Assembly (NCBI GenBank): GCA_902623545.1
Contig: CACNUI010000004.1
Location: 36,860 to 100,859 of the forward strand
Reading direction: 5' to 3'
Source: an uncultured Alphaproteobacteria bacterium
Lineage (GTDB): Bacteria; Pseudomonadota; Alphaproteobacteria; HIMB59; GCA-002718135
DNA: 64,000 nucleotides
Both the position numbers and the translations under genes were made by a program. This document shows, one piece after another, positions 1-64,000 of the stretch; within the stretch, counting starts at the first letter, position 1; each line of letters opens with the position of its first letter. The notes beneath the pieces were generated by a model, which was not told the DNA's origin, did no database searches, and was given only the letters and a program-made list of their open reading frames with translations.

Positions 1-933
1 AATAAAGAAAAAAAGATCCGTGGATACTCTTCTTTAGAAAATATGCTTGAAAATGAAAAGTACTTTGATGGTATTAGTAATACTACACCAGATAAATTTC
101 ATAAAGAAACGTCTTTACAAATATTAAATAAAGGCTTCAATATTTTTTGTGAAAAACCACTTGCTGAAAATTACCAAGATGCAAAAGAAATGGTTGATGC
201 GGCTCAAAAATCGAAAAAAATTAATATGGTCAATTTTACATACAGAGAATCTAGTGCTTATCAAAAATTAGTTGAAATATTAAAATCTGGTCAATTAGGC
301 ACGCCAAGACATGTAAGTGCATGTTATTATCAATCATGGCTAGCAAGTGATAAGTGGGGGAAATGGAGAGAGGATGATAAATGGTTATGGAGACTCTCAA
401 CTAAGCATGGCAGTAATGGAGCCTTAGGAGACACTGGAGTGCATATTTTTGATTTTGCTGTTAATGCAGTTGGAGATATTAAAGAAATATTTGCTGATTT
501 AAAAACATATTACGATAAAGGTGATAAAATTAGAGAATATATTTTAGATGCAAATGATGGATTTAATTCATTGGTAAAATTTGAAAATGGTGCAATAGGA
601 ACAATAACGAATACTAGATATGCTACAGGTCATGCAAACTCGGTAATTCTAGAAGTATTTTGTACTCAAGGAGGTTTAAAAGTGGAGCTGGATGAAGAAA
701 GAACAAAATGGTCAACTCTTCATATTTGTCAAAATGAGAACATTAATAAAATGGCCTGGGATATAATAAATTGCCCTAAAACACCAAGTAATTATCAAAA
801 GTTTATAGAATCTATAAAAACGAATAAAAATTTACAACCAGATTTTAGCCAAGGAGCAAAAATTCAAAAAATTATAGATTCCTGTATAAAAAGTAATGAC
901 AATAAATCTTGGATTGATATAAATATTATGTGA
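1..933 (+). CDS. Gfo/Idh/MocA-family NAD(P)-dependent oxidoreductase, 5'-truncated by the window edge
   Basis: Frame 1 is open from base 1 (NKEKKIRGYSSLENM...), so the ATG at 43 is probably internal. It has the CEKPLA motif and the C-terminal dimerisation-type domain typical of the family. Confidence 0.75.
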   Translation, partial: NKEKKIRGYSSLENMLENEKYFDGISNTTPDKFHKETSLQILNKGFNIFCEKPLAENYQDAKEMVDAAQKSKKINMVNFTYRESSAYQKLVEILKSGQLGTPRHVSACYYQSWLASDKWGKWREDDKWLWRLSTKHGSNGALGDTGVHIFDFAVNAVGDIKEIFADLKTYYDKGDKIREYILDANDGFNSLVKFENGAIGTITNTRYATGHANSVILEVFCTQGGLKVELDEERTKWSTLHICQNENINKMAWDIINCPKTPSNYQKFIESIKTNKNLQPDFSQGAKIQKIIDSCIKSNDNKSWIDINIM

Positions 934-980
934 ATTGATCGTCAATTCAACACTTGTAAGATCGCTCAAAGGAGGATGAA

Positions 981-2060
981 GTGGCAGACATAAATATAAA
1001 TACAGTAAATAAATATTTTGGAGACGTTCACGTTATTAAAGACGTTTCTTTAGATATTAAAAGTCAATCGTTTACAGTTTTGGTTGGTCCTAGTGGTTGT
1101 GGTAAATCAACTATGTTAAGAATGATTGCTGGCCTAGAGGATATTAACTCGGGGACAATTTCAATTGATGGTCAAGTAGTTAATGACTTGCCACCAAAAC
1201 AAAGAAATATCGCGATGGTATTTCAATCATATGCTCTTTACCCACATATGACAGTTTTTGATAATATGGCATTTGGATTGAAATTAGAAAAAAGATCGAA
1301 AGATGAAATTAATGAAAGGGTAAATGAAGCAGCTCGAATTTTACAAATTGAAGATTACCTTAAAAGAAAACCAAAGCAACTATCAGGTGGTCAGAGACAA
1401 AGAGTTGCAATAGGTAGAGCAATAACACGTAAACCGAAAGTTTTTCTTTTTGATGAACCATTATCTAATTTAGATGCTGCTCTAAGAGTGCAAATGAGAG
1501 TTGAGCTTGCAAAACTTCACAATGAACTAGAAGCAACGATGATTTATGTTACACATGATCAAACAGAAGCAATGACTCTTGCTGATGACATTGTTGTTCT
1601 TGATACTGGTATTGTTTCTCAAAAAGGTTCTCCGCTAGATCTTTATGATAAACCTAATAACATGTTTGTTGGTGGATTTATTGGCTCTCCAAAAATGAAT
1701 TTTATATCAACAACAATAACAAGTAAAAGTGCAGATGCAACTGAAGTAGATTTAATGGGTATGTCAAAAATATCTGTGCCTCGAATGTCTGCATCGAGTT
1801 CAGAAGGTGATTCTGTAACTCTTGGAATAAGACCGGAGCATCTTCTCGTCAATGAGGATTCTGATGGAAGTTGGGAAAGTAAAGTTTTTGTTGTGGAAAA
1901 ATTAGGCTCTGGAACATTTCTTTATTTAGAAAAAGATGGTGAACCTCTAGTTGCTGAAACAGAAGGTCACTCTAATATCAAAGTTGGTGATACTGTCAAA
2001 GTTGGATTTCCTTCAAATAGATGTCATCTTTTTGATAACTCTAATCAAGCATTTAAATAG
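981..2060 (+). CDS. ABC transporter ATP-binding protein, MalK/UgpC/MsiK sugar-import type
   Basis: GTG start lies 5 nt after GGAGG (971-975). Walker A GPSGCGKST, signature LSGGQRQR, Walker B FLFDEPLS and a C-terminal MalK-like regulatory domain are present. No permease or binding-protein gene is adjacent. Confidence 0.9.
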   Translation: MADININTVNKYFGDVHVIKDVSLDIKSQSFTVLVGPSGCGKSTMLRMIAGLEDINSGTISIDGQVVNDLPPKQRNIAMVFQSYALYPHMTVFDNMAFGLKLEKRSKDEINERVNEAARILQIEDYLKRKPKQLSGGQRQRVAIGRAITRKPKVFLFDEPLSNLDAALRVQMRVELAKLHNELEATMIYVTHDQTEAMTLADDIVVLDTGIVSQKGSPLDLYDKPNNMFVGGFIGSPKMNFISTTITSKSADATEVDLMGMSKISVPRMSASSSEGDSVTLGIRPEHLLVNEDSDGSWESKVFVVEKLGSGTFLYLEKDGEPLVAETEGHSNIKVGDTVKVGFPSNRCHLFDNSNQAFK

Positions 2061-2074
2061 GAATCGTATTAAAT

Positions 2075-2098
2075 TTTGCCCCTTAATTAAGGGGCAAA
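2075..2098. terminator. GC-rich hairpin between convergent genes (likely bidirectional terminator)
   Basis: TTTGCCCC-ttaattaa-GGGGCAAA forms a perfect 8-bp stem 15 nt after the ATPase stop. There is no strong U-tract on the plus strand. Confidence 0.5.
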
Positions 2099-2153
2099 GC
2101 TTCATTAATTGAAATAATTATTACAAATATTTTAATTCTATTAGAATAGAATT

Positions 2154-2218
2154 GGGCAGAGGGTTTTCATATTATTTCCTCCTATAAGAAGTATTCCTCT
2201 TATAAAACTTTTCTGCCC
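2154..2218. other. About 65-nt imperfect nested hairpin (possible small structured RNA or complex terminator)
   Basis: Outer stem is GGGCAGA (2154-2160) / TCTGCCC (2212-2218). Inner stem is TATAAGA (2183-2189) / TCTTATA (2198-2204). A GGGTTTT/AAAAC extension lies between them. Confidence 0.3.
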
Positions 2219-2253
2219 ACGAAATTTGAAAAGTTATTTAAGAGGGATACCAA

Positions 2254-3408
2254 TTATAGTTTGTGATCAGCAGTCCAAGAACTTTTATTATTATCAACTG
2301 AAATATATCTATTAAGAGTGAAAAGAACATTTTCAGCTAGTTTTCTATAAGTAGTGAGCTTTCCACCATAAATATTCAACAATGGAGCTTGTGAACCATC
2401 TTCATTTAAATCAAATATATAATCTCTAGTGACTTTTGAAGCTTCTTTAAAATCTTCAATAAGAGGCCTTATACCAGAGTAAGAGCTCAACACACTATCT
2501 TTTGATATTTGTTTAAAAAAATATTTGTTTACTGAATTTATTAGATAATCAATTTCACTATCATCGATTTTAGGATTTTCAGGAGAACAAACCTCAGTTT
2601 CAGTAGTACCAATTAGAGAATACTCATCTTTATAAGGTATAACAAATATTATTCTATTATCTTCATTTTGCAAAGTGAAGGCTCTTTTTTGTTTGTAGAG
2701 ACTTTTAGTTATAATATGGCTTCCCTTTACAAGTCGAATTGATTTTTTTGATTCTAATTTAATTACGTTATTTAAAATATCATTTATCCAAGGTCCAGCA
2801 GCATTTATTAGAATTTTTGTCTTAAGCACTGTATTATCATCTAGTATTATATCCCAAACATTTTGATTTCTTTTTGCCTTTATAACTTTTCTGTTTTCAA
2901 TAATTGTAGCACCTCTTTTCTCTGCATCTTGAATATTTAATTCGACAAGTTTCTTATCATCAATCTGTAAATCATAATATTGAAAACCAGTATTATATTG
3001 ATCTTTTAAAATATTAGGGATTTCTTTTTTAATATTTATTGTTGAAGATTTTGGTATTGTCATTTTTCCACCAAGATTATCATACAAAAATAAACCTAAT
3101 TTAATTAACCATTTTGGTCTTAAGGATTTTTGATAAGGTATAATAAATGGCAATGGTGTTGTTATATCACTGGCAATTCTTTTAATAACTTCTCTTTCCT
3201 TTAAAGAATCACGGACAAGGCGAAATTCATAATTTTCAAGGTACCTTAATCCTCCATGTATTAATTTTGTAGACCAAGAAGAAGTAGCAGAACCAACTGT
3301 ATTCTTTTCAACCAAACAAGCTTTTAAATTTCTTCCTGATGCATCCCTAACAATTCCAGCACCGTTAATACCACCACCGATGATTAAGATATCAAAAGTT
3401 TCATTCAT
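2254..3408 (-). CDS. glpD: FAD-dependent glycerol-3-phosphate dehydrogenase-like oxidoreductase (short form)
   Basis: N-terminal DILIIGGGINGAG FAD fold and the WSTKLIHGGLRYLE motif are characteristic of GlpD. At 384 aa it lacks the C-terminal roughly 100 aa of E. coli-type GlpD. Confidence 0.7.
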   Translation of the reverse strand: MNETFDILIIGGGINGAGIVRDASGRNLKACLVEKNTVGSATSSWSTKLIHGGLRYLENYEFRLVRDSLKEREVIKRIASDITTPLPFIIPYQKSLRPKWLIKLGLFLYDNLGGKMTIPKSSTINIKKEIPNILKDQYNTGFQYYDLQIDDKKLVELNIQDAEKRGATIIENRKVIKAKRNQNVWDIILDDNTVLKTKILINAAGPWINDILNNVIKLESKKSIRLVKGSHIITKSLYKQKRAFTLQNEDNRIIFVIPYKDEYSLIGTTETEVCSPENPKIDDSEIDYLINSVNKYFFKQISKDSVLSSYSGIRPLIEDFKEASKVTRDYIFDLNEDGSQAPLLNIYGGKLTTYRKLAENVLFTLNRYISVDNNKSSWTADHKL

Positions 3409-3415
3409 ACTTAAA

Positions 3416-4006
3416 TTAAATAAACCTATTAATTTCTTGAGTTATTATTTCAGCATTAGTTAAATGTATAGTTAAAAAACCTAATTTTATTGCAGTCTCG
3501 ATGTTTTCTTTTTTGTCATCTATAAATACAGTTTCTTCTGGAATAAGATTAAAACGATTTATTGCTAATTTGTATATTTGAGCATCAGGTTTTACTAATT
3601 TTTCTTTTCCAGAAATTATCAAATCATCAAATTGATTTAAAAATGGATATTTTTTTTCCATACCATGAAATGTTTCCCAAGACCAATTTGATAAAACATA
3701 ACACTCATATTTTTTATTTTTTAAATCAATTAAAATATCTACGGAATTCTGAAAGATTTTTCTAAACATTTTATGATGATTTTTATAATATAATTTTATT
3801 TTATCTTCATAATCTGGAAATTTCTGTATTAAATCATTTTCAGCATCTTTTATTGGCCTTCCTGCATCTTGTTTAATATTCCATTCATCATTACAAATAT
3901 TATTTAGGAAATTATCTCTTTCCTTTTTATCTATAAATACATCTTTATAAAAATAATGCGGATCCCAATCAAAAAAAACACCACCTAAATCAAAAAGAAA
4001 TTTCAT
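3416..4006 (-). CDS. HAD-superfamily hydrolase (subfamily IA variant-3-like phosphatase)
   Basis: N-terminal FDLGGVFF nucleophile-motif variant, a cap region, and VFIDDKKEN motif near the C-terminus. Confidence 0.65.
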   Translation of the reverse strand: MKFLFDLGGVFFDWDPHYFYKDVFIDKKERDNFLNNICNDEWNIKQDAGRPIKDAENDLIQKFPDYEDKIKLYYKNHHKMFRKIFQNSVDILIDLKNKKYECYVLSNWSWETFHGMEKKYPFLNQFDDLIISGKEKLVKPDAQIYKLAINRFNLIPEETVFIDDKKENIETAIKLGFLTIHLTNAEIITQEINRFI

Positions 4007-4038
4007 GTATAAATATTTTGTTTATAAATAAATTTTAA

Positions 4039-4899
4039 ATGAGCACATTAATAGACTATATTCAAAAAGAAATACATACTACATATAATAAAAAATTTTC
4101 TAAAAAATACATAGAAGATAAATTGCTTCCTATCATAAACTATATTTGCTTTAGCAAATCAAAAAAATTCCTGTTTGGAGGTTCTCAGGGTATAGGAAAA
4201 TCATCTTTTATTAATATTATCTCTAAAACTATTGAAAAATTTTATGATAAAAAAATACTTTTTCTTAGTTTAGATAATTATTATTTATCAAAAAAACAGC
4301 GGCTGGTATTGTCTAAAGAAAAACATAACTTGTTAATGACTAGAGGCGTTCCAGGGACACATAATATTGAAAAATTATTAAAAAATATAAAAAAATTTGA
4401 TCAAGGAAAGTACCCAATTACAATTCCCCTATTTGATAAGTTAATTGATGATCAATCTAAATCAAAAAAGATAATTAAAACTAAATGTGATATTCTTTTC
4501 TTAGAAGGTTGGTGTTGTGGTAGTAAAGAAATTCCTAAAAAAATCCTTTATAAAAATATAAATAATTTAGAAAAAATAGATGATCCAAAAAATCAATGGA
4601 GGAATTTCTATAATCATAAATTAAAGACTGAATATAAAAAGTTATTTAAACTATTTGATGAACTTATTTTTTTGAAAACATCTTCTTTTGATAATGTTTA
4701 TAAATGGCGACTAAAACAAGAAAAAACTAATAAATCAAAAAATAGAAAATCAAAAAAAATGTCTGCTAATGAAATAAAAGTTTTTGTTCAACATTATGAG
4801 AAGATAACTAAATGGATGATGAAGGATCTAAATAAAAAAGCTGAAATTGTTATTAAATTTGAAAAAAATCATAAAATTTCATCAATAAAGTTTAATTAG
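4039..4899 (+). CDS. P-loop kinase, D-glycerate 3-kinase-like (COG4240/GLYK type)
   Basis: P-loop GGSQGIGKSSF, LSLDNYYLSKKQR and RGVPGTHNI blocks resemble plant/cyanobacterial glycerate 3-kinase motifs (from memory). Confidence 0.55.
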   Translation: MSTLIDYIQKEIHTTYNKKFSKKYIEDKLLPIINYICFSKSKKFLFGGSQGIGKSSFINIISKTIEKFYDKKILFLSLDNYYLSKKQRLVLSKEKHNLLMTRGVPGTHNIEKLLKNIKKFDQGKYPITIPLFDKLIDDQSKSKKIIKTKCDILFLEGWCCGSKEIPKKILYKNINNLEKIDDPKNQWRNFYNHKLKTEYKKLFKLFDELIFLKTSSFDNVYKWRLKQEKTNKSKNRKSKKMSANEIKVFVQHYEKITKWMMKDLNKKAEIVIKFEKNHKISSIKFN

Positions 4900-5354
4900 A
4901 AGAAAATCCATCTTTTGACAGAAGTGCAATATCTTTCAAATTCATCTCCAAATTTATTTTTCAAATACTTTTCTTCTTCATATATTACATAATTATTTAA
5001 CCAAAAAAATAATCCTATAGAGCAAAGAAAATACATGGTGTTTTCAAAAGTGAGAAACATTCCAAGGTGAAATAAAACAAAACATAGATAAATTGGATTT
5101 CTAGAATAAGCATAAATTCCAGATTTTATAATTTTGTTTGTTTCAGTTTGTGGAAGTAATTTCTCTTTGTAGACATCAAATGTATTTATTGAAGAAAAAA
5201 AAATAAAAGGAATTAGAATAATAATTAATATGCCTAAAAGATTAAGAATATACACAAGTGGATATTTAGGAAAAATAAATTCACCTAAAATAAAAGAGGC
5301 TATTAAAAGATATACTGAAATATAAAGTGGATTTCCTTTTACATCTGGTCCCAT
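4896..5354 (-). CDS. Membrane methyltransferase, isoprenylcysteine carboxyl / phospholipid methyltransferase family
   Basis: About four hydrophobic helices and an SGIYAYSRNPIYL motif (RNP-x-Y signature of ICMT/PEMT-like enzymes). Confidence 0.6.
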   Translation of the reverse strand: MGPDVKGNPLYISVYLLIASFILGEFIFPKYPLVYILNLLGILIIILIPFIFFSSINTFDVYKEKLLPQTETNKIIKSGIYAYSRNPIYLCFVLFHLGMFLTFENTMYFLCSIGLFFWLNNYVIYEEEKYLKNKFGDEFERYCTSVKRWIFF

Positions 5355-6014
5355 TTAAAGCTCCTCTATTGCCCTACTTAAACTTTCATAATCACTAAAT
5401 ACATTCAAAGCACCATTGTCAAATAATTCATTTTTATCTCTATTTGTATGCCAATGTTTTCCTGCTGTTAGCCCAAATACTCTTGCTCCTGCTGAAACTC
5501 CTGCTTTAACTCCTACGCCACTATCTTCAATAATAATTGTTTCTTCTATATTGAGTGAATTATCATTTAAAACCTTTAAGTATATATCTGGATCAGGCTT
5601 TGGCTTTTCAACCATATCAAATGAATATACCCTATCACTTAAAAAAATTTTATCTAAACCAACAAACTTTAATCCATCCAAAATTCTATCTTTATTACTA
5701 TTTGATCCAATGAAATGATTTCTAGCTGATTTGTTAATGAAATTATTTACTCCATCAACTAGTTTTAAATCCTTAGAATAGACTTCAGAAACAATATTAA
5801 ATATATCATTTGCAAATTTTTCTTTATCTTCAATATTATATTTAGTTGACAATAAATTTATTACATCAACTGTTTTGTTTCCAGCATATTTATAAAATTG
5901 CTCCTCTTTAATTGTATAGTCAAATTTACTAAAATATTTAGCAAATGCTTTAGAAGCTAAAACTTCACTATCAACAATTACTCCATCAAAATCAAATATT
6001 AAATTTTTAATCAT
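5355..6014 (-). CDS. HAD-superfamily phosphatase, beta-phosphoglucomutase-like
   Basis: Motif I FDFDGVIVDSE, GSNSN motif II and EDSGVGVKAG motif IV. Confidence 0.75.
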   Translation of the reverse strand: MIKNLIFDFDGVIVDSEVLASKAFAKYFSKFDYTIKEEQFYKYAGNKTVDVINLLSTKYNIEDKEKFANDIFNIVSEVYSKDLKLVDGVNNFINKSARNHFIGSNSNKDRILDGLKFVGLDKIFLSDRVYSFDMVEKPKPDPDIYLKVLNDNSLNIEETIIIEDSGVGVKAGVSAGARVFGLTAGKHWHTNRDKNELFDNGALNVFSDYESLSRAIEEL

Positions 6015-6018
6015 TATT

Positions 6019-7119
6019 TTATAATTCTGTCATTTTATATTCAGATTTATCTAACCACTCAGGATTAATCTCAATACCCCAACCAGGATTATCTTCAATT
6101 TTAACCATTCCATTATATATTTTAAAAGGATCTCCTAAAAATAAATTCTGTTGCCAAGGATAATAATCTTTACCCTCTATTGAAAATTCAAGATAAGGGC
6201 CTGCATTACTTATTGCTTTTAAAAAATGCATTGTGCAAATTGTTACTAAAGATAAATTAGCAGTATGTGGAGTACATTTAAAACCACCCTTTTCAATAAT
6301 TTTAGCAACTTTTAAAGCTTTGGTTAATCCTCCAAGATACATAACGTCTGGCTGAAAAATATTTACAATTTTTCTATTAACCATATCTCTCCAAATTCTT
6401 AAATCACAATCTTGTTCACCACCAGTAACATCTATCTTCAAGCTATCTGTAACTTTTTTGGTTTCTTCTGGTTTCCAGTATGGACAAGGCTCTTCAAAAT
6501 GAGTAACATTATTATCTTCTAAAAATTTACCAATTTCAATTGCTTGATCAGAATTATAACAACTATTTGCATCGACCATTTTAATTACACTTTTATCTAA
6601 AGATGAATTTATCGTTTTTACTATATCAGATGTTCTTCCTTCCCATTCGTCAATTCCTCTTCCACATTCAGAACCAACTCTAAATTTAAATGCATTGATG
6701 CCCTTTTCATTAAAGAGTTTGTTAAATCTATCTGCCTCATCATCTGGTGTAATATCTCTTTTCATTGAAGATCCATAAACTCTCAAATTCCCAGGAGATC
6801 CTCCAATTAGTGAAACTACAGGTTTGCTCTCAATTTTACCTTTCAAATCCCAAAGGGCAGTATCAAGACCTGCTAATGCTCTTAAAAGATAAGAGCCAGG
6901 GAATTTATGTTCTCTTTCAAAAACAAAATCTGCCAAATCATCAAAATCGTAGTAAGTTTTACCCAATATCCATGGTGCAACTTGTTTATGAAAAATTTGA
7001 TTTGTTATATCGGCATGGTATGTTGACATTTGACCAAGCCCAGTTGAGCCATCTTCAATAGTCACTTTAACAAAGCTAACATAAGATTTTGTAAAAGTTT
7101 CAAGTTTAGTTATTTTCAT
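6019..7119 (-). CDS. Enolase-superfamily enzyme (mandelate racemase / acid-sugar dehydratase family)
   Basis: Metal-ligand pattern VDAN ... HFEEP ... TGGEQ with an N-terminal capping domain. Substrate is unknown. Confidence 0.75.
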   Translation of the reverse strand: MKITKLETFTKSYVSFVKVTIEDGSTGLGQMSTYHADITNQIFHKQVAPWILGKTYYDFDDLADFVFEREHKFPGSYLLRALAGLDTALWDLKGKIESKPVVSLIGGSPGNLRVYGSSMKRDITPDDEADRFNKLFNEKGINAFKFRVGSECGRGIDEWEGRTSDIVKTINSSLDKSVIKMVDANSCYNSDQAIEIGKFLEDNNVTHFEEPCPYWKPEETKKVTDSLKIDVTGGEQDCDLRIWRDMVNRKIVNIFQPDVMYLGGLTKALKVAKIIEKGGFKCTPHTANLSLVTICTMHFLKAISNAGPYLEFSIEGKDYYPWQQNLFLGDPFKIYNGMVKIEDNPGWGIEINPEWLDKSEYKMTEL

Positions 7120-7120
7120 A

Positions 7121-8737
7121 TTATGCTTGTTTTTTTAAATCTTCTAAAATGATTTTGCTACCTATATTAGCAAGCATCATAACAGGGGCATTAATATTGC
7201 CAGAAGTTATATTTGGAAAAACTGAAGCATCTAAAACCCATAAGTTTTTTAGTCCATGTACTTTAAATCGCTCAGAAACAACTCCTCCGGATTTATTTTT
7301 ATCCATTCTGCAAGTTCCACATGGATGATATACAGATACAGCATTTTCTTTAAAATGTTCAAACATTTCCTCTTCACTTCCATCTATTAAATTATTATTA
7401 ATATTTTCAACTCTTATATCTTTAATTGAACTAGTTTTTGCCAATGTTTTTGAAAAATTAATGGCACATTTTACATCATAAATATCCTCGTCATTACTTA
7501 AAAAGTTTGGATTAATAACAGGTTTATCTTCTACATAAGGACTTGAGAGATTTACTTCACCTAAACTTTTAGGGCGGCATGAATTATATCCTATTATAAA
7601 GCCATCAAATTTGTCTGTTTTTAAAAGTGGTCTTTTGTTTTTATGAGTAATAGAATAGGTTATTGGATTAAAGTAAATTTGTAAATTAGGATATTTATTA
7701 AGAGAATTCCAATTTATGTATCCACCTGATTGATTTAAGCTTAATCCAAATGATCCATTTCTATATAATGCATATTTATATATTTCCTTAATTCTTCCTA
7801 ACCATGTTCCTAAAGAACTATTTAAAGTTGGATGATAAGTTTTAAATAAGTAATCAATACCTAAGTGATCTTGAAAATTTTTACCAACATTTACATTATC
7901 TATAATAATATCCTTATTCATTTTTTTAAGATCTTTTGCATTACCTATGCCAGAGTGCATCAAGATAAATGGTGTCATTATTGCACCAGCACATAATATT
8001 GTTCCTAAATTAGGTTTAATTTTAATTTTCTTCTTTTTATTGATAACTTCTATTGCTTCAATTTTATTATCCTTAATTATTAGTTTATTTACATATGTAT
8101 TTGTCATTATTTTTAATCTTTGATTTTTTAAAATTGGATTTAAAAAAGCTTTAGCAGATGAATATCTTCTACCTTTAAAAGTAGTGATATTATAATGTCC
8201 TACTTGATCATTTAATTCAGTATTTATAGTTTTATTAAATTGAATACCCATTTCATTACAGCCTCTAAAAAAATATTTTAGAATTGAATGGTGTTGATCA
8301 CTGACATCATTAACAGGTATTTTGTTTTGATTTAAAGATGTGTTACTTAAATCAACTGGTTGCTCAATTTCTTTAAAACTATTTATTATGTTATCTAGTG
8401 ATAAATCAGAGCTCATATGCCAATTTTCATAATCTGATTTAAGACCTCGCGCATAGACCATTCCATTAATAGAACTAGAACCTCCTAAAACCTTACCTCT
8501 GGGATAATAAATTTCTCGATTGTTAAGTTTATTTTGCTTTTCAGAATAAAAATTCCAATTAATTTTGTTATTATAAAATGTCATTCCATACCCCAAAGGA
8601 ACATGAATAACAGGACTGTTATCTTTTGGTCCTGCTTCAATAAGAAGTATATTATAACTTGTTAAATTTATTAATTTATTAGCTAAAATGCATCCTGATG
8701 ATCCCGCACCAACAATTATTAAATCAATATTATTCAA
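7121..8737 (-). CDS. GMC-family FAD oxidoreductase (choline/sugar dehydrogenase-like)
   Basis: DLIIVGAGSSGCILANKL dinucleotide fold, GGSSSINGMVYARG GMC signature, and a C-terminal HPCGTCRM active-site region. Confidence 0.85.
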   Translation of the reverse strand: MNNIDLIIVGAGSSGCILANKLINLTSYNILLIEAGPKDNSPVIHVPLGYGMTFYNNKINWNFYSEKQNKLNNREIYYPRGKVLGGSSSINGMVYARGLKSDYENWHMSSDLSLDNIINSFKEIEQPVDLSNTSLNQNKIPVNDVSDQHHSILKYFFRGCNEMGIQFNKTINTELNDQVGHYNITTFKGRRYSSAKAFLNPILKNQRLKIMTNTYVNKLIIKDNKIEAIEVINKKKKIKIKPNLGTILCAGAIMTPFILMHSGIGNAKDLKKMNKDIIIDNVNVGKNFQDHLGIDYLFKTYHPTLNSSLGTWLGRIKEIYKYALYRNGSFGLSLNQSGGYINWNSLNKYPNLQIYFNPITYSITHKNKRPLLKTDKFDGFIIGYNSCRPKSLGEVNLSSPYVEDKPVINPNFLSNDEDIYDVKCAINFSKTLAKTSSIKDIRVENINNNLIDGSEEEMFEHFKENAVSVYHPCGTCRMDKNKSGGVVSERFKVHGLKNLWVLDASVFPNITSGNINAPVMMLANIGSKIILEDLKKQA

Positions 8738-8741
8738 ATTA

Positions 8742-9770
8742 TTAGAAAGTTTGAGTTATTTTACTTAAATATCTTGGCTTGTCAGGGTTTAAATTTTTAC
8801 TGAAAGAATAATTGATTATCCAAGGATAAAATTTTGTCATAATATAAATACAGTCTAAAATATCAAATTTCTTATTAGGTTTAAAATAAAAATTTTTATT
8901 ATAAGTTTTTTGGCTTGAAATTGAATAATATAAATTTGTGGATTTAATTATATCTTTAACGTTATGATTTACTATCTTTCCTGATTTATCATTAGTTTGA
9001 AGGACGAATAATTTAAATTTTTTTTCTATTAGACTTTTTGGGCCATGTAAAACCTCTGCACTACTAAATGGTTCTATTAATTCATAGCATAATTCTTTAA
9101 ATTTAAGAGAAATTTCATTTGCTAAAGCAAGCCCTACTCCTCTACTAATTATATATCCATAATTAACTTTATTATTAATTTGATTAGCATTCCATTGATT
9201 AATTTCATCTTTTATCAAAAATTCACTTAGCTTTAATATTTCATCATTAATATTTTTTTGATTAATCGAACAAAATATTAATTTTATTATTATAGTAATA
9301 GTCATTAAGAATGATTTTGTTGCTGCAATACTTTTTTCTTTTCCAGCATAAATATCAAGAAAAAAACTTGAGTTTTTTAACATTGGACTATTTTGGTTGT
9401 TACAAAGAACAATGGTTTTTGCTCCCATTCTTCTTACCTGTTTTTCACACTCAATTAAATCCTTTCCCATTCCAGACTGGGAAATTAATAAAACTAAAGC
9501 TTGGGAAAAATCAAATTTTGATTTTTCAATTGTGATTATTGAAGGAGGTAATGAATATGTAGGTAATTTACAATATTTAGCAAATAAATAGGATGAGAAT
9601 AATGCAGCACAATCAGAAGTGCCTCTAGCAATAGTAACAATATATCTAATTTTTTTACTATTTATTAATTTAGTGATAGATTTATAATCATTTTTGTCAT
9701 TAAAAAAAAAATTATTTAGAACATGGGGTATACTAAGTGCCTCTTTAAGAACTAATGAGTTTTTTTTCAA
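8742..9770 (-). CDS. Double-SIS-domain protein, GlmS-isomerase-like (NagB-II/AgaS-type amino-sugar-6-P deaminase/isomerase)
   Basis: ARGTSDCAA and ISQSGMGKDL SIS motifs. It sits immediately downstream of nagA in the same operon. The predicted start overlaps the nagA stop by 26 nt. Confidence 0.7.
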   Translation of the reverse strand: MKKNSLVLKEALSIPHVLNNFFFNDKNDYKSITKLINSKKIRYIVTIARGTSDCAALFSSYLFAKYCKLPTYSLPPSIITIEKSKFDFSQALVLLISQSGMGKDLIECEKQVRRMGAKTIVLCNNQNSPMLKNSSFFLDIYAGKEKSIAATKSFLMTITIIIKLIFCSINQKNINDEILKLSEFLIKDEINQWNANQINNKVNYGYIISRGVGLALANEISLKFKELCYELIEPFSSAEVLHGPKSLIEKKFKLFVLQTNDKSGKIVNHNVKDIIKSTNLYYSISSQKTYNKNFYFKPNKKFDILDCIYIMTKFYPWIINYSFSKNLNPDKPRYLSKITQTF

Positions 9771-10836
9771 CTTTTTCTCCTTTTAAATATATATCTTTTA
9801 TTTTATATTTTTTATCAAGAACAATAAAATTTGAAAGATAGTTTTCTTTTATGTGTCCAACATTATCAAGATTTAAAAATTCTGCAGCGTTAGAGCTTGT
9901 CATTTCTACTGCTTCATTTAAGTCATAACCTAGTTCAATCAAATTAATAAATATATCATACATGGTTACAACACTTCCAGCCAAAGTATTGTTATTTTTT
10001 AATTTAATAGTATTGCCTTTTTTAACTATATCATTGTTAAATAATTTGTATTCTCCGTCTTGTAATCCATTTACACTAACTGAGTCAGTAACTGCATATA
10101 GTTTGTTAATTGATTTTTTTGCTATTTTAATTGCTTCAGAACTAACATGAAGTTTATCACAAATAATTTCTGCATACGTTCCATACGCTAAAGCGGCAGA
10201 CAAAACTCCAGGATTTCTATGATCATTTCCTGACATGGCATTATATAAATGTGTAAAACTAATATTATATTTATCCATATATTTTGTACAACATTCAGAA
10301 GAGGCTAATGAGTGGCCAAATTGAATTCCAATCTTTTTTGAATCTAGATACTTAATAAACGACTCCATGCCATCAAGCTCAGGTGCTATAGTTATAGTTC
10401 TTACATCAGCAATATCTAATATTTCATCTAGAAATTCAATTGACGGCTCTATAGACAAAGCTGGTTGGGCTCCTAATTTTTTTGGATTTATGAATGGTCC
10501 TTCTAAATGTATTCCAAATATATTTCCTGCTCTATTATTACTTTTGATATTCTTTAGTGCATTTTTTGTATGACTTATTGTACTCGTCCATGTAGATGGC
10601 AATATAGAAGTGGTTCCATGCTCTAAATGAAATAAGGACATCTTATTAATTGCTTCATATCCTTGCATGGTATCAGCTCCAATTGCCCCATGACAATGCG
10701 GATCTATAAAACCAGGAATAATTAAATCTTCATTATTTTCTGTTTCACTATTAATTTTAGTAATTTTATTTGTAAAAGAAATAGAACCAAAAAAAGTCTT
10801 TTTACAATTTATTATTTTACCATAAATTTTATTCAT
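9745..10836 (-). CDS. nagA: N-acetylglucosamine-6-phosphate deacetylase
   Basis: PGFIDPHCHGAIG, HLEGPFINPKKLGAQ and HLYNAMS motifs of the NagA amidohydrolase family. Confidence 0.9.
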   Translation of the reverse strand: MNKIYGKIINCKKTFFGSISFTNKITKINSETENNEDLIIPGFIDPHCHGAIGADTMQGYEAINKMSLFHLEHGTTSILPSTWTSTISHTKNALKNIKSNNRAGNIFGIHLEGPFINPKKLGAQPALSIEPSIEFLDEILDIADVRTITIAPELDGMESFIKYLDSKKIGIQFGHSLASSECCTKYMDKYNISFTHLYNAMSGNDHRNPGVLSAALAYGTYAEIICDKLHVSSEAIKIAKKSINKLYAVTDSVSVNGLQDGEYKLFNNDIVKKGNTIKLKNNNTLAGSVVTMYDIFINLIELGYDLNEAVEMTSSNAAEFLNLDNVGHIKENYLSNFIVLDKKYKIKDIYLKGEKVEKKLISS

Positions 10837-11765
10837 TTGTTTGCAGTTAAAATTCTTTTATCATTATATAAGTTTTCTACAAATTCTTTTTTTTGTGTCA
10901 TTAAGTATGCGCCATATAAAGGATTTGTTTTATTTATGAATACGATTTTTTTAAATTTTTTTGGAGTATTTTGAAAGTAAAATTTAGCTAATCCTCCTGA
11001 GAGATATATTTGTTTCTTTTTTTTATTATTAACTAAGTAATTTAATATACTTATATATTCTGTAATTATTTCTTTATAAATTTTTTTTGCAATTTTAGAT
11101 TTATTTAAAAATTTTAAAAAAATTTTAAAAAGAGATGCTATTTTTTCTACATCATTATCTATTATTTTTTTCATAACAATTTGGTCTTTATTACCAAAAT
11201 AAATAATTAGATCTTTGTATATAGGGTCATTTTTTTCTATATTATCTATATATTTTAATAAATAAGCTGTGAGTCTATTTCCAATCCAGTATCCACTACA
11301 TTGGTCTCCAAATATATGACCCCATCCTCCTATTTGAAACTGTGTATATTTATTAATAAAGAAATGTATTACTGATCCTGTCCCTATATTAAAAGATGCA
11401 ATATTTTCATATTCTTTCTTTTGTGTATTTTTAAGAATAGATAATAGTGAAATATGGCCATCAGTTGAAATAAAAATTTTTTTATATTTATATAATTTTT
11501 TTCTTATAATATTTTTTTTTGCTTTATTTCTTCCTCCTGCTAAACCCAAACTTATTATTATATTTTTTTTTCTTATATTTTTTAATATTTTTGATTTTTT
11601 CAAGTGATCATATATAGAATTTAATGATAAACAAAAATTATTTTCAATATTACATAAGCCTCCAAAATTTTTTTCTAAAATATTACCATTTATGTCAAAA
11701 ACTGCAGATCTAGATTTTGAGGCTCCTCCATCTAAACAAAAGATATAATCATTTTTTTTAATCAC
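10833..11765 (-). CDS. BadF/BadG/BcrA/BcrD-type ATPase, probable N-acetylglucosamine kinase
   Basis: DGGASKSRSAV phosphate-1 motif and GGWGHIFGDQCSGYWIG block typical of this kinase family. It is the first gene of the nag operon. Confidence 0.65.
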   Translation of the reverse strand: MIKKNDYIFCLDGGASKSRSAVFDINGNILEKNFGGLCNIENNFCLSLNSIYDHLKKSKILKNIRKKNIIISLGLAGGRNKAKKNIIRKKLYKYKKIFISTDGHISLLSILKNTQKKEYENIASFNIGTGSVIHFFINKYTQFQIGGWGHIFGDQCSGYWIGNRLTAYLLKYIDNIEKNDPIYKDLIIYFGNKDQIVMKKIIDNDVEKIASLFKIFLKFLNKSKIAKKIYKEIITEYISILNYLVNNKKKKQIYLSGGLAKFYFQNTPKKFKKIVFINKTNPLYGAYLMTQKKEFVENLYNDKRILTANK

Positions 11766-11786
11766 AATTTAGTATAATCAATAATT

Positions 11787-12464
11787 ATGATTAAAAAAAA
11801 TAAATTAATCTTAGATAGCCTAAAAAAAGGGTTAATTGCATCATGTCAACCTATTCCAAATGGTCCAATGGATAGTTCATCTATAATTTTAGGACTTGCA
11901 AGATCATCTATAATAGGTGGAGCTACAGGTTTAAGGATTGAAAATAAAAAAAATATTAAATTAGTTAAAAACAATACAAAAGTACCAATTATTGGTTTAA
12001 TCAAAAGAAATTTAAAAAATTATCCAATAATAATTTCACCATATCTCTCAGATATTGCAATGATCGCAAAAGCTGGTGCTGATATAATAGCATTTGACGC
12101 TACTAATAGAAAAAGACCAGAAAGTGTAATAAATATTATAAATGAAATAAAAAAATTTAATAAAATATCTATGGCAGATTGCTCATCAATTAATGATGTT
12201 TTCAATGCAATTGAGAGTGGAGTAGATATAATTGGAACTACTTTATCTGGATATACAAAAAATAAAGTTCCTAAATATCCAGATTTTAACTTATTGAAAA
12301 AGGCAATAAGTTTAGGAAAACCTGTAATTGCTGAAGGAAGGTTTAATACACCATATTTAGCTAAAAAGGCTATAAAAATGGGTGCCCACTCAGTTGTAGT
12401 TGGTACTGCATTAAATAGGGTCGAAATAATTACTAATAATTTTGTAAAAACAATTGATGAGTAA
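11787..12464 (+). CDS. nanE: N-acetylmannosamine-6-phosphate 2-epimerase
   Basis: LIASCQP, GATGLRIE, IGTTLSGYT, AEGR and VVVGTALNR blocks typical of NanE. Confidence 0.85.
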   Translation: MIKKNKLILDSLKKGLIASCQPIPNGPMDSSSIILGLARSSIIGGATGLRIENKKNIKLVKNNTKVPIIGLIKRNLKNYPIIISPYLSDIAMIAKAGADIIAFDATNRKRPESVINIINEIKKFNKISMADCSSINDVFNAIESGVDIIGTTLSGYTKNKVPKYPDFNLLKKAISLGKPVIAEGRFNTPYLAKKAIKMGAHSVVVGTALNRVEIITNNFVKTIDE

Positions 12465-13320
12465 ATATTTTGTAGCCATTGATATTGGAGGAACAAAAAT
12501 ATCAGTATGCTTTTTTAAAAAAAACATAATTGCAAAGAAAAAACAATTTAAAACATCAAAATTTGGTCCTTCAAATTTAACAAATGTTAGAAACTATCTT
12601 TTAACAAATAATAAAGATATTGCGGCAATTGGTATAGCTACAACCGGCTTAATACATAAAAAAAAATGGTCCACTTTAAATAGAAATATGATTGGTAGTT
12701 TTGATAAATTTCCTATAGTTAATTTTTTTAAAAAAAAATTCAATACACCAATATTTGCTATTGGAGATACACATGCTGCTTCTTTAGGAGAATTGTATTA
12801 TGGAAATGGCAAAAATTTAAAAGACTTTTTTTATATTACTGTTTCAACAGGAATTGGAGGATCAGCAGTTATTAATAAAAAGATTTTAAATTCTGATAAA
12901 AAGATAGTTGGGCAGATTGGACATACAGTAATCAAGTATAATGGAAAAATTTGTGGTTGTGGCAGAAATGGATGTTTAGAAGCTTACTCTTCGGGTACAG
13001 CAATTGAAAAAAAAATTAATAAAAAACTAAAATTTAATTTAAAATTAAAAGAAATTATTAAAGAACATATAAAAAATAAATTTGTTATAAAAAGCTTGGA
13101 TGAAGCAGCATTAGCATTATCAGAAAGTATTATAAATATTCATAATATACTTGGAATAAAAAATTTTATTATTGGTGGAAGTGTAGGATTAAACAATATT
13201 GTATTTAAAAAAGTTAAGTTTTTTGTTTTTAAGAAAAATACTGATATTAAATTAATCAAGGCAGGTTTAAAAAATGATGCGGAAACTTATGGTTGTTTAG
13301 CTTACTCGAAATTTAATTAA
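12454..13320 (+). CDS. ROK-family sugar kinase (probable N-acetylmannosamine kinase)
   Basis: AIDIGGTKISV ATP motif, ITVSTGIGGS, and the zinc motif GHTV...CGCGRNGCLE. It overlaps the nanE end by 11 nt. Confidence 0.75.
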   Translation: MMSKYFVAIDIGGTKISVCFFKKNIIAKKKQFKTSKFGPSNLTNVRNYLLTNNKDIAAIGIATTGLIHKKKWSTLNRNMIGSFDKFPIVNFFKKKFNTPIFAIGDTHAASLGELYYGNGKNLKDFFYITVSTGIGGSAVINKKILNSDKKIVGQIGHTVIKYNGKICGCGRNGCLEAYSSGTAIEKKINKKLKFNLKLKEIIKEHIKNKFVIKSLDEAALALSESIINIHNILGIKNFIIGGSVGLNNIVFKKVKFFVFKKNTDIKLIKAGLKNDAETYGCLAYSKFN

Positions 13321-13323
13321 ATA

Positions 13324-14163
13324 TTACTTAACTGCCCCAGAAGTTATACTTCTAATCAATTGTCTTGAAAAAATAATATAAAAAATAAGTATTGGTATTA
13401 ATGCTGTAGAAAGAGAAGCAAATACAGCATTCCAATTAGTTACATATTGTCCAATATATTGCTGCATTCCCAAAATTACAGTTTGTTTACCACTAGATGG
13501 AGCAAGAACTAAAGGCCACCATATATCATTCCATACGGGTACCATAGTAAAAACTGCAACCGTTGCTAATGGTGGTCTTAGCAACGGTAATATTATATAA
13601 AAAAATAATTGATATTCATTTACTCCATCACATCTGGCGGCCTCTTTTAATTCATTATTAACCTGTTTCATAAATTCAGACAAAATCCATATAGCCAAAG
13701 GCAAACTTTGGGCTGTATAGACAACAATTAATCCAGTAAGAGTGTTAACCAAACCCATTGAATTAAGAACTTGAAGAACACTTACAGTTCCTAGTTTAAT
13801 TGGCATCATAATTCCAAAAGCAAGATACAATCCCAACATAGTGTTTCCTTTAAATTTATATTCTGATAATGCCCAAGCAGCCATCGCACCAAAAAGAAGC
13901 ACTAAAAAAAGTGTGATTAAAGTAACAGTTATTGAATTATAAAAATATATTCCAAAGTCCACTCTTGAAAACATTTTAGTAAAACCTGTTAAGCTAAAGG
14001 TTTCTTCAGAAGGTAAGCTTAATGGTTCTTTAAAAATAGCTTTTCTTTTTTTAAATGAATTAGATAACAATAAGTAAACAGGAAACATACATATAAGTGT
14101 GTACAATAAAAGAACACTATGCATAATTAGTTGATTAATTTTGTCTTGATAGGATCTCATCAA
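13324..14163 (-). CDS. Carbohydrate ABC transporter permease (MalG/UgpE-like)
   Basis: Six TM segments and EAA loop EAARCDGVNEYQLFFYIILP. Confidence 0.85.
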   Translation of the reverse strand: MMRSYQDKINQLIMHSVLLLYTLICMFPVYLLLSNSFKKRKAIFKEPLSLPSEETFSLTGFTKMFSRVDFGIYFYNSITVTLITLFLVLLFGAMAAWALSEYKFKGNTMLGLYLAFGIMMPIKLGTVSVLQVLNSMGLVNTLTGLIVVYTAQSLPLAIWILSEFMKQVNNELKEAARCDGVNEYQLFFYIILPLLRPPLATVAVFTMVPVWNDIWWPLVLAPSSGKQTVILGMQQYIGQYVTNWNAVFASLSTALIPILIFYIIFSRQLIRSITSGAVK

Positions 14164-15098
14164 TATTGATACCTTGTTATTCTTTTTTGAAAGGCAAATA
14201 AGTAAACCAATACTCCAATGAGTATAATGCCAAAAGTGGCAGATGCCACTGTTGCGCCCATAGTTGGATTTCCTAGTTGGTGCTGAAATCCAAAAAAAGT
14301 TCTATAAAAAAATGTTCCCATTAAATCAGTTGAAAACTCAGGTCCGGCATATAAGCCCCTAATTGCAAAAATTAGATCAAAAGCATTAAAGTTACCGACA
14401 TATGTTAATATGACCATTAACCCAACAGTAGGCATAATTAGGGGTAACTTAATATACCAAAAAGTAGTAATACCATTAGAGCCATCAATTTTAGATGCTT
14501 CAAGAACTTCATCAGGAATATTTAATAGTGCAGCATAAAATAGCATCATAGGAATTCCAACAAATTGCCATATAGAAATTAAGGATATTGTAATTAAGGC
14601 AGTTTCCTTTAGTCCTAACCAAGGTTGATAAAGATTTTCTAAACCTACCGCGCCAAGTAATGTTTGAGGTATACCCCAGAGGTTGGATAGAATAAGATTA
14701 AAGATGTAACCAACTATAACAATGGACATCATTGCTGGTAAAAATATTAACGTTCTATATGTGCCTTTAAATTTTAATTCTTTAGATGACAAAAATGCTG
14801 CTATGAGTAAACCTATAGGTGTTTGGATTGAAACGTGTAGAATAAAAAAATATGTATTATTTTTTAAGGCATTCCAAAAATGATATGACCACAATTCATC
14901 AAAAAATAGTATTCTGTAGTTGTTAATTCCGGTAAATGTTCTGACACCAGTAGTATTATCTAAATTACTTCCCATTAAGTCCTGAGTGTAGAAACTTATT
15001 CTTAATGTATCAAATAAAGGAAAAATCATAAAAATTGTGTAGATAAAACATGCTGGAAACAAAAATACAATTATATGATAGGGAAATTTTTTTTTCAT
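14160..15098 (-). CDS. Carbohydrate ABC transporter permease (MalF/UgpA-like)
   Basis: TM-rich, with EAA loop EASKIDGSNGITTFWYIKLP. It has a 4-nt overlap with the downstream permease gene. Confidence 0.85.
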   Translation of the reverse strand: MKKKFPYHIIVFLFPACFIYTIFMIFPLFDTLRISFYTQDLMGSNLDNTTGVRTFTGINNYRILFFDELWSYHFWNALKNNTYFFILHVSIQTPIGLLIAAFLSSKELKFKGTYRTLIFLPAMMSIVIVGYIFNLILSNLWGIPQTLLGAVGLENLYQPWLGLKETALITISLISIWQFVGIPMMLFYAALLNIPDEVLEASKIDGSNGITTFWYIKLPLIMPTVGLMVILTYVGNFNAFDLIFAIRGLYAGPEFSTDLMGTFFYRTFFGFQHQLGNPTMGATVASATFGIILIGVLVYLFAFQKRITRYQY

Positions 15099-15122
15099 TT
15101 ATTATATCTCAAATAGTTAAAT

Positions 15123-15152
15123 AAAGGATCGCGAAATTTATCGCGATCCTTT
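15123..15152 (-). terminator. Intra-operon hairpin between the binding-protein gene and the permease genes (partial terminator/attenuator or mRNA stabiliser)
   Basis: AAAGGATCGCGA-aattta-TCGCGATCCTTT, a 9-12 bp stem, flanked by a 14-nt T/A run (15150-15163). Confidence 0.5.
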
Positions 15153-15164
15153 TTTTTTTTTTTG

Positions 15165-16415
15165 TTATTGGTGTGGCTCGTACCAATTAGCTAAACTAGC
15201 TTCAGTTTTTGCTGCACCTTCTTCAGGAGTCATAGTGCCATTAATAACACTTGATACAACTTCGTAGATCACTCCATCTAAGTTTGGTTCACCTCTTCCA
15301 ACTATATGACTACTATTTCTGATAGTAGTGTCACAAGTATCTTTCCAGCTAATAAATTCTTTAGCAACTGGATCATTAACATTTATTGAATGAGTATGTA
15401 GTGGGAAAAATCCAGGAACTTCATTTGCAAATATTTCAGCAAATTCAGCGCTTGTTAACCACTCTAAGAAAATCTTAGCCTCAGCTTTGTTTTTTGAAGC
15501 AGAATTTAATCCTATACCAATATCGGTGTGATCATCAATGTAACAATCTGTTTGACCATCTTGTGTATATGGTGGAAAAGCACTAAATTCAAAATCAGCA
15601 TTTTGAGAAAATGTAAATATCTCCCAAGATCCAGTTGGATAAATTGCTGCCATTCCAAGTGTAAATAAGTTTTGACTATCAGGATACGTTTGAGTTTGAT
15701 ACCCATCAGCCATATAGTTGCTCCATCTTTGCAATGAAGTTAATAAATCCACATAGTGTTGATCAGTGAATTTTTCTTCACCAGTGATGATAGCCTTACG
15801 ACCTTTTTCACCTGCCCAATAATTAGGTCCAACATTTTGCCAACCCATAATTGCAGTTGCCCAAGTATCTGCTGTACCAATTGCTAATGGAGTATAATTT
15901 CCATCATCTTTGATTTTATCTAAAGTTGCAAAAAACTCACTTTCAGTTTTTGGAATTGATAATCCAAGTTCTGCAAAAATTTCTTTGTTGTACATAAATC
16001 CATGTGAAACTGAAGCCATTGGGACACAGAATAAATCAGAACCATCATCTGTACTCCATGCATCTTTTGCAACTTGAGGATAATTATCTAATCCTCCTAA
16101 AGAATTAAGAGAGTCTAACCAGCCTCTGTTAAATAATTTTAATGATTGGTCAAATGGAATACAAGTAATTAAATCTCCCGCAGTACCCCCCTCAAGCTTA
16201 GCATTCATACTACCAGCATATTGAACTGGTATCGTAGTTTGAAAAATAACCTCAATATCTGGATATTTAGCGTTAAACGCAGGAATTATTGCATTGTTCC
16301 ATGCATCCGCATCATCATTTCTCCAAGATTCAATTACCAATTTACCAGCATAAGCTGTATTGAATACAAACAAGGATGAAATAGATATTAATGTTATAGA
16401 AATAAATTTCCTCAT
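15165..16415 (-). CDS. Extracellular solute-binding protein, family 1 (sugar/oligosaccharide ABC importer)
   Basis: Signal peptide MRKFISITLISISSLFVFNTAYAG and an AAGGAG RBS. Family-level resemblance to carbohydrate SBPs. It lies upstream of two sugar permease genes. Confidence 0.8.
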   Translation of the reverse strand: MRKFISITLISISSLFVFNTAYAGKLVIESWRNDDADAWNNAIIPAFNAKYPDIEVIFQTTIPVQYAGSMNAKLEGGTAGDLITCIPFDQSLKLFNRGWLDSLNSLGGLDNYPQVAKDAWSTDDGSDLFCVPMASVSHGFMYNKEIFAELGLSIPKTESEFFATLDKIKDDGNYTPLAIGTADTWATAIMGWQNVGPNYWAGEKGRKAIITGEEKFTDQHYVDLLTSLQRWSNYMADGYQTQTYPDSQNLFTLGMAAIYPTGSWEIFTFSQNADFEFSAFPPYTQDGQTDCYIDDHTDIGIGLNSASKNKAEAKIFLEWLTSAEFAEIFANEVPGFFPLHTHSINVNDPVAKEFISWKDTCDTTIRNSSHIVGRGEPNLDGVIYEVVSSVINGTMTPEEGAAKTEASLANWYEPHQ

Positions 16416-16476
16416 AATAATACTCCTTACTATCTTTTAATTTTAAAAGTATAGTATAGTAATATTATTATTCTTT

Positions 16477-17517
16477 ATGGGTCAAGCTAATATCTTAAAC
16501 AAAGATGAAGTACTCAAAAAAGTATTTATAAAACACAAAGCTAAAAATCATATTAATGTAAATTTTGAAATAATTAATAATAGTCAAAATAAATTATTCA
16601 AATTACCCATCATTTCTATGAAAAATATGAGTGGACCTGTTGTTCTTCTAATAGGTGCCAATCATGGAGATGAGACTGAAGGTTTCATTTCATTATTTAA
16701 ATTAATAAAAAATCTTAAATTAGAGGATATTAAAGGTCATTTAATTATTATACCAGCTTTAAATTTACCAGCTTTAAATAATGGAAATAGAGTTTCATTG
16801 TTTGATAAAATAGATATGAATAGAAGTTTTTATAAAAATAACAATAATAGTTTAACTTTTAAAATTTCAAATTTTTTAAAAGAAAGTATTATACCTAATG
16901 TGGAAATAATTTTAGATATTCATTCTGGAGGGAGAAATAGAAAGTTTTTAGAAATGGCTAAATACTATCAATATGAAAATAAATCCCTTATGAAAAAATC
17001 TAAAGAAATTGCAATGGCTTTTGGTGCGCCAATATATTTAAAACACTATGAAAAAAATCCACATGGCATGCTTGATGTTCTAGCAGTAAAATCTAAAAAA
17101 ATATATGTTAGTGCTGAATTAGGTGGAGGCGGCTTAGCTAGTAAAAAATCTATATCAATTGCAGACAATGGAATAAATAATGTTTTGAAATTTCTTAAAA
17201 TAATAAAATATGATTTAAAATATATTTCTAAGATTAAAAAGAAAAAATCAAAACTTATGTATTTTAATGATTTAAATAAGAATTTTATATTTTCAAAAAC
17301 AGATGGAATTTTTGAAATAAATGTCAATATTGATTCAAAAATTACTAAAGATGATTTAATTGGCACAATTCATTTTCCAGATAAACCCAAAAAAGAGCCA
17401 AAGAGAATAATTTCAAAGCTTTCAGGTGTCGTAATTGGTATAACAAATAAATCATTTGTTAAAAAAGGTGATTTATTAGTTTTAATTGGTGTTATAAAGG
17501 GAAAAAATTATGATTAA
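16477..17517 (+). CDS. Succinylglutamate desuccinylase/aspartoacylase (AstE/AspA) family zinc deacylase
   Basis: LLIGANHGDETEG zinc-binding H-x-x-E motif and DIHSGG second His motif. Confidence 0.7.
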   Translation: MGQANILNKDEVLKKVFIKHKAKNHINVNFEIINNSQNKLFKLPIISMKNMSGPVVLLIGANHGDETEGFISLFKLIKNLKLEDIKGHLIIIPALNLPALNNGNRVSLFDKIDMNRSFYKNNNNSLTFKISNFLKESIIPNVEIILDIHSGGRNRKFLEMAKYYQYENKSLMKKSKEIAMAFGAPIYLKHYEKNPHGMLDVLAVKSKKIYVSAELGGGGLASKKSISIADNGINNVLKFLKIIKYDLKYISKIKKKKSKLMYFNDLNKNFIFSKTDGIFEINVNIDSKITKDDLIGTIHFPDKPKKEPKRIISKLSGVVIGITNKSFVKKGDLLVLIGVIKGKNYD

Positions 17518-18235
17518 GAATAGTTATGTCAACAAATATATTGCTGAATCCAAGAAATCTATAGAGCTTATTTCAAAAACACAAAATAAAAAATTAAATC
17601 AAGCTGCAGATTTATTTTGTAGAACATATTTTAATAATGGTATGATATATATTTTTGGAACAGGTCATTCACATATGATTGCAGAAGAAGGACATTTTCG
17701 TGCTGGTGGATTTGCACCAATTTGCCCCATTTTATCATCTAGTACTATGCTGCATGAAAGTGCAACTTTTAGTTCACAAATTGAAAGAACAAAAGGTGTA
17801 GCTTCTCAATTGTTAGACAAATATAATTTAACATCTAACGATATTATTATTATTATTTCTAATAGTGGTGTTAATCAAGCGCCTATCGAAGCTACACTGT
17901 ATGCTAAAAAAAGGAAAACTAAAGTAATTGGAATTTCTTCTTTAAAATACTCCAAAAAAATTAATAAAAACAAAAAATTGTATCAACTGTCAGATTTACA
18001 TATAGATAACTGTGGCCCAAGAGGTGATGCAGTTATAGCTATAAAAAAGTATAGAGTTGCTCCATTCTCAACTATTGGTGGAGTTGCAATTATTAATTCA
18101 ATTATTTCTGAAGTTGCATATAAACTAAGAGATGAAAACCCATTCCCGTTTTATATAAGCTCTAATATGCCAAATTCTAAAGTACACAATGAAAAATTAT
18201 TTGCAAAATATAGATCTAGAAACCCTCATCTATAA
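17510..18235 (+). CDS. SIS-domain protein of the UPF0309 family (phosphosugar-binding, function unknown)
   Basis: IFGTGHSHMIAEEGHFRAGGFAPICPIL block characteristic of UPF0309, plus IIISNSGVN. It overlaps the upstream deacylase gene by 8 nt. Confidence 0.7.
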   Translation: MIKNSYVNKYIAESKKSIELISKTQNKKLNQAADLFCRTYFNNGMIYIFGTGHSHMIAEEGHFRAGGFAPICPILSSSTMLHESATFSSQIERTKGVASQLLDKYNLTSNDIIIIISNSGVNQAPIEATLYAKKRKTKVIGISSLKYSKKINKNKKLYQLSDLHIDNCGPRGDAVIAIKKYRVAPFSTIGGVAIINSIISEVAYKLRDENPFPFYISSNMPNSKVHNEKLFAKYRSRNPHL

Positions 18236-20095
18236 TTAAAATAAATGATGAGTCCACCCAAATTTTTTAAGCATATTAGTTACATTAAATAAACAATTCC
18301 TATAACTATTCCAAGATCTCATCGATCTACCCTTCCATGCTATTTCAGATAATGTAGCTAATCTAGGATTTATCATTTCATCAAAGTATTCTTTTTTAGT
18401 AATTGTTTCTGACCATAATTGAGCTTGAATACCTTTAATTAGATTTTTATTATTTAATTGTTCCTCTGGTATCCAATTAAATATATCCTTTACTTCTATT
18501 GTTGAAGCCCAAGATAAACCCCTTTCTTCAGTTGAATTATTGTGAGCCATATCAAAATATGTTTTCTCACCTGGGCATAAAATTGTTTCAAAATTTTTAT
18601 TAGTTACATCTCTTGCAACATCAGAATTTTCCCATGCAAAGATTAAACATGATCTATCTATGTTCCCAGCACTTCCACCAACTGCATGATCAATATGTGG
18701 AGAAACTGCTGCTTCATTCCAAGCTGCTGTTCTTTTATTTTTTGATTTAATAATATCAATCAAATAATTCATGTAATAATCTTGAAATTCTTCTTGTGAA
18801 TTAATTTTATTTTTTTTCATAAACTCATTTATTGAAGGTGATCCTTTCCAAGAATTTTTGGGCCTTTCATCTAATCCCACATGTATAGTATCAAAAGTAA
18901 AAATTTCACATATTTCTTCAAGAAGATTTTTTAAGAATTTTTTGGTTTTTTCTAATGAGGGATCAATGGTGTTATTTTTGTAAGATCCAATATCTTCACT
19001 AATTATATTTGAATTTTTGTCTCTTAATTCAGGCATTATTTGCAATAATGTCCAAGAATGAGCAGGTAAATCAATTTCAGGCATAATTTCTATATTATAC
19101 TTTTTTGCATATTTAATTAATTTTTTAACATCCTGTTTTTTGTAAAAGCCACCATATTGATTAAAGCCACTACCATAAAATGGTGGTATCTTCATATTAT
19201 AACCCCGGTACCCTCCAATATCTGTAAGTTCAGGATAATTTTTTATTTCAATTCTCCAAGCTTCGTTATCAGTTAAATGCCAATGAAATCTATTCATTTT
19301 AAAGAGAGCCATATAATCAAGAAGTTTTTCAATTTCTTTAATCGAATAAAATTGTCTAGCACAATCTAAATGCATTCCTCTCCAAGTATATTTTGGCTTA
19401 TCATAAATTTCACATAAAGGTATTCTATTTTTATAATAATAAATAATTTGGATAAGAGTCATTATTGCATAAAATTTTCCTCCATAAGATTTATAAAAAA
19501 TTAAAATTTTATGTTTTAAAATTTTTAGAGAATACTCATCATAAGCTAAATCTTTTTCTAAAAAATAAATTGGAAACCCTTTAGATTTTGTAAAACTAAT
19601 ATTAAGGTTTGATATTAATTTTTTAGTATTATTAAATATATCTTCACCATTAATTAATTTGAAATATTTATTAGTAATATCTGATAAATCTTTTTTAATT
19701 ATATATTTAAGAGGCTCAGGTATGATTGGTACAAAATTTTTTTCTATTTTCAGATCTGGATATTTTGGTTTTTTTATTATTTTTTCAAATAACAGTTCAT
19801 TTACGTAAAGTTTTTCATTTTCATTTTTTTTATTAATTAAAAAAGCACCCTCTGGGCCACATGACTTATTGTAAGAACCTATCTTTGGTACTTGCAACTT
19901 AATTAATATAGTGTGCTTTTTTATTTTTAGTTCATAATATCTTCCTATTTGTTTTGTGATCTTTGCGCCATCAATAGATTGTATTGAATAAACTAGTGAA
20001 AAACATAATTTTAAATTGTTATTCAAAATATTTTTACTTAAAACTATTTTCAATTGATTTTTTTTTGTAAATGATGGATTTATCTGAAATAACAT
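18236..20095 (-). CDS. Glycoside hydrolase family 20 beta-N-acetylhexosaminidase, apparently cytoplasmic
   Basis: GMHLDCARQF, NRFHWHLTDNEAWR, PEIDLPAHS and the catalytic-pair region IHVGLDE. No N-terminal signal peptide is evident. Confidence 0.85.
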   Translation of the reverse strand: MLFQINPSFTKKNQLKIVLSKNILNNNLKLCFSLVYSIQSIDGAKITKQIGRYYELKIKKHTILIKLQVPKIGSYNKSCGPEGAFLINKKNENEKLYVNELLFEKIIKKPKYPDLKIEKNFVPIIPEPLKYIIKKDLSDITNKYFKLINGEDIFNNTKKLISNLNISFTKSKGFPIYFLEKDLAYDEYSLKILKHKILIFYKSYGGKFYAIMTLIQIIYYYKNRIPLCEIYDKPKYTWRGMHLDCARQFYSIKEIEKLLDYMALFKMNRFHWHLTDNEAWRIEIKNYPELTDIGGYRGYNMKIPPFYGSGFNQYGGFYKKQDVKKLIKYAKKYNIEIMPEIDLPAHSWTLLQIMPELRDKNSNIISEDIGSYKNNTIDPSLEKTKKFLKNLLEEICEIFTFDTIHVGLDERPKNSWKGSPSINEFMKKNKINSQEEFQDYYMNYLIDIIKSKNKRTAAWNEAAVSPHIDHAVGGSAGNIDRSCLIFAWENSDVARDVTNKNFETILCPGEKTYFDMAHNNSTEERGLSWASTIEVKDIFNWIPEEQLNNKNLIKGIQAQLWSETITKKEYFDEMINPRLATLSEIAWKGRSMRSWNSYRNCLFNVTNMLKKFGWTHHLF

Positions 20096-20106
20096 TGATA
20101 TAAATT

Positions 20107-21174
20107 ATGGGATTTGAAGATACATATAAACATAAACCTCAAATAAAAGAAAGTGCTAATGCGCGTGTTAATCTTATCGGAGAACACACTGATTACACAG
20201 GGGGTTATGTTATGCCTACTTTGTTAAAATTTAAAAATACAATTGAATTATCAAAAAACAGTGAAAAACAATTTGTTGTATTTTCAGAATATTTTAATGA
20301 AAAAAAAGTTTTTAATGATTTTGTTAAATCAAAATACAGTGATTGGTCTGATTATATAAAAGGATGTTTTTTTATTTTTTTTGATGAAAACAAAAAGATC
20401 AAATTAGAACACTTTAATATGTACATCAAATCTACAATTCCATTAGGACGTGGTATTTCATCATCATCAGCACTATGTGTATCAATCTTAAAAGCGTTAA
20501 ATACTTATTTTAATACACAAATGAATGGAAGGCATTTAGCTATTTTAGCAAAGAAGGTTGAAAATCAATATATCGGTGTCTCTAGTGGTATAATGGATCA
20601 AATGGTTTCTTCAATTGGTATATATGGTAAAGCATTTTTTTTAGACTGTCTAAATTTAAAATATGAACTTGTAAGTTTTCCATCAAATTGGAAATTTTGC
20701 CTTATTGATTCTGAAGTGCAAAGAAATTTACGAAGTAGTTCATATAATGATCGTTTTAGTGAATTAAAAATAGCAGAAAAAGAACTTGCAGTTGAATATT
20801 TAGGTGGAGTTGAGATAAATAAATTTGATACAGATAAGATTTCAAGTCCAACGGTTATTAAACGAGCAAGACATGTTGTTACCGAGAACTATAGAGTTTT
20901 AAAAGCAAAAGAAAGTTTGCTAAATGATGATATCTCTCAGTTTGGTAAATTAATGATTGAGAGTCACAATTCTTATTCAAAAGATTTTGAAGCATCAACT
21001 AAAGATGTTGATGACATTGTAGATAGATCTATTCAATGTGGAGCTTTAGGAGCGAGATTAACAGGTGGTGGATTTGGAGGTTTTACCGTCTCTCTAATAG
21101 AAAAAGATAAATTTTCAAATTGGTATAAAAAAATAAATAAATTTTACCCTGCAGAAAAAATATTTGAAGTATAA
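20107..21174 (+). CDS. galK: GHMP kinase, galactokinase family
   Basis: Galactokinase signature ARVNLIGEHTDYTGGYVMP, GHMP motif PLGRGISSSSAL, and C-terminal GARLTGGGFGG. Confidence 0.8.
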   Translation: MGFEDTYKHKPQIKESANARVNLIGEHTDYTGGYVMPTLLKFKNTIELSKNSEKQFVVFSEYFNEKKVFNDFVKSKYSDWSDYIKGCFFIFFDENKKIKLEHFNMYIKSTIPLGRGISSSSALCVSILKALNTYFNTQMNGRHLAILAKKVENQYIGVSSGIMDQMVSSIGIYGKAFFLDCLNLKYELVSFPSNWKFCLIDSEVQRNLRSSSYNDRFSELKIAEKELAVEYLGGVEINKFDTDKISSPTVIKRARHVVTENYRVLKAKESLLNDDISQFGKLMIESHNSYSKDFEASTKDVDDIVDRSIQCGALGARLTGGGFGGFTVSLIEKDKFSNWYKKINKFYPAEKIFEV

Positions 21175-21175
21175 G

Positions 21176-22246
21176 TTATTTTAATAACCTTCTTAGTTTG
21201 CCTTCTGTAGAATCATGATCAATATAACATCCTTGTAAATGTCTAAATCCAGTATTGGGATCAAATTTTGTTCTTCCATGTAATGTACGTAAATTATCAA
21301 ACATAGCAATCATGCCTTTAGATAATCTAAATTTAATTTTAAATTGATCAGAATTACAAAGTTCATACATACATTTTCTGGCTTTATAAAAAGTTTTTAA
21401 TTTTTCTTGATTGAGATATGGGACATAATCCAATCTTCCACTAAAACTAATTTGCCTAAACTTACCATCATCGTCGAGCTCAATAAGTTTAGATTTATTC
21501 TCTAATATAACATCAACATCCGTAAACTTAAAATTTACATTAGTGTTAGTGAGAATTTGATAAAATTCTTTATTGTTCTCTCTTAAATATTCAGCAACAC
21601 TAAAACCGTCAACTAAACTTGAATCGCCACCAGTTGATTCATTTGCTATACAATGCAAGAGTTGAATACCTGGAACTGGTTTTCGATAAGGATTATCAGA
21701 ATGTGATTTTAATTCTAGAGCTGTGTATGCTAGATCATTAGGATTAGGTTTTGATACCACATTAAATAATTTTCCCCAGTTAGTAGTACGAACTGGACCA
21801 ATTTTTTCTGCGAAATTTAATACTTCATTTTCTACAGCTTCTGTATTTTCAATTATTACATATCCATACTCGTAGAAAGTTTTTAACATTTGAATTAAGC
21901 TCTCAGAATCTTGAAAAATTTTATTATTATCGAATATTTTTAAAGTGTCTTTTTTATTCCAAATTTTTTTTGATGGAATAGAATCAACCGAGTTTATTTC
22001 TTGATATAATTCATCAATACTAATCTTTCCTTTTACGCCATCAGAAAATGTAATACTTATAAATTTACCTTGAATTGAATAATTATTTATCAATAAGTTC
22101 TCATCTAGTAATGAAGGCTCATATAATCTTTGGAGATTATTAGGATCAACAAATTCATCACCTATTAGTCTTTCTCTAAGCCATAAACTATGTAAAATAG
22201 CACCTTTCAATACTCCTTCCTCTATAACTATTTCTTGTGAACTCAT
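21176..22246 (-). CDS. Fe(II)/2-oxoglutarate dioxygenase, gamma-butyrobetaine hydroxylase / trimethyllysine hydroxylase-like (TauD superfamily)
   Basis: HSD facial-triad motif (KSHSDNPY), PGIQLLHC block and distal LHGR. An N-terminal DUF971-like domain is present. Confidence 0.65.
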   Translation of the reverse strand: MSSQEIVIEEGVLKGAILHSLWLRERLIGDEFVDPNNLQRLYEPSLLDENLLINNYSIQGKFISITFSDGVKGKISIDELYQEINSVDSIPSKKIWNKKDTLKIFDNNKIFQDSESLIQMLKTFYEYGYVIIENTEAVENEVLNFAEKIGPVRTTNWGKLFNVVSKPNPNDLAYTALELKSHSDNPYRKPVPGIQLLHCIANESTGGDSSLVDGFSVAEYLRENNKEFYQILTNTNVNFKFTDVDVILENKSKLIELDDDGKFRQISFSGRLDYVPYLNQEKLKTFYKARKCMYELCNSDQFKIKFRLSKGMIAMFDNLRTLHGRTKFDPNTGFRHLQGCYIDHDSTEGKLRRLLK

Positions 22247-22295
22247 TAAAATAATTTCTTAAATAATTTTTAAAATTGTGTAAAATAAATTATTT

Positions 22296-22541
22296 ATGAA
22301 TTTTAAATTATTTGGAGATAAGTGGACGCAATATTACAAAAGAGGATTTTTGGTATCTTTTTTTATAATCAGTTTTATGTGTGTAATTGATCAAATATTA
22401 AATACACCACTGTTCTTTTCTAAAATTAATAATTTATCTATTTTTTTATTTACTTTATCTACAATCTTCTTTGCGTCAGTTTTTTGTGGTTTATTAGGTA
22501 TGGTTTATTTATTATTTGTCTCAATCATTAGTAAAAAATAA
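22296..22541 (+). CDS. Hypothetical small membrane protein (two predicted TM helices)
   Basis: Supported only by the ORF and its hydrophobicity. No obvious RBS. Confidence 0.35.
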   Translation: MNFKLFGDKWTQYYKRGFLVSFFIISFMCVIDQILNTPLFFSKINNLSIFLFTLSTIFFASVFCGLLGMVYLLFVSIISKK

Positions 22542-22719
22542 TTTTTACTTTCTTTTAAAGATATTCTTAAGGACAAAATCATTGTCTTTTTTTGATAATC
22601 TCCAAAGACAATAGCCCAAAAAAGCAATCCATAATAATGCAAATAAAAAAATATTATCCATCATAAAAAAGTAGATGGATTGAGTAAATGATTGAACACT
22701 AAGATAATTCATAAAGAAT

Positions 22720-22741
22720 AAGGGCAGATTACTCTGCCCTT
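22720..22741 (-). terminator. Rho-independent terminator of the amt / small-ORF transcript
   Basis: AAGGGCAGA-ttac-TCTGCCCTT forms a perfect 9-bp stem 17 nt after the small-ORF stop. On the minus strand it is followed by the U-rich stretch UAUUCUUUAU. Confidence 0.6.
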
Positions 22742-22757
22742 AACAAATATTCAAATA

Positions 22758-22931
22758 TTATTTGTGTTTATCAGCAACTTCACTCTCATGCCTTGCAGCT
22801 GACCAAATAATGCCTACGCATATTGCAGCTACAACCAAGCTGAGGAATACTAATATTCCGGGAGAATCTGCCCATGTAAAATAAGCATCTACTCCTTCCC
22901 AACTATTTTCTGGTCCAGGAAATGAATTCAT
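22758..22931 (-). CDS. Unannotated 57-aa single-pass membrane protein translationally coupled to amt
   Basis: My own translation is MNSFPGPENSWEGVDAYFTWADSPGILVFLSLVVAAICVGIIWSAARHESEVADKHK. The ATG lies 15 nt after the amt stop and is preceded by AAAGGAAC. The ORF is below the size cut-off of the supplied track. Confidence 0.5.
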   Translation of the reverse strand: MNSFPGPENSWEGVDAYFTWADSPGILVFLSLVVAAICVGIIWSAARHESEVADKHK

Positions 22932-22946
22932 ATTTAGTTCCTTTCT

Positions 22947-24230
22947 CTATCTTTCTTGGTAAGCTTTGAGACCTAGTTCAGCGCTGTCAATACCAGCCAT
23001 TTGAACTTCATCAGGCACTCTCAACCATCCCATAGATTTCATTGCTAGTGAAATAACATAGCCAGGAATAAATCCTGTTGCTATCATAGTTATAGCACCA
23101 ACCAACTGTCCAACAAAAGATGTCGGTGGAATATCTCCAGATGCAGGATATCCTGCAGCAAATATACCAACCACTAAAACACCTAAAATACCTGAAACAC
23201 CGTGCACTGATACAGCACCAACACAGTCATCTATTTTAAATGTATTATGTAACCAATTGTTTGCTGGTATAATTACTATGCCTGCCACAACACCCATAAT
23301 AAATGCAAAACCAGGATACCAAATGTCTAAACCGCCTGCACATATAAATATACCTGCTAGACCTCCAGACATCATCCAGAAAGGATTCCCTTTACTGTAC
23401 CAGAATGCTCCTATCATTCCACCTGATAATCCCATAAGGGTATTAAATGCAAATGAAGAAAGAGTTGCTGGTGCACCATAAATGTTAATCCAGCCACCTA
23501 AATCTGAACCTGCCCATATTAAACAGCCTCCAAGGAAACCAAAGAAACCAACTATGAGCATTAACAAACCTATAAATGATGAAACTAAGCTGTGACCCTC
23601 AATTTCATTTGCGGTACCATCTTCGTTGTATTTTCCAATACGTGGGCCAAGATTTAAAAGAACTCCAAATGCAAACCAACCAGCGATTGTATGTACAACA
23701 CCAGCTGCTCCAACATCATGATATCCAAAACCTGTGACTAACCATCCATCAGGATGCCATCCCCAAGATGCACCGATAATCCAAACTACTGAACCAAGTA
23801 TTACAGCTAAGAAAGTAAAAGCACTCAATCTAATTCTTTCAATAACCGCACCTGAAAAAATTGAAGCTGTTGTGCAAGCAAATAAAGTAAATGCTGCCCA
23901 GAAGACACCTGTCGCCTGGTCACTTAGCATTGGTCCCATAGAAACATTCCAAGGTGTTCCATATCCTTCTAAATCAATAGGTACGAAACCTGCAGGGAAT
24001 GCTAAATAAATGTACCATCCGAATAACCAAAAAGTTGGTATCATAAATGCAAAGGCTAAAAGGTTTTTAACACCTGAAGAAACAGCGTTCTTCATACGTG
24101 TTGCACCTACCTCATACATTAAGAAACCAACATGGATGATAACCATAAATGCAGTACACCACCAATAATAGGCTTCCATTGAAACGTTAGCTTGGGTGGT
24201 GACAAAGGTATTTAACTCCTCTAAAGTCAT
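22947..24230 (-). CDS. amt: Ammonium (possibly methylammonium) transporter, Amt family
   Basis: About 11 TM helices and the twin-His blocks VVHTIAGW and VSVHGVSGILGV. GGAAGGAG RBS. Confidence 0.9.
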   Translation of the reverse strand: MTLEELNTFVTTQANVSMEAYYWWCTAFMVIIHVGFLMYEVGATRMKNAVSSGVKNLLAFAFMIPTFWLFGWYIYLAFPAGFVPIDLEGYGTPWNVSMGPMLSDQATGVFWAAFTLFACTTASIFSGAVIERIRLSAFTFLAVILGSVVWIIGASWGWHPDGWLVTGFGYHDVGAAGVVHTIAGWFAFGVLLNLGPRIGKYNEDGTANEIEGHSLVSSFIGLLMLIVGFFGFLGGCLIWAGSDLGGWINIYGAPATLSSFAFNTLMGLSGGMIGAFWYSKGNPFWMMSGGLAGIFICAGGLDIWYPGFAFIMGVVAGIVIIPANNWLHNTFKIDDCVGAVSVHGVSGILGVLVVGIFAAGYPASGDIPPTSFVGQLVGAITMIATGFIPGYVISLAMKSMGWLRVPDEVQMAGIDSAELGLKAYQER

Positions 24231-24313
24231 ATTTTCTCCTTCCGAGTATATAAAAATACCGTTTGACTCATTTAATTATCAATATGGAAGTTTTAGAAAT
24301 GCGAGATTTGATC

Positions 24314-24365
24314 TGCGTTCCTTCAGTTAAAACTTACTTCCGTCTCAATAAGCGAGATGAACGAT
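24314..24365 (-). promoter_or_regulatory. glnA RNA motif (glutamine riboswitch)-like aptamer in the amt 5' leader
   Basis: The minus-strand RNA is AUCGUUCAUCUCGCUUAUUGAGACGGAAGUAAGUUUUAACUGAAGGAACGCAG. A closing helix CGUUC/GAACG, an internal UCUC/GAGA hairpin, and the ACGGAAGUA and GAAGGAACG blocks match the motif consensus as I remember it. Confidence 0.7.
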
Positions 24366-24482
24366 AATTCTTTCTGTTTTTTTATATTTTTGCTGAGATT
24401 CAACAAGTTCAAAAGTTATTTAAATTCATTGATAATTGTTTTTTTTTCTTGTAATTTCTTGGTTTTAATGGGGTAGAATAAT

Positions 24483-25808
24483 ATGTCACAGGATCTTTCA
24501 AAAATTGCTAAACAAAAAAAAATTAAATATTTTCTAATAAGTTACGTTGATTTCTTTGGAGTATTACGTTCAAAATTAGTTCCAGCACAAGTAATCAAAG
24601 ACATGCAAAAAGAGGGTGCTGGGTTTGCTGGGTTTGCTACTTACCTTGACATGTCTCCTGCTGACCCTGATATGGTATCAATACCGGATCCCTCGAGCTT
24701 AATACAATTACCATGGCAACCTGAAGTTGGATGGCTTGCAGGTGATTTATGGATGGATGGAAAGCCAGTTCAATCATCACCAAGGGTAATGCTTAAAAAT
24801 CAAATTAGCGAATTAAAGAAAAAAAATATGTTTTTAAAATCCGGTGTCGAATGTGAGTATTTTTTGATTTCACAAGATGGCAATTCTATTGCTGATGAAA
24901 AGGATCAGGCGTTTAAACCTTGCTATGATCAATCAGCTTTAATGAGGCAATATGATTTAATCAAAGAAATTTGTGATTCTATGATTAAACTTGGTTGGGG
25001 GCCTTATCAAAATGATCATGAAGATGCTAATGGCCAGTTTGAAATGAATTGGGATTTTTCTGACTGCCTAACAACTGCTGATAGACATGTTTTTTTTAAA
25101 TTTATGGTCAAAGCGCTTGCCGAGAAAAGAGGTTTAAGAGCAACATTTATGCCAAAACCATTTTCAAATAAAACAGGAAATGGTTGTCACGCGCATGTAT
25201 CCTTATGGGATAAAAAAGGTAGAAATATTTTTTTGGATAAAAAAGATAAATTAGGTTTATCTAAAAATGCTTATAATTTTATTGGTGGAATTATGCATTC
25301 AGCAGAAGCCTTAACAGCTTGGTTTAATCCAACAGTAAATAGTTTTAAAAGAATCAACGCACCTGTAACTGACTCAGGAGCAACTTGGTCTCCAAATACA
25401 ATTACATATTCAGGAAATAATAGAACACATATGATAAGGGTACCAGGTTCAGGAAGATTTGAATTAAGATTAATGGATGGAGCAGTTAATCCTTACCTTC
25501 TTCAAGCAGGAATTATTGCTGCTGGGATGGATGGGATGAAAAATAAAAGAAATCCTGGTAAGCCAATCCATATCAATATGTATGAAGAAGCTCATAAAAT
25601 TAAGAATGCAAAAAAACTTCCAAAAAATCTTGATATAGCGCTTACGAATTTATCAAAAAGTAAAGTAATGCAAAAAGCTTTTAGTCAAAAAACTATTAAT
25701 TCTTATGTTAAATTACGTACAACGGAAATTAAACAATTCAAAAAATCCAGTGATAGCAAAAAGAAGGGTATTACCAATTGGGAAAAAACAAATACTCTTG
25801 ATTGTTAA
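24483..25808 (+). CDS. Glutamine-synthetase-family ligase, type III (GlnT)-like; candidate gamma-glutamyl-amide synthetase
   Basis: GS catalytic blocks are ECEYF, DHEDANGQFEMN, NGCHAHVSLW, NSFKR and RFELRLMDGAVNPYL. It is transcribed divergently from amt. Confidence 0.75.
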   Translation: MSQDLSKIAKQKKIKYFLISYVDFFGVLRSKLVPAQVIKDMQKEGAGFAGFATYLDMSPADPDMVSIPDPSSLIQLPWQPEVGWLAGDLWMDGKPVQSSPRVMLKNQISELKKKNMFLKSGVECEYFLISQDGNSIADEKDQAFKPCYDQSALMRQYDLIKEICDSMIKLGWGPYQNDHEDANGQFEMNWDFSDCLTTADRHVFFKFMVKALAEKRGLRATFMPKPFSNKTGNGCHAHVSLWDKKGRNIFLDKKDKLGLSKNAYNFIGGIMHSAEALTAWFNPTVNSFKRINAPVTDSGATWSPNTITYSGNNRTHMIRVPGSGRFELRLMDGAVNPYLLQAGIIAAGMDGMKNKRNPGKPIHINMYEEAHKIKNAKKLPKNLDIALTNLSKSKVMQKAFSQKTINSYVKLRTTEIKQFKKSSDSKKKGITNWEKTNTLDC

Positions 25809-25817
25809 TAAAAAAGT

Positions 25818-26363
25818 ATGACTAAGGTAGGCTGGAGAGATTTTATTGTATGGCAATGTAGCTTACGTCAACGAAACTTTCGAATGTTTCAGGGCAAACC
25901 TTCTGAAGGTATAATTTGTAAAATATATGATAAAAAGAATAATAAAGATATAAAAAACTTTGTTAGTGTTTTATTAGAAAATAAAGTTAAAGAAGCTTCA
26001 AAAATGTTTGAGTATATGAATAAAAGAACTCACGACCCTGAAGAAAGATATTCGAAAGCAGTAAAACTATTTTCATCAGAATACTTCAATACACCAGAAA
26101 ACTTTGATGGACGATTTACTGCCACCTTTGCAGATAATGACACATTTGTTAAAAAAATAAAAACATCAATTAAATATCAAGCTCAATTTTTTGAAAGAGA
26201 TAGTGGATTTGATTTTCCAGTAAAAATAAAAAAACTAAAAAAAACTGACTATGAATGGCAATGTACTTTTTGGCACAATTTAATGTTTAATCCTGGTTTA
26301 AACGAAAATATTGAAGTACTACTTTTCACTCCTATTACAACTGGAATAAAAAGAAGTAATTAA
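25818..26363 (+). CDS. Hypothetical protein (181 aa), no recognisable family
   Basis: The ORF starts 9 nt after the GS-like gene and appears soluble. I recognise no motifs. Confidence 0.5.
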   Translation: MTKVGWRDFIVWQCSLRQRNFRMFQGKPSEGIICKIYDKKNNKDIKNFVSVLLENKVKEASKMFEYMNKRTHDPEERYSKAVKLFSSEYFNTPENFDGRFTATFADNDTFVKKIKTSIKYQAQFFERDSGFDFPVKIKKLKKTDYEWQCTFWHNLMFNPGLNENIEVLLFTPITTGIKRSN

Positions 26364-26776
26364 TTTTTTTTGTAAGCTTTTTTTAATGTTACAAGAGGAT
26401 GATTTGAAGACATTTGAAATTTAATTAATAGTTCTCTTGCAATCATATCCCTGTCTTGTTGATCTTTTGGTAATTTTAAATTTGGTGGAGTTGTTACCCA
26501 GCCGTTGATATTTCTATCAAAAACTGCAGGCTTACCATCTTCATAACCCATATGAACATCTTCTAGCCAGTTCAAATCATCCCAACCCATGTGCTCAATA
26601 TATTTTTGTAGGAAAGGAGTAATTCTTGTGTAATCAGGTAGAAGATTTACATCATAACGATATCCAATATGTTGGCCGATCATTTTCTCTCGAGCAGTTT
26701 TAATACCTTTGTCTTTTGTTTTAACTGAAGAAGTTTTTTTCTTAACAGTTTTTTTTGTTTTTTTCTTTTTTGCCAT
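26360..26776 (-). CDS. Hypothetical protein (138 aa) with polylysine N-terminal tail, last gene of the gmaS/mgs operon
   Basis: It starts 8 nt after the mgsC-like stop. The N-terminus is MAKKKKTKKTVKKKTSSVKTKDK. I recognise no family. Confidence 0.5.
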   Translation of the reverse strand: MAKKKKTKKTVKKKTSSVKTKDKGIKTAREKMIGQHIGYRYDVNLLPDYTRITPFLQKYIEHMGWDDLNWLEDVHMGYEDGKPAVFDRNINGWVTTPPNLKLPKDQQDRDMIARELLIKFQMSSNHPLVTLKKAYKKN

Positions 26777-26784
26777 TTTCTATC

Positions 26785-28134
26785 CTAGATTGAATGAAAG
26801 TTGTCTACACCAACAGTGTAATCAGTACCTGCTAAAGGAACTTTTGCAAGTGCTGAGGCTTCCATTGTTAGAGCAGCTAAATCTTCTGGTTCTAATGAGT
26901 GAATATTGGTTTTACCACATGCTCTAGCTAATAGCTGAGCTTCCAATGTCATAGAGTGTAAAAAATTATATACTCTTAATGCAGCATCATCTGGATTTAA
27001 TCTCTTTCTTAATTTTGGATCCTGAGTAGCAACACCAACTGGGCATCTCCCTGTATGACAGTGATAACAATCACCAGCTTCAACTCCAAGTTCTTTTTCA
27101 AAGTCTGCTTCCGGAATATCTTTGTTACAATTTAAAGCAACTAATGCAGCAGTACCTACAGAAATACAATCGGCGCCTAAAGCCAGAGCTTTTGCCATGT
27201 CAGCTCCATCTCTCAAACCACCTGCAAATATTAATGTAACATCTCCAGATTTTCCAACATCATCAAGTGCTCTTCTTGCTTCTCTAACAGCAGCAATACC
27301 TGGTATACCTGTATTTGCAGCAGCAATGTGAGGTCCTGCTCCAGTTGATCCCTCCATACAATCTAAATAAATTGAATCCGGATCGCATTTTGCAGCCATA
27401 CGAACATCATCATAAACTTTTGCAGCACCAAGTTTTAATTGAATTGGTACTTGATTGTCTGTTAATTCTCTTAATTCTTGAACCTTTAATGCTAGGTCAT
27501 CTGGACCGAGCCAATCTGGATGTCTTGCTGGTGAACGTTGGTCAATACCTGCTGGCAATGATCTCATTTCAGCTACCTGATCAGTAACTTTTTGACCCAT
27601 AAGGTGTCCACCCATACCAACTTTTTGACCTTGTCCAATAAATACTTCAATACCATCAGCTAGTTGTGCGTGATGAGGATTAAAGCCATATCTTGATTGA
27701 ATACATTGGTAATACCATTTATGTGAATATCTTCTTTCATCAGGTATCATTCCACCTTCACCAGAACACGTTGCGCTACCTGCCATCGTTGCGCCTCTAG
27801 CAAGTGCAGTTTTTGCTTCGTAAGAAAGCGCTCCAAAACTCATTGAAGTAATATATACTGGAATATCAAGCTCGATTGGATTTTTACATCTTGGACCAAT
27901 TACAGTTTTTGTTTCACATTTTTCTCTGTAACCTTCAATTACAAATCTGGTAAGAGTGCCTGGCAAGAAAGTAAGATCATCCCAATGTGGTATCTTTTTC
28001 ATTAAAGCCATACCACGCATACGATATCGACCTAATTCAGATTTAATATGGATATCGTTAATTACTTCAGGCGTAAATATTGCGTTACGTCCTAAAATAC
28101 TTTTATCTTGTTTTTTCTTTTTTTTACTTGCCAT
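26785..28134 (-). CDS. mgsC: Glutamate-synthase FMN-domain-like protein (N-methylglutamate synthase subunit C-like, GlxD type)
   Basis: GltB domain-2 blocks are SGEGGM, FAGGLRDGADMAKALALGAD and C-terminal CHTGRCPVGVATQDP. Operon context is with the GATase-II and GXGXG genes. Confidence 0.8.
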   Translation of the reverse strand: MASKKKKKQDKSILGRNAIFTPEVINDIHIKSELGRYRMRGMALMKKIPHWDDLTFLPGTLTRFVIEGYREKCETKTVIGPRCKNPIELDIPVYITSMSFGALSYEAKTALARGATMAGSATCSGEGGMIPDERRYSHKWYYQCIQSRYGFNPHHAQLADGIEVFIGQGQKVGMGGHLMGQKVTDQVAEMRSLPAGIDQRSPARHPDWLGPDDLALKVQELRELTDNQVPIQLKLGAAKVYDDVRMAAKCDPDSIYLDCMEGSTGAGPHIAAANTGIPGIAAVREARRALDDVGKSGDVTLIFAGGLRDGADMAKALALGADCISVGTAALVALNCNKDIPEADFEKELGVEAGDCYHCHTGRCPVGVATQDPKLRKRLNPDDAALRVYNFLHSMTLEAQLLARACGKTNIHSLEPEDLAALTMEASALAKVPLAGTDYTVGVDNFHSI

Positions 28135-28157
28135 TCCTAATTTCCTCCGTTTTAAAA

Positions 28158-29000
28158 TTAAATTGCACCTTTCCTCTCACTCGGTTCAAGATTATCGTAA
28201 TTCCATAATTTTTTACCAGAAACAATTTTTGTCATTTTTTTAAAATCAACTTTTTTATCAATTTCTGCGACTTTTAATTTTCTTTTTAACCAATCCACAT
28301 CAAGGTCAGTCATTTCAGCTTCAACAGCATCTGCTCCAAGAGATTTAATATTACCTCCAACAAAAATAGTTCCATCATAAAGTGAATCAGCTAGGTTCGG
28401 ACCAACATCTCCAAGTATAACAATTCTACCCCTTTGCATCATGAAACCAGTGAATGCACCGGCATCGCCACCAACAATAATTGTTCCGCCTTTCATATCT
28501 ATTCCAGATCTGGCACCAACACTTCCTTTACATATTAAGTCACCGCCTCTAATTGCAGCACCAAAACAAGAACCAGCATTTTTTTCTACAACAACTTTTC
28601 CAGCCATCATATTTTCAGCACATGACCATCCAACTCTTCCAGATATTCTAACATTAGGACCGTCAACAGAACCAATACCAAAATAACCAAGACTTCCCTC
28701 AACAATAAGATTTAGTTTATTAAGAATTCCAACACCTATACTATGCTTTGATCCTGGATTTTTAATAACTATAGTTCCATATCCTTGAGACATTAATTCC
28801 TTAATTTTTCTATTTATGTCTAAACATTCAATATCTTTTGCATCTATTTCTGTGCGTTTATTAAAGTCAACATCATAGGCATCATGATAGAAAAAATTTT
28901 CTGATTCCTCAGGGTTAAAAAAAACTTGCTGAGTGCGCCCTGTTAGCACTTCTTCATGAAGTCCCATTTCTGAAGATTTATGTCCTTTTATGCTTGCCAT
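28158..29000 (-). CDS. mgsB: GXGXG-motif glutamate-synthase domain-3-like protein (N-methylglutamate synthase subunit B-like, GlxC type)
   Basis: Repeated glycine-rich beta-helix motifs (GSLGYFGIGS, GDAGAFTGFMMQRGRIVILGDVG). Confidence 0.8.
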   Translation of the reverse strand: MASIKGHKSSEMGLHEEVLTGRTQQVFFNPEESENFFYHDAYDVDFNKRTEIDAKDIECLDINRKIKELMSQGYGTIVIKNPGSKHSIGVGILNKLNLIVEGSLGYFGIGSVDGPNVRISGRVGWSCAENMMAGKVVVEKNAGSCFGAAIRGGDLICKGSVGARSGIDMKGGTIIVGGDAGAFTGFMMQRGRIVILGDVGPNLADSLYDGTIFVGGNIKSLGADAVEAEMTDLDVDWLKRKLKVAEIDKKVDFKKMTKIVSGKKLWNYDNLEPSERKGAI

Positions 29001-29929
29001 ACTTTAACCTCACCTTCATATGGATCATATGTATCAATTTCAGTTGGCATGACACTACGAATTGCGACTTCCTCAGAAGCCAGCGCAACTAAATCATCAC
29101 TTTCATAAAGAACCATCGGTTTAGCGGCCATGGTGTCTTTGGCCATACCTAATTTGTCTTTTGTTGCAACTAAGTAAGTAAAAACACCGTCCAAATGTTC
29201 TAAAGATCCTCTCATTGCTTCTTCTAAATCCATACCCTCTCTAATTTTATCTGCCAGATATACTGCAATTAGTTCAGAATCACAGGAAGACAAGAAACGC
29301 ATTCCCTTTGCTTCAAGTGCTCTTCTATTGTTCCAATAATTTGTTAGCTGACCATTATGAACAACAGAAACATCACTAAAAGGGTAAGCCCAATATGGAT
29401 GTGCAGATCTTATATCGACACCTGACTCAGTTGCCATTCTTGTGTGACCAATTCCATGAGTGCCGGAAAATTGATTTAAGCTGTATTGATCAGCAACAAC
29501 TGATGCATCCCCAATATCCTTAATTAGTTCTAAAGATTTACCTAAAGATTGTATTTCAGTCTCCTCAACTGATTCAATTTTTTTTGCTAAATCTAATAAA
29601 TCACCATCATAAGAAATTACATATCTAAATGAATAGTCAGTAATTTTCTCATCATCATATATAGTAGCACCTACTTCATTTATTTTTTTATCAACTTCTT
29701 TTCTTCTGGCAGCATAAACACTTGGATCCTCTTTAACAGCAGTGGTACCTTCTTTAACATTTTCCCCTACCTTATATCTTAAAATATAATTATTAGACTC
29801 TCCTTCTCCATATAAAGCATAGCCCGTAGAGTCGGGTCCACGATGCTTCAGAGATTGAAGCATTTTTTGCATTTCTCCACCTACATTGTTTGAATTTCCT
29901 CTATGAATAATACCTGCTATTCCGCACAT
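28988..29929 (-). CDS. mgsA: Class-II (Ntn) glutamine amidotransferase-like protein (N-methylglutamate synthase subunit A-like, GlxB type)
   Basis: MCGIAGI N-terminal nucleophile Cys and the HTRMATES block. It overlaps the mgsB-like start by 13 nt. Confidence 0.8.
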   Translation of the reverse strand: MCGIAGIIHRGNSNNVGGEMQKMLQSLKHRGPDSTGYALYGEGESNNYILRYKVGENVKEGTTAVKEDPSVYAARRKEVDKKINEVGATIYDDEKITDYSFRYVISYDGDLLDLAKKIESVEETEIQSLGKSLELIKDIGDASVVADQYSLNQFSGTHGIGHTRMATESGVDIRSAHPYWAYPFSDVSVVHNGQLTNYWNNRRALEAKGMRFLSSCDSELIAVYLADKIREGMDLEEAMRGSLEHLDGVFTYLVATKDKLGMAKDTMAAKPMVLYESDDLVALASEEVAIRSVMPTEIDTYDPYEGEVKVWQA

Positions 29930-29947
29930 CTTTTTTATTCCTCTCTA

Positions 29948-31420
29948 CTATGGTAAAATATCTAAATAAGTATCAACATCCCACTGGGTTACTGCAGATA
30001 GGAATTTTTCCCATTCATCTTTTTTGTAATGCATAAATACTCTAAGCATTTCATCAGGAAGAGCAGATTTAATAGTTTCATCACTATCTAATCTGTCTAT
30101 AGCTTCCCCTAAAGTTAATGGTAACTTATCAACTTTTTTACCAGCTTTCATTGCTTCATAGATATTTTGTTTTTCAGGCTCTCCTGGATCCATATTCTTA
30201 TCTAAACCATCATCAAATGCTTTTAGAATGCCACCTCCTAGTAAATAAGGATTGTGTGAAGAATCAACTGATCTATACTCTACTCTACCTGGTGCAGAAA
30301 CACGAACACTACACGTTCTGTTTTGATAACCCCAATCTGCATAAACTGGAGCCCAAAAACCTGTATCCCATAACCTTCTGTAAGAATTAACCGTTGGTGA
30401 TCCAAGACAAGTAAGTGCTGGCAAATGATTTAGCATTCCAGCAATACTATTGAGTCCTACTGGGCCTGGCTTTACCGCATCAATTTTTGGATCAGGCATA
30501 AACATATTTTCTCCACCTGATATATGAGTAAATACTTGCTCCATACCAGGTAATGGATCATTACCTATTGGAGTGGATTTTAATTCTCCACCTTTCCAAA
30601 GTGACACATTAGTATGACATCCATTCGCAGATACGCCCATGAATGGCTTACTCATAAAACATGCTATTAAATTAAACTCTCTAGCAACTTGTGCACAAAT
30701 TTGTCTGTAAGTTGAAAGCCTATCTGCATTTCGAAGGACTTCATCATACATAAAGTTAAGCTCTAATTGTCCCGGGGCATCCTCGTGATCTCCTTGAATA
30801 ACATCTAATCCCATCGCACGAGAATATTCAATAACTTTCATATAAACTGGTCTTAATGATTCAAATTGATCAATGTGATAACAATAAGGTCTTGAGAAAC
30901 CGTCACCAGTAGGTTCACCATTATCTTTTTTTGTTAACCACATCATTTCAGGTTCAGTACCAGCTCTTAAATGCATTCCATGCTTGTTTTTAAACTCATC
31001 TTGAAAAATTTTTAAATTACCACGACAGTCTGAAGTAAGATGTCCTCCTGGATTGTCATCTTCTTCTCTATTTCTAAAGCACGTTACAAAAACTCTTGCT
31101 ATTCTTTTATCCCAAGGAAGTTGAACAAAAGTTTCAGGTTCAGGAATACCAACAAGCTCAGAAGCCTCTGGACCGTATCCTATATAATCTCCATGCCTAT
31201 CTATAAAGAGGTTTGCTGTAGCGCCGTATACTAATTGAAAGCCTTTTTCTGCGATAGACTCCCAATGATCAGCTGGAACACCTTTACCAACAATTCTTCC
31301 TGTAACAGAAATAAATTGGTAGTAAATGTATTCAATTTTTAAATCGTTAATTTTTTTTCTAACATCCTTAACAAGCTTGTCTCTTCCAGGCTGGTTAACA
31401 AATTTTTCTAAATCAGTCAT
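29948..31420 (-). CDS. gmaS: Glutamine-synthetase-family ligase (490 aa); gamma-glutamylmethylamide synthetase candidate by synteny
   Basis: GS blocks are EPEMMW, DHEDAPGQLELNF, NGCHTNVSLW, NSYRRL and RVEYRSVDSSHNPYL. It sits between the SoxB/MgdA-like gene and mgsA, as gmaS does in known methylamine clusters. Confidence 0.6.
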   Translation of the reverse strand: MTDLEKFVNQPGRDKLVKDVRKKINDLKIEYIYYQFISVTGRIVGKGVPADHWESIAEKGFQLVYGATANLFIDRHGDYIGYGPEASELVGIPEPETFVQLPWDKRIARVFVTCFRNREEDDNPGGHLTSDCRGNLKIFQDEFKNKHGMHLRAGTEPEMMWLTKKDNGEPTGDGFSRPYCYHIDQFESLRPVYMKVIEYSRAMGLDVIQGDHEDAPGQLELNFMYDEVLRNADRLSTYRQICAQVAREFNLIACFMSKPFMGVSANGCHTNVSLWKGGELKSTPIGNDPLPGMEQVFTHISGGENMFMPDPKIDAVKPGPVGLNSIAGMLNHLPALTCLGSPTVNSYRRLWDTGFWAPVYADWGYQNRTCSVRVSAPGRVEYRSVDSSHNPYLLGGGILKAFDDGLDKNMDPGEPEKQNIYEAMKAGKKVDKLPLTLGEAIDRLDSDETIKSALPDEMLRVFMHYKKDEWEKFLSAVTQWDVDTYLDILP

Positions 31421-31447
31421 ACTTTCCTCCCGTTTAACCTACTTGAT

Positions 31448-32794
31448 CTAACTCCAAGGAAATGGACTATTAGATGTAGGATGTAAATTTCCTTGTTCGT
31501 ATCTTGAAAATCTAAAAGGTTCTAGAAGTTTACTTTTTTCCCCCAATACCTCATCAGCAACAAGCTTACCAACTCCGATCATTTTATAACCATGATTTGA
31601 GTCTGCAATCAAGTAAACATTTTCTCTAAAAGTATCAAAAATAGGGAAAGAATCAGGAGTAAAACATCCTAATCCACCAGTTGCTCCCTTTTTAAATAAA
31701 TGAGATTTGCCTTCAAATCTTTTGTGGCAATGAGCTAAAGCTGATGTCCACATATGAGCAAAATGATCATCTAGAGTGAATTCTGAAGACTTAGGACCAT
31801 ATGGATCAACTAATACACCTTCTCCTCCAGCCTTACCAACCTTGTAAGGTGATGAACCGCCTTGAATACCATTAAAATGAAAATCAGGTTTGTAATAAAT
31901 TCCCCAAAGCTCATCAGTAATAAGTGATTTATCTACATCAGAATAAAGTGGCGCATCGGTATCTACATGAAGAACTGGTGGCATATTATCATCATCTGTT
32001 TTTAAAAAACCTGGCTCTACTCCAAGTACACCTTCTGTTAAAAACCAATATTGCCACATTGGAACATTGTTATGCATTTCACCTTTAGAATTTTTAATTG
32101 AAATTTGATTTGGCAAATCCATCATGTCCCAAAATGTTTTAACCCATGGCCCTGCTCCAACTATAACATGATCACATTTAATTAGACCTTTATCAGTCTC
32201 TATGCCAGTAACTGCATTTGAATTAGACCCAAATTCAAAACCTTTTACTTCTGTTCCAGTAAGAATTCGCACTCCTTCTGCTTCAGCTTTGTCGGCTAAT
32301 CCATAGATAGAAGAGGTATTATTTGCATACCCCCCTCTTTTTTCGTGAAGAACACTAGTGATACCTTGGGCTTGCCAATCACTAAAATATTTTTTCATGT
32401 ATTGTTCTGATTCTTTTTTTCCTTGAATAAATATAGAATCGTAACCAATATTTTTTTGTTGAGCATAAATTTCTGCAACATCATTTTCCATACATTCTGG
32501 GCTTATTTGCATGTATCCTACATCATGGTAGTGAAAATTTTTTGCATCACTCTCCCAAACCTCTACACACATTGCCATTAACTCTCTCATCGCAGGCTGA
32601 TAGTAATTATTTCTAATTACACCACATGCAATTCCACTTGCCCCTGCAGCAATGCTGTCTTTATCAATTACTAAAATTTTAGACCCATCACCTTTACCTT
32701 TAGCTTTCAATTTTGCAGCTAGGTGCCAAGCCGTACTTAATCCATGTATACCAGCTCCAATAATGGCATACTCAACTTTTGATGGTATCGACAT
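31448..32794 (-). CDS. FAD-dependent oxidoreductase, sarcosine oxidase beta / N-methylglutamate dehydrogenase subunit A-like
   Basis: YAIIGAGIHGLSTAWHLA dinucleotide fold and GACGVIRNNYY block typical of the SoxB family. It is the first gene of the operon. Confidence 0.7.
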   Translation of the reverse strand: MSIPSKVEYAIIGAGIHGLSTAWHLAAKLKAKGKGDGSKILVIDKDSIAAGASGIACGVIRNNYYQPAMRELMAMCVEVWESDAKNFHYHDVGYMQISPECMENDVAEIYAQQKNIGYDSIFIQGKKESEQYMKKYFSDWQAQGITSVLHEKRGGYANNTSSIYGLADKAEAEGVRILTGTEVKGFEFGSNSNAVTGIETDKGLIKCDHVIVGAGPWVKTFWDMMDLPNQISIKNSKGEMHNNVPMWQYWFLTEGVLGVEPGFLKTDDDNMPPVLHVDTDAPLYSDVDKSLITDELWGIYYKPDFHFNGIQGGSSPYKVGKAGGEGVLVDPYGPKSSEFTLDDHFAHMWTSALAHCHKRFEGKSHLFKKGATGGLGCFTPDSFPIFDTFRENVYLIADSNHGYKMIGVGKLVADEVLGEKSKLLEPFRFSRYEQGNLHPTSNSPFPWS

Positions 32795-32847
32795 TCTTAT
32801 ACTTCCTTTTTTAAAACATTTATTTTATAGATTTTGATGCTGAAAGG

Positions 32848-32872
32848 ATTTGTTTCATTAAATGAAACAAAT
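32848..32872. promoter_or_regulatory. Perfect 12+1+12 palindrome, candidate operator (or iclR terminator)
   Basis: ATTTGTTTCATT-A-AATGAAACAAAT is centred 66 nt upstream of the SoxB-like start and lies 22 nt after the iclR stop. Confidence 0.45.
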
Positions 32873-32893
32873 TAAAGATAAGCCTTTTAATCT

Positions 32894-33655
32894 CTAATTT
32901 TTAGTAAGCCTTTGAGAAATTTGTTTTGCTGTATTCATAACCTTGAGTGACAAATCTGGAATTGTTTTTAAGTTAATTGTACCTTTTGTTCCTGATATTG
33001 AGATTCCAGCTATAGCCCTTCCTTGTGAGTCAAGTATTGCAGAACCTATACCATGAATATAATCAAATGTTTCAGCTTCATTAATACTGAAACCTGACTT
33101 CCGTGATTTATTTAATTCTAAAATAAGTTTATCTAAAGAAGTAATTGTATTTTTTGTGTGCTTGTAAAGAGAATAGGTTTTATAAATATTTTTGAGTTCA
33201 TCTTTAGTTTTGAAAGATAAAATAGACTTACCTAATGCTGTACTATGAGCATCCTGTCTCATTCTAAAGGATCTTGGTGCATCATCCCCAGTTGGATCAA
33301 CCTTATCACAATAAACTATATGTGGTCCCTCTAAAACTGCAAGATATGTAATATGCTGGGTATCATAAGCAAGTTTTTTTATGTTTTCAAAACACGTTGT
33401 CGTTAAAGTTTTTAAAAAATCTGATTTATCACCAAAATCAAATATTTTGTGACCCAAAGAATATAAATTAGTTGATACATCTTTAAAAATATAACCTAAA
33501 CTTACAAGATATGTAAGAATACGAAATGCAGTTGCGCGGTCTAATTTAGTCATGGAAGCTACCTGACTAGCTTTAAGAGGTTTAGGAGATTTACCAACAC
33601 ACTCGATTATTACTAGTGCTTTTTTTATTGATCCACTTAAATAATTTCTTGTCAT
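32894..33655 (-). CDS. IclR-family transcriptional regulator
   Basis: N-terminal winged HTH (ASQVASMTKLDRATAFRILTYLVSLGY) and a C-terminal IclR effector-binding domain. Confidence 0.85.
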   Translation of the reverse strand: MTRNYLSGSIKKALVIIECVGKSPKPLKASQVASMTKLDRATAFRILTYLVSLGYIFKDVSTNLYSLGHKIFDFGDKSDFLKTLTTTCFENIKKLAYDTQHITYLAVLEGPHIVYCDKVDPTGDDAPRSFRMRQDAHSTALGKSILSFKTKDELKNIYKTYSLYKHTKNTITSLDKLILELNKSRKSGFSINEAETFDYIHGIGSAILDSQGRAIAGISISGTKGTINLKTIPDLSLKVMNTAKQISQRLTKN

Positions 33656-33717
33656 AATTTTATAAATTTTTAATTGTTAATAAACTATCTTTTGATTAAA
33701 TTAAATCATGTATTAAT

Positions 33718-34596
33718 TTGAATATGTACAAGAGAGAAATAAAAATAATACAAAAAGTACCAATTTTTAAAAAAATAAAAAAAATTGATAAAATTCATGG
33801 CGGTATTACAAATCAAAATTTTAAGGTTTCATTAATTAATAATAAAAGCTACTTTGTGAGAATTTGTAATGAAATTCCAGAACATCTAATTAAGAGAGAA
33901 AATGAAATAAATGCTAGTAATGCAGCTTCTAATATAGGCGCATCTCCTAAATTAATTTATTCAAATAATAAGTTATTAGTCTTTGATTTTATTCAAGGTA
34001 AAACTTTAAGCGAAAGAGATGTTCAAGAAAATATAATTGAACTTGTTACATTATTGAAAAAAGTTCACACAGAAATTCCAAAACAACTAAAAGGTGTATC
34101 TCAAATATTTTGGGTTTTTCATGTAATCAGACATTACAATAGTTTTTTGAATGACAATGAAAGTAAGTATAAAAAAATACTTAAAGACCTACTAATTAAA
34201 GCTGAAGAAATAGAAAGACGATCTGCACCTTTTGATATAGTCTACGGTCACAATGATTTATTAGCGGCTAATTTTATTAAAAAAAATAATAAATATCTTT
34301 TAGTTGATTGGGAATATGCTGGATATAATACACCGCTTTTTGATTTAGGGGGGTTAAGTTCAAATAATAACTTCAATACAAAACAGGAAAAATTAATGCT
34401 TGAAAATTATTTTGAAAATAAAATTTCTAATACTTTAATGCATAAATTTAATTGTATTAAAGCAGCATCTCTTTTGCGTGAAACAATGTGGAGCATGGTT
34501 GCAGAGATTATATCTAAAATTGATTTTGATTATAAAAGTTATACAGAACAGAATTTAGAGAATTTTTATCAAGCTTATAAAAACCTTAAATTTTGA
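33718..34596 (+). CDS. Choline/ethanolamine-kinase-family (APH-fold) kinase
   Basis: Brenner motif HNDLLAANFI and choline-kinase motif LVDWEYAGYN. The track start is a TTG; an ATG at 33724 is an alternative. Confidence 0.7.
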   Translation: MNMYKREIKIIQKVPIFKKIKKIDKIHGGITNQNFKVSLINNKSYFVRICNEIPEHLIKRENEINASNAASNIGASPKLIYSNNKLLVFDFIQGKTLSERDVQENIIELVTLLKKVHTEIPKQLKGVSQIFWVFHVIRHYNSFLNDNESKYKKILKDLLIKAEEIERRSAPFDIVYGHNDLLAANFIKKNNKYLLVDWEYAGYNTPLFDLGGLSSNNNFNTKQEKLMLENYFENKISNTLMHKFNCIKAASLLRETMWSMVAEIISKIDFDYKSYTEQNLENFYQAYKNLKF

Positions 34597-34657
34597 ATAT
34601 TTGAGATTTAATGTATTAAGATTTTATTATTCAATATATAGTAAATACAATAATTAA

Positions 34658-37009
34658 ATGGAACTTAATTTAAAAAATTTTAATATAAGAAATAGTAAAC
34701 CAATTATTCTTGGTAATGCAGGTTTACCAGAAAATACTGAAAGATATCATCTAAATGGAATGGGTATTATTGGTATTGATATATATAAAGATGATAAAAT
34801 CAAAATAACAAATATTGAAGGATCACAAGTTTGTGAAATTACCTTTTTTGATAAGAATGGAAAATGCATTTCTCTTACATCTAAGAATTTTAATAATGAA
34901 GCAAACTTTATTAAAAATAAAATTAAAGAAAAAAATTATATAAATTTTTTAGAAAGACTTAAAAAGAAAAAATTTGATATCAGTAATCTAAAATCTTTAA
35001 ATATTTTCAATGAAGATAGTTTGAGCAATGATTCAATTAATTTAAATATTGAAAACGATGGATTTGCAATCTTTGCAGCACCTGGAAAAGATATGGAAAT
35101 TGATTCTAATGATGCCCCTTCTGATTTTTATATATTTATTGAAAGAAAAAATAAAAAAAACCAAAAAGATGAAGCCTTTTTACCTGAGCCATTAGCTGAT
35201 GTAAAAAATGAGATTTTAGTAAAAAAAAGTTCTGCAATTTCTTACGAAGTTAAGAAAGGTGATTTTATACAAATAATCGACATGTATGGAAGGCAGTGCT
35301 CAGATTTTAATGCATTTGATAGTGATGCATTACAAAAAGGAAGGGAGTATTCAATTGATCCAACAGCAACCAGATCTTTAATTGGTAATTCATATCCTAT
35401 GCCTGGTCTTTCTTCTAAATTTTTCGATAGAAACCAAGATCCACTTATAGAAGTGATGCAAGATAGTATTGGAAGGCATGATACTTTTGGGACTGCATGT
35501 TCTCTAAAAACATATGAAGACCAAGGATATTTTGGTCACATAAATTGCTCAGATAATTTTAATTATTCTTTAGATTCATTTGGAATTGAAAAAAGAAATG
35601 CATGGCAGGCTGTAAATTTATTTTGGAATACTGGAATAGATGATGCAAACGTATTTACTTCTGAAATGCCTTGGTCAAGACCAGGCGATTATGTATTATT
35701 TCAAGCACAAAAAGATTTAGTATGTGTTTCATCTGGTTGTCCCGATGATATTGATCCAGCAAATGACTGGAACCCGACAGATATTTTTGTTAGAATATAT
35801 AGTGAAAAAAATAAATTTTCTAAATCTATTGGATATAGAAAAAATGCTGATGCTGATTTTATGTTAACAAAAGAAACTGGTTTTCATTCAAGAACGTCTA
35901 AACTTACAAAAGACATGATGGAAAGTGCGGGTTATTGGATACCAGCAAAATATAATAACCACGGTGCGATATCTGAATATACAGCATGTAGAGAAAATGT
36001 TGTGATGATGGATTTATCTTCTTTAAAAAAATTTGAAATTGTTGGCCCTGATGCTGAAGAATTAATGAATATTGCATTAACAAGAAATGTAAAGAAACTA
36101 TCTATTGGACAAGTTGTCTATTCTGCAATGTGTTATGAAAATGGAACAATGATTGATGATGGAACACTTTACAGAATGACTGAACATAATTTTAGATGGA
36201 TATGCGGAAGTGATTATTCGGGTGAATGGTTGAGAGAACTTTCTAAAAAATTAGATTTGAGAGCTTGGGTTAAATCTTCATCAGATCAACTGCATAATAT
36301 TTCAGTTCAAGGTCCAAATAGTAGAAAAGTATTAAACAAAATTATTTGGACTGCTCCAAATCAACCCGAAATAAATGATTTAAAGTGGTTTCATTTTTCA
36401 ATTAGTAGGATTGGAGATCATAAAGGTGTGCCCCTAATGGTCTCTCGAACTGGTTATACAGGTGAATTAGGATATGAATTATATTGTCACCCAAAGAATG
36501 CTGCAGATATCTGGGATGCTGTTTGGGAAGCAGGGAGAGAATTTGGAATTGTTCCAATGGGATTTGAAGCATTAGATAAATTAAGAATTGAAGCCGGTCT
36601 AATTTTAGCAGGACATGAGTTTAGTGATCAAACTGATCCCTTTGAAGCCGGAATAGGTTTCACTGTTCCGCTTAAATCTAAAGAAACCAATTTTATTGGT
36701 AAAGATGAGCTAATAAAAAGAAAAAATAATCCTCAAAAAAAATTAGTAGGTTTAGAAATAAATGGTAATGAAGTAGCTCAACATGGAGACTGTGTTCATA
36801 TCGGTAGAGGGCAAGTAGGTATTATAACAAGTGGCACATTATCTCCTGTATTAGATAAAAATATTGCACTTTGTAGAATTGACTCAAAATATTCTGAATT
36901 AAATACAGAGGTTGAAGTAGGCAAATTAGATGGCCATCAAAAAAGAATAGCAGCTAAGGTTGTCAGTTTCCCTTTTTACGATCCTAGTAAGTCAAGAGTA
37001 AAAGCATAA
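34658..37009 (+). CDS. tdm: Trimethylamine N-oxide demethylase (DUF1989 domain fused to a GcvT-type tetrahydrofolate-binding domain)
   Basis: The 783-aa two-domain architecture has a central YGRQCSDFNAFD region (DUF1989-like). C-terminal aminomethyltransferase blocks are GYTGELGYELYC and EALDKLRIEAGL. tmm and tmoX are adjacent. Confidence 0.85.
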   Translation: MELNLKNFNIRNSKPIILGNAGLPENTERYHLNGMGIIGIDIYKDDKIKITNIEGSQVCEITFFDKNGKCISLTSKNFNNEANFIKNKIKEKNYINFLERLKKKKFDISNLKSLNIFNEDSLSNDSINLNIENDGFAIFAAPGKDMEIDSNDAPSDFYIFIERKNKKNQKDEAFLPEPLADVKNEILVKKSSAISYEVKKGDFIQIIDMYGRQCSDFNAFDSDALQKGREYSIDPTATRSLIGNSYPMPGLSSKFFDRNQDPLIEVMQDSIGRHDTFGTACSLKTYEDQGYFGHINCSDNFNYSLDSFGIEKRNAWQAVNLFWNTGIDDANVFTSEMPWSRPGDYVLFQAQKDLVCVSSGCPDDIDPANDWNPTDIFVRIYSEKNKFSKSIGYRKNADADFMLTKETGFHSRTSKLTKDMMESAGYWIPAKYNNHGAISEYTACRENVVMMDLSSLKKFEIVGPDAEELMNIALTRNVKKLSIGQVVYSAMCYENGTMIDDGTLYRMTEHNFRWICGSDYSGEWLRELSKKLDLRAWVKSSSDQLHNISVQGPNSRKVLNKIIWTAPNQPEINDLKWFHFSISRIGDHKGVPLMVSRTGYTGELGYELYCHPKNAADIWDAVWEAGREFGIVPMGFEALDKLRIEAGLILAGHEFSDQTDPFEAGIGFTVPLKSKETNFIGKDELIKRKNNPQKKLVGLEINGNEVAQHGDCVHIGRGQVGIITSGTLSPVLDKNIALCRIDSKYSELNTEVEVGKLDGHQKRIAAKVVSFPFYDPSKSRVKA

Positions 37010-38353
37010 TTACTTTGTCGACAAATAAGTCTTCATTGAATCATCCATTGCATCAAGCCATGTTGTATGATGGCTTGGACCGACTGAGCCAGTAACTGGT
37101 GATGAAAAAGACTTGTCTCTATATGTTAAAATATTATCCTCTTTATCGTGCTCCCAATCGTAAAAATGTTTTTTTATTAATTCAAAATCAATTTTTGGAT
37201 AATCAGTATGCTTTACAAGGTCAACACAATAGTCAGTTTGAAAGTCAATCATTTGATAAGGGTCTTCGAGAGATTCTTCTCTTTTAACCCATTGATCAAT
37301 ATCTTGTGATATTTTTTCGCTTGAAGGAAGATTAATTTTATTCAAAATAACATCCCTAACAAACCAAGCTTGAGCATCAAACATATTAAAAGTATGAAAT
37401 TGATCCTGCATACCTAGATAAAATAAATTTTTATTATTTTCCCAGACAACACCTTTATATAAACTAGGCGGATATAGCCTATTATGTGTTTTTAGTTTTA
37501 AGTCTTCCTCTAAAAAAGGAAAGTGATGAAGATAACCAGAGCATAAAATTAAAACATCCATCTCTTGAACTGTTCCATCTTTAAAAACAGCTTTATTTCC
37601 ATCGATTTTATCAAGATAATGAACTTCTTTCATTCCTTCAGGCCAATTAAATCCCATTGGATTATTTCTATATCCAATCGTAACTGTTTTTGCTCCATAC
37701 TTATAGCATTGGAGAGAAACATCTTCTGCCGAGTAACTGCTACCTAGTATTACAACATTTTTTTCTCTAAACTCTTCGGCATCTCTAAAGTCATGAGAAT
37801 GCATTATGCGACCTGGAAAACTGTCCATACCCTCATACTCAGGAACAAATGGTACCGAAAAGTGTCCATTGGCAACAATTACTTTATCAAAGTAATTATT
37901 TTCATATGTATTATTTTTCTTATTTCTTGCCATTAAGTTAAAACCATCACCACTAGTCTCAACGTATTCAACTGTTGTGTTAAATTTAACATATTTTTTT
38001 ACATCTGATTTTTCAACTCTTCCTAAAATATAATCTCTTAACACTTCTCTAGGTGGGAAAGATGGTATTGGTTTTCCAAAGTGTTCGTCAAATGAATAGT
38101 CTGCAAATTCTAAACATTCCTTTGGGCCATTAGACCACAAATATCTATACATACTATTATGAACTGTATCACCGTATTGATCAGTTCCGGTTCGCCAATT
38201 ATAATTCCATAAACCACCCCAGGTATCTTGTTTCTCATAACAAGTAATTTCTGGCATCTTTTCGCCTTTAACCTCAGCTTGTTGAAAAGCCCTAAGCATT
38301 GAAAGACCGCAAGGGCCAGAACCAATAATAGCTATTTTCGTCATAAAACTCAC
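37010..38353 (-). CDS. tmm: Flavin-containing monooxygenase, trimethylamine monooxygenase
   Basis: FAD motif IAIIGSGPCG, FMO-identifying motif FPGRIMHSHDF (FxGxxxHxxxF) and NADPH motif ILGSSYSAED. Confidence 0.85.
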   Translation of the reverse strand: MSFMTKIAIIGSGPCGLSMLRAFQQAEVKGEKMPEITCYEKQDTWGGLWNYNWRTGTDQYGDTVHNSMYRYLWSNGPKECLEFADYSFDEHFGKPIPSFPPREVLRDYILGRVEKSDVKKYVKFNTTVEYVETSGDGFNLMARNKKNNTYENNYFDKVIVANGHFSVPFVPEYEGMDSFPGRIMHSHDFRDAEEFREKNVVILGSSYSAEDVSLQCYKYGAKTVTIGYRNNPMGFNWPEGMKEVHYLDKIDGNKAVFKDGTVQEMDVLILCSGYLHHFPFLEEDLKLKTHNRLYPPSLYKGVVWENNKNLFYLGMQDQFHTFNMFDAQAWFVRDVILNKINLPSSEKISQDIDQWVKREESLEDPYQMIDFQTDYCVDLVKHTDYPKIDFELIKKHFYDWEHDKEDNILTYRDKSFSSPVTGSVGPSHHTTWLDAMDDSMKTYLSTK

Positions 38354-38413
38354 AAATAATTTAAATTAAGACCATTATTCTACAAAAATGCTAAATTGAA
38401 AAGCAAAAAGATG

Positions 38414-38428
38414 TTTCATATTGTGAAA
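38414..38428. promoter_or_regulatory. Inverted repeat TTTCA-N5-TGAAA in the divergent tmm/tmoX promoter region (candidate operator)
   Basis: ATGTTTCATATTGTGAAATA is centred 68 nt upstream of the tmm start. It shares the TTTCA-N5-TGAAACA core, in minus-strand orientation, with the palindrome at 32848-32872. Confidence 0.4.
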
Positions 38429-38500
38429 TAATTAAATTGTTACTTTAGTATTAAAAGATAAACTATTTTTATAATTTACGTAAATTAAACGGGAGGTAAT

Positions 38501-39451
38501 ATGTTTAAATTATTTAGAGCAATTGCATTTGCAGCTACTCTATTATCTTTCATGACAGTTGCTAGTATATCTAAAGCGGCAGATCCAATTAGAATTCCGG
38601 TTCTTAACTGGACGAGCCAAATAGTTATGGCAAACGTCATGGCACAGATATTTGAGGAGATGGGTCATACTGCAGAACTAGTTCCAGCTGAGTCAGCTTC
38701 AAGATATGAAGCAGTTAGAATTGGCGATCTGCACGTAGCGCATGAAACTTGGGAGTCAACTATGGCTCTGCCTTTTTATGAAGCTATGGACAAAGGTGGA
38801 TTAATTGATGCTGGTAGTCATGATCTAATTACATTCGAGGAAATGGGAGTTCCTAACTGGGTAATTGAAGAAGGATTATGTCCTGGGTTACCAAATTGGG
38901 AAGCACTTAAAGACCCTGCTTGTGCAGCAAACTTTGCTACAGCTGACTCTGATGGAAAAGGTCGTTGGTTAGAAGGACCTTATGAGTGGCATACTGATGT
39001 TATGCCTAACAGACTTAAAGGTCTGGGTATTGATGATCTATGGACAGTAAAATTTGCAGGAAGTGCTGATGCACTTTGGGCTGAATTAAAAGCAGCAAAA
39101 GCTGAGGGAAGAGGAACAGTTATATTTAACTGGTCTCCTAACTTTACAGATGCTGCTGGTTTTACTTTCATAGAATTCCCACCATACTTTGAAGGATGTA
39201 GGCTTGAGCAAGGTGGTTCATTAGAAACTACTGGTTGTGGATCTCCAAAAGGTTGGCTTAAAAAAGCTGCTCACATTAAATTTCCATTATCTCATCCAGA
39301 CGCATACAAATTCTACACTAAAATGTCATTCACTGCTCCACAAATTGGAACAATGGCTGACTTAGTAGATAACCAAGGTCTAAGTCATGCAGATGCAGCA
39401 GCAAAATTTATTGCTGATAATAGAGATCAATTTGATCTTTGGAAAAAATAA
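38501..39451 (+). CDS. tmoX: Glycine-betaine-type periplasmic substrate-binding protein, TMAO-binding TmoX-like
   Basis: Signal peptide MFKLFRAIAFAATLLSFMTVASISKA and a GGGAGG RBS. OpuAC-family resemblance, adjacent to tmm/tdm and ProVW-type genes. Confidence 0.75.
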   Translation: MFKLFRAIAFAATLLSFMTVASISKAADPIRIPVLNWTSQIVMANVMAQIFEEMGHTAELVPAESASRYEAVRIGDLHVAHETWESTMALPFYEAMDKGGLIDAGSHDLITFEEMGVPNWVIEEGLCPGLPNWEALKDPACAANFATADSDGKGRWLEGPYEWHTDVMPNRLKGLGIDDLWTVKFAGSADALWAELKAAKAEGRGTVIFNWSPNFTDAAGFTFIEFPPYFEGCRLEQGGSLETTGCGSPKGWLKKAAHIKFPLSHPDAYKFYTKMSFTAPQIGTMADLVDNQGLSHADAAAKFIADNRDQFDLWKK

Positions 39452-39460
39452 TTAATTATT

Positions 39461-39488
39461 AATCCCCACATTCGTGTGGGGATTTTTT
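39461..39488 (+). terminator. Rho-independent terminator/attenuator after tmoX
   Basis: AATCCCCACA-ttcg-TGTGGGGATT forms a 10-bp stem followed by TTTTTT. Confidence 0.75.
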
Positions 39489-39531
39489 CATTTTTTTATC
39501 TTAAATTTCATATTAAGGTATAGATATTAAT

Positions 39532-40572
39532 ATGAATTCAAATAATTTAAATTCGGTCATTCGATGTGAGTCCGTATATAAAATATTTGGCAACAATGCT
39601 AAAAAGCTTTTAGAGCAATCAAATAATGATGTAGACGCACAAAAATTCCAAGAAGCAGGATGTATAGTAGGAGTTAATGATGCTTCTTTTGAAGTGTCAA
39701 AAGGTGAAATGCTTGTTGTTATGGGTCTATCTGGATCAGGTAAATCAACTTTGTTGCGATGTGTTTCAAGATTAACTGAAGCTACAGCAGGAAAAATATA
39801 TATTGACGGAGAAGACCTGCTCCAAATGAATTCAAAACAACTAATTGAACTTAGAAGAAATAAAATGGGAATGGTATTTCAAAGTTTTGCATTACTCCCT
39901 CACAAAACAGTATTAGAAAATATTGCATTTCCACTTCAAATTAAAGGCTCTTCAACAAAAGAAAGTATTAACAAAGCTATTGAAATGGTGGAATTAGTTG
40001 GTTTGAAAGGAAGAGAAAATTATTTTCCAAGAGAATTGTCTGGGGGACAACAACAACGTGTAGGAATCGCAAGATCTTTAGCTGTAGAACCTGACATCTG
40101 GTTTTTAGATGAACCTTTTTCCGCCCTTGATCCTCTAATAAGAAAGGAAATGCAAGATGAGTTTTTAAGACTTCAAGATGTTTTGAATAAAACAATTATG
40201 TTTGTTACCCATGATTTTGATGAAGCCCTCAGACTAGCTGATAGAATTGCAATAATGAAAGACGGAATTATAGAACAACTAGATACACCCGACAATATAG
40301 TTTTAAATCCAGCAACAGAGTATGTAAGAAAATTTACTCAGGACGTTCCAAGAGAAAAAGTTTTAAAAATTGAATCTATTATGGATGACTATGATCCTAA
40401 TAACTCATCAAGTACAAAAATTCCAAGTAATGCAATTATTGAAACCGTTGCGGAGTCAGTTCTTGAGAGTAATGAAACATTAACAGTTATTGATAATAAA
40501 ACTAATCAACCAATAGGGTCATTAAATCCATCAAAAGTAATTAAAATCTTATTTGGAGACAAAGAAAATTAA
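39532..40572 (+). CDS. tmoW: ABC transporter ATP-binding protein, ProV/OpuAA type
   Basis: Walker A GLSGSGKST, signature LSGGQQQR and Walker B WFLDEPFS. The C-terminal extension is shorter than in E. coli ProV. Confidence 0.8.
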   Translation: MNSNNLNSVIRCESVYKIFGNNAKKLLEQSNNDVDAQKFQEAGCIVGVNDASFEVSKGEMLVVMGLSGSGKSTLLRCVSRLTEATAGKIYIDGEDLLQMNSKQLIELRRNKMGMVFQSFALLPHKTVLENIAFPLQIKGSSTKESINKAIEMVELVGLKGRENYFPRELSGGQQQRVGIARSLAVEPDIWFLDEPFSALDPLIRKEMQDEFLRLQDVLNKTIMFVTHDFDEALRLADRIAIMKDGIIEQLDTPDNIVLNPATEYVRKFTQDVPREKVLKIESIMDDYDPNNSSSTKIPSNAIIETVAESVLESNETLTVIDNKTNQPIGSLNPSKVIKILFGDKEN

Positions 40573-42632
40573 TGTTTCAAAATATAAGTAAATCAAGACC
40601 CCAACAGTTTGGTTTATTATTTTTAGTTTTTTTTATTTTATATTTTTTTATACCTCATAATGAGGGAAGTTGGTTATGGAGATTGCCGCCACTTTTGAAA
40701 GATATTCCACTAATGATTAATAATCTTCTAGATAATCTTATGTTCAATTGGTTTAAGATCCAAGTTTGGGATCCAGATTGGGAAATGTATGAAGAAAAAA
40801 CATTATTTAGACAAATAACAAGAGGTATAGCCAGTGGTGTATTATTTTTTATAATATTTATAAGGGAAGTTTTTTTAGGGGGTATTCAAACAATATCAGC
40901 AATTACTGGTGATGGATTAGTAAAAACTTTTAAATGGATTTATTTACCAGCATTGCCTTGGACTGCTGTTGTTATTGGGGCTTTTATTATTGGATATAAA
41001 CTCCAGGGAATTTATTTAGGAGTCGTTGCTAGTTTTGGTTTTTTATATGTTTCAATATTTGGACAGTGGGAACCAACTATGGAAACACTATCACTTGTTT
41101 TGTTTACAGCTCCGGTATGTTTTATTTTAGGTTTAGGATTAGGTATTTGGGGTTACTTTAGTAAACGTGTGGAAGCAACTTTGCAGCCTATACTAAATGT
41201 TATGCAGACTATGCCACACTTTTCATATTTGGTTCCCATTATTGTTTTATTTGGTGTGGGTGATCACGCTGGTGCTATAGCTACAATCATATTCGCAACT
41301 CCACCGATGGTAAGGTTGACTATTCTTGGTTTAAGAAAAATTTCGCCTGATGTAGTTGAATCAGGTTTAATGAGTGGATGTAGTAAATTTCAATTACTAT
41401 TTAGAGTTTTGATTCCAACTGCTAGAAGAGATATTCTAATTGGAGTCAACCAAGTAATTATGCAATGCCTAGCAATGACTACTATAGCTGCTTTTATTGG
41501 CGCAAAAGGTTTAGGTTTTAATTTAAAAGTTGCTTTAAACTCTCTTAAAATTGGTAAGGCTGCTGAAATAGGAATCTGTGTAGTAATTATAGCTGTAGTA
41601 TTAGATAAACTCTCTCTTGCTTGGGCAAATAAGCAAAAAAACTATTTTGCAAATTTAAATTTTTATCAAAAAAATAAATCTTTATTAATTTTTTTAATTC
41701 TAACCCTACTTTGTGGAATTATTGCTTACTTCAGCTCTTTTTACTTTAGTAATGGTTTTAATTATTTATACATTATACCTTTTGATAAAGGACTTACAAT
41801 ATCTCCATACTTAGATGCATTTATTGATTGGATATGGGAAACCTTTTTTTATTATTTAAATGCTTTTAATGTATTTTTATTAACCTCAGTTCTAGGACCA
41901 ATGAAACAGGCATATTTAAATATGCCAGTAATATCTACTTTATTTTTAGTTACTGGTGCCGGATATATAATTGGAGGAATACGATCTGCTATAGTTGTTT
42001 TTAGCTTAATATTATTTATTGCGCTATCTGAGTACTGGGACAGAGCTCTTATAACTTTATATATGGCTACCTTTGCAGTAGGTGTTTCAGCTTTTTTTGG
42101 AATAATCGTAGGAACTCTGTGTGCACAAAGAGATTTTACAACAAGATCAATTTTATCCATCTGTGATTTTTTTCAAACATTTCCTTCATTCATATATTTA
42201 ATACCTGTAATTTTATTATTTGGAATTACAGATACATCAGTAATGATTGCTGCTATAATTTATGCAAGTGTACCTGCAACAAGATATACAGTTGAAGGAT
42301 TAAAAAGTGTTCCAATGTCTTTACATGATGCTGGCTCGATGTCAGGAGTTTCTAAATTTCAACGATGGACAAATATAGAATTACCATTGGCTTTTCCTCA
42401 CATAATGCTTGGGATTAATCAAACTGTAATCTTTGCATTGTTTATGATTGTTTTAGGTGCGTTGATTGGAACTGAGGATTTAGGCCAAATCATAATGGGT
42501 TGTTTATCAAGGCCAAATGGAGCAGGCATAGGTTTAACTTTAGGTATTTTCATATCTTTTATTTGTTTAGCAGTAGATAATTTAATTAGAACTTGGGCTG
42601 ATGAAAGAAAAAAAATGCTTGGAATGGAGTAG
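40572..42632 (+). CDS. tmoV: Fused double ProW-type ABC permease
   Basis: The 686-aa protein has two tandem transmembrane-domain modules, each with an EAA-like loop (ESGLMSGCSKFQLLFRVLIP and DAGSMSGVSKFQRWTNIELP). It has a 1-nt overlap with the ATPase gene. Confidence 0.8.
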   Translation: MFQNISKSRPQQFGLLFLVFFILYFFIPHNEGSWLWRLPPLLKDIPLMINNLLDNLMFNWFKIQVWDPDWEMYEEKTLFRQITRGIASGVLFFIIFIREVFLGGIQTISAITGDGLVKTFKWIYLPALPWTAVVIGAFIIGYKLQGIYLGVVASFGFLYVSIFGQWEPTMETLSLVLFTAPVCFILGLGLGIWGYFSKRVEATLQPILNVMQTMPHFSYLVPIIVLFGVGDHAGAIATIIFATPPMVRLTILGLRKISPDVVESGLMSGCSKFQLLFRVLIPTARRDILIGVNQVIMQCLAMTTIAAFIGAKGLGFNLKVALNSLKIGKAAEIGICVVIIAVVLDKLSLAWANKQKNYFANLNFYQKNKSLLIFLILTLLCGIIAYFSSFYFSNGFNYLYIIPFDKGLTISPYLDAFIDWIWETFFYYLNAFNVFLLTSVLGPMKQAYLNMPVISTLFLVTGAGYIIGGIRSAIVVFSLILFIALSEYWDRALITLYMATFAVGVSAFFGIIVGTLCAQRDFTTRSILSICDFFQTFPSFIYLIPVILLFGITDTSVMIAAIIYASVPATRYTVEGLKSVPMSLHDAGSMSGVSKFQRWTNIELPLAFPHIMLGINQTVIFALFMIVLGALIGTEDLGQIIMGCLSRPNGAGIGLTLGIFISFICLAVDNLIRTWADERKKMLGME

Positions 42633-42648
42633 TTAAGTCTTTAATTAG

Positions 42649-43506
42649 TTATTCACCGAGAAGAGAATCATCTAAAATATTTGTATCATAAGCAGAATAA
42701 GAGTGCCATCCAACTACAGTTTGGTCATAATCAATTAAACTTCCTGTCATTAAACCTGATTCTTCTGCACATAAAAAAGCTAACATTCGAGCAACATCAA
42801 TAGGTTTATTTAATCTTTTAAATGGTACTTTTTTTTCTGCTTTTTTTAACCAGTCTTTTTTTCCCTTATGATATTTTTTTTGAACATCGTGTTCTGCAGG
42901 AGTGTCTGTCCAACCTAAATTTATACCATTAACTCTTATTTGATGACCGGAAACAGCATTAGCTACATTTTTTATCATAATTCCAAGTGCTGCTTTTGAA
43001 GGACTATATGCTGCTAAAAAGGGCATTCCACTATAAGCTGCAACTGATAAAACGTGAGCTATCGTGCCCTTTACTCTATCTCTTATCATAATTTTTATAG
43101 TATCCTGCATTAAAAAAAATGGTGCTCTTACATTTACATTAAACATTTTTTCAAATTCTTTTTGTGAAGTACTTAAAATTGTTCCCCGACCAGTGTAAGC
43201 GGCACAATTAATTAGAGAATTAATAGTTCCAAATTTTTTGTCAGTTTTAGATATAATTTTTTTACAATCTTTTAAATTTTCTAAATCAGCTTTTACAAAT
43301 ATGCATTTTGTTCCAAAAGCTTCAATTTCCGACTTTACCTTAATTCCATTTTTTTCATTTCTTCCACAAATTGTGATAGCTTTTGCTCCTCGACTTGCAA
43401 TTAGTTTTGCTGTTTCTGCTCCACTTCCTTGTGTACTTCCTGTTATAACAATTACCTTGTTTTTAAACTGAGTCGATAAATTTTCTTTTTTTATTTTTTT
43501 ATTCAT
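42649..43506 (-). CDS. Short-chain dehydrogenase/reductase
   Basis: TGSTQGSGAETA cofactor motif and YSPSKAAL catalytic YxxxK. Confidence 0.8.
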   Translation of the reverse strand: MNKKIKKENLSTQFKNKVIVITGSTQGSGAETAKLIASRGAKAITICGRNEKNGIKVKSEIEAFGTKCIFVKADLENLKDCKKIISKTDKKFGTINSLINCAAYTGRGTILSTSQKEFEKMFNVNVRAPFFLMQDTIKIMIRDRVKGTIAHVLSVAAYSGMPFLAAYSPSKAALGIMIKNVANAVSGHQIRVNGINLGWTDTPAEHDVQKKYHKGKKDWLKKAEKKVPFKRLNKPIDVARMLAFLCAEESGLMTGSLIDYDQTVVGWHSYSAYDTNILDDSLLGE

Positions 43507-44503
43507 AATTTATCTCTACAATTTTTTTCTTTTCATATGACTCATAGGCAGCATTTGCAATAATTAGAGCTCTTCTACCATCCTCAAATGTAACTTTTGG
43601 TCTAGAGTTTGCATTTATCGTATCAATAAAACTATTTAATTGATCACTATATGCTTGCTGATACCTCTCGATGAAAAAAAAGTGTATAAGTTCTTTAGAA
43701 CTTGTCGATGATGATGTATATCGTTCAATAGAACTTTGAGTTTGGTTATTTGAAATTACCATCCCTTTACTTCCAAATACTTCTACTCTTTGATCATAGC
43801 CATAAACTGCTCTTCTTGAGTTATTTATATGTATTAAAACTCCAGAAGCAGACTTTAAAATAAACATTGCTGTATCAAAATCCTTTACAGTTTTTACATT
43901 TTTATCAAATAAATTTTCTCCAAATGCTGATACTTGAATAATTGGATCATCACCTAATATAAAACGTGAAAGATCAAAATCATGAATAGTCGTATCTCTA
44001 AAAAAACCACCGCAAGCATTTAAGTAATCTAAGCCTGGTGCTGCAGGATCACGACTTGAAATTATAATCATTTCAAGTTCTCCAATTTCTTTGTTTAATC
44101 TTGCCTGCTGTGCTTTGCTATGACTTAAGTCAAATCTCCTATTGAAGCCTATTTGAATTGGTGATTTTATATTTTTCAAATCTTCTCTGCACCTATTCAC
44201 TTTATCAATATCCAAATCTATTGGTTTTTCACATAATACAGGTTTTGACGCATTTGCAGCCATTTTAATAAACTCTATATGTGTTGGTGTAGCTGATGCT
44301 ATTAATACAGCGTCCGTTTCTTTAGAATTAATAGCTTCTTCAGGTTTATCTACTGCTATAGCATTTAAAGAGTTTGCAATATTTTCTGCAAAATTTCTAT
44401 TTAAATCATAAACAAATTTTAATCTAGAACCTGGGTTAGAATTAATAATTTCTGCATGCATTTTACCTATTCGACCAGCACCAATCAAAGCAAAATTTAG
44501 CAT
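43499..44503 (-). CDS. Gfo/Idh/MocA oxidoreductase, myo-inositol 2-dehydrogenase-like
   Basis: FALIGAGRIGKMHA Rossmann motif, CEKPI motif and IolG-like length. Confidence 0.7.
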   Translation of the reverse strand: MLNFALIGAGRIGKMHAEIINSNPGSRLKFVYDLNRNFAENIANSLNAIAVDKPEEAINSKETDAVLIASATPTHIEFIKMAANASKPVLCEKPIDLDIDKVNRCREDLKNIKSPIQIGFNRRFDLSHSKAQQARLNKEIGELEMIIISSRDPAAPGLDYLNACGGFFRDTTIHDFDLSRFILGDDPIIQVSAFGENLFDKNVKTVKDFDTAMFILKSASGVLIHINNSRRAVYGYDQRVEVFGSKGMVISNNQTQSSIERYTSSSTSSKELIHFFFIERYQQAYSDQLNSFIDTINANSRPKVTFEDGRRALIIANAAYESYEKKKIVEINYE

Positions 44504-44546
44504 AGCTATTTAGAACAGTTTAAAATAATAAAATCAAGAAATAACT

Positions 44547-45746
44547 TTAAATCTTTATCCATTTTGAATTCAATTTTGAAGATTTTTTAGCTGCAAAAAT
44601 AAATTTTATTCCTTGCACACCATCTTCAATTGTAGGAAAGTATGGTACAATTTTTTTATTTTTTGTTTTTTTATTAATCATGTCCGCAAATTCTGTATAT
44701 ATGTTTGCAAAAGCTTCAAAAAAACCTTCGGGATGTCCTGCAGCAAGTCTTGAAGATGTTAAAGAAAAATTAGATACACTTTTACTTGCTCTAGTGATTA
44801 TTTTTGTAGGTTTATCTAATTCAGTAAATTTTAAATTATTTGGATCATCCTGAAACCACTCAACTGCACCTTTAGTTCCATAAACTCTTATTTTTAATCC
44901 ATTTTCACCACCAGTAGCTGCTGATGACACCCAGATTGCCCCTCTTGCATTGTTATTTAATCTGAGTAAAACAAAAGCATTATCATCAACTGTAAGCTCT
45001 TTTGAAAGAGTATTTACTTCTGCAGCCAACTCTTTTACCTCTAATTCTGTGACGTATCTAAGTAAATGATATGCGTGTGTTCCAATTTCTGATAATATCA
45101 TTGAGGGTCCCGAGATATTTTTATCCAACCGCCATTTTAAAGTTTTTTTCTCATCTTTTTTTTTAATTCCAGCGGTATAACCCTGAGGATATTCTACATT
45201 AACTAAGTTTATGTTGCCTATCTTACCTGAAGTTACAATTTTTTTAGCTTCACGCAACATTGGATATGCTGAATAATTATGTGTTAATGCAAAAATAATT
45301 TTATTTTTATGTACTAGTTTTTTTAATTCTTCTGCATCAGAGATAGTAGCTGTTAATGGTTTGTCACAAATAATGTGAATACCCTTTTCAATAAATGGCT
45401 TTGCTATTTTAAGATGATCACCTGCGGGAGTCATAATACCTAAAGCCTGAATTCCATCTTTCCTTTGTGACTCTATTAAAGCCATTTTATTATAGTTCTC
45501 GTAACATCTTTCATGATCTAAGCCTAAAGAAGAACCAAAATTTTTAGATTTTTTTATATTTTTTGAAAATATTCCTGCTTTAAATTCAAATCTATTATCA
45601 AATCTTGCTGCCAATCTATGAGTATATCCAATAAATGAGCTTGGCCCACCCCCAATAAAACCAATTCTAATTTTTTTATTGTTATTTAAGATATCATTTC
45701 GTAATAAATTCAATTTACCAAAGGCAATTTTTTCTTTTTTTGTCAT
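44547..45746 (-). CDS. Gfo/Idh/MocA-family oxidoreductase
   Basis: IGFIGGGPSSFIG Rossmann motif and CDKPLT motif. Confidence 0.75.
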   Translation of the reverse strand: MTKKEKIAFGKLNLLRNDILNNNKKIRIGFIGGGPSSFIGYTHRLAARFDNRFEFKAGIFSKNIKKSKNFGSSLGLDHERCYENYNKMALIESQRKDGIQALGIMTPAGDHLKIAKPFIEKGIHIICDKPLTATISDAEELKKLVHKNKIIFALTHNYSAYPMLREAKKIVTSGKIGNINLVNVEYPQGYTAGIKKKDEKKTLKWRLDKNISGPSMILSEIGTHAYHLLRYVTELEVKELAAEVNTLSKELTVDDNAFVLLRLNNNARGAIWVSSAATGGENGLKIRVYGTKGAVEWFQDDPNNLKFTELDKPTKIITRASKSVSNFSLTSSRLAAGHPEGFFEAFANIYTEFADMINKKTKNKKIVPYFPTIEDGVQGIKFIFAAKKSSKLNSKWIKI

Positions 45747-46516
45747 TAATTTACTATTCCACCGTCAACAATGTAATTTTGAGCAGTACAACCTGAACTT
45801 TGATCTGATGCAAAGAATAAAACAGCCTTGGAAATATCATCAGGTACCAACATTCTTTTAATACATTGACGTTCTAATTGTTTCTTTTCAATTTCAGGAG
45901 TAAGCCACATTCTTTTTTGTCTTTCAGTAATAATCCATCCCGGAACAACACAATTAACTCTTATATTAAACTCACCAAGATCTCTAGCAAGTGTTCTTGT
46001 TAGACCCATAATTGCAGATTTAGCTGTAGTGTAACCTGGCATTCCTCCTTGAGCCAACATCCATGAAAAACTACCTATATTTACTATAGTACCAGTACCC
46101 ATTTCTTTCATATCTTTATAGACAGCTTGAGTTGCAAAAAAATAGTGTTTTAAGTTTATATTCATTCTATCATCCCAATATTCGGGCGTTACACTATCTA
46201 GATTATGTCTTTCATCATTAGCTGCATTATTGATTAGTATACTAATGGGTCCTAATTTTTCTCTTATTAATTTTATTGATTTTTTAAGTTCATCTATTTT
46301 TTTGAGATTACATTGAATAAAAGTTGCTTTTAAATTGTATTTTTTTTCTAACTTTGTGACTAAATCACTTCCTAGTTTTTCTTCAATATCTAAAAATGCT
46401 ACTTTTGACTTTTGTGTAATAAAATGTTCAACAATATTTTCTCCTATTCCTGAAGCGCCTCCTGTAATTAGAACAACTTTGTTTTCTAGTGAAGGGTAAA
46501 TTGCAAATTCTTCCAT
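45746..46516 (-). CDS. Short-chain dehydrogenase/reductase (KduD/FabG-like)
   Basis: TGGASGIGENI cofactor motif and YTTAKSAI catalytic YxxxK. Confidence 0.8.
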   Translation of the reverse strand: MEEFAIYPSLENKVVLITGGASGIGENIVEHFITQKSKVAFLDIEEKLGSDLVTKLEKKYNLKATFIQCNLKKIDELKKSIKLIREKLGPISILINNAANDERHNLDSVTPEYWDDRMNINLKHYFFATQAVYKDMKEMGTGTIVNIGSFSWMLAQGGMPGYTTAKSAIMGLTRTLARDLGEFNIRVNCVVPGWIITERQKRMWLTPEIEKKQLERQCIKRMLVPDDISKAVLFFASDQSSGCTAQNYIVDGGIVN

Positions 46517-46543
46517 GAATAATATTATATTTATTCTAATTTT

Positions 46544-48064
46544 ATGATAATTATTAAAAGAATGTTTAACATAATAAAATTAAATGAAAAAGATAATATT
46601 GGTATTGCACCAATGGATATTCCAGAAAATGTAGACTTGAATATTGGAATAAAATCAAAAACTAAAGTTCCTTATGGTCATAAAATTTCAACTAAAAATA
46701 TTAAAAAGGGAGAATTTATTTTTAGATATGGTCAAATAATAGGTATTTCTCTTACAAATATTATGCAGGGTGAGCATGTTCATTCTCATAATTTATCTTT
46801 TTCTGAATTTGAAAGAAATTATAAAAATGATTTTGATCACCAAATTTCAAATAATATTAATAATGAATTATTTTTTAATGGTTATAAAAGAGAAAATGGT
46901 GCATCAGGAACAAGAAATTATATTGGTTTAATTAGCACAGTAAATTGTTCTGCAACAGTTGTAAAAAAAATTGCTAACAAAGTAAATTTAAAACTTAAAG
47001 AATTAAATTTTAAAAATATTGACGGTGCAGTTTGTTTAAAGCACTCTTCTGGATGTGGAATGAATACCACAAGTTATGGAATGAATGTATTTAATAGAAC
47101 TATAGAAGGTTTCAAAATTCATCCTAATTTTGCTAAAGTTTATGTAATTGGCTTAGGATGTGAGTGTGCTCAGATATCATTATACAATAATGATCAAATA
47201 AATAAAAATGTAGAATATTTAAACATTCAAGATGAAGGTGGTACAAAAGAAATAGTAAATAAAGTATCTATTAAAATTATTGATCAACTTGAAAAAATTA
47301 ATAAGATAAAAAGAACTAACATTCCAGTATCAGAATTAACTCTTGCTTTGCAGTGTGGTGGATCCGATTCATATTCTGGAATTACTGCAAATCCTGCACT
47401 TGGATTTGCATCTGATTTATTAATTGATTGTGGAGGATCATCAATATTATCAGAGACTCCAGAAATCTATGGCGCAGAACATTTGTTGTATGAAAGATCA
47501 ACAAACAAATTAAATATTGAAAAAATTGAAAAACAAATTGATTGGTGGAAAGATCATTTAAGGAAAAGCAATAGCGCACTAGATAACAATCCTTCTCCAG
47601 GAAATAAAAAGGGTGGCTTAACTACTATACTCGAAAAATCTCTTGGAGCAGTTTCAAAAAGTGGAACTAAAAATATGGTTGATGTCTTAGATTATGCGGA
47701 AAGAATAAAATATAAAGGTTTTAATTTTATGAATAGCCCTGGATATGATCCAGTATCAGTAACGGGTCAAGTTGCATCTGGTGCCAATGTCATATGTTTT
47801 ACCACTGGACGAGGCTCATGCTTTGGATTTAAACCAGCGCCTAGTATAAAGATAGCTACTAATACTAATATGTTTAATAAACTAGAGGAAGATATGGACA
47901 TAAATGCTGGAGCTATAATGGATAGTGAAAAATCCATAGAGGAAGTGGGAAAAGAAATATTTAATAAAGTTATATCAGTAGCTTCAGGTGAAAAGTCAAA
48001 AAGTGAAATTAATGAATATGGTGATGATGAATTCAATCCATGGATAATTGATCCTACGCTGTAA
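46544..48064 (+). CDS. UxaA-family sugar-acid dehydratase (altronate/galactarate dehydratase-like)
   Basis: N-terminal SAF-like domain (KLNEKDNIGIA). The large C-terminal domain has Cys-rich blocks CLKHSSGCG and GLGCECAQ. An internal Met at residue 7 is the more likely start. Confidence 0.75.
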   Translation: MIIIKRMFNIIKLNEKDNIGIAPMDIPENVDLNIGIKSKTKVPYGHKISTKNIKKGEFIFRYGQIIGISLTNIMQGEHVHSHNLSFSEFERNYKNDFDHQISNNINNELFFNGYKRENGASGTRNYIGLISTVNCSATVVKKIANKVNLKLKELNFKNIDGAVCLKHSSGCGMNTTSYGMNVFNRTIEGFKIHPNFAKVYVIGLGCECAQISLYNNDQINKNVEYLNIQDEGGTKEIVNKVSIKIIDQLEKINKIKRTNIPVSELTLALQCGGSDSYSGITANPALGFASDLLIDCGGSSILSETPEIYGAEHLLYERSTNKLNIEKIEKQIDWWKDHLRKSNSALDNNPSPGNKKGGLTTILEKSLGAVSKSGTKNMVDVLDYAERIKYKGFNFMNSPGYDPVSVTGQVASGANVICFTTGRGSCFGFKPAPSIKIATNTNMFNKLEEDMDINAGAIMDSEKSIEEVGKEIFNKVISVASGEKSKSEINEYGDDEFNPWIIDPTL

Positions 48065-48081
48065 TTTTATTTTTTTAAATA

Positions 48082-49140
48082 TTAATTTCTTATTAAATTA
48101 TTTTCCTTTAAATATTCCCAGAATTCCTTATCTATTTTTTTATTGTATAATTCAATATTTTCATTGACCTGAGTCGATGAAGTCATACCGAGTAAACAAG
48201 ATGATACGATAGAATTATCATATGGAAATTGAATAGCAGCTTGTTTTAGTTCCAATGAAAATTTATTACATGCATCTCTTAATTTATATGCTTTTTGAAG
48301 CCAATATTCAGCGGTTTCAAAATTTTTTGGCTTTCTAACTAAACTTTCAGTCAAGTTCTTGTTCCAATTATTATCTAGTTTGGAGTAATCAAAATATGTA
48401 TTTGGACTAGGATCAATTAAAATACCACTATTAAAAACACCACCTAATACTAAAGAAATATTATTTTTCTGACATACTGGAATTAGTTCATCTAAGCTTG
48501 TTTGATCTATTAAAGTATACCGGCCAGCTAATAAAAAACAATCAAAACAGCCTTCTTTTGCAAATTCAATAAGCATTTCATTTTGATTCATTCCACAACC
48601 TATTGCTTTTACAACACCTTCGTCTCTTAACTGTATCATGGCTTTTACAGCGCCTTTTTTTGCATCCTCAAAATGCTCTGGATGATTATCAGGATCATGA
48701 AGATAAAGAATATCTATTTTATCTAAACCTAATCTTTTAAGACTATCTTCAATTGATTGCATAGCACCATCATAGGTAAAATTGAATACTGAGTCTTTAT
48801 CTTGAGGAGAGCCAATGAATTTTTCTACAGCTTTAGATTTTTTAGTATCAACAATCAGCCTTCCTACTTTTGTTGAAATAACAAAGTCTTCTCTTTTTTG
48901 TTTTTGTAAAAAATTACCTAATCTTTTTTCAGACATTCCAGATCCATAAAGTGGTGCTGTATCAAAATACCTTATTCCTTTACTCCAAGCAGTTTCAAGA
49001 GAGAGATTTGCGTCCTGATCACTTACAGCTACTGGCCAACCACCTAAGGGTGCGCATCCAAAACCAAGCTCAGATACTTCAATATTGGTATTGCTAATTT
49101 TTCTTTTATTTATCATTGTAATTTTAGAGTATACCCTCAA
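48082..49140 (-). CDS. Aldo/keto reductase (aldose 1-dehydrogenase-like)
   Basis: LGFGCAPLGG and YFDTAPLYG AKR motifs. A start at the internal Met (49116) would remove the 17-nt overlap with the upstream gene. Confidence 0.75.
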   Translation of the reverse strand: MRVYSKITMINKRKISNTNIEVSELGFGCAPLGGWPVAVSDQDANLSLETAWSKGIRYFDTAPLYGSGMSEKRLGNFLQKQKREDFVISTKVGRLIVDTKKSKAVEKFIGSPQDKDSVFNFTYDGAMQSIEDSLKRLGLDKIDILYLHDPDNHPEHFEDAKKGAVKAMIQLRDEGVVKAIGCGMNQNEMLIEFAKEGCFDCFLLAGRYTLIDQTSLDELIPVCQKNNISLVLGGVFNSGILIDPSPNTYFDYSKLDNNWNKNLTESLVRKPKNFETAEYWLQKAYKLRDACNKFSLELKQAAIQFPYDNSIVSSCLLGMTSSTQVNENIELYNKKIDKEFWEYLKENNLIRN

Positions 49141-50278
49141 AAGAATGTTGATAAAGTTTTAAAAAATCGTCTTGATTTAATTTTATCGGATTTGAGCCAG
49201 TAGAAGGATCGTTTAAAGCCATAATACTCATTTTTTCAAAATTAGAATCGTCATTAATTAATTCTTTTAAAGTATGCGGAATAGATAATAACTTTCTCAA
49301 ATCTAGTATCCAATCTAAAAAAGAATTGAATGATGGATTTGATAAATTTAAATATCTCGAAAGATCTACTATCTTATTTTCAATTGCTTCTTTATTTCTA
49401 ATTAGAACATAAGGCATAAATACTGCATTTGTTAAACCGTGATGCGTATTATAAATTGCACCAATAGGATGACTGAGTGAATGTATCGCTCCTAAACCTT
49501 TTTGAAATGCTATCGAGCCCATAGATGAACTTGCAAGCATATTTGCCCTAGCTCTTATATTATTACCATCTTTGTAAGCTGCAAATAAATTATCTTTTAT
49601 TATTTTCATTCCTTCTAAAGCTATTCCTTGTGATAATGGATGAAAAATAACAGATGAATAGGCCTCAAGACAGTGTGCCAATGCATCCATTCCAGTAAAA
49701 GCAGTTAAAGAAGGAGGTAAAGGAATAGTTAGATCAGGATCTAGTATAACAATTGAAGGAAGCATTTTAGGATGAAAAATGATTTTTTTTTCTTTTGTAA
49801 CCTCATTAGTAAAAACTGAAGCCCGTCCTGTTTCTGAACCAGTTCCTGCTGTAGTAGGTACAGCTATTATCGGAAATATTACATCACTATTTGCACGAGT
49901 CCACCAGTCACCAATATCTTCAAAATCCCATAATGGTCTTTCTTGTTTAGACATAAAAGCAATACCTTTTCCAGTGTCCATCCCAGATCCACCCCCTACT
50001 GCAATAATACCATCGTGATTATTTTGGTTGAATTTCATAACACCATCTTCCACATTTTGACCTGTGGGATTTGATTTTACATTGCTAAATATATCTGCTG
50101 ATTGATTTAAAGAATTATTAATTTTATTTATTATATCAGTTTGTAAAATACCTGGATCAGTAACTATTAAAGGATTTTTCATGTTTAAATCATCACATGC
50201 CTTTTGGATATCTTTTATTCTGTTTAAACCAAACCACATTGTTGTTGGATAATTCCAGTTGATATTTTCAATTTCCAT
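49124..50278 (-). CDS. Iron-containing (group III) alcohol dehydrogenase, lactaldehyde-reductase-like
   Basis: GGGSGMDTGK motif and metal-binding His cluster HSLSHPIGAIYNTHHG. Confidence 0.8.
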   Translation of the reverse strand: MEIENINWNYPTTMWFGLNRIKDIQKACDDLNMKNPLIVTDPGILQTDIINKINNSLNQSADIFSNVKSNPTGQNVEDGVMKFNQNNHDGIIAVGGGSGMDTGKGIAFMSKQERPLWDFEDIGDWWTRANSDVIFPIIAVPTTAGTGSETGRASVFTNEVTKEKKIIFHPKMLPSIVILDPDLTIPLPPSLTAFTGMDALAHCLEAYSSVIFHPLSQGIALEGMKIIKDNLFAAYKDGNNIRARANMLASSSMGSIAFQKGLGAIHSLSHPIGAIYNTHHGLTNAVFMPYVLIRNKEAIENKIVDLSRYLNLSNPSFNSFLDWILDLRKLLSIPHTLKELINDDSNFEKMSIMALNDPSTGSNPIKLNQDDFLKLYQHSFEGIL

Positions 50279-51657
50279 TAGATTGTCCTTATGTGATAAC
50301 TTTTTGCTCTAGTTAGATGATCAAAACCTAAAACTGATAGTGTTACACCAATACCAGTATCCTTAACTCCAGTCCATGCAAGACCTGGATCAAGATAATC
50401 ACATCTATTCATAAAAAATGTTCCAGTTTCAATTTTTGACCCCATATCTTTTGCAAATTCTGTGTCTGAGGTCCAAACACTTGCAGTTAATCCATAATCA
50501 CTATCATTCATAAGTTGTATTGCTTCCTTTTCATTAGAAACTTTCATTATACCAACTGTTGGGCCAAATGTTTCTTCTTTCATAAATTCCATTGAATGAT
50601 CAACATCTACCAAAGCTGAAGGCCCTACATAGCAATTGGAACCATCATCCATTTTGAAAATTTTATCATTAACAATATTTTTTGCCCCTACATTAATTGC
50701 TTTTGAAACTTGGGATCGAATGTATTCAGCTGCTTTTAATTTTACAACTGGACCTAAATTAGTCTCTTTTTCTAATGGATTTCCTAAAATATATTTTTCA
50801 GCAGTATTTTTAAATCCTTCAACAAATTTATCATATATCTTTTCATCCACGTAAATTCTTTCAATACCACAACAAGATTGACCAGAATTAAAGTACGATC
50901 CATCAACTAAATTTTCAATAGCGTGATTTAAATTACAATCACTTCTTACATAAGCAGGATCTTTTCCTCCAAGTTCTAATCCAGCACTTATAAATCTTGT
51001 CCCTATTGATTTTTTTATTTCTTTCCCTCCACTTACTGAACCAGTAAATAGAACATGATTAATTCTGGAATCCGATATTACTTTTGAAGTAGTCGAATGA
51101 TCTAAATGTAAGAATTGAAAAATATATTTAGGTAAGTTTGCCTTTTTTGCAGCTTCAAATAATTGTTCAGCACAAAGTGGAGTCTGAGATGAATGTTTAA
51201 GTATAACTGCATTACCTGCAAGTAAACTTGGTACGATTGAATTAACTGAAGTATTAAATGGATAATTCCAAGGAGCAATTACAAAAATTGTACCCAAAGG
51301 TTCTTTCTTTATAAAATTATCAAATTCATTATCTTTCTTTGATATTACATCCTCTAAGGCCTTATCAGAATTATCTATCATGAACTTGGCTCTTTCTTCA
51401 AATCCACGCATCTCTCCCGGGCATTGACTAATCGGCCTTCCTATTTGCTTACATAAAGTCTCTATTACTTCTTCTTGGTTTGATAAAAAACTATTAACAA
51501 ACTTACTTACGAGATTTTTTCTCTCTACTAAAGGAGTATTACTCCAATTTTTTCTAGCAATTAATGAATTTTCTAATGCATCCTCTACTTCAGTATTTGA
51601 TGCAAAATTTCTTTCTACAAATATGGTATTATCTATGGGAGTTACTGTCTTGATCAT
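50278..51657 (-). CDS. NAD(P)-dependent aldehyde dehydrogenase
   Basis: LELGGKDP and FNSGQSCCGIER (catalytic Cys) motifs. Confidence 0.85.
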   Translation of the reverse strand: MIKTVTPIDNTIFVERNFASNTEVEDALENSLIARKNWSNTPLVERKNLVSKFVNSFLSNQEEVIETLCKQIGRPISQCPGEMRGFEERAKFMIDNSDKALEDVISKKDNEFDNFIKKEPLGTIFVIAPWNYPFNTSVNSIVPSLLAGNAVILKHSSQTPLCAEQLFEAAKKANLPKYIFQFLHLDHSTTSKVISDSRINHVLFTGSVSGGKEIKKSIGTRFISAGLELGGKDPAYVRSDCNLNHAIENLVDGSYFNSGQSCCGIERIYVDEKIYDKFVEGFKNTAEKYILGNPLEKETNLGPVVKLKAAEYIRSQVSKAINVGAKNIVNDKIFKMDDGSNCYVGPSALVDVDHSMEFMKEETFGPTVGIMKVSNEKEAIQLMNDSDYGLTASVWTSDTEFAKDMGSKIETGTFFMNRCDYLDPGLAWTGVKDTGIGVTLSVLGFDHLTRAKSYHIRTI

Positions 51658-51663
51658 AAATAA

Positions 51664-53022
51664 TTAACCTCTTTCAAAATATCTTCTAAGTTGCCAATCG
51701 TTGACAGAGGTGTCATAATCTTTTTGCTCCCATTCAGCTGCATGAATATAATGTTCTAATACATCTTTACTAAATATTTCTTTTAATAATTTTGATTTTT
51801 TTGCAAGTTGGATTGCTTCATTTAGTGTTTTTGGAACTTCATTAACTTTTTTCTCATAAATATTTCCAGTATATGGTTTTTCTAACTTTAGTTTATTTTT
51901 TATTCCATATAATCCAGCACCAACTAGTGATGCAAAAGCTAAGTAAGGATTCACATCAGCCCCAGGAACTCTACATTCAATTCTTATTGATGAACCGTGA
52001 CCAGCTAGCCTAAAACCAGCTGTTCTATTATCTATACCCCAAACTGATTTAGTTGGTGCAAAAGATCCCTCTTGAAATCTTTTATAAGAATTAATGTTAG
52101 GAGCTAAAAAAATTGATATTTCTGAAAGAAATTTAATTTGTCCAGCAACATAACTTTTGAAAATGTCAGACATGCCATATTGATCTTTTGAGTTATAAAA
52201 AATATTTTTTTTAGTTTTTTTATCAAAAAGTGAGTTGTGAATATGGCATGAACTTCCACAAACATTTTTATTGTATTTAGCCATAAATGTAATTGCTTTA
52301 TTATGTTTAAATGCAATTTCCTTTGCAGCATTTTTAATTAGTATATGATTATCTGCCATGCTTAGAGCATCTGTAAAAACAACATTTATTTCTTCCTGAC
52401 CTGGGGCAGCTTCACCTTTAGAACACTCTACATAAATACCTGACTCTAAAAGAGAATTTCTTAACTCACGCATTACATCTTCTTCTTTAGTGGTTTGAAA
52501 AATCATATAATCTTCTATGTACCATGATGATTCTTTAAAATTGGTATAATTATTTTTATGTATTTCTTCATAAGTTTGATTAAATAAAAAAAACTCTAGC
52601 TCTGAGCCAACCATAGAAACAAAACCCATATCATCTGCTTTTTTTAATACATCTTTTAGTATTTGCCTTGTTGAGTGCTCAAGTGGTTTTTTTCCATTAT
52701 GATCCAGACAATCACACAAAACTATTGCTGTTTTTTCTAACCAATGAGCAATTTTAATTGTTTTTAAATCAGGTATTACGGTCATGTCGCCATATCCGGT
52801 TTCCCATGAAGAAGATTTGTACCCTGGTACAGTAAACATATCCATGTCAACTGTATAAAGATAGTCACACATATGTGTTTCTTTATAAATGTAGTCTAAA
52901 AAAGCTTTTCCAGTTACTCTTTTTCCATTTAATCTACCTTGCATGTCTGATACACATACAAGCACAGTATCTATTTCTTTAGTTTTTATTTTTTTCTTTA
53001 AATCGTTAAATGTAATACTCAT
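51664..53022 (-). CDS. Glutamine-synthetase-family ligase, gamma-glutamylpolyamine/amine synthetase (PuuA)-like
   Basis: GS blocks are SELEFF, CGSSCHIHNSL, NSYKRF and RIECRVPGADVNPYL. It is the first gene of an operon with ALDH, Fe-ADH and AKR. Confidence 0.7.
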   Translation of the reverse strand: MSITFNDLKKKIKTKEIDTVLVCVSDMQGRLNGKRVTGKAFLDYIYKETHMCDYLYTVDMDMFTVPGYKSSSWETGYGDMTVIPDLKTIKIAHWLEKTAIVLCDCLDHNGKKPLEHSTRQILKDVLKKADDMGFVSMVGSELEFFLFNQTYEEIHKNNYTNFKESSWYIEDYMIFQTTKEEDVMRELRNSLLESGIYVECSKGEAAPGQEEINVVFTDALSMADNHILIKNAAKEIAFKHNKAITFMAKYNKNVCGSSCHIHNSLFDKKTKKNIFYNSKDQYGMSDIFKSYVAGQIKFLSEISIFLAPNINSYKRFQEGSFAPTKSVWGIDNRTAGFRLAGHGSSIRIECRVPGADVNPYLAFASLVGAGLYGIKNKLKLEKPYTGNIYEKKVNEVPKTLNEAIQLAKKSKLLKEIFSKDVLEHYIHAAEWEQKDYDTSVNDWQLRRYFERG

Positions 53023-53110
53023 TATTAATTATTATTGATTAAATCTATCATTATTCTTTTCAAAGTGATAAAGAATTACACTTAAATAACTAAAATATAA
53101 AGTAAGAAAT

Positions 53111-54544
53111 ATGAAACAATACAAAAATTTTATAGATGGCAAGTGGATAGAAAGTGAATCAAAAGAAACAATCAAGGTTGATGATCCAGCTAACGGCAAA
53201 GTTATTGGTGAAATAAGTTGTGCAAAAAAAAATGAAGTAGATCTTGCTGTTGATGCTGCAAGAGGGTCTTTTGAAAGTCGAGTACTTGTCGATATGCCTT
53301 TATTAGCTAGAGCAAAACTGATGCGAAGAATTGCTGATGAAACTAGAAAGATTGCTAAAGAAGGTGGTGAGCTTCTTTGTTATGAAAATGGTAAAACCTT
53401 AGGTGCAGCAGTCAAAGAATTTAATGATGTTGCAGATATGTTTGACTATTATGCTGGTCTCACTGACAAGCTTGAAGGTAAAACTATTCCGGTTTCAACT
53501 AATGTTTTTGATTATACAGTTTTAGAACCATTTGGTGTTTCAGCACATATTGTTCCATGGAATTATCCATTATCTATGATTGGAAGATCATTATCATGTT
53601 CATTTGCTACTGGTAACTCGACTATAATAAAAACAGCGGAGTTAACTCCTTTATCTGCTACAGTATTTGCGCAAGCTTTAATAAATGCTGAGGTTCCTAA
53701 TGGATTAATAAATATAATATGTGGTTATGGAAACGAAGCTGGATCGTATTTAGTATCTCACGAAGATGTGAATCATGTTGTTTTTACGGGATCAGTAGCA
53801 ACAGGTAAAAAAATTCTTCATGCATGTGCTGATAAAGCAATTCCAGCTGTAGTAGAATTGGGGGGCAAGTCAGCAGGTATAGTATATCCAGATGCAAACA
53901 TAGATGACATTCTTTATAGTGCAAGACATGGAATTTTTGGAGTAGCTGGTCAAATATGTACCGCTATGTCCAGATTAGTTGTTCACAAATCTATTAAAGA
54001 TGAAGTGGTAGATAAATTAGTTGATTTAAGTAAGTCACTAAAAATTGGCCCAGGTATTGAAAAAGACACTGATCTAACTCCTGTAATATCTGAAAACCAA
54101 CTTCAAAAAGTTGAAGGCTATGCTAGATCTGGAATTCAAGAGGGAGCAGACGCAGCCCATGGTGGTAAAAGAATTCAACGTGATGGTTATTTTATGGAAC
54201 CAACAATTCTAAATAATGTCAAACAAGATATGACAGTTGCTAGAGAAGAAATATTTGGACCAGTACTATCTATACTTGAATATGAGGACCAAGAGGAAGC
54301 AATAAAAATTGCGAATGATACAGATTATGGTTTAGGAGCAGGTGTATTCACCAAAGACCTGAAAAAGGCTTCGTGGACAGCTAGCAAGTTAGAAGCTGGA
54401 CAGGTTTATGTCAATAAATGGTTTACAGGAAATCATGCTACTCCCTTTGGAGGCTATAAACAATCTGGGTATAGTCGTGAAAAAGGTATTGATGGATTAA
54501 AATCATATCTTCAAGTAAAAAACGTTGGAATAAGTCTATCTTAA
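53111..54544 (+). CDS. NAD(P)-dependent aldehyde dehydrogenase (betaine-aldehyde/PuuC-like)
   Basis: FTGS, VELGGKSA and GQICTAMSR (catalytic Cys) motifs. Confidence 0.85.
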   Translation: MKQYKNFIDGKWIESESKETIKVDDPANGKVIGEISCAKKNEVDLAVDAARGSFESRVLVDMPLLARAKLMRRIADETRKIAKEGGELLCYENGKTLGAAVKEFNDVADMFDYYAGLTDKLEGKTIPVSTNVFDYTVLEPFGVSAHIVPWNYPLSMIGRSLSCSFATGNSTIIKTAELTPLSATVFAQALINAEVPNGLINIICGYGNEAGSYLVSHEDVNHVVFTGSVATGKKILHACADKAIPAVVELGGKSAGIVYPDANIDDILYSARHGIFGVAGQICTAMSRLVVHKSIKDEVVDKLVDLSKSLKIGPGIEKDTDLTPVISENQLQKVEGYARSGIQEGADAAHGGKRIQRDGYFMEPTILNNVKQDMTVAREEIFGPVLSILEYEDQEEAIKIANDTDYGLGAGVFTKDLKKASWTASKLEAGQVYVNKWFTGNHATPFGGYKQSGYSREKGIDGLKSYLQVKNVGISLS

Positions 54545-55770
54545 AATCTATTGGGTGAATAAGCTTCAATATTAATATTAGGTTTTTTACCATTTGTTAT
54601 CGTAGTTATAATTTTTCCAGTTATTGCGCCTAGAGTCCAACCTATATGTTGATGACCAAAAGCATATATAATATTTTTATTTTTTGATGACTCGCCAATA
54701 ATTGGTAAAGAATCAGGTAGTGTTGGCCTTCTACCCATCCATGTTGATTTTATTTCCCCAAGTTGTGGTAAGACTTTTCTAGATTGCCTTTCAATCATTT
54801 TAATTCTTTTTAAATTAGGTTCCTTATTTATACCTGCTATTTCTACAGTTCCTGCAGCTCTCACTCCATCATGAATTTGAATTAGATAAAAACCAGACTC
54901 AGACCATGCGACAGGTCTTTTAATTAGTTTTTCATTAGTATTAAAAAGGATGTGATATCCTCTTTCTGTATCAAGGGGAAAATTTTCTCCAAGTAAATTA
55001 GCAATTTTATTAGACCACGCACCTGCACAGACAATCATTTTATCAAAATTAATTTTTTTGTTTCCTAAGTATATTTCTATATTATTTTCTTTCTGAATAA
55101 GATTAGTAACATTTTGTTTTATGTAAATCCCACCTAATTCTAAAAACTTTTCAAAAATTTTAGTGCTTATGGCTAAAGGATTTGTTGTATGTCTTGATCC
55201 AGTAAATAATTGACCTGCATAATAAACGTCAGCAATATTTGGTTCCAAATCTTTAACTTCTTCTTTGTTTAAATTTCTAAACTTAACACTATTATTTTTT
55301 CTAATGACATTGGCATATTCATAGTTGTCTAAAGATTTTTTTGTATCAAATAAATATAGATTCTCTTCATGACTAATATACTCTTGAACATTAACTTCTT
55401 TAAATATTTCGTCATAAGATATCTGGGAATGTTTTAATAAGTTTGTAAGTGAACTAGCTATTTCTTCAACTTTTTCTTTTTTACAATTTTTTAAGAAACT
55501 TAATGCCCAAGGTATATTTTTGAGAATATAAAAAAAATCAACTGCTAAAGGACCATCTTTTTTTAGAAGCATTTTAGGTACGTCCCAAATTAATCCGGGA
55601 TAATTCACAGGTACATTTGCGTAATCAGCAAAACTACATGCGTGACCAAAACTTGTCATTGTGCCAGGGTCTTCTCTGTCAATAAGAGTAACTCTAAATC
55701 CAGATTTTTTTAAAAAATAAGCGCTACAAATTCCTACAATTCCTGCACCAATAACAGCAATACTTTTCAC
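54541..55770 (-). CDS. FAD-dependent amine/amino-acid oxidoreductase (DadA/PuuB-like DAO family)
   Basis: IAVIGAGIVGICSAYFL dinucleotide fold. It is the last gene of the Pot-type transporter operon. Confidence 0.7.
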   Translation of the reverse strand: MKSIAVIGAGIVGICSAYFLKKSGFRVTLIDREDPGTMTSFGHACSFADYANVPVNYPGLIWDVPKMLLKKDGPLAVDFFYILKNIPWALSFLKNCKKEKVEEIASSLTNLLKHSQISYDEIFKEVNVQEYISHEENLYLFDTKKSLDNYEYANVIRKNNSVKFRNLNKEEVKDLEPNIADVYYAGQLFTGSRHTTNPLAISTKIFEKFLELGGIYIKQNVTNLIQKENNIEIYLGNKKINFDKMIVCAGAWSNKIANLLGENFPLDTERGYHILFNTNEKLIKRPVAWSESGFYLIQIHDGVRAAGTVEIAGINKEPNLKRIKMIERQSRKVLPQLGEIKSTWMGRRPTLPDSLPIIGESSKNKNIIYAFGHQHIGWTLGAITGKIITTITNGKKPNINIEAYSPNRF

Positions 55771-55774
55771 AAAT

Positions 55775-56671
55775 TTATCGAGATTTAATACCTCGAAGTC
55801 TCTCAGATCTTCTTCTCAATAGCTCAACAGTAGTTAATAAAACAATAGAAAGTATTACTAAACAAGTTGCCATACATAAAATGACGGGACTAATTTCTTG
55901 ACGTATTCCGGCCCACATTTGTTTAGGAATAGTTAACTGATCAATACTGGCCATAAACATGACTATAACTACTTCATCAAATGAAGTAATAAATGCAAAT
56001 AATGCCCCTGATATTATTCCAGGTAAAATTAATGGCATAATTACTTTGAAAAAAGTTCTAATTGGTCTTGCGCCTAAACTTTGTGCAGCTTTGACCATAT
56101 TCATATCAAAACCCACTAATGTAGCTGTTACAGTTATAACTACAAAAGGAGTTGCAAGAGCAACATGAGCAAGAATTACACCTGTAAAAGTGTAAACTAA
56201 ATTAATTCGAGCATAAAAAAAGAACATACCTGCAGCTGTAATAATCAACGGAACTATCATTGGTGAAATTAATATGGACATTATTAATGCTTTATAGGGC
56301 ATATGAGGTCTGCTCAATCCTAAGGCAGCCATTGTACCAAGAGCTGTTGCTATTGCCGTGGCTATTATTCCGATAAACAAACTATTAACTGTTCCAACCA
56401 TCCATTTTTTTGAACAAGGAACAGTAGAAGAAACAACATCAGCACTACAATCGCCAATCATATTTTTATACCATCTCAATGACCAAGCTTCAGGATCTGG
56501 TGGCCAAGCTAACATACCATCAGTAAAAACCATAAATGGTGAAACACTAAAAGAAATTGGAACAATTGCTATTAATGGAGCAATGAGAAAGAAAAACACA
56601 ACTGCACAGAAAAATAAATATGCATAATAGTAAGTTCTTTGTACAGGTGATGCATAACTTGGAAGTGCCAT
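55775..56671 (-). CDS. ABC transporter permease, PotC-like
   Basis: Six TM segments and EAA loop KAAQSLGARPIRTFFKVIMP. Confidence 0.8.
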   Translation of the reverse strand: MALPSYASPVQRTYYYAYLFFCAVVFFFLIAPLIAIVPISFSVSPFMVFTDGMLAWPPDPEAWSLRWYKNMIGDCSADVVSSTVPCSKKWMVGTVNSLFIGIIATAIATALGTMAALGLSRPHMPYKALIMSILISPMIVPLIITAAGMFFFYARINLVYTFTGVILAHVALATPFVVITVTATLVGFDMNMVKAAQSLGARPIRTFFKVIMPLILPGIISGALFAFITSFDEVVIVMFMASIDQLTIPKQMWAGIRQEISPVILCMATCLVILSIVLLTTVELLRRRSERLRGIKSR

Positions 56672-56673
56672 AA

Positions 56674-57951
56674 TTATCCTAGTTTTATATTATCTATGCC
56701 AACGATTTTATTGTACAGCCAATAAAAAATTAACATAACAAAAAGTAAAATTGATCCCAGCGCAGCGCATAATCCCCAATTCAATGTCGTTTTTAGATGA
56801 TAAGCTATCCAGTGACCGATCAATTGTCCATCTTTTCCACCAACAAGTTCTGGGGTTATGAAATAACCAATGGCTAATACGAATACTAGTAAACCTCCTG
56901 CACTCATACCTGGAATAGTTTGTGGTAAATATACTCGCCAAAAAGCCATAGCAGGTTTAGCACCTAAATTTTGTGCTGCTCTCATATGACTTTTTGGAAT
57001 GACTCTCATAACGCTGTACAATGGTAAAATCATAAATGGCAATAATATTTGAGTCATGGCAATCAACGTGCCCGTTTCATTATAGACCATTTGAATTCTT
57101 CCATCATCACTAAGAATTCCCAGCCAAACTAAAACTCCATTAATTACTCCATTTTGTTGAAGCATAACAATCCATGCAGTCGTCCTTACAAGCAATGATG
57201 TCCAGAAAGGAAGTAAAACAAAGATCATCAGCAGATTACTGTAACGTAGTGGTAAGTTAGCTAGTAAATGAGCAACAGGAAAACCTAGAATTAAACAGAA
57301 GAAAGTAACATAGACGCTTACTTTTAAAGTTCTAATCCATGTCTTAATGTACATTCTTCTCTTTTCATCTTGCAGAATGACATCTCCTTCTTCATTATAA
57401 GTTCTATCAAGTGCATTCCAATAATAAATAGAAGATCGTTCATTCACCATTTGATTAAATGAGTACCAATAAGTTGGGTCAGCCCACAATTTGTTAATTT
57501 CAATCATTTTATCTTTATAAGATAAAGGCTCTTCACCTTTTTTAACTATTTTTTTAATCTCTCTAGAAGTTTTTTTTATTAAACTTTTCCATCCTGATTT
57601 TGCATAATTCATTCTGGTTAATGCTTTACCTATTTGTCTTTTATCTCCATTAGCAAGTTCAAGAAAAAGATTTTTGTAAACTTCTTCAGGCGGAAGATCA
57701 TCTTCACCTTTGTCCCATTTTTTATACTCCTCAAAAGTATTTGGGAAAACTGTGTTGATTTGACTATCATCAACACTTCTCATGAGCATATCACCGATGG
57801 GGATTACAAATGTAACAACAATAAATAGCAATAATGGAAATACTAGAAAAAAAGCACGTATTTTATTTCGCCTTTCAGCTTTTTTAAGACTTTGTTTAAG
57901 TGGTATTCCGTCAGTTGTTAATAACTCTGCAGTAGAAATAATAACCTCCAA
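56674..57951 (-). CDS. ABC transporter permease, PotB-like, with a large insertion after TM1
   Basis: EAA loop RAAQNLGAKPAMAFWRVYLP. A polar segment of about 150 aa lies between the first and second TM helices. The start is uncertain: the track uses a TTG that overlaps a GGAGG. Confidence 0.75.
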   Translation of the reverse strand: MEVIISTAELLTTDGIPLKQSLKKAERRNKIRAFFLVFPLLLFIVVTFVIPIGDMLMRSVDDSQINTVFPNTFEEYKKWDKGEDDLPPEEVYKNLFLELANGDKRQIGKALTRMNYAKSGWKSLIKKTSREIKKIVKKGEEPLSYKDKMIEINKLWADPTYWYSFNQMVNERSSIYYWNALDRTYNEEGDVILQDEKRRMYIKTWIRTLKVSVYVTFFCLILGFPVAHLLANLPLRYSNLLMIFVLLPFWTSLLVRTTAWIVMLQQNGVINGVLVWLGILSDDGRIQMVYNETGTLIAMTQILLPFMILPLYSVMRVIPKSHMRAAQNLGAKPAMAFWRVYLPQTIPGMSAGGLLVFVLAIGYFITPELVGGKDGQLIGHWIAYHLKTTLNWGLCAALGSILLFVMLIFYWLYNKIVGIDNIKLG

Positions 57952-57955
57952 ATAA

Positions 57956-57979
57956 AAAGGCGAGATAAATCTCGCCTTT
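57956..57979 (-). terminator. Intra-operon hairpin after the binding-protein gene
   Basis: AAAGGCGAGA-ttta-TCTCGCCTTT forms a 10-bp stem between the SBP stop (58011) and the permease start. Confidence 0.5.
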
Positions 57980-58010
57980 AGAATAAATTACAATTTTTAA
58001 TTTATCAAGC

Positions 58011-59114
58011 TTAGTTACCCATCCAAGCAGAATAACGCTCATTAATTTCAGCACCGTAATCTGACCACCACTGTGGATCACTTACGATTGAAACTGCTAA
58101 ACGCTCTGGTGTATTAGGCATATGAGGCATAATATCTACTCCGCCTGGTCCCCAAGGCTCATTATTTTGAATGATTGGAATACCAGATGCTCTCATTGGA
58201 CCATAAGTAATGTATTTCGCCTGTTCAGCTTGTGCTTCAGGAGTTGATGCATGGAACATGAAATCAAGAGCTTGATCTCTGTTTGGAGCACCAGACATTA
58301 AACATAAATATTCTTGGTCTAGAACTTGTCCTTCCCAAATATATTCAAAGTTTTCACCTTCTGCTAAGTTAGCTGCACCTACACGACCATTATAAGCAAT
58401 CGCCATTACAACTTCACCACTTTTTACTAATTCTAGAGGTTTTGAACCAGCAGACCAGAATACAACATGATCTTTAATTCTGTCCATCACTTCAAATGCT
58501 CTATCAATAGCTCCAGTTTGGTTAGCTAAAACAGTTGGAACTGCAGTTGGTTTTACACCGTCTGCAACCATAGCTTTTTCAATTACACCAGTTGCCCAAG
58601 TGTGAATTCCTCTTTTACCTGGAAACTTTTCTACATCAAAAAAGTCAGCCATGCTTGAAGGTTTTTCACCAGGGAAAGCATCTGGGTCATAGAATACTAC
58701 GTAAGTCCAGAAAATTTGTGGTACACAACAATCCCAACCAGAGTGGTATTCAAGACCATTATTTTCCATATCTTCTAACATTGACTCACCATCAGGTCCT
58801 GGTGCAGCACTCGTAGCTATTTCAGCTGAAATATCTTCGAATAATCCTTCATCACAACCTGTGATTGCATCTGAAGGTAAAACGTCAACAACGTCCCAAG
58901 TAACACTTCCACTCTCAACCTGAGCTCTTACTTCACCTAAACCGCCGTTGTAGTTTTCAAATACAATCGCACCTGGATCAGTATATGTGTCAGCATACGC
59001 TTTTTTTTGACTTTCTGTATAAGCACCACCCCATGATGCAACAGTTACAGCACTTGCTGCAAATGGCGCAAAAATAATTGATGCGAATAAGAAGGTTTTA
59101 ATTAACTTAGACAT
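58011..59114 (-). CDS. Periplasmic substrate-binding protein, PotD/PotF (polyamine/amine) family
   Basis: I moved the start to the ATG at 59114 (MSKLIKTFLF...), which is preceded by AGGAGGA and begins a signal peptide. The track's extra 22 N-terminal residues look spurious. Confidence 0.75.
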   Translation of the reverse strand: MSKLIKTFLFASIIFAPFAASAVTVASWGGAYTESQKKAYADTYTDPGAIVFENYNGGLGEVRAQVESGSVTWDVVDVLPSDAITGCDEGLFEDISAEIATSAAPGPDGESMLEDMENNGLEYHSGWDCCVPQIFWTYVVFYDPDAFPGEKPSSMADFFDVEKFPGKRGIHTWATGVIEKAMVADGVKPTAVPTVLANQTGAIDRAFEVMDRIKDHVVFWSAGSKPLELVKSGEVVMAIAYNGRVGAANLAEGENFEYIWEGQVLDQEYLCLMSGAPNRDQALDFMFHASTPEAQAEQAKYITYGPMRASGIPIIQNNEPWGPGGVDIMPHMPNTPERLAVSIVSDPQWWSDYGAEINERYSAWMGN

Positions 59115-59242
59115 ATATATCCTCCTATTTTTAATTAGTTTAATCTTAAGATTATGTCTGTAATGATGCCGTAATAACATGTAGCTTGTTTAAAAAAAAG
59201 GCTTAAAAATAAAAAAAAGTCGCAGTATTCCGGGAAATTAAT

Positions 59243-60331
59243 TTAGATATCCAAAGCTCTAACGTCATCAGAGTTCCAACTTAAATTTAAAGTGTCTCCT
59301 TCTTTATGATTGAAGCTACCTTCATTTGGAACTTTGACAATAAATTCATTATTGCCGCAAACATCTAATCTGGCTCTTATATGATCTCCAAGATAAATTA
59401 GTTCTTCAATTTTTCCAGTAAATGCATTTGAGCTATTATTATTTGAGTCAATTGAAACTCTCTCCGGTCTTATTGATAATTGAGTTTTTTCACCAACTTC
59501 ACTTACATTTACTTTAAGAGCGTTTACTACACCATGATTATTATCAAGATCAACTAGACAAGTGCTGCCATTAATTTCTTTCACAACACCATTTAAAGTA
59601 TTGTTTTCTCCTATAAATTTTGCAACAAAAGAGTTTTCAGGTTTCTCATATAAAATATCTGGGGTAGATAATTGTTGTACAACTCCATCATTAAAAACTG
59701 CTATTCTATTTGACATTGTTAGAGCTTCACTTTGATCATGTGTCACATACACAACAGTAATACCAATCCTGTCATGAATATGTTTTATTTCATATTGCAT
59801 TTGCTCTCGTAAATTTTTATCTAGTGCGCCAAGAGGTTCATCCATTAAAACAAGTCTAGGCTCGAAAACTAATGCTCTTGCTAAAGCTACTCGCTGCTGT
59901 TGGCCACCTGATAATTGAGCAGGAAATCTTGTTCCAAAATTTCCTAATTCCACCATATCAAGTGCTTTCTGAACTTTCTCTTGAGTTTGAGATTTAGATA
60001 TTTTTCTTACTTCAAGTGGAAAAGCTAAGTTTTCCTGAACAGTCATGTGTGGAAATAATGCATAATTTTGAAATACCATTCCTATTTCTCTTTCATAAGG
60101 TGGAATCTTGCTAATTGGATTTGTGTCCAAGTAAATTTCACCATTTGTTGGTGTTTCAAAGCCTGCAAGCATCATTAAGGTAGTTGTTTTTCCAGAACCA
60201 GAAGGTCCTAACATTGTAACGAACTCTCCTTTTGCTATATCTAAATTTAAGTTCTTAACTACTAAAACCTCACCATCATAACTTTTATCTATTTTTTCAA
60301 ATTTAACGAAACTATTAGATGAATTAGACAT
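59243..60331 (-). CDS. ABC transporter ATP-binding protein, PotA-like
   Basis: Walker A GPSGSGKTT, signature LSGGQQQR, Walker B VLMDEPLG and a C-terminal TOBE-like domain. Confidence 0.85.
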   Translation of the reverse strand: MSNSSNSFVKFEKIDKSYDGEVLVVKNLNLDIAKGEFVTMLGPSGSGKTTTLMMLAGFETPTNGEIYLDTNPISKIPPYEREIGMVFQNYALFPHMTVQENLAFPLEVRKISKSQTQEKVQKALDMVELGNFGTRFPAQLSGGQQQRVALARALVFEPRLVLMDEPLGALDKNLREQMQYEIKHIHDRIGITVVYVTHDQSEALTMSNRIAVFNDGVVQQLSTPDILYEKPENSFVAKFIGENNTLNGVVKEINGSTCLVDLDNNHGVVNALKVNVSEVGEKTQLSIRPERVSIDSNNNSSNAFTGKIEELIYLGDHIRARLDVCGNNEFIVKVPNEGSFNHKEGDTLNLSWNSDDVRALDI

Positions 60332-60403
60332 AATTAATTTTGGTTTTGTTTTGATGCTTGAATAACTGTATGAAAACGAATAGTCAAAACTTAATTTAAT
60401 AAA

Positions 60404-61267
60404 ATGTTCATATTTGGTGTTATATTTGCTTTAATCGCTGGAGTTTTATTTGGATTAATAGGACCAACAACTAAATTAGCGTATAATTCTGATGCTGCTG
60501 TAGCTTTAGTAATTTTTATGAGATACGCAATTGCTTCAATTATAATATTACCGTTATTACCATATCAAAAAAATTTACTTTTAAATTACAGAGAAAATTT
60601 AAAATTATTTATTTTTATTTCACTCGGTTCAATTTTTCTAACAATTGGTTTGCTTACGTCAGTTATATTTATAGATGTAAGTCTTACTATTATAATATTT
60701 TGCTTATATCCAATCTATGTACTTATTTATTCAATATTAGTAGACAGGGAGAAAATAAATCTTTCTATTAAGTTGCTTTTTTTTATTACTTTTATTGGAA
60801 TTGTGTTAGTCATAGGTCCTTCCTTCAATACAGTTAATTCTATAGGTATTTCTCTTGCAGTAATTGCATCGATTGGATCGGCAAGCATGATTATTGTAAA
60901 CCAAAAAATTTCTTTAAAGGGTATTCCACCTATTCCAATAAATATTTTTATAAATTTTTTTAATACAATTATTTTTTTTATTGTCTTAAAAGTTTTTTTT
61001 AATTTAAATTTTAACTCAGATTTTAATACTTATATTCTGATTTTAATACCATCTATTTGTTATAGTTTTGCTCTTTTATCACAACTAGTAGCAATACCCA
61101 AAATTGGTCAGTCTTACACTGCATTATTTTTATACCTTGAACCAGTTGTAGGAGTTCTTGGAGCTGTGTTTTTATTAAATGAAACTTTAGAGTTATACCA
61201 GTTTATTGGAACAGTAATTGTAATATTAAGTTTAATAATTGCTACTTTTCTCAGTAGAAAGGGTTAG
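60404..61267 (+). CDS. EamA/DMT-superfamily transporter
   Basis: About ten TM helices in two repeated halves. Recognised at family level only. Confidence 0.65.
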   Translation: MFIFGVIFALIAGVLFGLIGPTTKLAYNSDAAVALVIFMRYAIASIIILPLLPYQKNLLLNYRENLKLFIFISLGSIFLTIGLLTSVIFIDVSLTIIIFCLYPIYVLIYSILVDREKINLSIKLLFFITFIGIVLVIGPSFNTVNSIGISLAVIASIGSASMIIVNQKISLKGIPPIPINIFINFFNTIIFFIVLKVFFNLNFNSDFNTYILILIPSICYSFALLSQLVAIPKIGQSYTALFLYLEPVVGVLGAVFLLNETLELYQFIGTVIVILSLIIATFLSRKG

Positions 61268-62250
61268 AAATGATTTTTCATAAAATTTAACCAATTTAAT
61301 CCAATAATTTTTTCAGCTGTTTTTTCAGAAATATCATACTTACACATTGTACTGTATAGTTTTTTTATATCAGAAGGCTGTTTGTACCAACTAGGAAGTT
61401 CTGGCCATTTAGGATTTTGATCTTTTGATTCTCCATAATCAATTTTTTTTGTCCATTGACCATTTCTCATCCACATCACAACTTCATCAGGCCAATTGAG
61501 ACATAAATCAGATCCAATACCAATATTATTATCTCCAATAATATTAATTAATTGCTTTATCATTGTGCAAAAGTCTTCTTCCGTACATTTACCTAAGTTT
61601 TTTAAATGATATGGATAAAGACTAAGACCAATAAAACCATTATTATTAACCAATTTTTTCAAAACATCCTTATCAATATTTCTTATTGATTTATGAAAAA
61701 AGGATGGATTGGCATGAGATATAGCAACTGGTTTTTTTGAAATGTTAATAGCATCTAAACAAGTTTGTTTTCCTGCATGACTTAAATCAACAATCATTCC
61801 CAATCTGTTCATTTCTTCAATCACAGCATGTCCAAATCTAGAGACCCCAGAATCTTTTGGCTCAAAGCACCCTCCTCCTAATGGAGTTTGATTATTATAA
61901 GTAAGTTGCATAAAGCGAAGACCCGCATCAAAAAATTTTTCAACTAAAAAAATATCATTTGCTATTGGCGCAGAATTTTGAAAACCAAAAATAATTGCAA
62001 CTTTATTATTTTCCTTAGCATCTGTAATATCTTTTGTATTTCTTGCATGTACAATAATGTCTCTATGTTCTTTGAAAAGTTTATTCCAGTAGTTTATCTT
62101 TTCAAATGACTGCTCTGTATTTTCCCAATACACTAATGTCGCATGAATAGCAGTAATACCAGCTAGGTGAGCATTTTCGAGTAAATTTCTATTCCAATTA
62201 CAATATTCTAGCCCATCAATTAAAATAATATCTTCACTTATTTTTGACAT
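61264..62250 (-). CDS. Membrane-dipeptidase (peptidase M19, renal dipeptidase) family protein
   Basis: Family-level resemblance: the IDGLEYCNW N-terminus and the DLSHAG and ISHANPS metal-site blocks. Confidence 0.7.
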   Translation of the reverse strand: MSKISEDIILIDGLEYCNWNRNLLENAHLAGITAIHATLVYWENTEQSFEKINYWNKLFKEHRDIIVHARNTKDITDAKENNKVAIIFGFQNSAPIANDIFLVEKFFDAGLRFMQLTYNNQTPLGGGCFEPKDSGVSRFGHAVIEEMNRLGMIVDLSHAGKQTCLDAINISKKPVAISHANPSFFHKSIRNIDKDVLKKLVNNNGFIGLSLYPYHLKNLGKCTEEDFCTMIKQLINIIGDNNIGIGSDLCLNWPDEVVMWMRNGQWTKKIDYGESKDQNPKWPELPSWYKQPSDIKKLYSTMCKYDISEKTAEKIIGLNWLNFMKNHF

Positions 62251-62304
62251 AGATTATTACATCTATTAATGAAAAAATTTGAATTAACTATAAATATTTA
62301 ATAA

Positions 62305-63966
62305 ATGCTTCAAAAAGTTAGAGAAAATAACTACATGAGATTAGCTAGGATGGGATCTCGCTATCCTTCAAGGTTAAGTTTTTCTAGAAGCATGCTCAGA
62401 CGTTTAATACATGATAAATGGAAAATAAAAAAATCTAGATTTGACTTAGATAAAGATGGTTATGGCACTGTTGTTTATGAAATCATAATCAATAATGACA
62501 CTTATTCACTAGTATGTTTTTCAGCTTTTCTTGATGATAAAGATAGAAGTGACCGTGTAATTGCGAGTAAGTGGGACACAGCATATACGCTGCATGTTGG
62601 AAAATTAACTGATGAAGATCTAAAAAGATTAAAAGGTACAATTCCACTTCAAGAGTCAGGAAGAAATTCGCCAAATGAATTAATTTTAAGCAGAGCAAAT
62701 AAAAGTGTTAGGCTATTTCAATACGTTGTTAATTGTCTTTCGCAAGGCAGTCAACCAGATATTAATGAAATAAATAAAGTAGGTTATTTATTAAGAACAA
62801 CAGCAGTATATGGAAGTGGTAAATTTGGTTTATCAGATTTTAGCAATACAAAAAATAAAACAATTTTTGATCAACCATTTAGAGCTGAAATGTTATCTGT
62901 GTATTTAATTAGAGAATTTAGTGTTGAATTAGTCGAGCATGTTGCTGAACAAATAAACCCAAGTAAAGCAGTTAAGTTAGAAAGAAAAATTAAACAGCAT
63001 TTAGGTATTGGCAATTCAACTGGTTTAGGGATGGCTCCATTTATAATTAAACATCCAAAGTTAATTAATAAATGGATGAGTCAATATACAAAAACATTAG
63101 AAAAAATAGTTGATATTGATTTAGATATAGAAGCTTTCGAGAAATATAAAATACTTTTAAAAAAAGCTTTAAATTATCTTCAAGAAGTAAATACAAGTGA
63201 TGAATTCCAAATTAATAAAAATAAATTTACAAGTGATGACTTAAAAAAATACATATTCCACTGTAATCAATTAGATTTTTCTCAAAATTTTAAATGGCTA
63301 GATATACTAGATTATTGTGACTCAAATTTTAATTATGATACTCAAGAGATTGCAAGAGTACAATTAATTGAATTATTTCCAAAAATATCAGAAGAGCTAG
63401 CAGAAGATATGTCTGACGATGAAATAATGGATATAAATGGCAATCAAACTATTGGTGAACTAAAAAAAATAATTAATAATAAGTACTCATGGGTAAAAAA
63501 AATTGATTTTAACAATAAGGAAAGTAACTATTTATTTTGGTATGTTTCAGCTGCTAAATTAGAGCCTAGATTAGGTGAGAGATTTAATGAAAAAGGAAGT
63601 GAATTAGAGCAACATTTAGGTATTGCCAAAATGGTAAACGATTTAATTAAAAAAATTAAGAATTTGAATGATAATAAACTAACTTGTGAATTTCTAATTG
63701 AAAATCCAGAGTTCAGAGGAATAATTAAAAGAATTCAATCATTAAAAGATTATCCCTTCTCAGAAGTTGAGGATAATGTACTCGACAAACAAACCATACC
63801 AATCGACATGTTAAGATTTAAGTTATCATTTTTTGGAGCAAACCGATATGACCCTAAGTCAGATAGGTGGTTGAGAGTTAGTTTTTTTTCTGGGGCACCT
63901 TATTTATCTGATTTAAATAGTACAAATGTTGATGAATGGGGTTTTGCAACAATGAATTCATATTAA
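62305..63966 (+). CDS. Hypothetical protein (553 aa), no recognisable family
   Basis: A long uninterrupted ORF, apparently soluble. I recognise no motifs. An alternative start exists at Met11. Confidence 0.5.
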   Translation: MLQKVRENNYMRLARMGSRYPSRLSFSRSMLRRLIHDKWKIKKSRFDLDKDGYGTVVYEIIINNDTYSLVCFSAFLDDKDRSDRVIASKWDTAYTLHVGKLTDEDLKRLKGTIPLQESGRNSPNELILSRANKSVRLFQYVVNCLSQGSQPDINEINKVGYLLRTTAVYGSGKFGLSDFSNTKNKTIFDQPFRAEMLSVYLIREFSVELVEHVAEQINPSKAVKLERKIKQHLGIGNSTGLGMAPFIIKHPKLINKWMSQYTKTLEKIVDIDLDIEAFEKYKILLKKALNYLQEVNTSDEFQINKNKFTSDDLKKYIFHCNQLDFSQNFKWLDILDYCDSNFNYDTQEIARVQLIELFPKISEELAEDMSDDEIMDINGNQTIGELKKIINNKYSWVKKIDFNNKESNYLFWYVSAAKLEPRLGERFNEKGSELEQHLGIAKMVNDLIKKIKNLNDNKLTCEFLIENPEFRGIIKRIQSLKDYPFSEVEDNVLDKQTIPIDMLRFKLSFFGANRYDPKSDRWLRVSFFSGAPYLSDLNSTNVDEWGFATMNSY

Positions 63967-64000
63967 TAATTGTGAGCTATTCTTACTACGAGGTTTATAC

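Follow-up and report, generated by a model that had tools for sequence, protein, structure and literature searches.

The locus lies in a window of 64 kb (the whole stretch of DNA that was analysed), and its central gene encodes an Amt-family transporter on the minus strand (Table 1; all coordinates are window positions). Because its scores fall under the NCBIfam trusted cut-offs (for TIGR00836, 208 bits against a cut-off of 343), this Amt is best regarded as a member of a divergent subfamily. Downstream of it lie a 57-aa small membrane protein ORF (ORF57), for which no match was found in Pfam or NCBIfam, and then a terminator-like hairpin, so the unit would consist of the leader, amt and ORF57. 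Running divergently from amt, from 24483, is a gene that resembles type III glutamine synthetases (TIGR03105, 626 bits). Beyond this gene, on the minus strand, there are genes with glutamine amidotransferase, GXGXG and Glu_synthase domains (split glutamate-synthase-like), followed by a second GS-like gene and an FAD oxidase. Such a gene layout is usually read as the gamma-glutamylmethylamide/N-methylglutamate route for methylamine. In the earlier note on this DNA, amt was placed at the head of a methylamine island. The neighbouring genes do fit the methylamine reading, but amt is divergent from them and does not stand at the operon head. The same note had remarked that no glnK/PII gene follows amt; this holds, and by tblastn none is present anywhere in the window either. 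In HIMB59 genomes, PII is reportedly encoded elsewhere (PMC3870248). It is plausible that an RNA sensor stands in for the local PII input. A scan upstream of 24365 gave no convincing sigma-70 promoter, and sigma-54 or NtrC promoters are absent from the window. There is also no intrinsic terminator in the leader, the sole strong terminator-like hairpin being the one after ORF57. The window sequence is identical to a single-cell genome contig, CACAJM010000006.1 (GCA_902532825.1).

Table 1. Features of the amt locus and its leader, in window coordinates
Feature	Position	Strand	Basis or remark
Glutamine-I (glnA RNA) aptamer	24312..24365	-	Rfam RF01739, full length
P1	24363-24359 with 24320-24316	-	RF01739 alignment
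P2 hairpin	24357-24344	-	RF01739 alignment
Junction strand ACGGAAGUA	24343-24335	-	RF01739 alignment
P3	24334-24332 with 24327-24325	-	RF01739 alignment
Junction strand GAAGGAACG	24324-24316	-	RF01739 alignment
Hairpin AGAU-CAA-AUCU directly after P1	24304..24314	-	Predicted in free and aptamer-constrained folds
UUUCU pyrimidine box	24295..24299	-	Complements AGGAA (24322-24318) in the aptamer 3′ junction strand; helix of the MFE free fold
ACUUCC box (putative anti-SD/anti-aptamer)	24286..24291	-	Can pair with aptamer GGAAGU (24341-24336) or SD GGAAG (24243-24239)
UUGAUAA	24276..24282	-	Complements P2 loop and 3′ strand UUAUUGA (24351-24345); free-fold helix
AUGAGU..AACGGUA box (putative anti-P1/P2)	24257..24271	-	UGAG (24270-24267):CUCG (24356-24353); AACGGUA (24263-24257):UAUCGUU (24366-24360)
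ACUC and Shine-Dalgarno (SD) GGAAGGAG	24236..24247 (SD 24243-24236)	-	Alignment A1
Amt-family transporter gene, 427 aa	22947..24230 (ATG 24230-24228)	-	PF00909 Ammonium_transp, E 8e-62
57-aa small membrane protein ORF	22758..22931	-	Found after every amt ortholog fetched
Terminator-like hairpin	22719..22742	-	Stem of 10 pairs (5 G-C) and a T-rich tail

Scanning the whole window with Rfam 15 (cmscan) left RF01739 as the sole hit above a gathering score. The match spans 24365-24312 of the minus strand and has 62.9 bits versus a gathering score of 35, an E-value of 1.5e-11 and coverage of model positions 1-53 of 53, which is far beyond chance. The covariance model thereby bears out the identification of the leader as a glnA RNA motif, first made in the earlier note. 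The minus-strand sequence quoted there, AUCGUUCAUCUCGCUUAUUGAGACGGAAGUAAGUUUUAACUGAAGGAACGCAG, is present at 24365-24314, and all of its other quoted sequences and coordinates are correct. The closing helix CGUUC/GAACG that it described around a UCUC/GAGA hairpin appears in the cmscan alignment, the two as P1 and P2. In this alignment, P1 encloses P2 and P3 (AGU/ACU), forming a three-way junction. All upper-case consensus positions of RF01739 are matched, including AUCGUUCA, GACGGAAGUA and GAAGGAACGCA, and the loop-E junction strands ACGGAAGUA and GAAGGAACG are without a mismatch. Judged by its sequence, the element is a genuine type-1 glutamine riboswitch aptamer and a full member of RF01739, and this copy probably binds glutamine. 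Type 2 glutamine riboswitches (RF01704) have some sequence blocks and the ligand in common with type 1, but they adopt a pseudoknot fold without a three-way junction, occur in marine picocyanobacteria only and are ON switches. A Glutamine-II (Downstream-peptide, RF01704) hit does overlap the RF01739 match, and no further family appeared at this site under relaxed thresholds, but with 21 bits versus a gathering score of 33 (E 0.77) this identity was rejected. Other places in the window gave hits to snoU30 (36212-36288) and PYLIS_2 (38511-38610, antisense to an ORF); with E-values of about 0.7-0.8 and scores below gathering, both were dismissed as chance.

Orthologs of this amt at 74-99% identity are found in SAR11/HIMB59-type marine Alphaproteobacteria, and more distant ones (about 60% identity) in Methyloceanibacter and other Hyphomicrobiales. 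Throughout the SAR11/HIMB59 set, amt keeps its synteny with the GS-III and Glu_synthase genes, and the locus corresponds to the SAR11_1305-1316 region of Pelagibacter ubique (PMC3870248). Among the genome loci fetched, 15 carry an intact aptamer at the same position and 4 a degraded one (L010, L012, L013 and L053); the others have none. The last group includes three loci (L004, L005 and L025) whose amt is nevertheless 90% identical to that of the window. Since some close relatives have none, the aptamer appears to be dispensable in some lineages. When 19 orthologous loci without the aptamer were scanned with Rfam, no family reached the gathering score, and the alternative conserved leader of these loci is unclassified. 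Further aptamer copies were collected from metagenomes by a scan for the P2/junction pattern. Genome and metagenome copies together gave 31 distinct orthologous amt leaders, which were aligned (alignment A1). The aptamer sits 77-92 nt before the amt start across these leaders; in the window it lies 82 nt upstream of amt, on the same strand. The other metagenomic copies are mostly upstream of cyanobacterial DUF4278 (gifB-like) ORFs, and a few precede glnA, gltB or small proteins, some of these in tandem.

In A1 the aptamer is nearly invariant, while the linker of about 85 nt that follows it is variable apart from three islands. There are 52 invariant columns across the 31 leaders, 32 of them inside the aptamer, while the coding regions differ by up to about 20%. 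Both loop-E junction strands are invariant in 31/31 leaders. Within the helices, most relatives have AUCUC/GAGAU as P2, with a fifth A-U pair beyond the UCUC/GAGA of the window, and P3 begins with an A-U pair in the window group where other relatives have G-C. RNAalifold, applied to the 31 leaders, recovered P1 and P2; it also gave a 3-bp hairpin (CUC/GAG) at the SD and, spanning the aptamer junction, a CGG/CYG pairing that is not part of the Rfam structure. The degenerate aptamers of the four relatives, and the absence of any aptamer in the three with a 90% identical amt, would suit a relic that is no longer active, or a match by chance, in either case without regulatory function. We consider this very improbable, given the E-value of the match, the intact state of all conserved consensus nucleotides and the 52 invariant columns of the leaders beside coding sequences that have diverged.

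The three conserved islands of the linker are ACUUCC, located about 23-25 nt after P1; (G)AUGAGU..AACGGU; and AACUC together with the SD. The earlier note had pointed to CUUCC at 24290-24286 as complementary both to the aptamer GGAAG and to the SD GGAAGGAG, and the positions and pairings proved right. A repeat finder likewise detected an inverted repeat (I1) of 24276-24291 with 24336-24351, which is 16 nt long and 75% complementary. One pyrimidine box can here be anti-aptamer and anti-SD at the same time because the junction GGAAG of the aptamer mimics an SD. In the window the computed energy of ACUUCC is -6.3 kcal/mol with the aptamer GGAAGU and -4.6 kcal/mol with the SD GGAAG. CTTCC is present in 19/31 linkers at its fixed offset of about 23-25 nt after P1, compared with 1.0 expected from dinucleotide shuffles (maximum 4 in 300 shuffles), an enrichment of about 19-fold. 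Beyond this box, the alignment points to a second, better conserved candidate switching element, AUGAGU..AACGGUA. Part of it, GAGU (24269-24266), is able to pair instead with ACUC (24247-24244) just before the SD, and this ACUC is invariant in 31/31 leaders. Of the other linker features, UUGAUAA is limited to the closest relatives of the window, and several relatives show a similar CRGAU..AUCUG hairpin after P1.

Unconstrained folding predicts the same long-range structure in nearly every leader. The free fold of the window joins five linker segments (AACGGUA, UGAG, UUGAUAA, ACUUCC and UUUCU) to the aptamer region. The linker in this fold pairs back along the aptamer and is therefore an imperfect reverse complement of it. 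When the aptamer is enforced, CUUCC in the window pairs with the SD GGAAG (24243-24239), two local hairpins form between them and the start codon is paired. In most relatives the enforced aptamer goes with GAGUUAA:UUAACUC directly before the SD and with CUUCC(UU):(AA)GGAGG. The pairings were counted in A1. The aligned ACUUCC box pairs with the aptamer GGAAGU in 93% of cells, and the two helices of the anti-P1/P2 box, Ha and Hb, are paired in 89% and 96%, respectively. The unbound-state helices as a whole are paired in 92% of cells, versus 35-53% when their 3′ partners are slid by 1-3 columns; for the bound-state helices the corresponding values are 83% versus 37-59%.

Most changes in the linker strands of the switching helices are A/G or C/U, with pairing kept. 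Only two pairs with double changes are present in the hand-defined switching helices (pair counts from A1), RNAalifold found no compensatory pairs in the 31 leaders, and one closing pair changes on both sides, from U-A to A-U or G-U. Every switching helix has the invariant aptamer or the SD as one of its strands, which leaves almost no true covariation. Different lineages arrive at the same anti-aptamer pairing by way of different sequences; in L006 and L183, a contiguous stretch of 10-15 nt is complementary to UUCAUCUCAU.

To predict the sign of the switch, the probability of being unpaired was averaged over the SD region (positions -14 to -5 from the AUG). This average was computed once with hard constraints imposing the aptamer, to stand for the bound state, and once in the unconstrained ensemble. 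For the 31 real amt leaders it is 0.24 with the aptamer enforced and 0.55 in the free ensemble; with dinucleotide-shuffled linkers the two values are 0.38 and 0.37. In 11/11 lineage clusters the SD is at least as unpaired free as bound. As a control, 56 cyanobacterial gifB-type leaders, which are experimentally of the ON type, gave 0.31 enforced and 0.29 free, and the OFF direction was seen in 0/56. The constraint by itself thus does not automatically produce the OFF direction. The same control shows no switching, however, so the method is blind to the known ON mechanism and deserves limited trust for sign calls.

For the leader of the window itself, the SD is unpaired at 0.37 with the aptamer enforced and at 0.54 free, versus 0.41 and 0.32 with shuffled linkers. 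This supports an SD that would be open in the unbound state, while for the bound state the SD is not predicted to be occluded beyond what shuffled linkers give. Little or no difference between the two states was found in seven leaders (L007, L008, L009, L101, L143, L178 and L183). The minimum free energy of the whole leader is unremarkable (z = -0.5 versus shuffles). By nearest-neighbour energies the aptamer fold lies 9-19 kcal/mol above the alternative fold. Even when the domain is folded alone, the nearest-neighbour model misses the native aptamer structure; it is thus crude and omits tertiary energy, and the decision between the folds would be kinetic or co-transcriptional. Because single-sequence thermodynamics fail to recover the aptamer, we have relied on the comparative data. 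The OFF-switch logic put forward in the earlier note gains from the complementarity, from the conservation of the boxes and from the folding of the family (0.24 versus 0.55), but the bound-state occlusion in the window is at chance level and the sign is a predicted one.

Taken together, these data suggest that the type-1 glutamine riboswitch of the leader is an OFF switch acting on the start of translation in the amt-ORF57 transcript, a reading to which we give a probability of roughly 60%. At low glutamine, the aptamer would not be locked, and the 3′ linker would zip back onto it: ACUUCC would pair with GGAAGU, and UGAG and AACGGUA with the 5′ strands of P2 and P1. UUGAUAA and UUUCU would likewise be bound to aptamer strands in the window. 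The SD GGAAGGAG would then be single-stranded and the transporter would be made. At high glutamine, the ligand would hold P1, P2, P3 and the purine-rich junction together. The freed pyrimidine boxes would take the ribosome-binding region through CUUCC:GGAAG and GAGU:ACUC, and translation would fall. The odds are slightly in favour of this being the first OFF-type glutamine riboswitch, with two alternating boxes on an 85-nt platform, through which glutamine would directly shut off the synthesis of an Amt-family (possibly methylammonium) transporter.

The same aptamer may instead act with the opposite sign, glutamine activating translation as it does in the gifB leaders of cyanobacteria. Synthesis of the transporter would in that case go with ample nitrogen, and the protein could serve, for example, to export or recycle the ammonia that methylamine oxidation releases. 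Several observations point in that direction: every glutamine-I or glutamine-II riboswitch characterised by experiment is an ON switch (PMC6212724, PMC6698751); genes associated with the motif tend to go down upon nitrogen depletion (Weinberg 2010, PMC2864571); and in Pelagibacter the Amt of the syntenic locus is found only in nitrogen-replete cells, with its mRNA unchanged (PMC3870248). The weak bound-state occlusion of the SD in the window fits an ON switch as well. However, no pyrimidine segment is predicted to cover the SD specifically in the unbound state, and the linker boxes complement aptamer strands, hence would be titrated off the SD when the aptamer is open. In addition, the OFF direction is seen in all 11 lineage clusters and never in the ON-type gifB leaders. 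Activation by glutamine is a minority view, to which we would give about half the weight of an even bet.

The Pelagibacter comparison deserves some attention. The amt gene SAR11_1310 of P. ubique has a 'riboswitch-like' leader (Meyer 2009; Smith 2013) and is syntenic, its Amt standing beside a type III GS and glxBCD-like genes. That locus likewise has a 57-aa ORF downstream, and post-transcriptional control by nitrogen status was observed there. For the Pelagibacter Amt, an effector-activated leader RNA and a role in export were proposed (PMC3870248). The presence of the SAR11_1310 protein under nitrogen-replete conditions is opposite in sign to the prediction made here. Its leader, however, is of a different sequence and matches neither RF01739 nor any other Rfam family, which makes the comparison suggestive and not decisive, and which speaks against carrying the ON sign over to the window.

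It is also conceivable, though improbable, that the aptamer acts mainly by means other than SD occlusion (Rho-dependent termination, mRNA decay in the AU-rich linker or intrinsic attenuation) and that the SD pairings are incidental. An untranslated AU-rich linker of about 85 nt would suit Rho or RNase E, and the thermodynamic evidence for SD occlusion is weak in the window itself. On the other hand, the leader contains no terminator-like hairpin with a U-tract, the box3:box4 hairpin being followed by GUAAGGAGG and not by a U-run. Moreover, the best conserved linker elements touch or include the SD. Because the leader has no terminator-like element, translational control of amt by glutamine is the simplest reading, and we count this among the hints at an OFF switch.

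To our knowledge, validated glutamine riboswitches are confined to cyanobacteria and to ON switches for glutamine-synthetase inactivating factors. The leader of Synechocystis gifB (RF01739) has the same aptamer as the window, with a three-way junction of P1, P2 and P3 and the junction strands ACGGAAGUA and GAAGGAACG, and both elements are located in the 5′ UTR (here a predicted one) of a nitrogen-metabolism gene. The two differ in several respects. First, the host is here a SAR11/HIMB59-type alphaproteobacterium and not a cyanobacterium. Second, the platform is about 85 nt long, versus about 40 nt in gifB leaders. Third, the leader of the window has anti-aptamer boxes and is predicted to be OFF, whereas the ON sign of gifB leaders is demonstrated. 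In its logic the proposed switch resembles the E. coli thiM TPP riboswitch and SAM-II, where aptamer folding, stabilised by the ligand, releases an anti-SD segment to block the ribosome-binding site, and where aptamer and anti-SD compete for the same strand. These have another aptamer and another ligand, and the mechanism is here a predicted one.

Neither the aptamer class nor its ligand nor its association with amt genes is new, and the element of the window is in these respects an ordinary member of the class. Indeed, glnA RNAs have been linked to ammonium-transporter genes in marine metagenomes since the description of the motif (Weinberg 2010, PMC2864571). A later study confirmed the amt link and remarked that neither the hosts nor the regulatory sign were known (PMC6212724). 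There are also passing mentions of RF01739 matches in MAGs of SAR86 and Pelagibacter and in pelagiphages (PMC12379486, PMC9004378). Our literature search found no glutamine riboswitch described in HIMB59 or AEGEAN-169, only such passing Rfam annotations. What the locus adds is a host for the amt-linked copy, a SAR11/HIMB59-type alphaproteobacterium, and a conserved expression platform that is unlike the cyanobacterial one, is predicted to act negatively and possibly represents a new OFF type. A further outcome is a model of two conformers that can be tested at named nucleotides, and in which glutamine would exert negative control over ammonium/methylammonium uptake. Such control bears on how nitrogen uptake is regulated in abundant oligotrophic ocean bacteria with few protein regulators. 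If true, the OFF switch would answer the question of Klahn et al. 2018 about the hosts and the sign of amt/glnA-linked aptamers; if the OFF prediction fails, the element is just one more annotated instance of RF01739.

Two further observations on the relatives bear on the sign. First, relatives in which the aptamer core is deleted (L012 and L053 being the clearest, and L013 more degraded) keep the hairpin between the old 5′ strand of P1/P2 and the AUGAG box (box1:box3). This hairpin corresponds to the conformer that would leave the SD free, and its retention is a hint in favour of the OFF switch. Second, the amt orthologs of Methyloceanibacter and other Hyphomicrobiales have sigma-54 -24/-12 boxes (TGGCAC-N5-TTGC) 123-134 nt upstream. 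Promoters of this type are typically activated by NtrC under nitrogen limitation. The boxes thus hint at the same physiological sign as an OFF switch, and they suggest that the glutamine switch may stand in for NtrC/sigma-54 control.

The glutamine aptamer (RF01739) in the leader of the window's amt gene is degraded in some relatives and missing from others. At four fetched amt loci (L010, L012, L013 and L053), the junction core has been lost by deletion or is mutated, and what is retained is a hairpin of the former P1/P2 5′ strand (AUCGUUCAUCU) with the AGAUGAG box. This hairpin is clearest in L012 and L053, L013 being further degraded. At three other loci (L004, L005 and L025), amt is 90% identical to that of the window, yet the aptamer is wholly absent. 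Among close relatives, therefore, the leader is subject to gain, loss or replacement.

Orthologs without the glutamine aptamer, among L014-L067, carry a conserved leader of their own, AAAGUAAAAU..AAGRA..AGG.AA..GAUUCU, together with a UAUUUUUAUAAAAAUA hairpin 5′ of the SD. No Rfam family attained its gathering score on this alternative leader. This leader probably corresponds to the SAR11_1309/1310 intergenic region, the "riboswitch-like" element of Meyer 2009 and Smith 2013, and could play a role analogous to that of the glutamine riboswitch. In Methyloceanibacter and other Hyphomicrobiales (L068-L074 and L078), sigma-54 type -24/-12 boxes (TGGCAC-N5-TTGC) are located 123-134 nt upstream of the amt ortholog, and a GS-like gene lies immediately upstream on the same strand. 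Boxes of this type were not found in the window or its AT-rich relatives, except for a distant match in L053.

On other AT-rich marine contigs, glnA-type aptamers occur as tandem pairs, with 19-76 nt between the two copies, and a single copy was also found; the genes downstream are listed in the table. Two further Rfam matches in the window, PYLIS_2 (antisense to an ORF) and snoU30, were rejected as chance, being sub-threshold with E values of ~0.7-0.8.

Features in the window and at fetched loci (L-numbers)
Feature	Location	Strand	Remark
Degraded aptamers	L010, L012, L013, L053		~60-170 nt upstream of amt
Alternative amt leader, examples	L026:2850-3000; L019:2850-3000
Tandem glnA-type aptamers	L199, L115		type I glutamine synthetase (glnA) downstream
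Tandem glnA-type aptamers	L086, L125, L127, L186, L200		123-aa small secreted protein downstream
Single glnA-type aptamer	L171		~290 nt upstream of glutamate synthase large subunit (gltB)
PYLIS_2	window 38511-38610	-	Rfam, sub-threshold, 22 bits vs 36
snoU30	window 36212-36288	-	Rfam, sub-threshold, 28 bits vs 45
Genes flanking amt	window 24483-25808	+
Genes flanking amt	window 26785-32794	-
57-aa ORF	window 22758-22931	-	small single-pass membrane protein, directly 3′ of amt

The neighbourhood of amt matches the SAR11_1305-1316 region of Pelagibacter. It comprises a type III GS-like gene (TIGR03105, score exceeding the cut-off) and a second GS-like gene, together with an FAD oxidase and glutamate-synthase-like genes in split form (GATase, GXGXG, Glu_synthase); two small ORFs of 181 and 138 aa lying between these genes have no family match. 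The 57-aa ORF, with the motif SWEGVDAYFT..[TM]..AARHE, gave no matches in Pfam or NCBIfam. Its conservation 3′ of amt extends to all orthologs fetched, those of SAR11/HIMB59 single-cell genomes as well as those of Methyloceanibacter and other Hyphomicrobiales. The product may be an uncharacterised subunit that partners the divergent Amt subfamily to which the window's transporter belongs.

Follow-up and report, generated by a model that had tools for sequence, protein, structure and literature searches.

We identified two convergent ORFs, ORF181 on the forward strand and ORF138 on the reverse strand, within the window analysed here, i.e., the whole stretch of DNA of 64,000 nucleotides. The two ORFs share a TTAA that holds both stop codons (Table 1); the stop codon of ORF181 is the TAA at positions 26361–26363, and that of ORF138 is the TAA formed by the reverse complement of positions 26360–26362. 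ORF181 starts 9 nt after the stop codon of a 441-aa GS-family gene, and ORF138 starts 8 nt after that of a 449-aa gene with a Glu_synthase domain. The coordinates, spacings, convergence and shared TTAA reported in an earlier note on this DNA proved correct to the base when compared with the ORF list and the raw sequence. The position of the AGGA motif, which overlaps the TAG stop codon of the gene encoding the FMN subunit, suggests that translation of ORF138 may be coupled to that of this gene. A search for an intrinsic terminator between the convergent ORF181 and ORF138 was negative.

Table 1. Coordinates of the two ORFs, their junction and the neighbouring features in the window.
Feature	Position	Strand	Description	Basis
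ORF181	25818..26363	+	ATG start, 181 aa	ORF list and raw sequence
ORF138	26360..26776	-	ATG start, 138 aa	ORF list and raw sequence
TTAA	26360..26363	.	Holds the stop codons of both convergent ORFs	Read directly from the sequence
AGGA	26783..26786	-	Shine-Dalgarno-like motif, 6 nt 5′ of the ORF138 start codon	Overlaps the TAG stop of the FMN-subunit gene
GmaS orthologue	24483..25808	+	Gamma-glutamylmethylamide synthetase, 441 aa	TIGR03105, 626 bits (cut-off 469.6); PDB 7cql (RhGmaS), 571.6 bits
FMN subunit	26785..28134	-	FMN/Glu_synthase-domain subunit, MgsC-like paralogue, 449 aa	PF01645, 4e-87
GXGXG subunit	28158..29000	-	MgsB-like paralogue, 280 aa	PF01493
GATase	28988..29929	-	Class-II glutamine-amidotransferase subunit, MgsA-like paralogue, 313 aa	PF13537 and PF13522
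GS490	29948..31420	-	Divergent GS-family ligase, 490 aa	PF00120
DAO448	31448..32794	-	DAO-family FAD flavoprotein, first gene of the operon	PF01266
IclR-family regulator	32894..33655	-	Upstream of the operon	Pfam; position conserved in SAR11-type loci
Glutamine riboswitch	24312..24365	-	Leader of the AmtB-like gene (22947..24230)	RF01739, 62.9 bits (gathering score 35)

The 441-aa protein encoded upstream of ORF181 had been described as type-III GS-like. It does belong to the GS family, but its scores against TIGR03105 and the RhGmaS structure identify it as an orthologue of the characterised GmaS. In addition, the Trp of its SGATWSPN motif aligns with the position of the GS flap Glu (PMC7948447). 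On the opposite strand, ORF138 comes sixth in a conserved operon that encodes, in order, the DAO-type flavoprotein, the 490-aa GS-like ligase, the GATase, the GXGXG subunit, the FMN subunit and ORF138. This operon had been taken for the mgs operon, and its three subunits indeed carry the class II GATase, GXGXG and Glu_synthase domains; however, they represent a distinct paralogue, 31–53% identical to the set located beside the GmaS orthologue. Sister SAR11 genomes carry both Mgs-like sets, and the set adjoining the GmaS orthologue is termed canonical here. At this level of identity, and with a ligase that scores below the TIGR03105 cut-off, the operon of ORF138 was not found to be orthologous to canonical mgsABC. 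The FMN subunit is 76–100% identical across 80 operon loci and ∼50% identical to its counterpart in the canonical set.

GS490 scores 295 bits against TIGR03105, under the cut-off of 469.6, and 165–185 bits against GmaS and GS structures. It shares 27% identity with the GmaS orthologue, contains an insertion of ∼24 aa and features a Trp at the Glu-flap position, as in GmaS (PMC7948447). As judged from these sequence comparisons, GS490 is neither GmaS nor GS. DAO448 is distantly SoxB-like, reaching 77 bits against the soxB model (cut-off 529), with PDB 1y56_B as its best structural match (6e-16). Genes resembling those for Tdm, Tmm and TmoX are located 2–13 kb away within the window, and the paralogous operon is part of this Tmm/Tdm/TmoX island. 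The glutamine riboswitch that precedes the AmtB-like gene links this neighbourhood to nitrogen status. For comparisons with high-GC loci, neighbouring genes were annotated by targeted tblastn and precomputed gene calls, as greedy ORF calling was too noisy.

Both ORF181 and ORF138 are real genes under purifying selection. We identified more than 8000 close homologous clusters for ORF138 and 327 for ORF181, the latter number rising to 1256 with a family profile. In comparisons with SAR11 relatives, in which dS was saturated (>1), dN was 0.03–0.09 for ORF138 and 0.11–0.31 for ORF181, compared with 0.02–0.06 for the FMN subunit. The lack of any family annotation for either ORF, both of which are labelled “hypothetical protein” in every source, would fit lineage-specific filler or mis-called ORFs unrelated to the adjoining enzymes. 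We consider this extremely improbable, as the homologues number from hundreds to thousands, both ORFs are under strong purifying selection and their synteny is kept across phyla; this conservation and synteny refute the proposal. The earlier note could assign neither ORF to a family, and our searches of Pfam, NCBIfam and PDB sequences likewise matched no described family. Its association of the ORFs with gamma-glutamyl/N-methylglutamate-type genes was also borne out, as both co-occur with such genes across genome loci. Of the results that the note named as arguing against this association (conservation restricted to close relatives, no co-occurrence, or homology to a housekeeping family), none was obtained, and both ORFs are conserved far beyond close relatives. 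In the literature searched, we found no description of ORF138, ORF181, a fourth Mgs subunit or the paralogous operon.

ORF138 is composed of a variable Lys-rich tail (about residues 1–30) and a very conserved core of ∼108 aa, and its sequence contains neither cysteine nor a cofactor motif. Single-sequence searches returned no match in Pfam, NCBIfam or PDB sequences, and a plasmid tblastn search was negative. A phmmer scan of 1.84 billion representative proteins retrieved only 287 representatives; the best 150 of these matches were all at least 56% identical and belonged to the ORF138 family itself, with no distant relatives among the matches listed. Homologues were present in at least 585 stretches of a one-genome-per-species collection. 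The monomer model, built from 16 mostly similar sequences, was poor (pLDDT 58.6), and a Foldseek search with this low-confidence model returned only noise and no fold match.

The genomic position of ORF138 is conserved. In each of the 80 genome loci compared, which represent several phyla (Pelagibacterales, HIMB59, Kiloniellales, Dongiaceae, Rhodobacterales, Hyphomicrobiales, Gammaproteobacteria, Dehalococcoidia and Ca. Cybelea), it lies directly 3′ of the gene for the FMN subunit, and independent gene calls gave the same order. ORF138 remains behind this gene in the loci where the DAO gene has moved 3′ of ORF138 (L146 and L138), and it is retained in the 7 of 23 non-SAR11 loci from which the DAO gene is absent. 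No gene like ORF138 was found in the canonical Mgs-like gene set of the same genomes. We also considered whether ORF138 might extend the FMN subunit by read-through and rejected this based on its different reading frame and the gaps of 15–224 nt between the matches in other taxa. Mean pairwise distances were 0.13 for the FMN subunit, 0.16 for ORF138, 0.22 for GS490, 0.26 for the GXGXG subunit, 0.29 for the GATase and 0.30 for the DAO protein, so that within the operon only the FMN subunit is more conserved than ORF138. In a mirror-tree analysis of 62 loci, mostly from SAR11 and comprising genes of one operon whose pairs are not independent, the distance matrix of ORF138 correlated best with that of the GXGXG subunit (r 0.93, partial r 0.61); partial r was 0.23 with the FMN subunit and 0.01 with the DAO protein, and the divergence of ORF138 follows the glutamate-synthase-like trio rather than the flavoprotein.

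ORF181 had no sequence match in Pfam, NCBIfam or the PDB, and the same was true of five of its distant homologues. When 31 members of the ORF181 alignment were compared with Pfam at E values up to 10, no family of the PNPOx-type/split-barrel superfamily was matched, and a profile search of the PDB with the ORF181 family found nothing. The broad alignment features 11 invariant residues (F9, W12, Q13, C14, R17, R22, G26, P28, F96, F157 and P172), and His153, Asn154 and Asp73 are nearly invariant across 22–98% identity. The AlphaFold model of ORF181 (pLDDT 86.7, pTM 0.84) contains an extra helical insert at residues ∼57–91. Nearly all of its best 50 Foldseek matches in the PDB belong to the FMN-binding split-barrel superfamily; these matches have probabilities of 0.8–1.0 but are weak (E values of 1e-3 to 7e-2, TM scores of 0.4–0.6 and identities of 4–14%). 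Based on this weak but consistent resemblance, ORF181 is predicted to adopt a PNPOx-like split beta-barrel fold.

ORF181 is fast-evolving and optional. It is missing from 50 of the 80 operon loci, including all Pelagibacteraceae loci of the subclade-I type, and stands alone in locus L137; therefore, the module works without ORF181 in cis. Many non-SAR11 loci have profile homologues with 22–35% identity that are no more than a few hundred bases away from the operon's 3′ end. Among 80 loci seeded with ORF181, 59 contained the operon within 5 kb, and the others were mostly contigs that end early. Other recurrent neighbours of ORF181 are gmaS, DAO, CN_hydrolase and soxBDAG genes. In groups other than SAR11 and HIMB59, ORF181 either lies where the paralogous operon ends (3′ side), follows a DAO or CN_hydrolase gene, or is oriented divergently to soxBDAG. 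A role specifically as a partner of GmaS was rejected, as ORF181 is not adjacent to gmaS outside these two groups.

From its position and divergence, we infer that ORF138 is most likely an obligate, non-catalytic fourth subunit that associates physically with the glutamate-synthase-like complex. Its translation would immediately follow that of the FMN subunit, and it would fold only within the complex, probably contacting the GXGXG/FMN part. The basic tail looks dispensable. In this position, ORF138 would adapt or stabilise a complex that moves the amine from a gamma-glutamyl amide onto glutamate. Given that residues H75, E72, D73 and E79 are conserved, it may alternatively be a small enzyme. 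The earlier note had proposed, as one example, a partner for the lone SoxB-like flavoprotein, and ORF138 could accordingly be regarded as a small subunit of the DAO-type flavoprotein, by analogy with SoxD or SoxG for SoxB. This would supply a partner to a SoxB-like protein that lacks alpha, gamma and delta partners, and in the soil-type contigs with the order FMN subunit–ORF138–DAO–ORF181, ORF138 directly precedes the DAO gene. However, in the common gene order the DAO gene is five genes distant, ORF138 is also present in loci with no DAO gene nearby, and its divergence follows that of the GXGXG subunit and not that of the DAO protein (partial r of 0.61 versus 0.01). Furthermore, comparison of ORF138 with SoxD by hhalign gave a probability of 0.2%, and ORF138 has no cysteines for a zinc site of the SoxD type. 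We thus consider a DAO subunit very unlikely and do not favour the earlier guess for ORF138, which stays with the FMN-subunit gene and persists without the DAO gene; neither ORF resembles SoxD or SoxG.

For ORF181, the predicted fold points most likely to a small soluble split-barrel protein that would bind a flavin-type cofactor or a pathway ligand and would serve redox steps or the handling of intermediates in the pathway, without being essential in cis. It is rather unlikely that ORF181 instead lacks cofactor chemistry and senses or regulates the N-methylglutamate pathway through ligand binding, for example, by binding a gamma-glutamyl amide or an N-alkylglutamate and modulating enzymes or expression. 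Some split-barrel proteins, such as PaiB, were originally described as regulators, and a PaiB structure is among the fold matches of ORF181; its rapid evolution, optional presence and varied partners would also suit such a role, as would the loci in which it is often stand-alone, between operons and divergent from soxBDAG (L020, L027, L033, L064, L066 and L161). Against this, Pfam searches detected no DNA-binding domain in ORF181, dedicated regulators of the IclR or GntR/FCD type already flank the operon, and the 9-nt spacing behind gmaS in SAR11 resembles the coupling of an enzyme subunit. The invariant Cys14, together with the nearly invariant His153, Asn154 and Asp73, raises the alternative of an enzyme that uses Cys14 and His153/Asn154, e.g., a gamma-glutamyl-amide hydrolase or transferase freeing the amine or passing it on. 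The location of ORF181 behind gmaS in SAR11 and behind CN_hydrolase elsewhere would fit such amide chemistry. Nevertheless, this activity appears highly doubtful, as ORF181 matches no hydrolase or amidotransferase family, its predicted fold is unlike known cysteine-hydrolase folds, and Cys14 is modelled inside a helix (residues 6–23) and not at the helix N-terminus. The GATase/Peptidase_C26 domain of PuuD-type gamma-glutamyl-amide hydrolases, with its Cys-His-Glu triad, was found in neither ORF in Pfam and NCBIfam searches.

We place even chances on ORF181 and ORF138 being undescribed accessory proteins, with the putative functions outlined above, of an amine-assimilation module paralogous to the GmaS/N-methylglutamate-synthase pathway. 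The core of this module would consist of GS490 as an ATP-dependent gamma-glutamyl-amine ligase, the amidotransferase/GXGXG/FMN complex and ORF138, to which the DAO-type flavoprotein and ORF181 would usually be attached. The DmmDABC monooxygenase is missing from SAR11, which does carry Tmm, Tdm and GmaS, and how SAR11 handles dimethylamine was still an open question in a 2017 study (PMC5520151). In the window, the module sits exactly between the genes for Tmm, Tdm and GmaS. A more ambitious proposal, which we regard as unlikely, is that the seven genes (DAO448, GS490, GATase, GXGXG subunit, FMN subunit, ORF138 and ORF181) form a complete and undescribed glutamate-mediated route for a methylated or other small amine outside the range of the known pathway, with dimethylamine as the obvious candidate substrate. 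Here, ORF138 would be a new obligate subunit retuning an NMG-synthase-type complex for this substrate, and ORF181 would act as a new flavin-binding partner.

Besides SAR11, many marine and soil bacteria carry the module, and both ORFs are good candidates for missing parts of methylated-amine use by ocean bacteria. Two extra dedicated proteins alter the set of genes to be cloned for reconstitution, which may fail with the recognisable enzymes alone. Moreover, surveys that rely on similarity to “gmaS” or “glxBCD/mgsABC” markers may merge two different systems.

Among known proteins, the superfamily matched by the ORF181 model includes PNP oxidase, general stress protein 26, HutZ/HugZ, Rv2074 and PaiB; ORF181 differs from these FMN-binding split-barrel proteins in its low sequence identity and marginal E values, in the absence of a Pfam match to the superfamily and in its extra insert. 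SoxD and SoxG of heterotetrameric sarcosine oxidase/NMG dehydrogenase are also small proteins encoded beside a SoxB-type flavoprotein, with sizes (about 100 and 200 aa) similar to those of the two ORFs. However, hhalign probabilities were below 1% for both ORF181–SoxG and ORF138–SoxD (with Sox proteins from locus L161), neither ORF matched PF04267 or PF04268, the SoxD and SoxG families, and the Cys3His composition of the SoxD zinc site has no counterpart in the cysteine-free ORF138; homology to SoxD/SoxG was therefore rejected. The large subunit of GOGAT, GltB, shares with the module the amidotransferase, FMN (PF01645) and GXGXG beta-helix modules, whereas the module splits these into three genes and lacks both the central domain and a GltD-type partner. 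Similarity between GltB and ORF138 was not detected, the best 150 phmmer matches comprising only the ORF138 family.

In Ca. Pelagibacter ubique HTCC1062, SAR11_1304–SAR11_1309 show the gene order of subclade-I-type loci, i.e., sox, glnT, ..., gltB2, hypothetical protein and amt. By gene order, and not by sequence comparison, we equate the operon with the SAR11_1304–1309 type and DAO448 with the SAR11_1304 type; ORF181 is absent near the operon in this genome type. The only description given for SAR11_1309 is “hyp. protein” (PMC2704228), and SAR11_1304 is strongly raised under nitrogen limitation as one of the two most induced proteins in Ca. P. ubique (PMC3870248).

The closest parallel is the N-methylglutamate pathway (GmaS, MgsABC and MgdABCD), which, like the module, proceeds from a GS-family ligase through a split glutamate-synthase-like complex to a flavoprotein of the sarcosine-oxidase family and shares a neighbourhood with Tmm, Tdm, TmoX, AmtB and often soxBDAG. 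The two systems differ in their proteins, the Mgs-like subunits of the module being 31–53% identical to the canonical ones and its ligase 27% identical to GmaS. Where the N-methylglutamate pathway uses SoxBDAG, the module has a single DAO-type chain, and it adds two further proteins, ORF138 and ORF181.

The convergent ORFs meet at a TTAA (positions 26360–26363) that carries both stop codons, and each follows an enzyme gene at close distance (see the table). Their positions and convergence as described in the earlier note agree exactly with the ORF map and the sequence. The minus strand at the junction between the FMN-subunit gene and ORF138 reads CTAGGATAGAAAATG, and thus an AGGA lies 6 nt ahead of the ORF138 start, overlapping the upstream TAG. 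Both ORF181 (181 aa) and ORF138 (138 aa) are genuine genes. For ORF181, 327 homologous clusters (approximately 181 aa, 54–98% identity) were found, and for ORF138 more than 8000. In comparison with SAR11 relatives, for which synonymous sites are saturated, dN was 0.03–0.09 for ORF138 and 0.11–0.31 for ORF181, compared with 0.02–0.06 for the FMN subunit and 0.06–0.16 for the GS-family gene. The window shares 96–100% protein-level identity with the single-cell genome AG-916-I19 (uncultured Alphaproteobacteria), and Pelagibacterales-type genomes are its closest relatives.

Features of the window, followed by those of compared loci (L-numbers; positions within each locus)
Feature	Positions	Strand	Remarks
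TauD/TfdA-family dioxygenase gene	21176–22246	−	flanks the methylated-amine island
AmtB-like gene	22947–24230		glutamine riboswitch in leader
Glutamine riboswitch	24312–24365	−	Rfam RF01739, 62.9 bits (gathering score 35)
GS-family gene (441 aa)	24483–25808	+	upstream of ORF181
ORF181	25818–26363	+	starts 9 nt past stop of 441-aa gene (ORF map and sequence)
ORF138	26360–26776	−	starts 8 nt past stop of 449-aa gene
Glu_synthase-domain gene (FMN subunit, 449 aa)	26785–28134	−	upstream of ORF138
GS490	29948–31420	−
Choline/ethanolamine-kinase-like gene	33718–34596	+	flanks the methylated-amine island
Tdm-like gene (783 aa)	34658–37009		DUF1989 + GCV_T
Tmm-like FMO (447 aa)	37010–38353
TmoX-like OpuAC binding protein and ABC partners	38501–42632		ABC ATPase, fused permease
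L137 ORF181 homologue	9971–10525
L161 soxB-soxD-soxA-soxG cluster	4421–9012
L162 CN_hydrolase gene	9101–9949		nitrilase superfamily
L163 CN_hydrolase gene	9101–9949		nitrilase superfamily
L166 CN_hydrolase gene	8041–8940		nitrilase superfamily
L167 CN_hydrolase gene	13742–14245		nitrilase superfamily

The labels previously given to the neighbouring genes, "GS-like" and "mgs operon", need correction. The product of the 441-aa gene is orthologous to the characterised GmaS: against TIGR03105 it reaches 626 bits, where 469.6 is the cut-off, and against 7cql, the structure of Rhodovulum GmaS, 571.6 bits. GS490, the 490-aa GS-like ligase that heads the "mgs operon", shows only 27% identity to this orthologue, scores below the TIGR03105 cut-off and is equidistant from GmaS and ordinary GS (165–185 bits). 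A tryptophan replaces the GS flap glutamate in GmaS (PMC7948447); because GS490 also carries Trp at this position, its substrate is suggested to be an amine and not ammonia. An insertion of approximately 24 aa follows the HxNVSLW motif of GS490.

The Mgs-like set of the window is non-canonical. Several sister SAR11 genomes contain two such sets: one beside the GmaS orthologue, here called canonical and 31–53% identical to the window's set, and a second of the window's type. Comparison of loci L003, L005, L117–L119, L123 and L127 with window positions 26363–26785 placed the canonical mgsA'B'C' set (approximately 3 kb) between ORF138 and ORF181 in these genomes. Neither a canonical nor any second Mgs-like set was found anywhere in the 64-kb window, and therefore its GmaS has no canonical Mgs partner nearby. 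By eye, the N-terminus of the FMN subunit is Lys-rich (MASKKKKKQDKS) and resembles the ORF138 tail, and a CYHCHTGRCP motif near its C-terminus may represent an iron-sulfur cluster site.

ORF138 belongs to the core of the paralogous operon, which is ordered DAO-type flavoprotein, GS490, GATase subunit, GXGXG subunit, FMN subunit and ORF138. It lies directly 3' of the FMN-subunit gene in all 80 loci compared, and independent gene calls on further contigs show an unannotated gene of 129–177 aa at the same position. This position is unchanged in the 7 of 23 non-SAR11 loci with no nearby DAO gene, as well as in L146 and L138, where the DAO gene comes after ORF138 rather than first in the operon. 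When one genome per species was scanned, relatives were found in at least 585 stretches; carriers include Pelagibacteraceae, HIMB59, Kiloniellaceae, Dongiaceae, Rhodobacterales, Hyphomicrobiales, several Gammaproteobacteria, one Dehalococcoidia MAG and Ca. Cybelea. Among 1.84 billion representative proteins scanned exhaustively with phmmer, only 287 matched, the best 150 of which were all at least 56% identical, many being fragments or frame-shifted calls. Based on synteny, the subclade-I-type loci would correspond to HTCC1062 SAR11_1304 (sox), 1305 (glnT), 1308 (gltB2), 1309 (hypothetical protein), 1310 (amt), 1313–1315 (glxBCD) and 1316 (glnT).

Across the 62 loci with all six genes, the mean pairwise distance of ORF138 (0.16) was second only to that of the FMN subunit (0.13), and its distance matrix correlated best with that of the GXGXG subunit (r 0.93). 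With the mean of the other genes partialled out, GXGXG kept a correlation of 0.61, the FMN subunit 0.23, GS490 0.16, GATase 0.05 and DAO 0.01, in what is a weak test given one shared operon and a SAR11-dominated sample. ORF138 pairs a variable, basic tail with a conserved core and contains no cysteine; its monomer model was poor (pLDDT 58.6) and matched no known fold. This evidence fits a non-catalytic subunit that would fold on the glutamate-synthase-like complex, and ORF138 is best seen as a fourth subunit of the paralogous complex.

ORF181 is found with genes of the N-methylglutamate pathway as an optional element. Homologues at 22–35% identity were detected beside the operon in many non-SAR11 loci by tblastn and a family HMM, the majority convergent with ORF138. 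Among 80 ORF181-seeded metagenome loci, 59 contained ORF138, DAO or FMN-subunit genes within 5 kb, the others being mostly truncated contigs or loci with the canonical Mgs set inserted between. The L137 homologue is truly stand-alone: the 10 kb to each side hold no pathway gene, and a peptide-deformylase-like ORF, recognised by eye, and other unrelated ORFs surround it. Of the 80 ORF138-seeded loci, just 30 had ORF181 within 10 kb, and those of Pelagibacteraceae subclade-I type lacked it. Its presence is independent of the DAO gene (found in 10 of 16 loci that have DAO and in 4 of 7 that do not). What lies just upstream on the same strand varies: SAR11 and HIMB59 have gmaS there, soil-type contigs the DAO gene, and L162, L163 and L166 a CN_hydrolase gene. 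CN_hydrolase genes recur near the operon or directly upstream of ORF181 homologues; those of L162 and L163 occupy the slot of the DAO gene in other same-strand arrangements. An NMG-dehydrogenase-like soxB-soxD-soxA-soxG cluster is often divergent from ORF181 (L161, L020, L027, L033, L064, L066) and has an HTH-cupin regulator after it; the L161 locus also contains a ChaC-like gene convergent with ORF181.

The claim that both ORFs are unassignable was borne out, as Pfam, NCBIfam and PDB sequence searches returned zero matches for either. No homologue found carried a precomputed Pfam domain, every source that gives a name calls them "hypothetical protein", and the 1256 clusters from the ORF181 profile search were all unnamed. 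The two families are described in none of the libraries or papers searched. Kinship with SoxG or SoxD was rejected for both, since neither shows resemblance. In the broad ORF181 alignment, residues F9, W12, Q13, C14, R17, R22, G26, P28, F96, F157 and P172 are invariant and a WHNxxFN motif is near-invariant. The AlphaFold model of ORF181, based on a 40-sequence alignment, reached pLDDT 86.7 and pTM 0.84. Nearly all of its top 50 PDB matches were FMN-binding split-barrel proteins (Foldseek probabilities 0.8–1.0), including PNP-oxidase-like proteins, general stress protein 26, HutZ, F420-binding Rv2074 and PaiB, the matches being weak (E 1e-3 to 7e-2, TM-scores 0.4–0.6, identity 4–14%). No ORF181 family member matched Pfam models of the FMN-binding split-barrel superfamily. 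The fold is probably a split barrel, and we hypothesise that ORF181 could bind a cofactor; the favoured reading makes it an optional helper protein with this fold.

By gene content, positions 34658–42632 form a methylated-amine island, which no dmmDABC-like or soxBDAG genes were seen to adjoin. Genes of soxBDAG-like, FMO-like, OpuAC, AmtB and GntR/FCD type border the operon in non-SAR11 loci. For HTCC1062, a candidate structured RNA has been listed between genes, ahead of amt (SAR11_1310) (PMC2704228). SAR11 lacks dmmDABC, and the possibility has been raised that the SAR11_1304 amine oxidase acts in the oxidation of dimethylamine (PMC5520151; PMC3870248). Because of these two points and the island context, the paralogous module can be proposed, as an improbable speculation, for the missing dimethylamine step in SAR11. 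The core idea of the earlier note, that the ORFs encode conserved accessory proteins of gamma-glutamyl/N-methylglutamate chemistry, holds, and the system is seen as a novel form of an established type of pathway.

Follow-up and report, generated by a model that had tools for sequence, protein, structure and literature searches.

Three consecutive minus-strand genes, encoding a GS-like ligase, an aldehyde dehydrogenase (ALDH), and an iron-type alcohol dehydrogenase (Fe-ADH), are probably the form that the known Eto module for ethanolamine γ-glutamylation takes in Pelagibacterales (SAR11-type). The module here has neither its customary transporter nor its canonical terminal hydrolase, and the aldo/keto reductase (AKR) gene that follows it is probably only a positional neighbor. 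The commonest lipid of bacterial membranes has ethanolamine as its head group, no bacterial group is more abundant in the surface ocean than SAR11, and SAR11 cells need an outside supply of glycine, serine, or precursors of these. If SAR11 cells do convert ethanolamine to glycine with these genes, phospholipid turnover would be linked to their nitrogen and glycine economy. The main value of the analysis is corrective, and lies in the annotation of the ligase, the membership of the AKR, and the gap at the terminal hydrolase.

The Eto pathway and the locus

[quoted passage not shown] Its enzymes include an ethanolamine γ-glutamylase, a γ-glutamylacetaldehydeamide dehydrogenase, and a γ-glutamylethanolamide dehydrogenase. 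EtoX binds ethanolamine with a Kd of 7.9 µM, and the Eto operon is induced in Phaeobacter on phosphatidylethanolamine (PMC10132767). The Phaeobacter locus in our comparison (L082) is the published cluster RpiR-GGAH-EtoVWX-ETAGA-GAADDH-GETADH. The sequence-only reading of the window (the whole 64,000-nucleotide stretch of DNA analyzed) had proposed γ-glutamylation of a hydroxylated amine as part of a candidate pathway. Because the three genes are orthologous to the published Eto enzymes, that idea is right for the ligase and the two dehydrogenases, but the pathway is not new.

By orthology, the ligase would form γ-glutamylethanolamide from ethanolamine and the γ-carboxyl group of glutamate at the expense of ATP. 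The Fe-ADH would oxidize the free hydroxyl of this product to give γ-glutamylacetaldehydeamide, which the ALDH would oxidize in turn to γ-glutamylglycine. Cleavage of γ-glutamylglycine would release glycine and regenerate glutamate. Masking of the amine in this way would avoid free aminoacetaldehyde. The features of the locus are as follows.

46544..48064 (+), GarD/UxaA-family sugar-acid dehydratase (Pfam GD_AH_C and GD_AH_second), convergent with the AKR gene
48082..49116 (−), aldo/keto reductase, start revised (ORF to 49140, 352 aa; Pfam Aldo_ket_red, E 3e-44)
49124..50278 (−), iron-type alcohol dehydrogenase, 384 aa (Pfam Fe-ADH, E 5e-46, and ADH_Fe_C, E 2e-38), GETADH orthologue
50278..51657 (−), aldehyde dehydrogenase, 459 aa (Pfam Aldedh, E 7e-117), GAADDH orthologue
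51664..53022 (−), GS-like ATP-dependent ligase, 452 aa (Pfam Gln-synt_C, E 2e-99), ETAGA/Csal_0679-type orthologue
53023..53110, AT-rich divergent intergenic region of 88 nt between the ligase gene and the plus-strand ALDH2 gene
53111..54544 (+), second ALDH (ALDH2, BADH-like), a genus-specific neighbor
54541..60331 (−), Pot-type ABC importer (ATPase, SBP, and two permeases) followed by a DadA-like flavoprotein, a genus-specific block

The four minus-strand genes described earlier are real, with open reading frames at 51664-53022, 50278-51657, 49124-50278, and 48082-49140, and direct reading of all three junctions confirmed that they lie no more than 6 nt apart or overlap. The ligase stop and ALDH start are separated by 6 nt, the ALDH and Fe-ADH genes overlap by 1 nt at TAATG, and a start at the TTG at 49140 would make the AKR gene overlap the Fe-ADH gene by 17 nt. 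Comparison with aligned orthologues moves the AKR start to the ATG at 49116 (MINKRKI...), 7 nt past the Fe-ADH stop. On its other side, the AKR gene lies only 17 nt from its convergent plus-strand neighbor. Since the whole genome is very compact, tight spacing by itself is weak evidence of linkage. The evidence for linkage is instead conserved order in other lineages, which is seen for the first three genes but does not extend to the AKR.

The ligase and its two dehydrogenases

The best structural matches of the ligase are PDB entries 11zs (E 1e-153) and 5dm3 (E 3e-137), the latter of which we take to be the structure of Csal_0679, with true GS structures at E 5e-55 or weaker and glutamate-methylamine ligase at E 2e-37. 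The protein is 49% identical to Phaeobacter ETAGA and 28% identical to E. coli PuuA, and in the phylogenetic tree it falls inside a tight Eto-ligase clade, apart from PuuA, GlnA, and GmaS. It scores under the cut-off of every NCBIfam GS and PuuA equivalog model. An active-site comparison found all of the GS metal, ATP, and glutamate residues conserved, and the flap residue of the ammonium site (Glu327) replaced by Phe, as it is throughout the Eto-ligase clade. At one pocket position, equivalent to Asn264, the SAR11 ligases alone carry Cys where others have Ala or Val, a change that may reflect a shift in amine specificity. Bona fide GlnA was tried as an identity and ruled out, both by the Phe at the flap position and by a TIGR00653 score of 248 bits where the model requires 429. 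The ligase should be annotated neither as glutamine synthetase nor as PuuA.

Similar relationships hold for the dehydrogenases. The ALDH shares 45% identity with the gene after ETAGA in Phaeobacter and 29% with E. coli PuuC, and the Fe-ADH shares 51% with the Phaeobacter gene in the GETADH position. The window thus resembles the Phaeobacter cluster in having the same three enzymes in the same order at 45-51% identity, and in the same ligase active-site signature. Among 70 loci outside SAR11 (species representatives from other phyla with enough downstream sequence), the ligase, ALDH, and Fe-ADH genes are contiguous and in this order in 51; about nine more keep the order with one small gene between, for a total of about 60. 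Within the lineage, the ligase was found in 43 of 61 relatives and in nine of ten high-quality genomes, and is 88-91% identical to its congeneric counterparts with a dN/dS of about 0.05. Across the trio dN/dS is 0.04-0.16, with dS saturated. SAR11 clusters also carry additional lineage-specific partners, namely an SDR and a PbfA-like lyase.

A comparable logic has been proposed for Streptomyces coelicolor, in which the γ-glutamylethanolamide synthetase GlnA4 (SCO1613) would be followed by a dehydrogenase, an aldehyde dehydrogenase, and an FGase-family amidohydrolase (PMC6529630). We liken the trio to this pathway by its described steps; the actinobacterial cluster includes the FGase-type hydrolase, which SAR11 is without.

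The genes upstream of the ligase invite a different assignment, in which the ligase would be PuuA, the flavoprotein PuuB, and the plus-strand ALDH PuuC of a polyamine pathway, with the Pot-type ABC importer bringing in putrescine. Genes for a Pot-like importer, a flavoprotein of the DAO family, an ALDH, and a GS-like protein do lie side by side, and outside the window the genome encodes a PuuD-like C26 hydrolase whose Cys/His/Glu triad is intact. The overall scheme is also shared, as in E. coli ATP-dependent γ-glutamyl masking of an amine precedes oxidation of the chain and the action of a γ-glutamyl hydrolase (PuuA, PuuB, PuuC, and PuuD). However, the ligase is much closer to ETAGA than to PuuA and scores 188 bits with the γ-glutamylputrescine synthetase model NF045547, which has a cut-off of 650. 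A BLAST comparison of the flavoprotein with PuuB gave no match at E 1e-3 or better, and the best family match of the flavoprotein is DadA-like, below the cut-off. In the Puu pathway a flavoprotein oxidase oxidizes the amine and an Fe-ADH has no role, whereas here an Fe-ADH would oxidize an alcohol. Moreover, although ALDH2 (34% identical to PuuC) adjoins the locus in all congeners examined, the SBP of the importer was found only in the window's own genus, and the block of ABC importer, flavoprotein, and ALDH2 is genus-specific while the trio is distributed across the order. Among PDB entries the SBP is closest to 8jv1 (E 3e-69), with GABA- and opine-binding SBPs next. We consider a Puu-type assignment very improbable, and the Eto assignment is retained in what follows.

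The aldo/keto reductase and sugar-acid genes

The sequence-only reading had placed the AKR in the pathway with the other three enzymes, and had allowed that the cluster might be a fortuitous fusion of two pathways if the ligase acted only on ammonium or putrescine and the oxidoreductases on free sugars or lactaldehyde. A pathway of all four genes, in which the AKR would act on a γ-glutamyl intermediate or detoxify an aldehyde, draws on local features. The gene is co-directional and 7 nt downstream of the Fe-ADH gene, so that the two are probably co-transcribed; the same Fe-ADH to AKR junction recurs in about ten congeners, and the AKR has a dN/dS of 0.15-0.19. The wider distribution of the AKR argues against membership. 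It occurs in none of 80 Eto loci outside the order, and it is missing from the order's other family and from three congeners in which the trio is retained (G022, G019, and G003). Its homologues at 64-66% identity adjoin a 500-aa GD_AH (UxaA/GarD) dehydratase in 11 of 11 places and never Eto genes, and within the genus the AKR, where present, always abuts that dehydratase. It is therefore doubtful in the extreme that the four genes make up one novel pathway.

The neighborhoods of the AKR homologues contain genes for a UxaA/GarD-family dehydratase, an SDR, Amidohydro_2, and FAA_hydrolase proteins. Orthologous dehydratase, SDR, and GFO genes adjoin the AKR in the window, and the window's dehydratase is 66-69% identical to those that accompany AKR homologues elsewhere. 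By conserved association, then, the AKR is only a positional neighbor of the trio and belongs to a sugar-oxidation route together with the UxaA/GarD dehydratase and the SDR and GFO genes. It is probably an aldose 1-dehydrogenase-type enzyme; the name D-threo-aldose 1-dehydrogenase comes solely from JGI automated annotation of the homologues. In non-phosphorylative aldose oxidation, an AKR-type D-threo-aldose/L-fucose 1-dehydrogenase acts with a lactonase, a dehydratase, an SDR, and an FAA-hydrolase-type enzyme. The resemblance, which applies to the AKR only, consists of an AKR beside a dehydratase and an SDR; lactonase and FAA-hydrolase genes are absent from the window. The conserved tie of the AKR to sugar-acid genes agrees with the AKR part of the suggestion that two pathways have been brought together. 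The AKR may have a role in aldehyde detoxification, but should not be counted in the ethanolamine pathway, and relative to the Phaeobacter cluster it is an unrelated gene appended downstream.

Uptake, the terminal hydrolase, and the amine

The dedicated importer of Eto systems is the EtoXWV TRAP transporter or, in rhizobia and Pseudomonas, an APC permease. DctQ-DctM-DctP genes lie directly upstream of the ligase in the closed Pelagibacter-like genome G037 and in congeners of the window (G024, G030, G004, and G003), a further likeness to the Phaeobacter cluster. Locus comparison with these four congeners places their TRAP genes (EtoVWX) at the position of the window's 53023..53110 intergenic region. 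By tblastn, neither EtoX/DctP nor the APC permease was found in the window's own genome, and the RpiR regulator of the Phaeobacter cluster is likewise missing from it. The EtoXWV importer is thus lost from this genome, so the amine must either enter through another transporter, possibly the Pot-type ABC importer, or arise inside the cell. With no EtoX, APC permease, or RpiR here, the identity of the substrate is drawn from orthologues that are about 50% identical and from the congeners.

Such losses raise the question of whether the trio is a decaying remnant, no longer functional after its transporter went and with its hydrolase lacking. The TRAP genes and an SDR are missing relative to the congeners, and the genome has no FGase. 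Against decay, all three open reading frames are intact and full length, the ligase retains the congener identity and low dN/dS given above, and G022 and G019, two further species of the genus, keep the same TRAP-less arrangement. A remnant is therefore most improbable.

The final step is another point at which the SAR11 module differs from the published system. An FGase-family hydrolase sits upstream of the trio in 56 of 67 non-SAR11 Eto loci. No FGase-family (PF05013) γ-glutamylglycine amidohydrolase was found in the window's genome or in any of 61 Pelagibacterales genomes, including a closed genome that is 99% complete. With the canonical hydrolase absent from the lineage, the last step must fall to another enzyme. 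The sequence-only reading had noted that no PuuD-like hydrolase lies in the window and had proposed a genome search for a class-I amidotransferase-like one. The window indeed holds none, and the search yielded a full-length Peptidase_C26 protein on contig C11 (197 bits, 26% identical to PuuD, with the intact triad noted above), in addition to a weak class-I GATase-type match outside the window on C4 (322-666). The implied expectation of a PuuD-type enzyme does not fit the published ethanolamine pathway, which uses the FGase-family enzyme. We nevertheless infer from sequence that the C11 protein is the best candidate for cleaving γ-glutamylglycine in this genome, with GGT, also encoded outside the window, as the alternative. 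The C26 hydrolase is a core gene (50 of 61 genomes) without linkage to the trio. The SAR11 terminal hydrolase is therefore a defined gap in the pathway with two named candidates.

We tentatively propose, as a possibility rather than an expectation, that Pelagibacterales run a truncated or rewired ethanolamine-to-glycine pathway, in which the FGase is replaced by a non-orthologous enzyme such as the core C26 hydrolase and uptake is modular, by TRAP in some species and by a different route in this one. If so, phospholipid head groups would be a glycine source for glycine-requiring SAR11.

The missing hydrolase can also be read as a sign of the same chemistry acting in SAR11 on another amino alcohol or amine, for example 3-aminopropanol, 1-amino-2-propanol, or an N-methylated ethanolamine. 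With a different amine the product would not be γ-glutamylglycine and the GGAH hydrolase would be dispensable, in keeping with the absence of FGase from all 61 genomes. The lack of EtoX in the window's genome, the Cys confined to SAR11 ligases at the Asn264-equivalent position, and the SDR and PbfA-like lyase as lineage-specific extras are also consistent with another amine. So is a subclade within the window's genus (G001, G011, G020, and G036) that keeps the TRAP, SDR, ALDH, Fe-ADH, and AKR genes and is missing the ligase; the dehydrogenases there may work without γ-glutamylation or on another substrate, which hints at an ADH and ALDH pair acting on a non-glutamylated substrate.

Several observations nonetheless favor ethanolamine, and we regard a different amine as unlikely. 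First, the TRAP SBP adjacent to the ligase in relatives is of the EtoX type: the DctP of G037 is 58% identical to the Phaeobacter protein in the EtoX position, and that of G024 matches a single PDB sequence (4uab/4xf5, E 3e-129), with every other solved SBP weaker than E 1e-30. Second, an ocean survey of etoX that screened for conserved ethanolamine-site residues had already counted Pelagibacterales, which made up 19% of its matches (PMC10132767). Finally, the ligase clade is tight, and the order of the trio matches that of demonstrated ethanolamine users.

Relationship to the ethanolamine γ-glutamylation pathway

The sequence-only reading proposed that four adjoining minus-strand genes form one operon for the oxidation of a γ-glutamylated amino alcohol. 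All four open reading frames were confirmed, with the following Pfam families:

51664-53022, minus strand: GS-like ligase (Gln-synt_C)
50278-51657, minus strand: aldehyde dehydrogenase, ALDH (Aldedh)
49124-50278, minus strand: iron alcohol dehydrogenase, Fe-ADH (Fe-ADH and ADH_Fe_C)
48082-49140 as first called, minus strand: aldo/keto reductase, AKR (Aldo_ket_red)

Read from the sequence, the ligase and ALDH genes are separated by a 6-nt gap and the ALDH and Fe-ADH genes share a 1-nt TAATG overlap. The Fe-ADH/AKR junction is either a 17-nt overlap with a TTG start or a 7-nt gap with an ATG start at 49116, and alignment with orthologues favours the ATG and its 7-nt gap. Because the genome (G+C ~30%) is very compact, with the next convergent gene only 17 nt away, junction spacing alone is weak evidence, and conservation elsewhere was used instead. 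The window (C4:36860-100859) belongs to a 1.40-Mb assembly with 88% completeness, and close homologues of the ligase carry the source label Pelagibacteraceae. Also encoded in the window are amt, GmaS-like, NMG-synthase, tdm, tmm, and tmoXWV-like genes; the setting is one of amine catabolism in a SAR11-type bacterium.

A glutamylation-based ethanolamine pathway (Eto) has been described in Chromohalobacter salexigens and proposed in Streptomyces (GlnA4), and proceeds from a ligase through a dehydrogenase and an aldehyde dehydrogenase to an FGase-family γ-glutamylglycine amidohydrolase (GGAH) (PMC6529630). The operon of Phaeobacter sp. MED193, RpiR-GGAH-EtoVWX-ETAGA-GAADDH-GETADH, is induced on phosphatidylethanolamine, and the SBP EtoX binds ethanolamine with a Kd of 7.9 µM (PMC10132767). 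According to those authors, the function of related genes was demonstrated in C. salexigens and A. tumefaciens, and Csal_0678 is named as an ethanolamine-binding homologue (Westermann paper, PMC10132767). A survey of SAR11 SBPs makes no mention of ethanolamine (PMC11485210). The Phaeobacter locus that we extracted (L082) reproduces the published gene order, including the PF05013 FGase and RpiR genes.

Products of the window's ligase, ALDH, and Fe-ADH genes are 49%, 45%, and 51% identical to their Phaeobacter counterparts, while identity to the E. coli proteins is only 28% (PuuA) and 29% (PuuC). The ligase reaches none of the NCBIfam equivalog cut-offs (GlnA, 248 of 429 bits; PuuA-type, 188 of 650 bits), and the Puu reading is ruled out by these cut-offs and by direct comparison with E. 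coli PuuA, PuuB, and PuuC. PDB matches to the ligase include 11zs (E 1e-153) and 5dm3 (E 3e-137), the latter of which we take to be Csal_0679, while true GS proteins match only at E 5e-55 or weaker. At strict thresholds of 1e-90, 1e-60, and 1e-25, respectively, ALDH, Fe-ADH, and AKR had no PDB match. A maximum-likelihood tree places the window ligase within the Eto-ligase clade, separate from PuuA, GlnA, and the other two GS-like proteins encoded in the window; branches leading to the outgroups are long, and placement among them is unsure. The metal-, ATP-, and glutamate-binding residues of GS are all conserved, and Phe replaces Glu327, the flap residue of the ammonium site, across the whole ligase clade. 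Taken as sequence evidence, these comparisons are decisive for the family assignment. By orthology, the trio belongs to a known pathway and is not a new system; the γ-glutamyl amino-alcohol proposal was right in kind for three genes, with AKR a bystander.

Gene order within and outside the order

A scan of species-representative genomes outside the order yielded 80 loci, 70 of which have at least 3.2 kb of downstream and 67 at least 6 kb of upstream sequence. Ligase, ALDH, and Fe-ADH are contiguous and in that order in 51 of the 70, about nine more keep the order with one small gene inserted, and four have the ligase followed by Fe-ADH only. Of the 67, 56 have an FGase gene upstream of the ligase, 28 a TRAP SBP, and 15 an APC permease. 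Rhizobial loci L037, L039, L046, L049, L060, L076, L090, and L102 have a ligase/ALDH gap of ~0.6-1.0 kb that probably holds one small gene.

The ligase was found in 43 of 61 Pelagibacterales relatives and in nine of ten high-quality genomes. The full form of the locus (congeners G024, G030, and G004) reads PotA-SBP-PotB-PotC-DAO / ALDH2 / DctQ-DctM-DctP-ligase / SDR / ALDH-FeADH-AKR / GarD-like, and thus combines the Pot-type block with TRAP genes. G003 has the full form minus AKR; the window, G022, and G019 are without the TRAP genes and the SDR, and among these three only the window has AKR. The single solved protein matching the congener TRAP SBP at E ≤1e-30 is 4uab/4xf5 (E 3e-129), and 4uab is presumably Csal_0678 with bound ethanolamine. 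Together with the ligase comparisons, this match indicates that the SAR11 module is orthologous to Eto and that the linked transporter, where present, is predicted to be of the ethanolamine type.

In a subclade of the genus (G001, G011, G020, and G036), no GS-like ligase was found in the genomes. Here, ~3.38 kb separates EtoX from AKR, which fits SDR, ALDH, and Fe-ADH and leaves no room for a ligase; locus L118 (G036:C1:33000-52900) reads DctQ-DctM-DctP / SDR / ALDH-FeADH-AKR with a DctP-SDR gap of 43 nt. The dehydrogenases of this subclade are intact, which tempers the claim that in this lineage they are restricted to γ-glutamylated substrates. Across the genus, pairwise comparisons of each of the four genes give dN/dS values of 0.04-0.19, which are indicative only since dS is saturated (>1).

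The closed genome G037 has the gene order SDR / ALDH, PbfA-like lyase, DctQ, DctM, DctP, ligase, Fe-ADH. The PbfA-like gene (L031:5470-6837) has a class-III aminotransferase fold and scores 665 bits against a cut-off of 525 for PbfA, an (R)-1-hydroxy-2-aminoethylphosphonate ammonia-lyase. The window's genome encodes no close homologue. The position of the PbfA-like gene in the Eto cluster hints that ethanolamine use may be connected with the use of aminophosphonates or phospho-amines.

Candidate γ-glutamylglycine hydrolases

Searches for the FGase family (PF05013) returned nothing in the window's genome or in any of the 61 relatives, one of which is the closed, 99%-complete genome, and control genomes were positive as expected. 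EtoX, the APC permease, and RpiR were not found in the window's genome. The SAR11 module therefore differs from the known pathway in an FGase hydrolase missing order-wide and in a transporter, and even a ligase, whose presence is modular, differences that make this variant worth a short experimental follow-up.

A genome search for a class-I amidotransferase-like hydrolase, as the sequence-only reading had suggested, found a full-length Peptidase_C26 protein on contig C11 (5706-6401) that shares 26% identity with E. coli PuuD and keeps the nucleophile Cys as well as the His and Glu; GGT is encoded on contig C3 (60701-62176). Both are candidate γ-glutamylglycine-cleaving enzymes. Because they are near-universal core genes of the order (Peptidase_C26 in 50 and GGT in 48 of 61 genomes), their distribution argues neither for nor against such a role. 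Noell et al. (PMC8437039) report that the last enzyme of putrescine γ-glutamylation is encoded by neither of the SAR11 strains they studied, two in number; a C26 homologue nevertheless occurs in every high-quality genome we searched. A search for other γ-glutamyl-cleaving families found GGACT and ChaC absent. An M19 dipeptidase-family gene (61264-62250) adjoins a gene for a 553-aa protein (62305-63966) with no Pfam or NCBIfam match. In G022 and G019 the M19 gene likewise lies next to the ABC block; the substrates of M19 enzymes are α-dipeptides, and the gene was therefore left out as a candidate.

The aldo/keto reductase and neighbouring genes

Membership of AKR in the pathway is ruled out by the 80 outside loci, none of which has a window-type AKR, by the congeners, and by the contexts of its homologues. 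Within the order AKR occurs only in some members of the window's genus and is missing from congeners that keep the trio. Homologues on other marine contigs (64-66% identity; named D-threo-aldose 1-dehydrogenase by the JGI pipeline) adjoin a 500-aa SAF/GD_AH dehydratase in 11 of 11 places, often also near SDR, Amidohydro_2, and FAA_hydrolase genes, and beside Eto genes in none. The dehydratase, SDR, and GFO genes there are 61-70% identical to those at 46544-48064, 45746-46516, and 43499-44503 of the window. Given this conserved context and the absence from Eto loci, AKR is most readily interpreted as belonging to the adjoining putative sugar-oxidation gene set and as a bystander to the trio; the supposed four-gene operon is then two functions juxtaposed.

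Upstream of the trio, the Pot-type ABC importer, DadA-like flavoprotein, and plus-strand ALDH are genus-specific. The importer is a candidate route for ethanolamine uptake where the TRAP genes are missing. The closest PDB match of the Pot-type SBP is 8jv1, followed by GABA- and opine-binding proteins. Its ORF (58011-59180) is probably called too long and likely begins about 22 codons further in, as the first 14-22 codons contain stops in relatives, whose ORFs are 367 aa. The flavoprotein (54541-55770), encoded last in the Pot-type operon, resembles DadA or ThiO, though with scores under the cut-offs, and is not similar to PuuB.

Four GS-family genes occur in the genome (window 24483-25808, 29948-31420, and 51664-53022, and contig C5:71830-72816). 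None reaches the GlnA equivalog cut-off; at 88% completeness, the assembly may just lack a true glnA. A curated model is passed by 24483-25808 alone (TIGR03105, 626 bits), and the C5 copy groups with PuuA of E. coli in a tree whose branches are long. A 20-kb methylated-amine island (window 22900-42650) carries amt, GS-like, mgsABC-like, tdm, tmm, and tmoXWV-like genes. It is absent at the same site in G022 and G019, where homologues of the TauD-like gene (21176-22246) and the SDR (42649-43506) directly adjoin, and is an insertion/deletion polymorphism within the genus.
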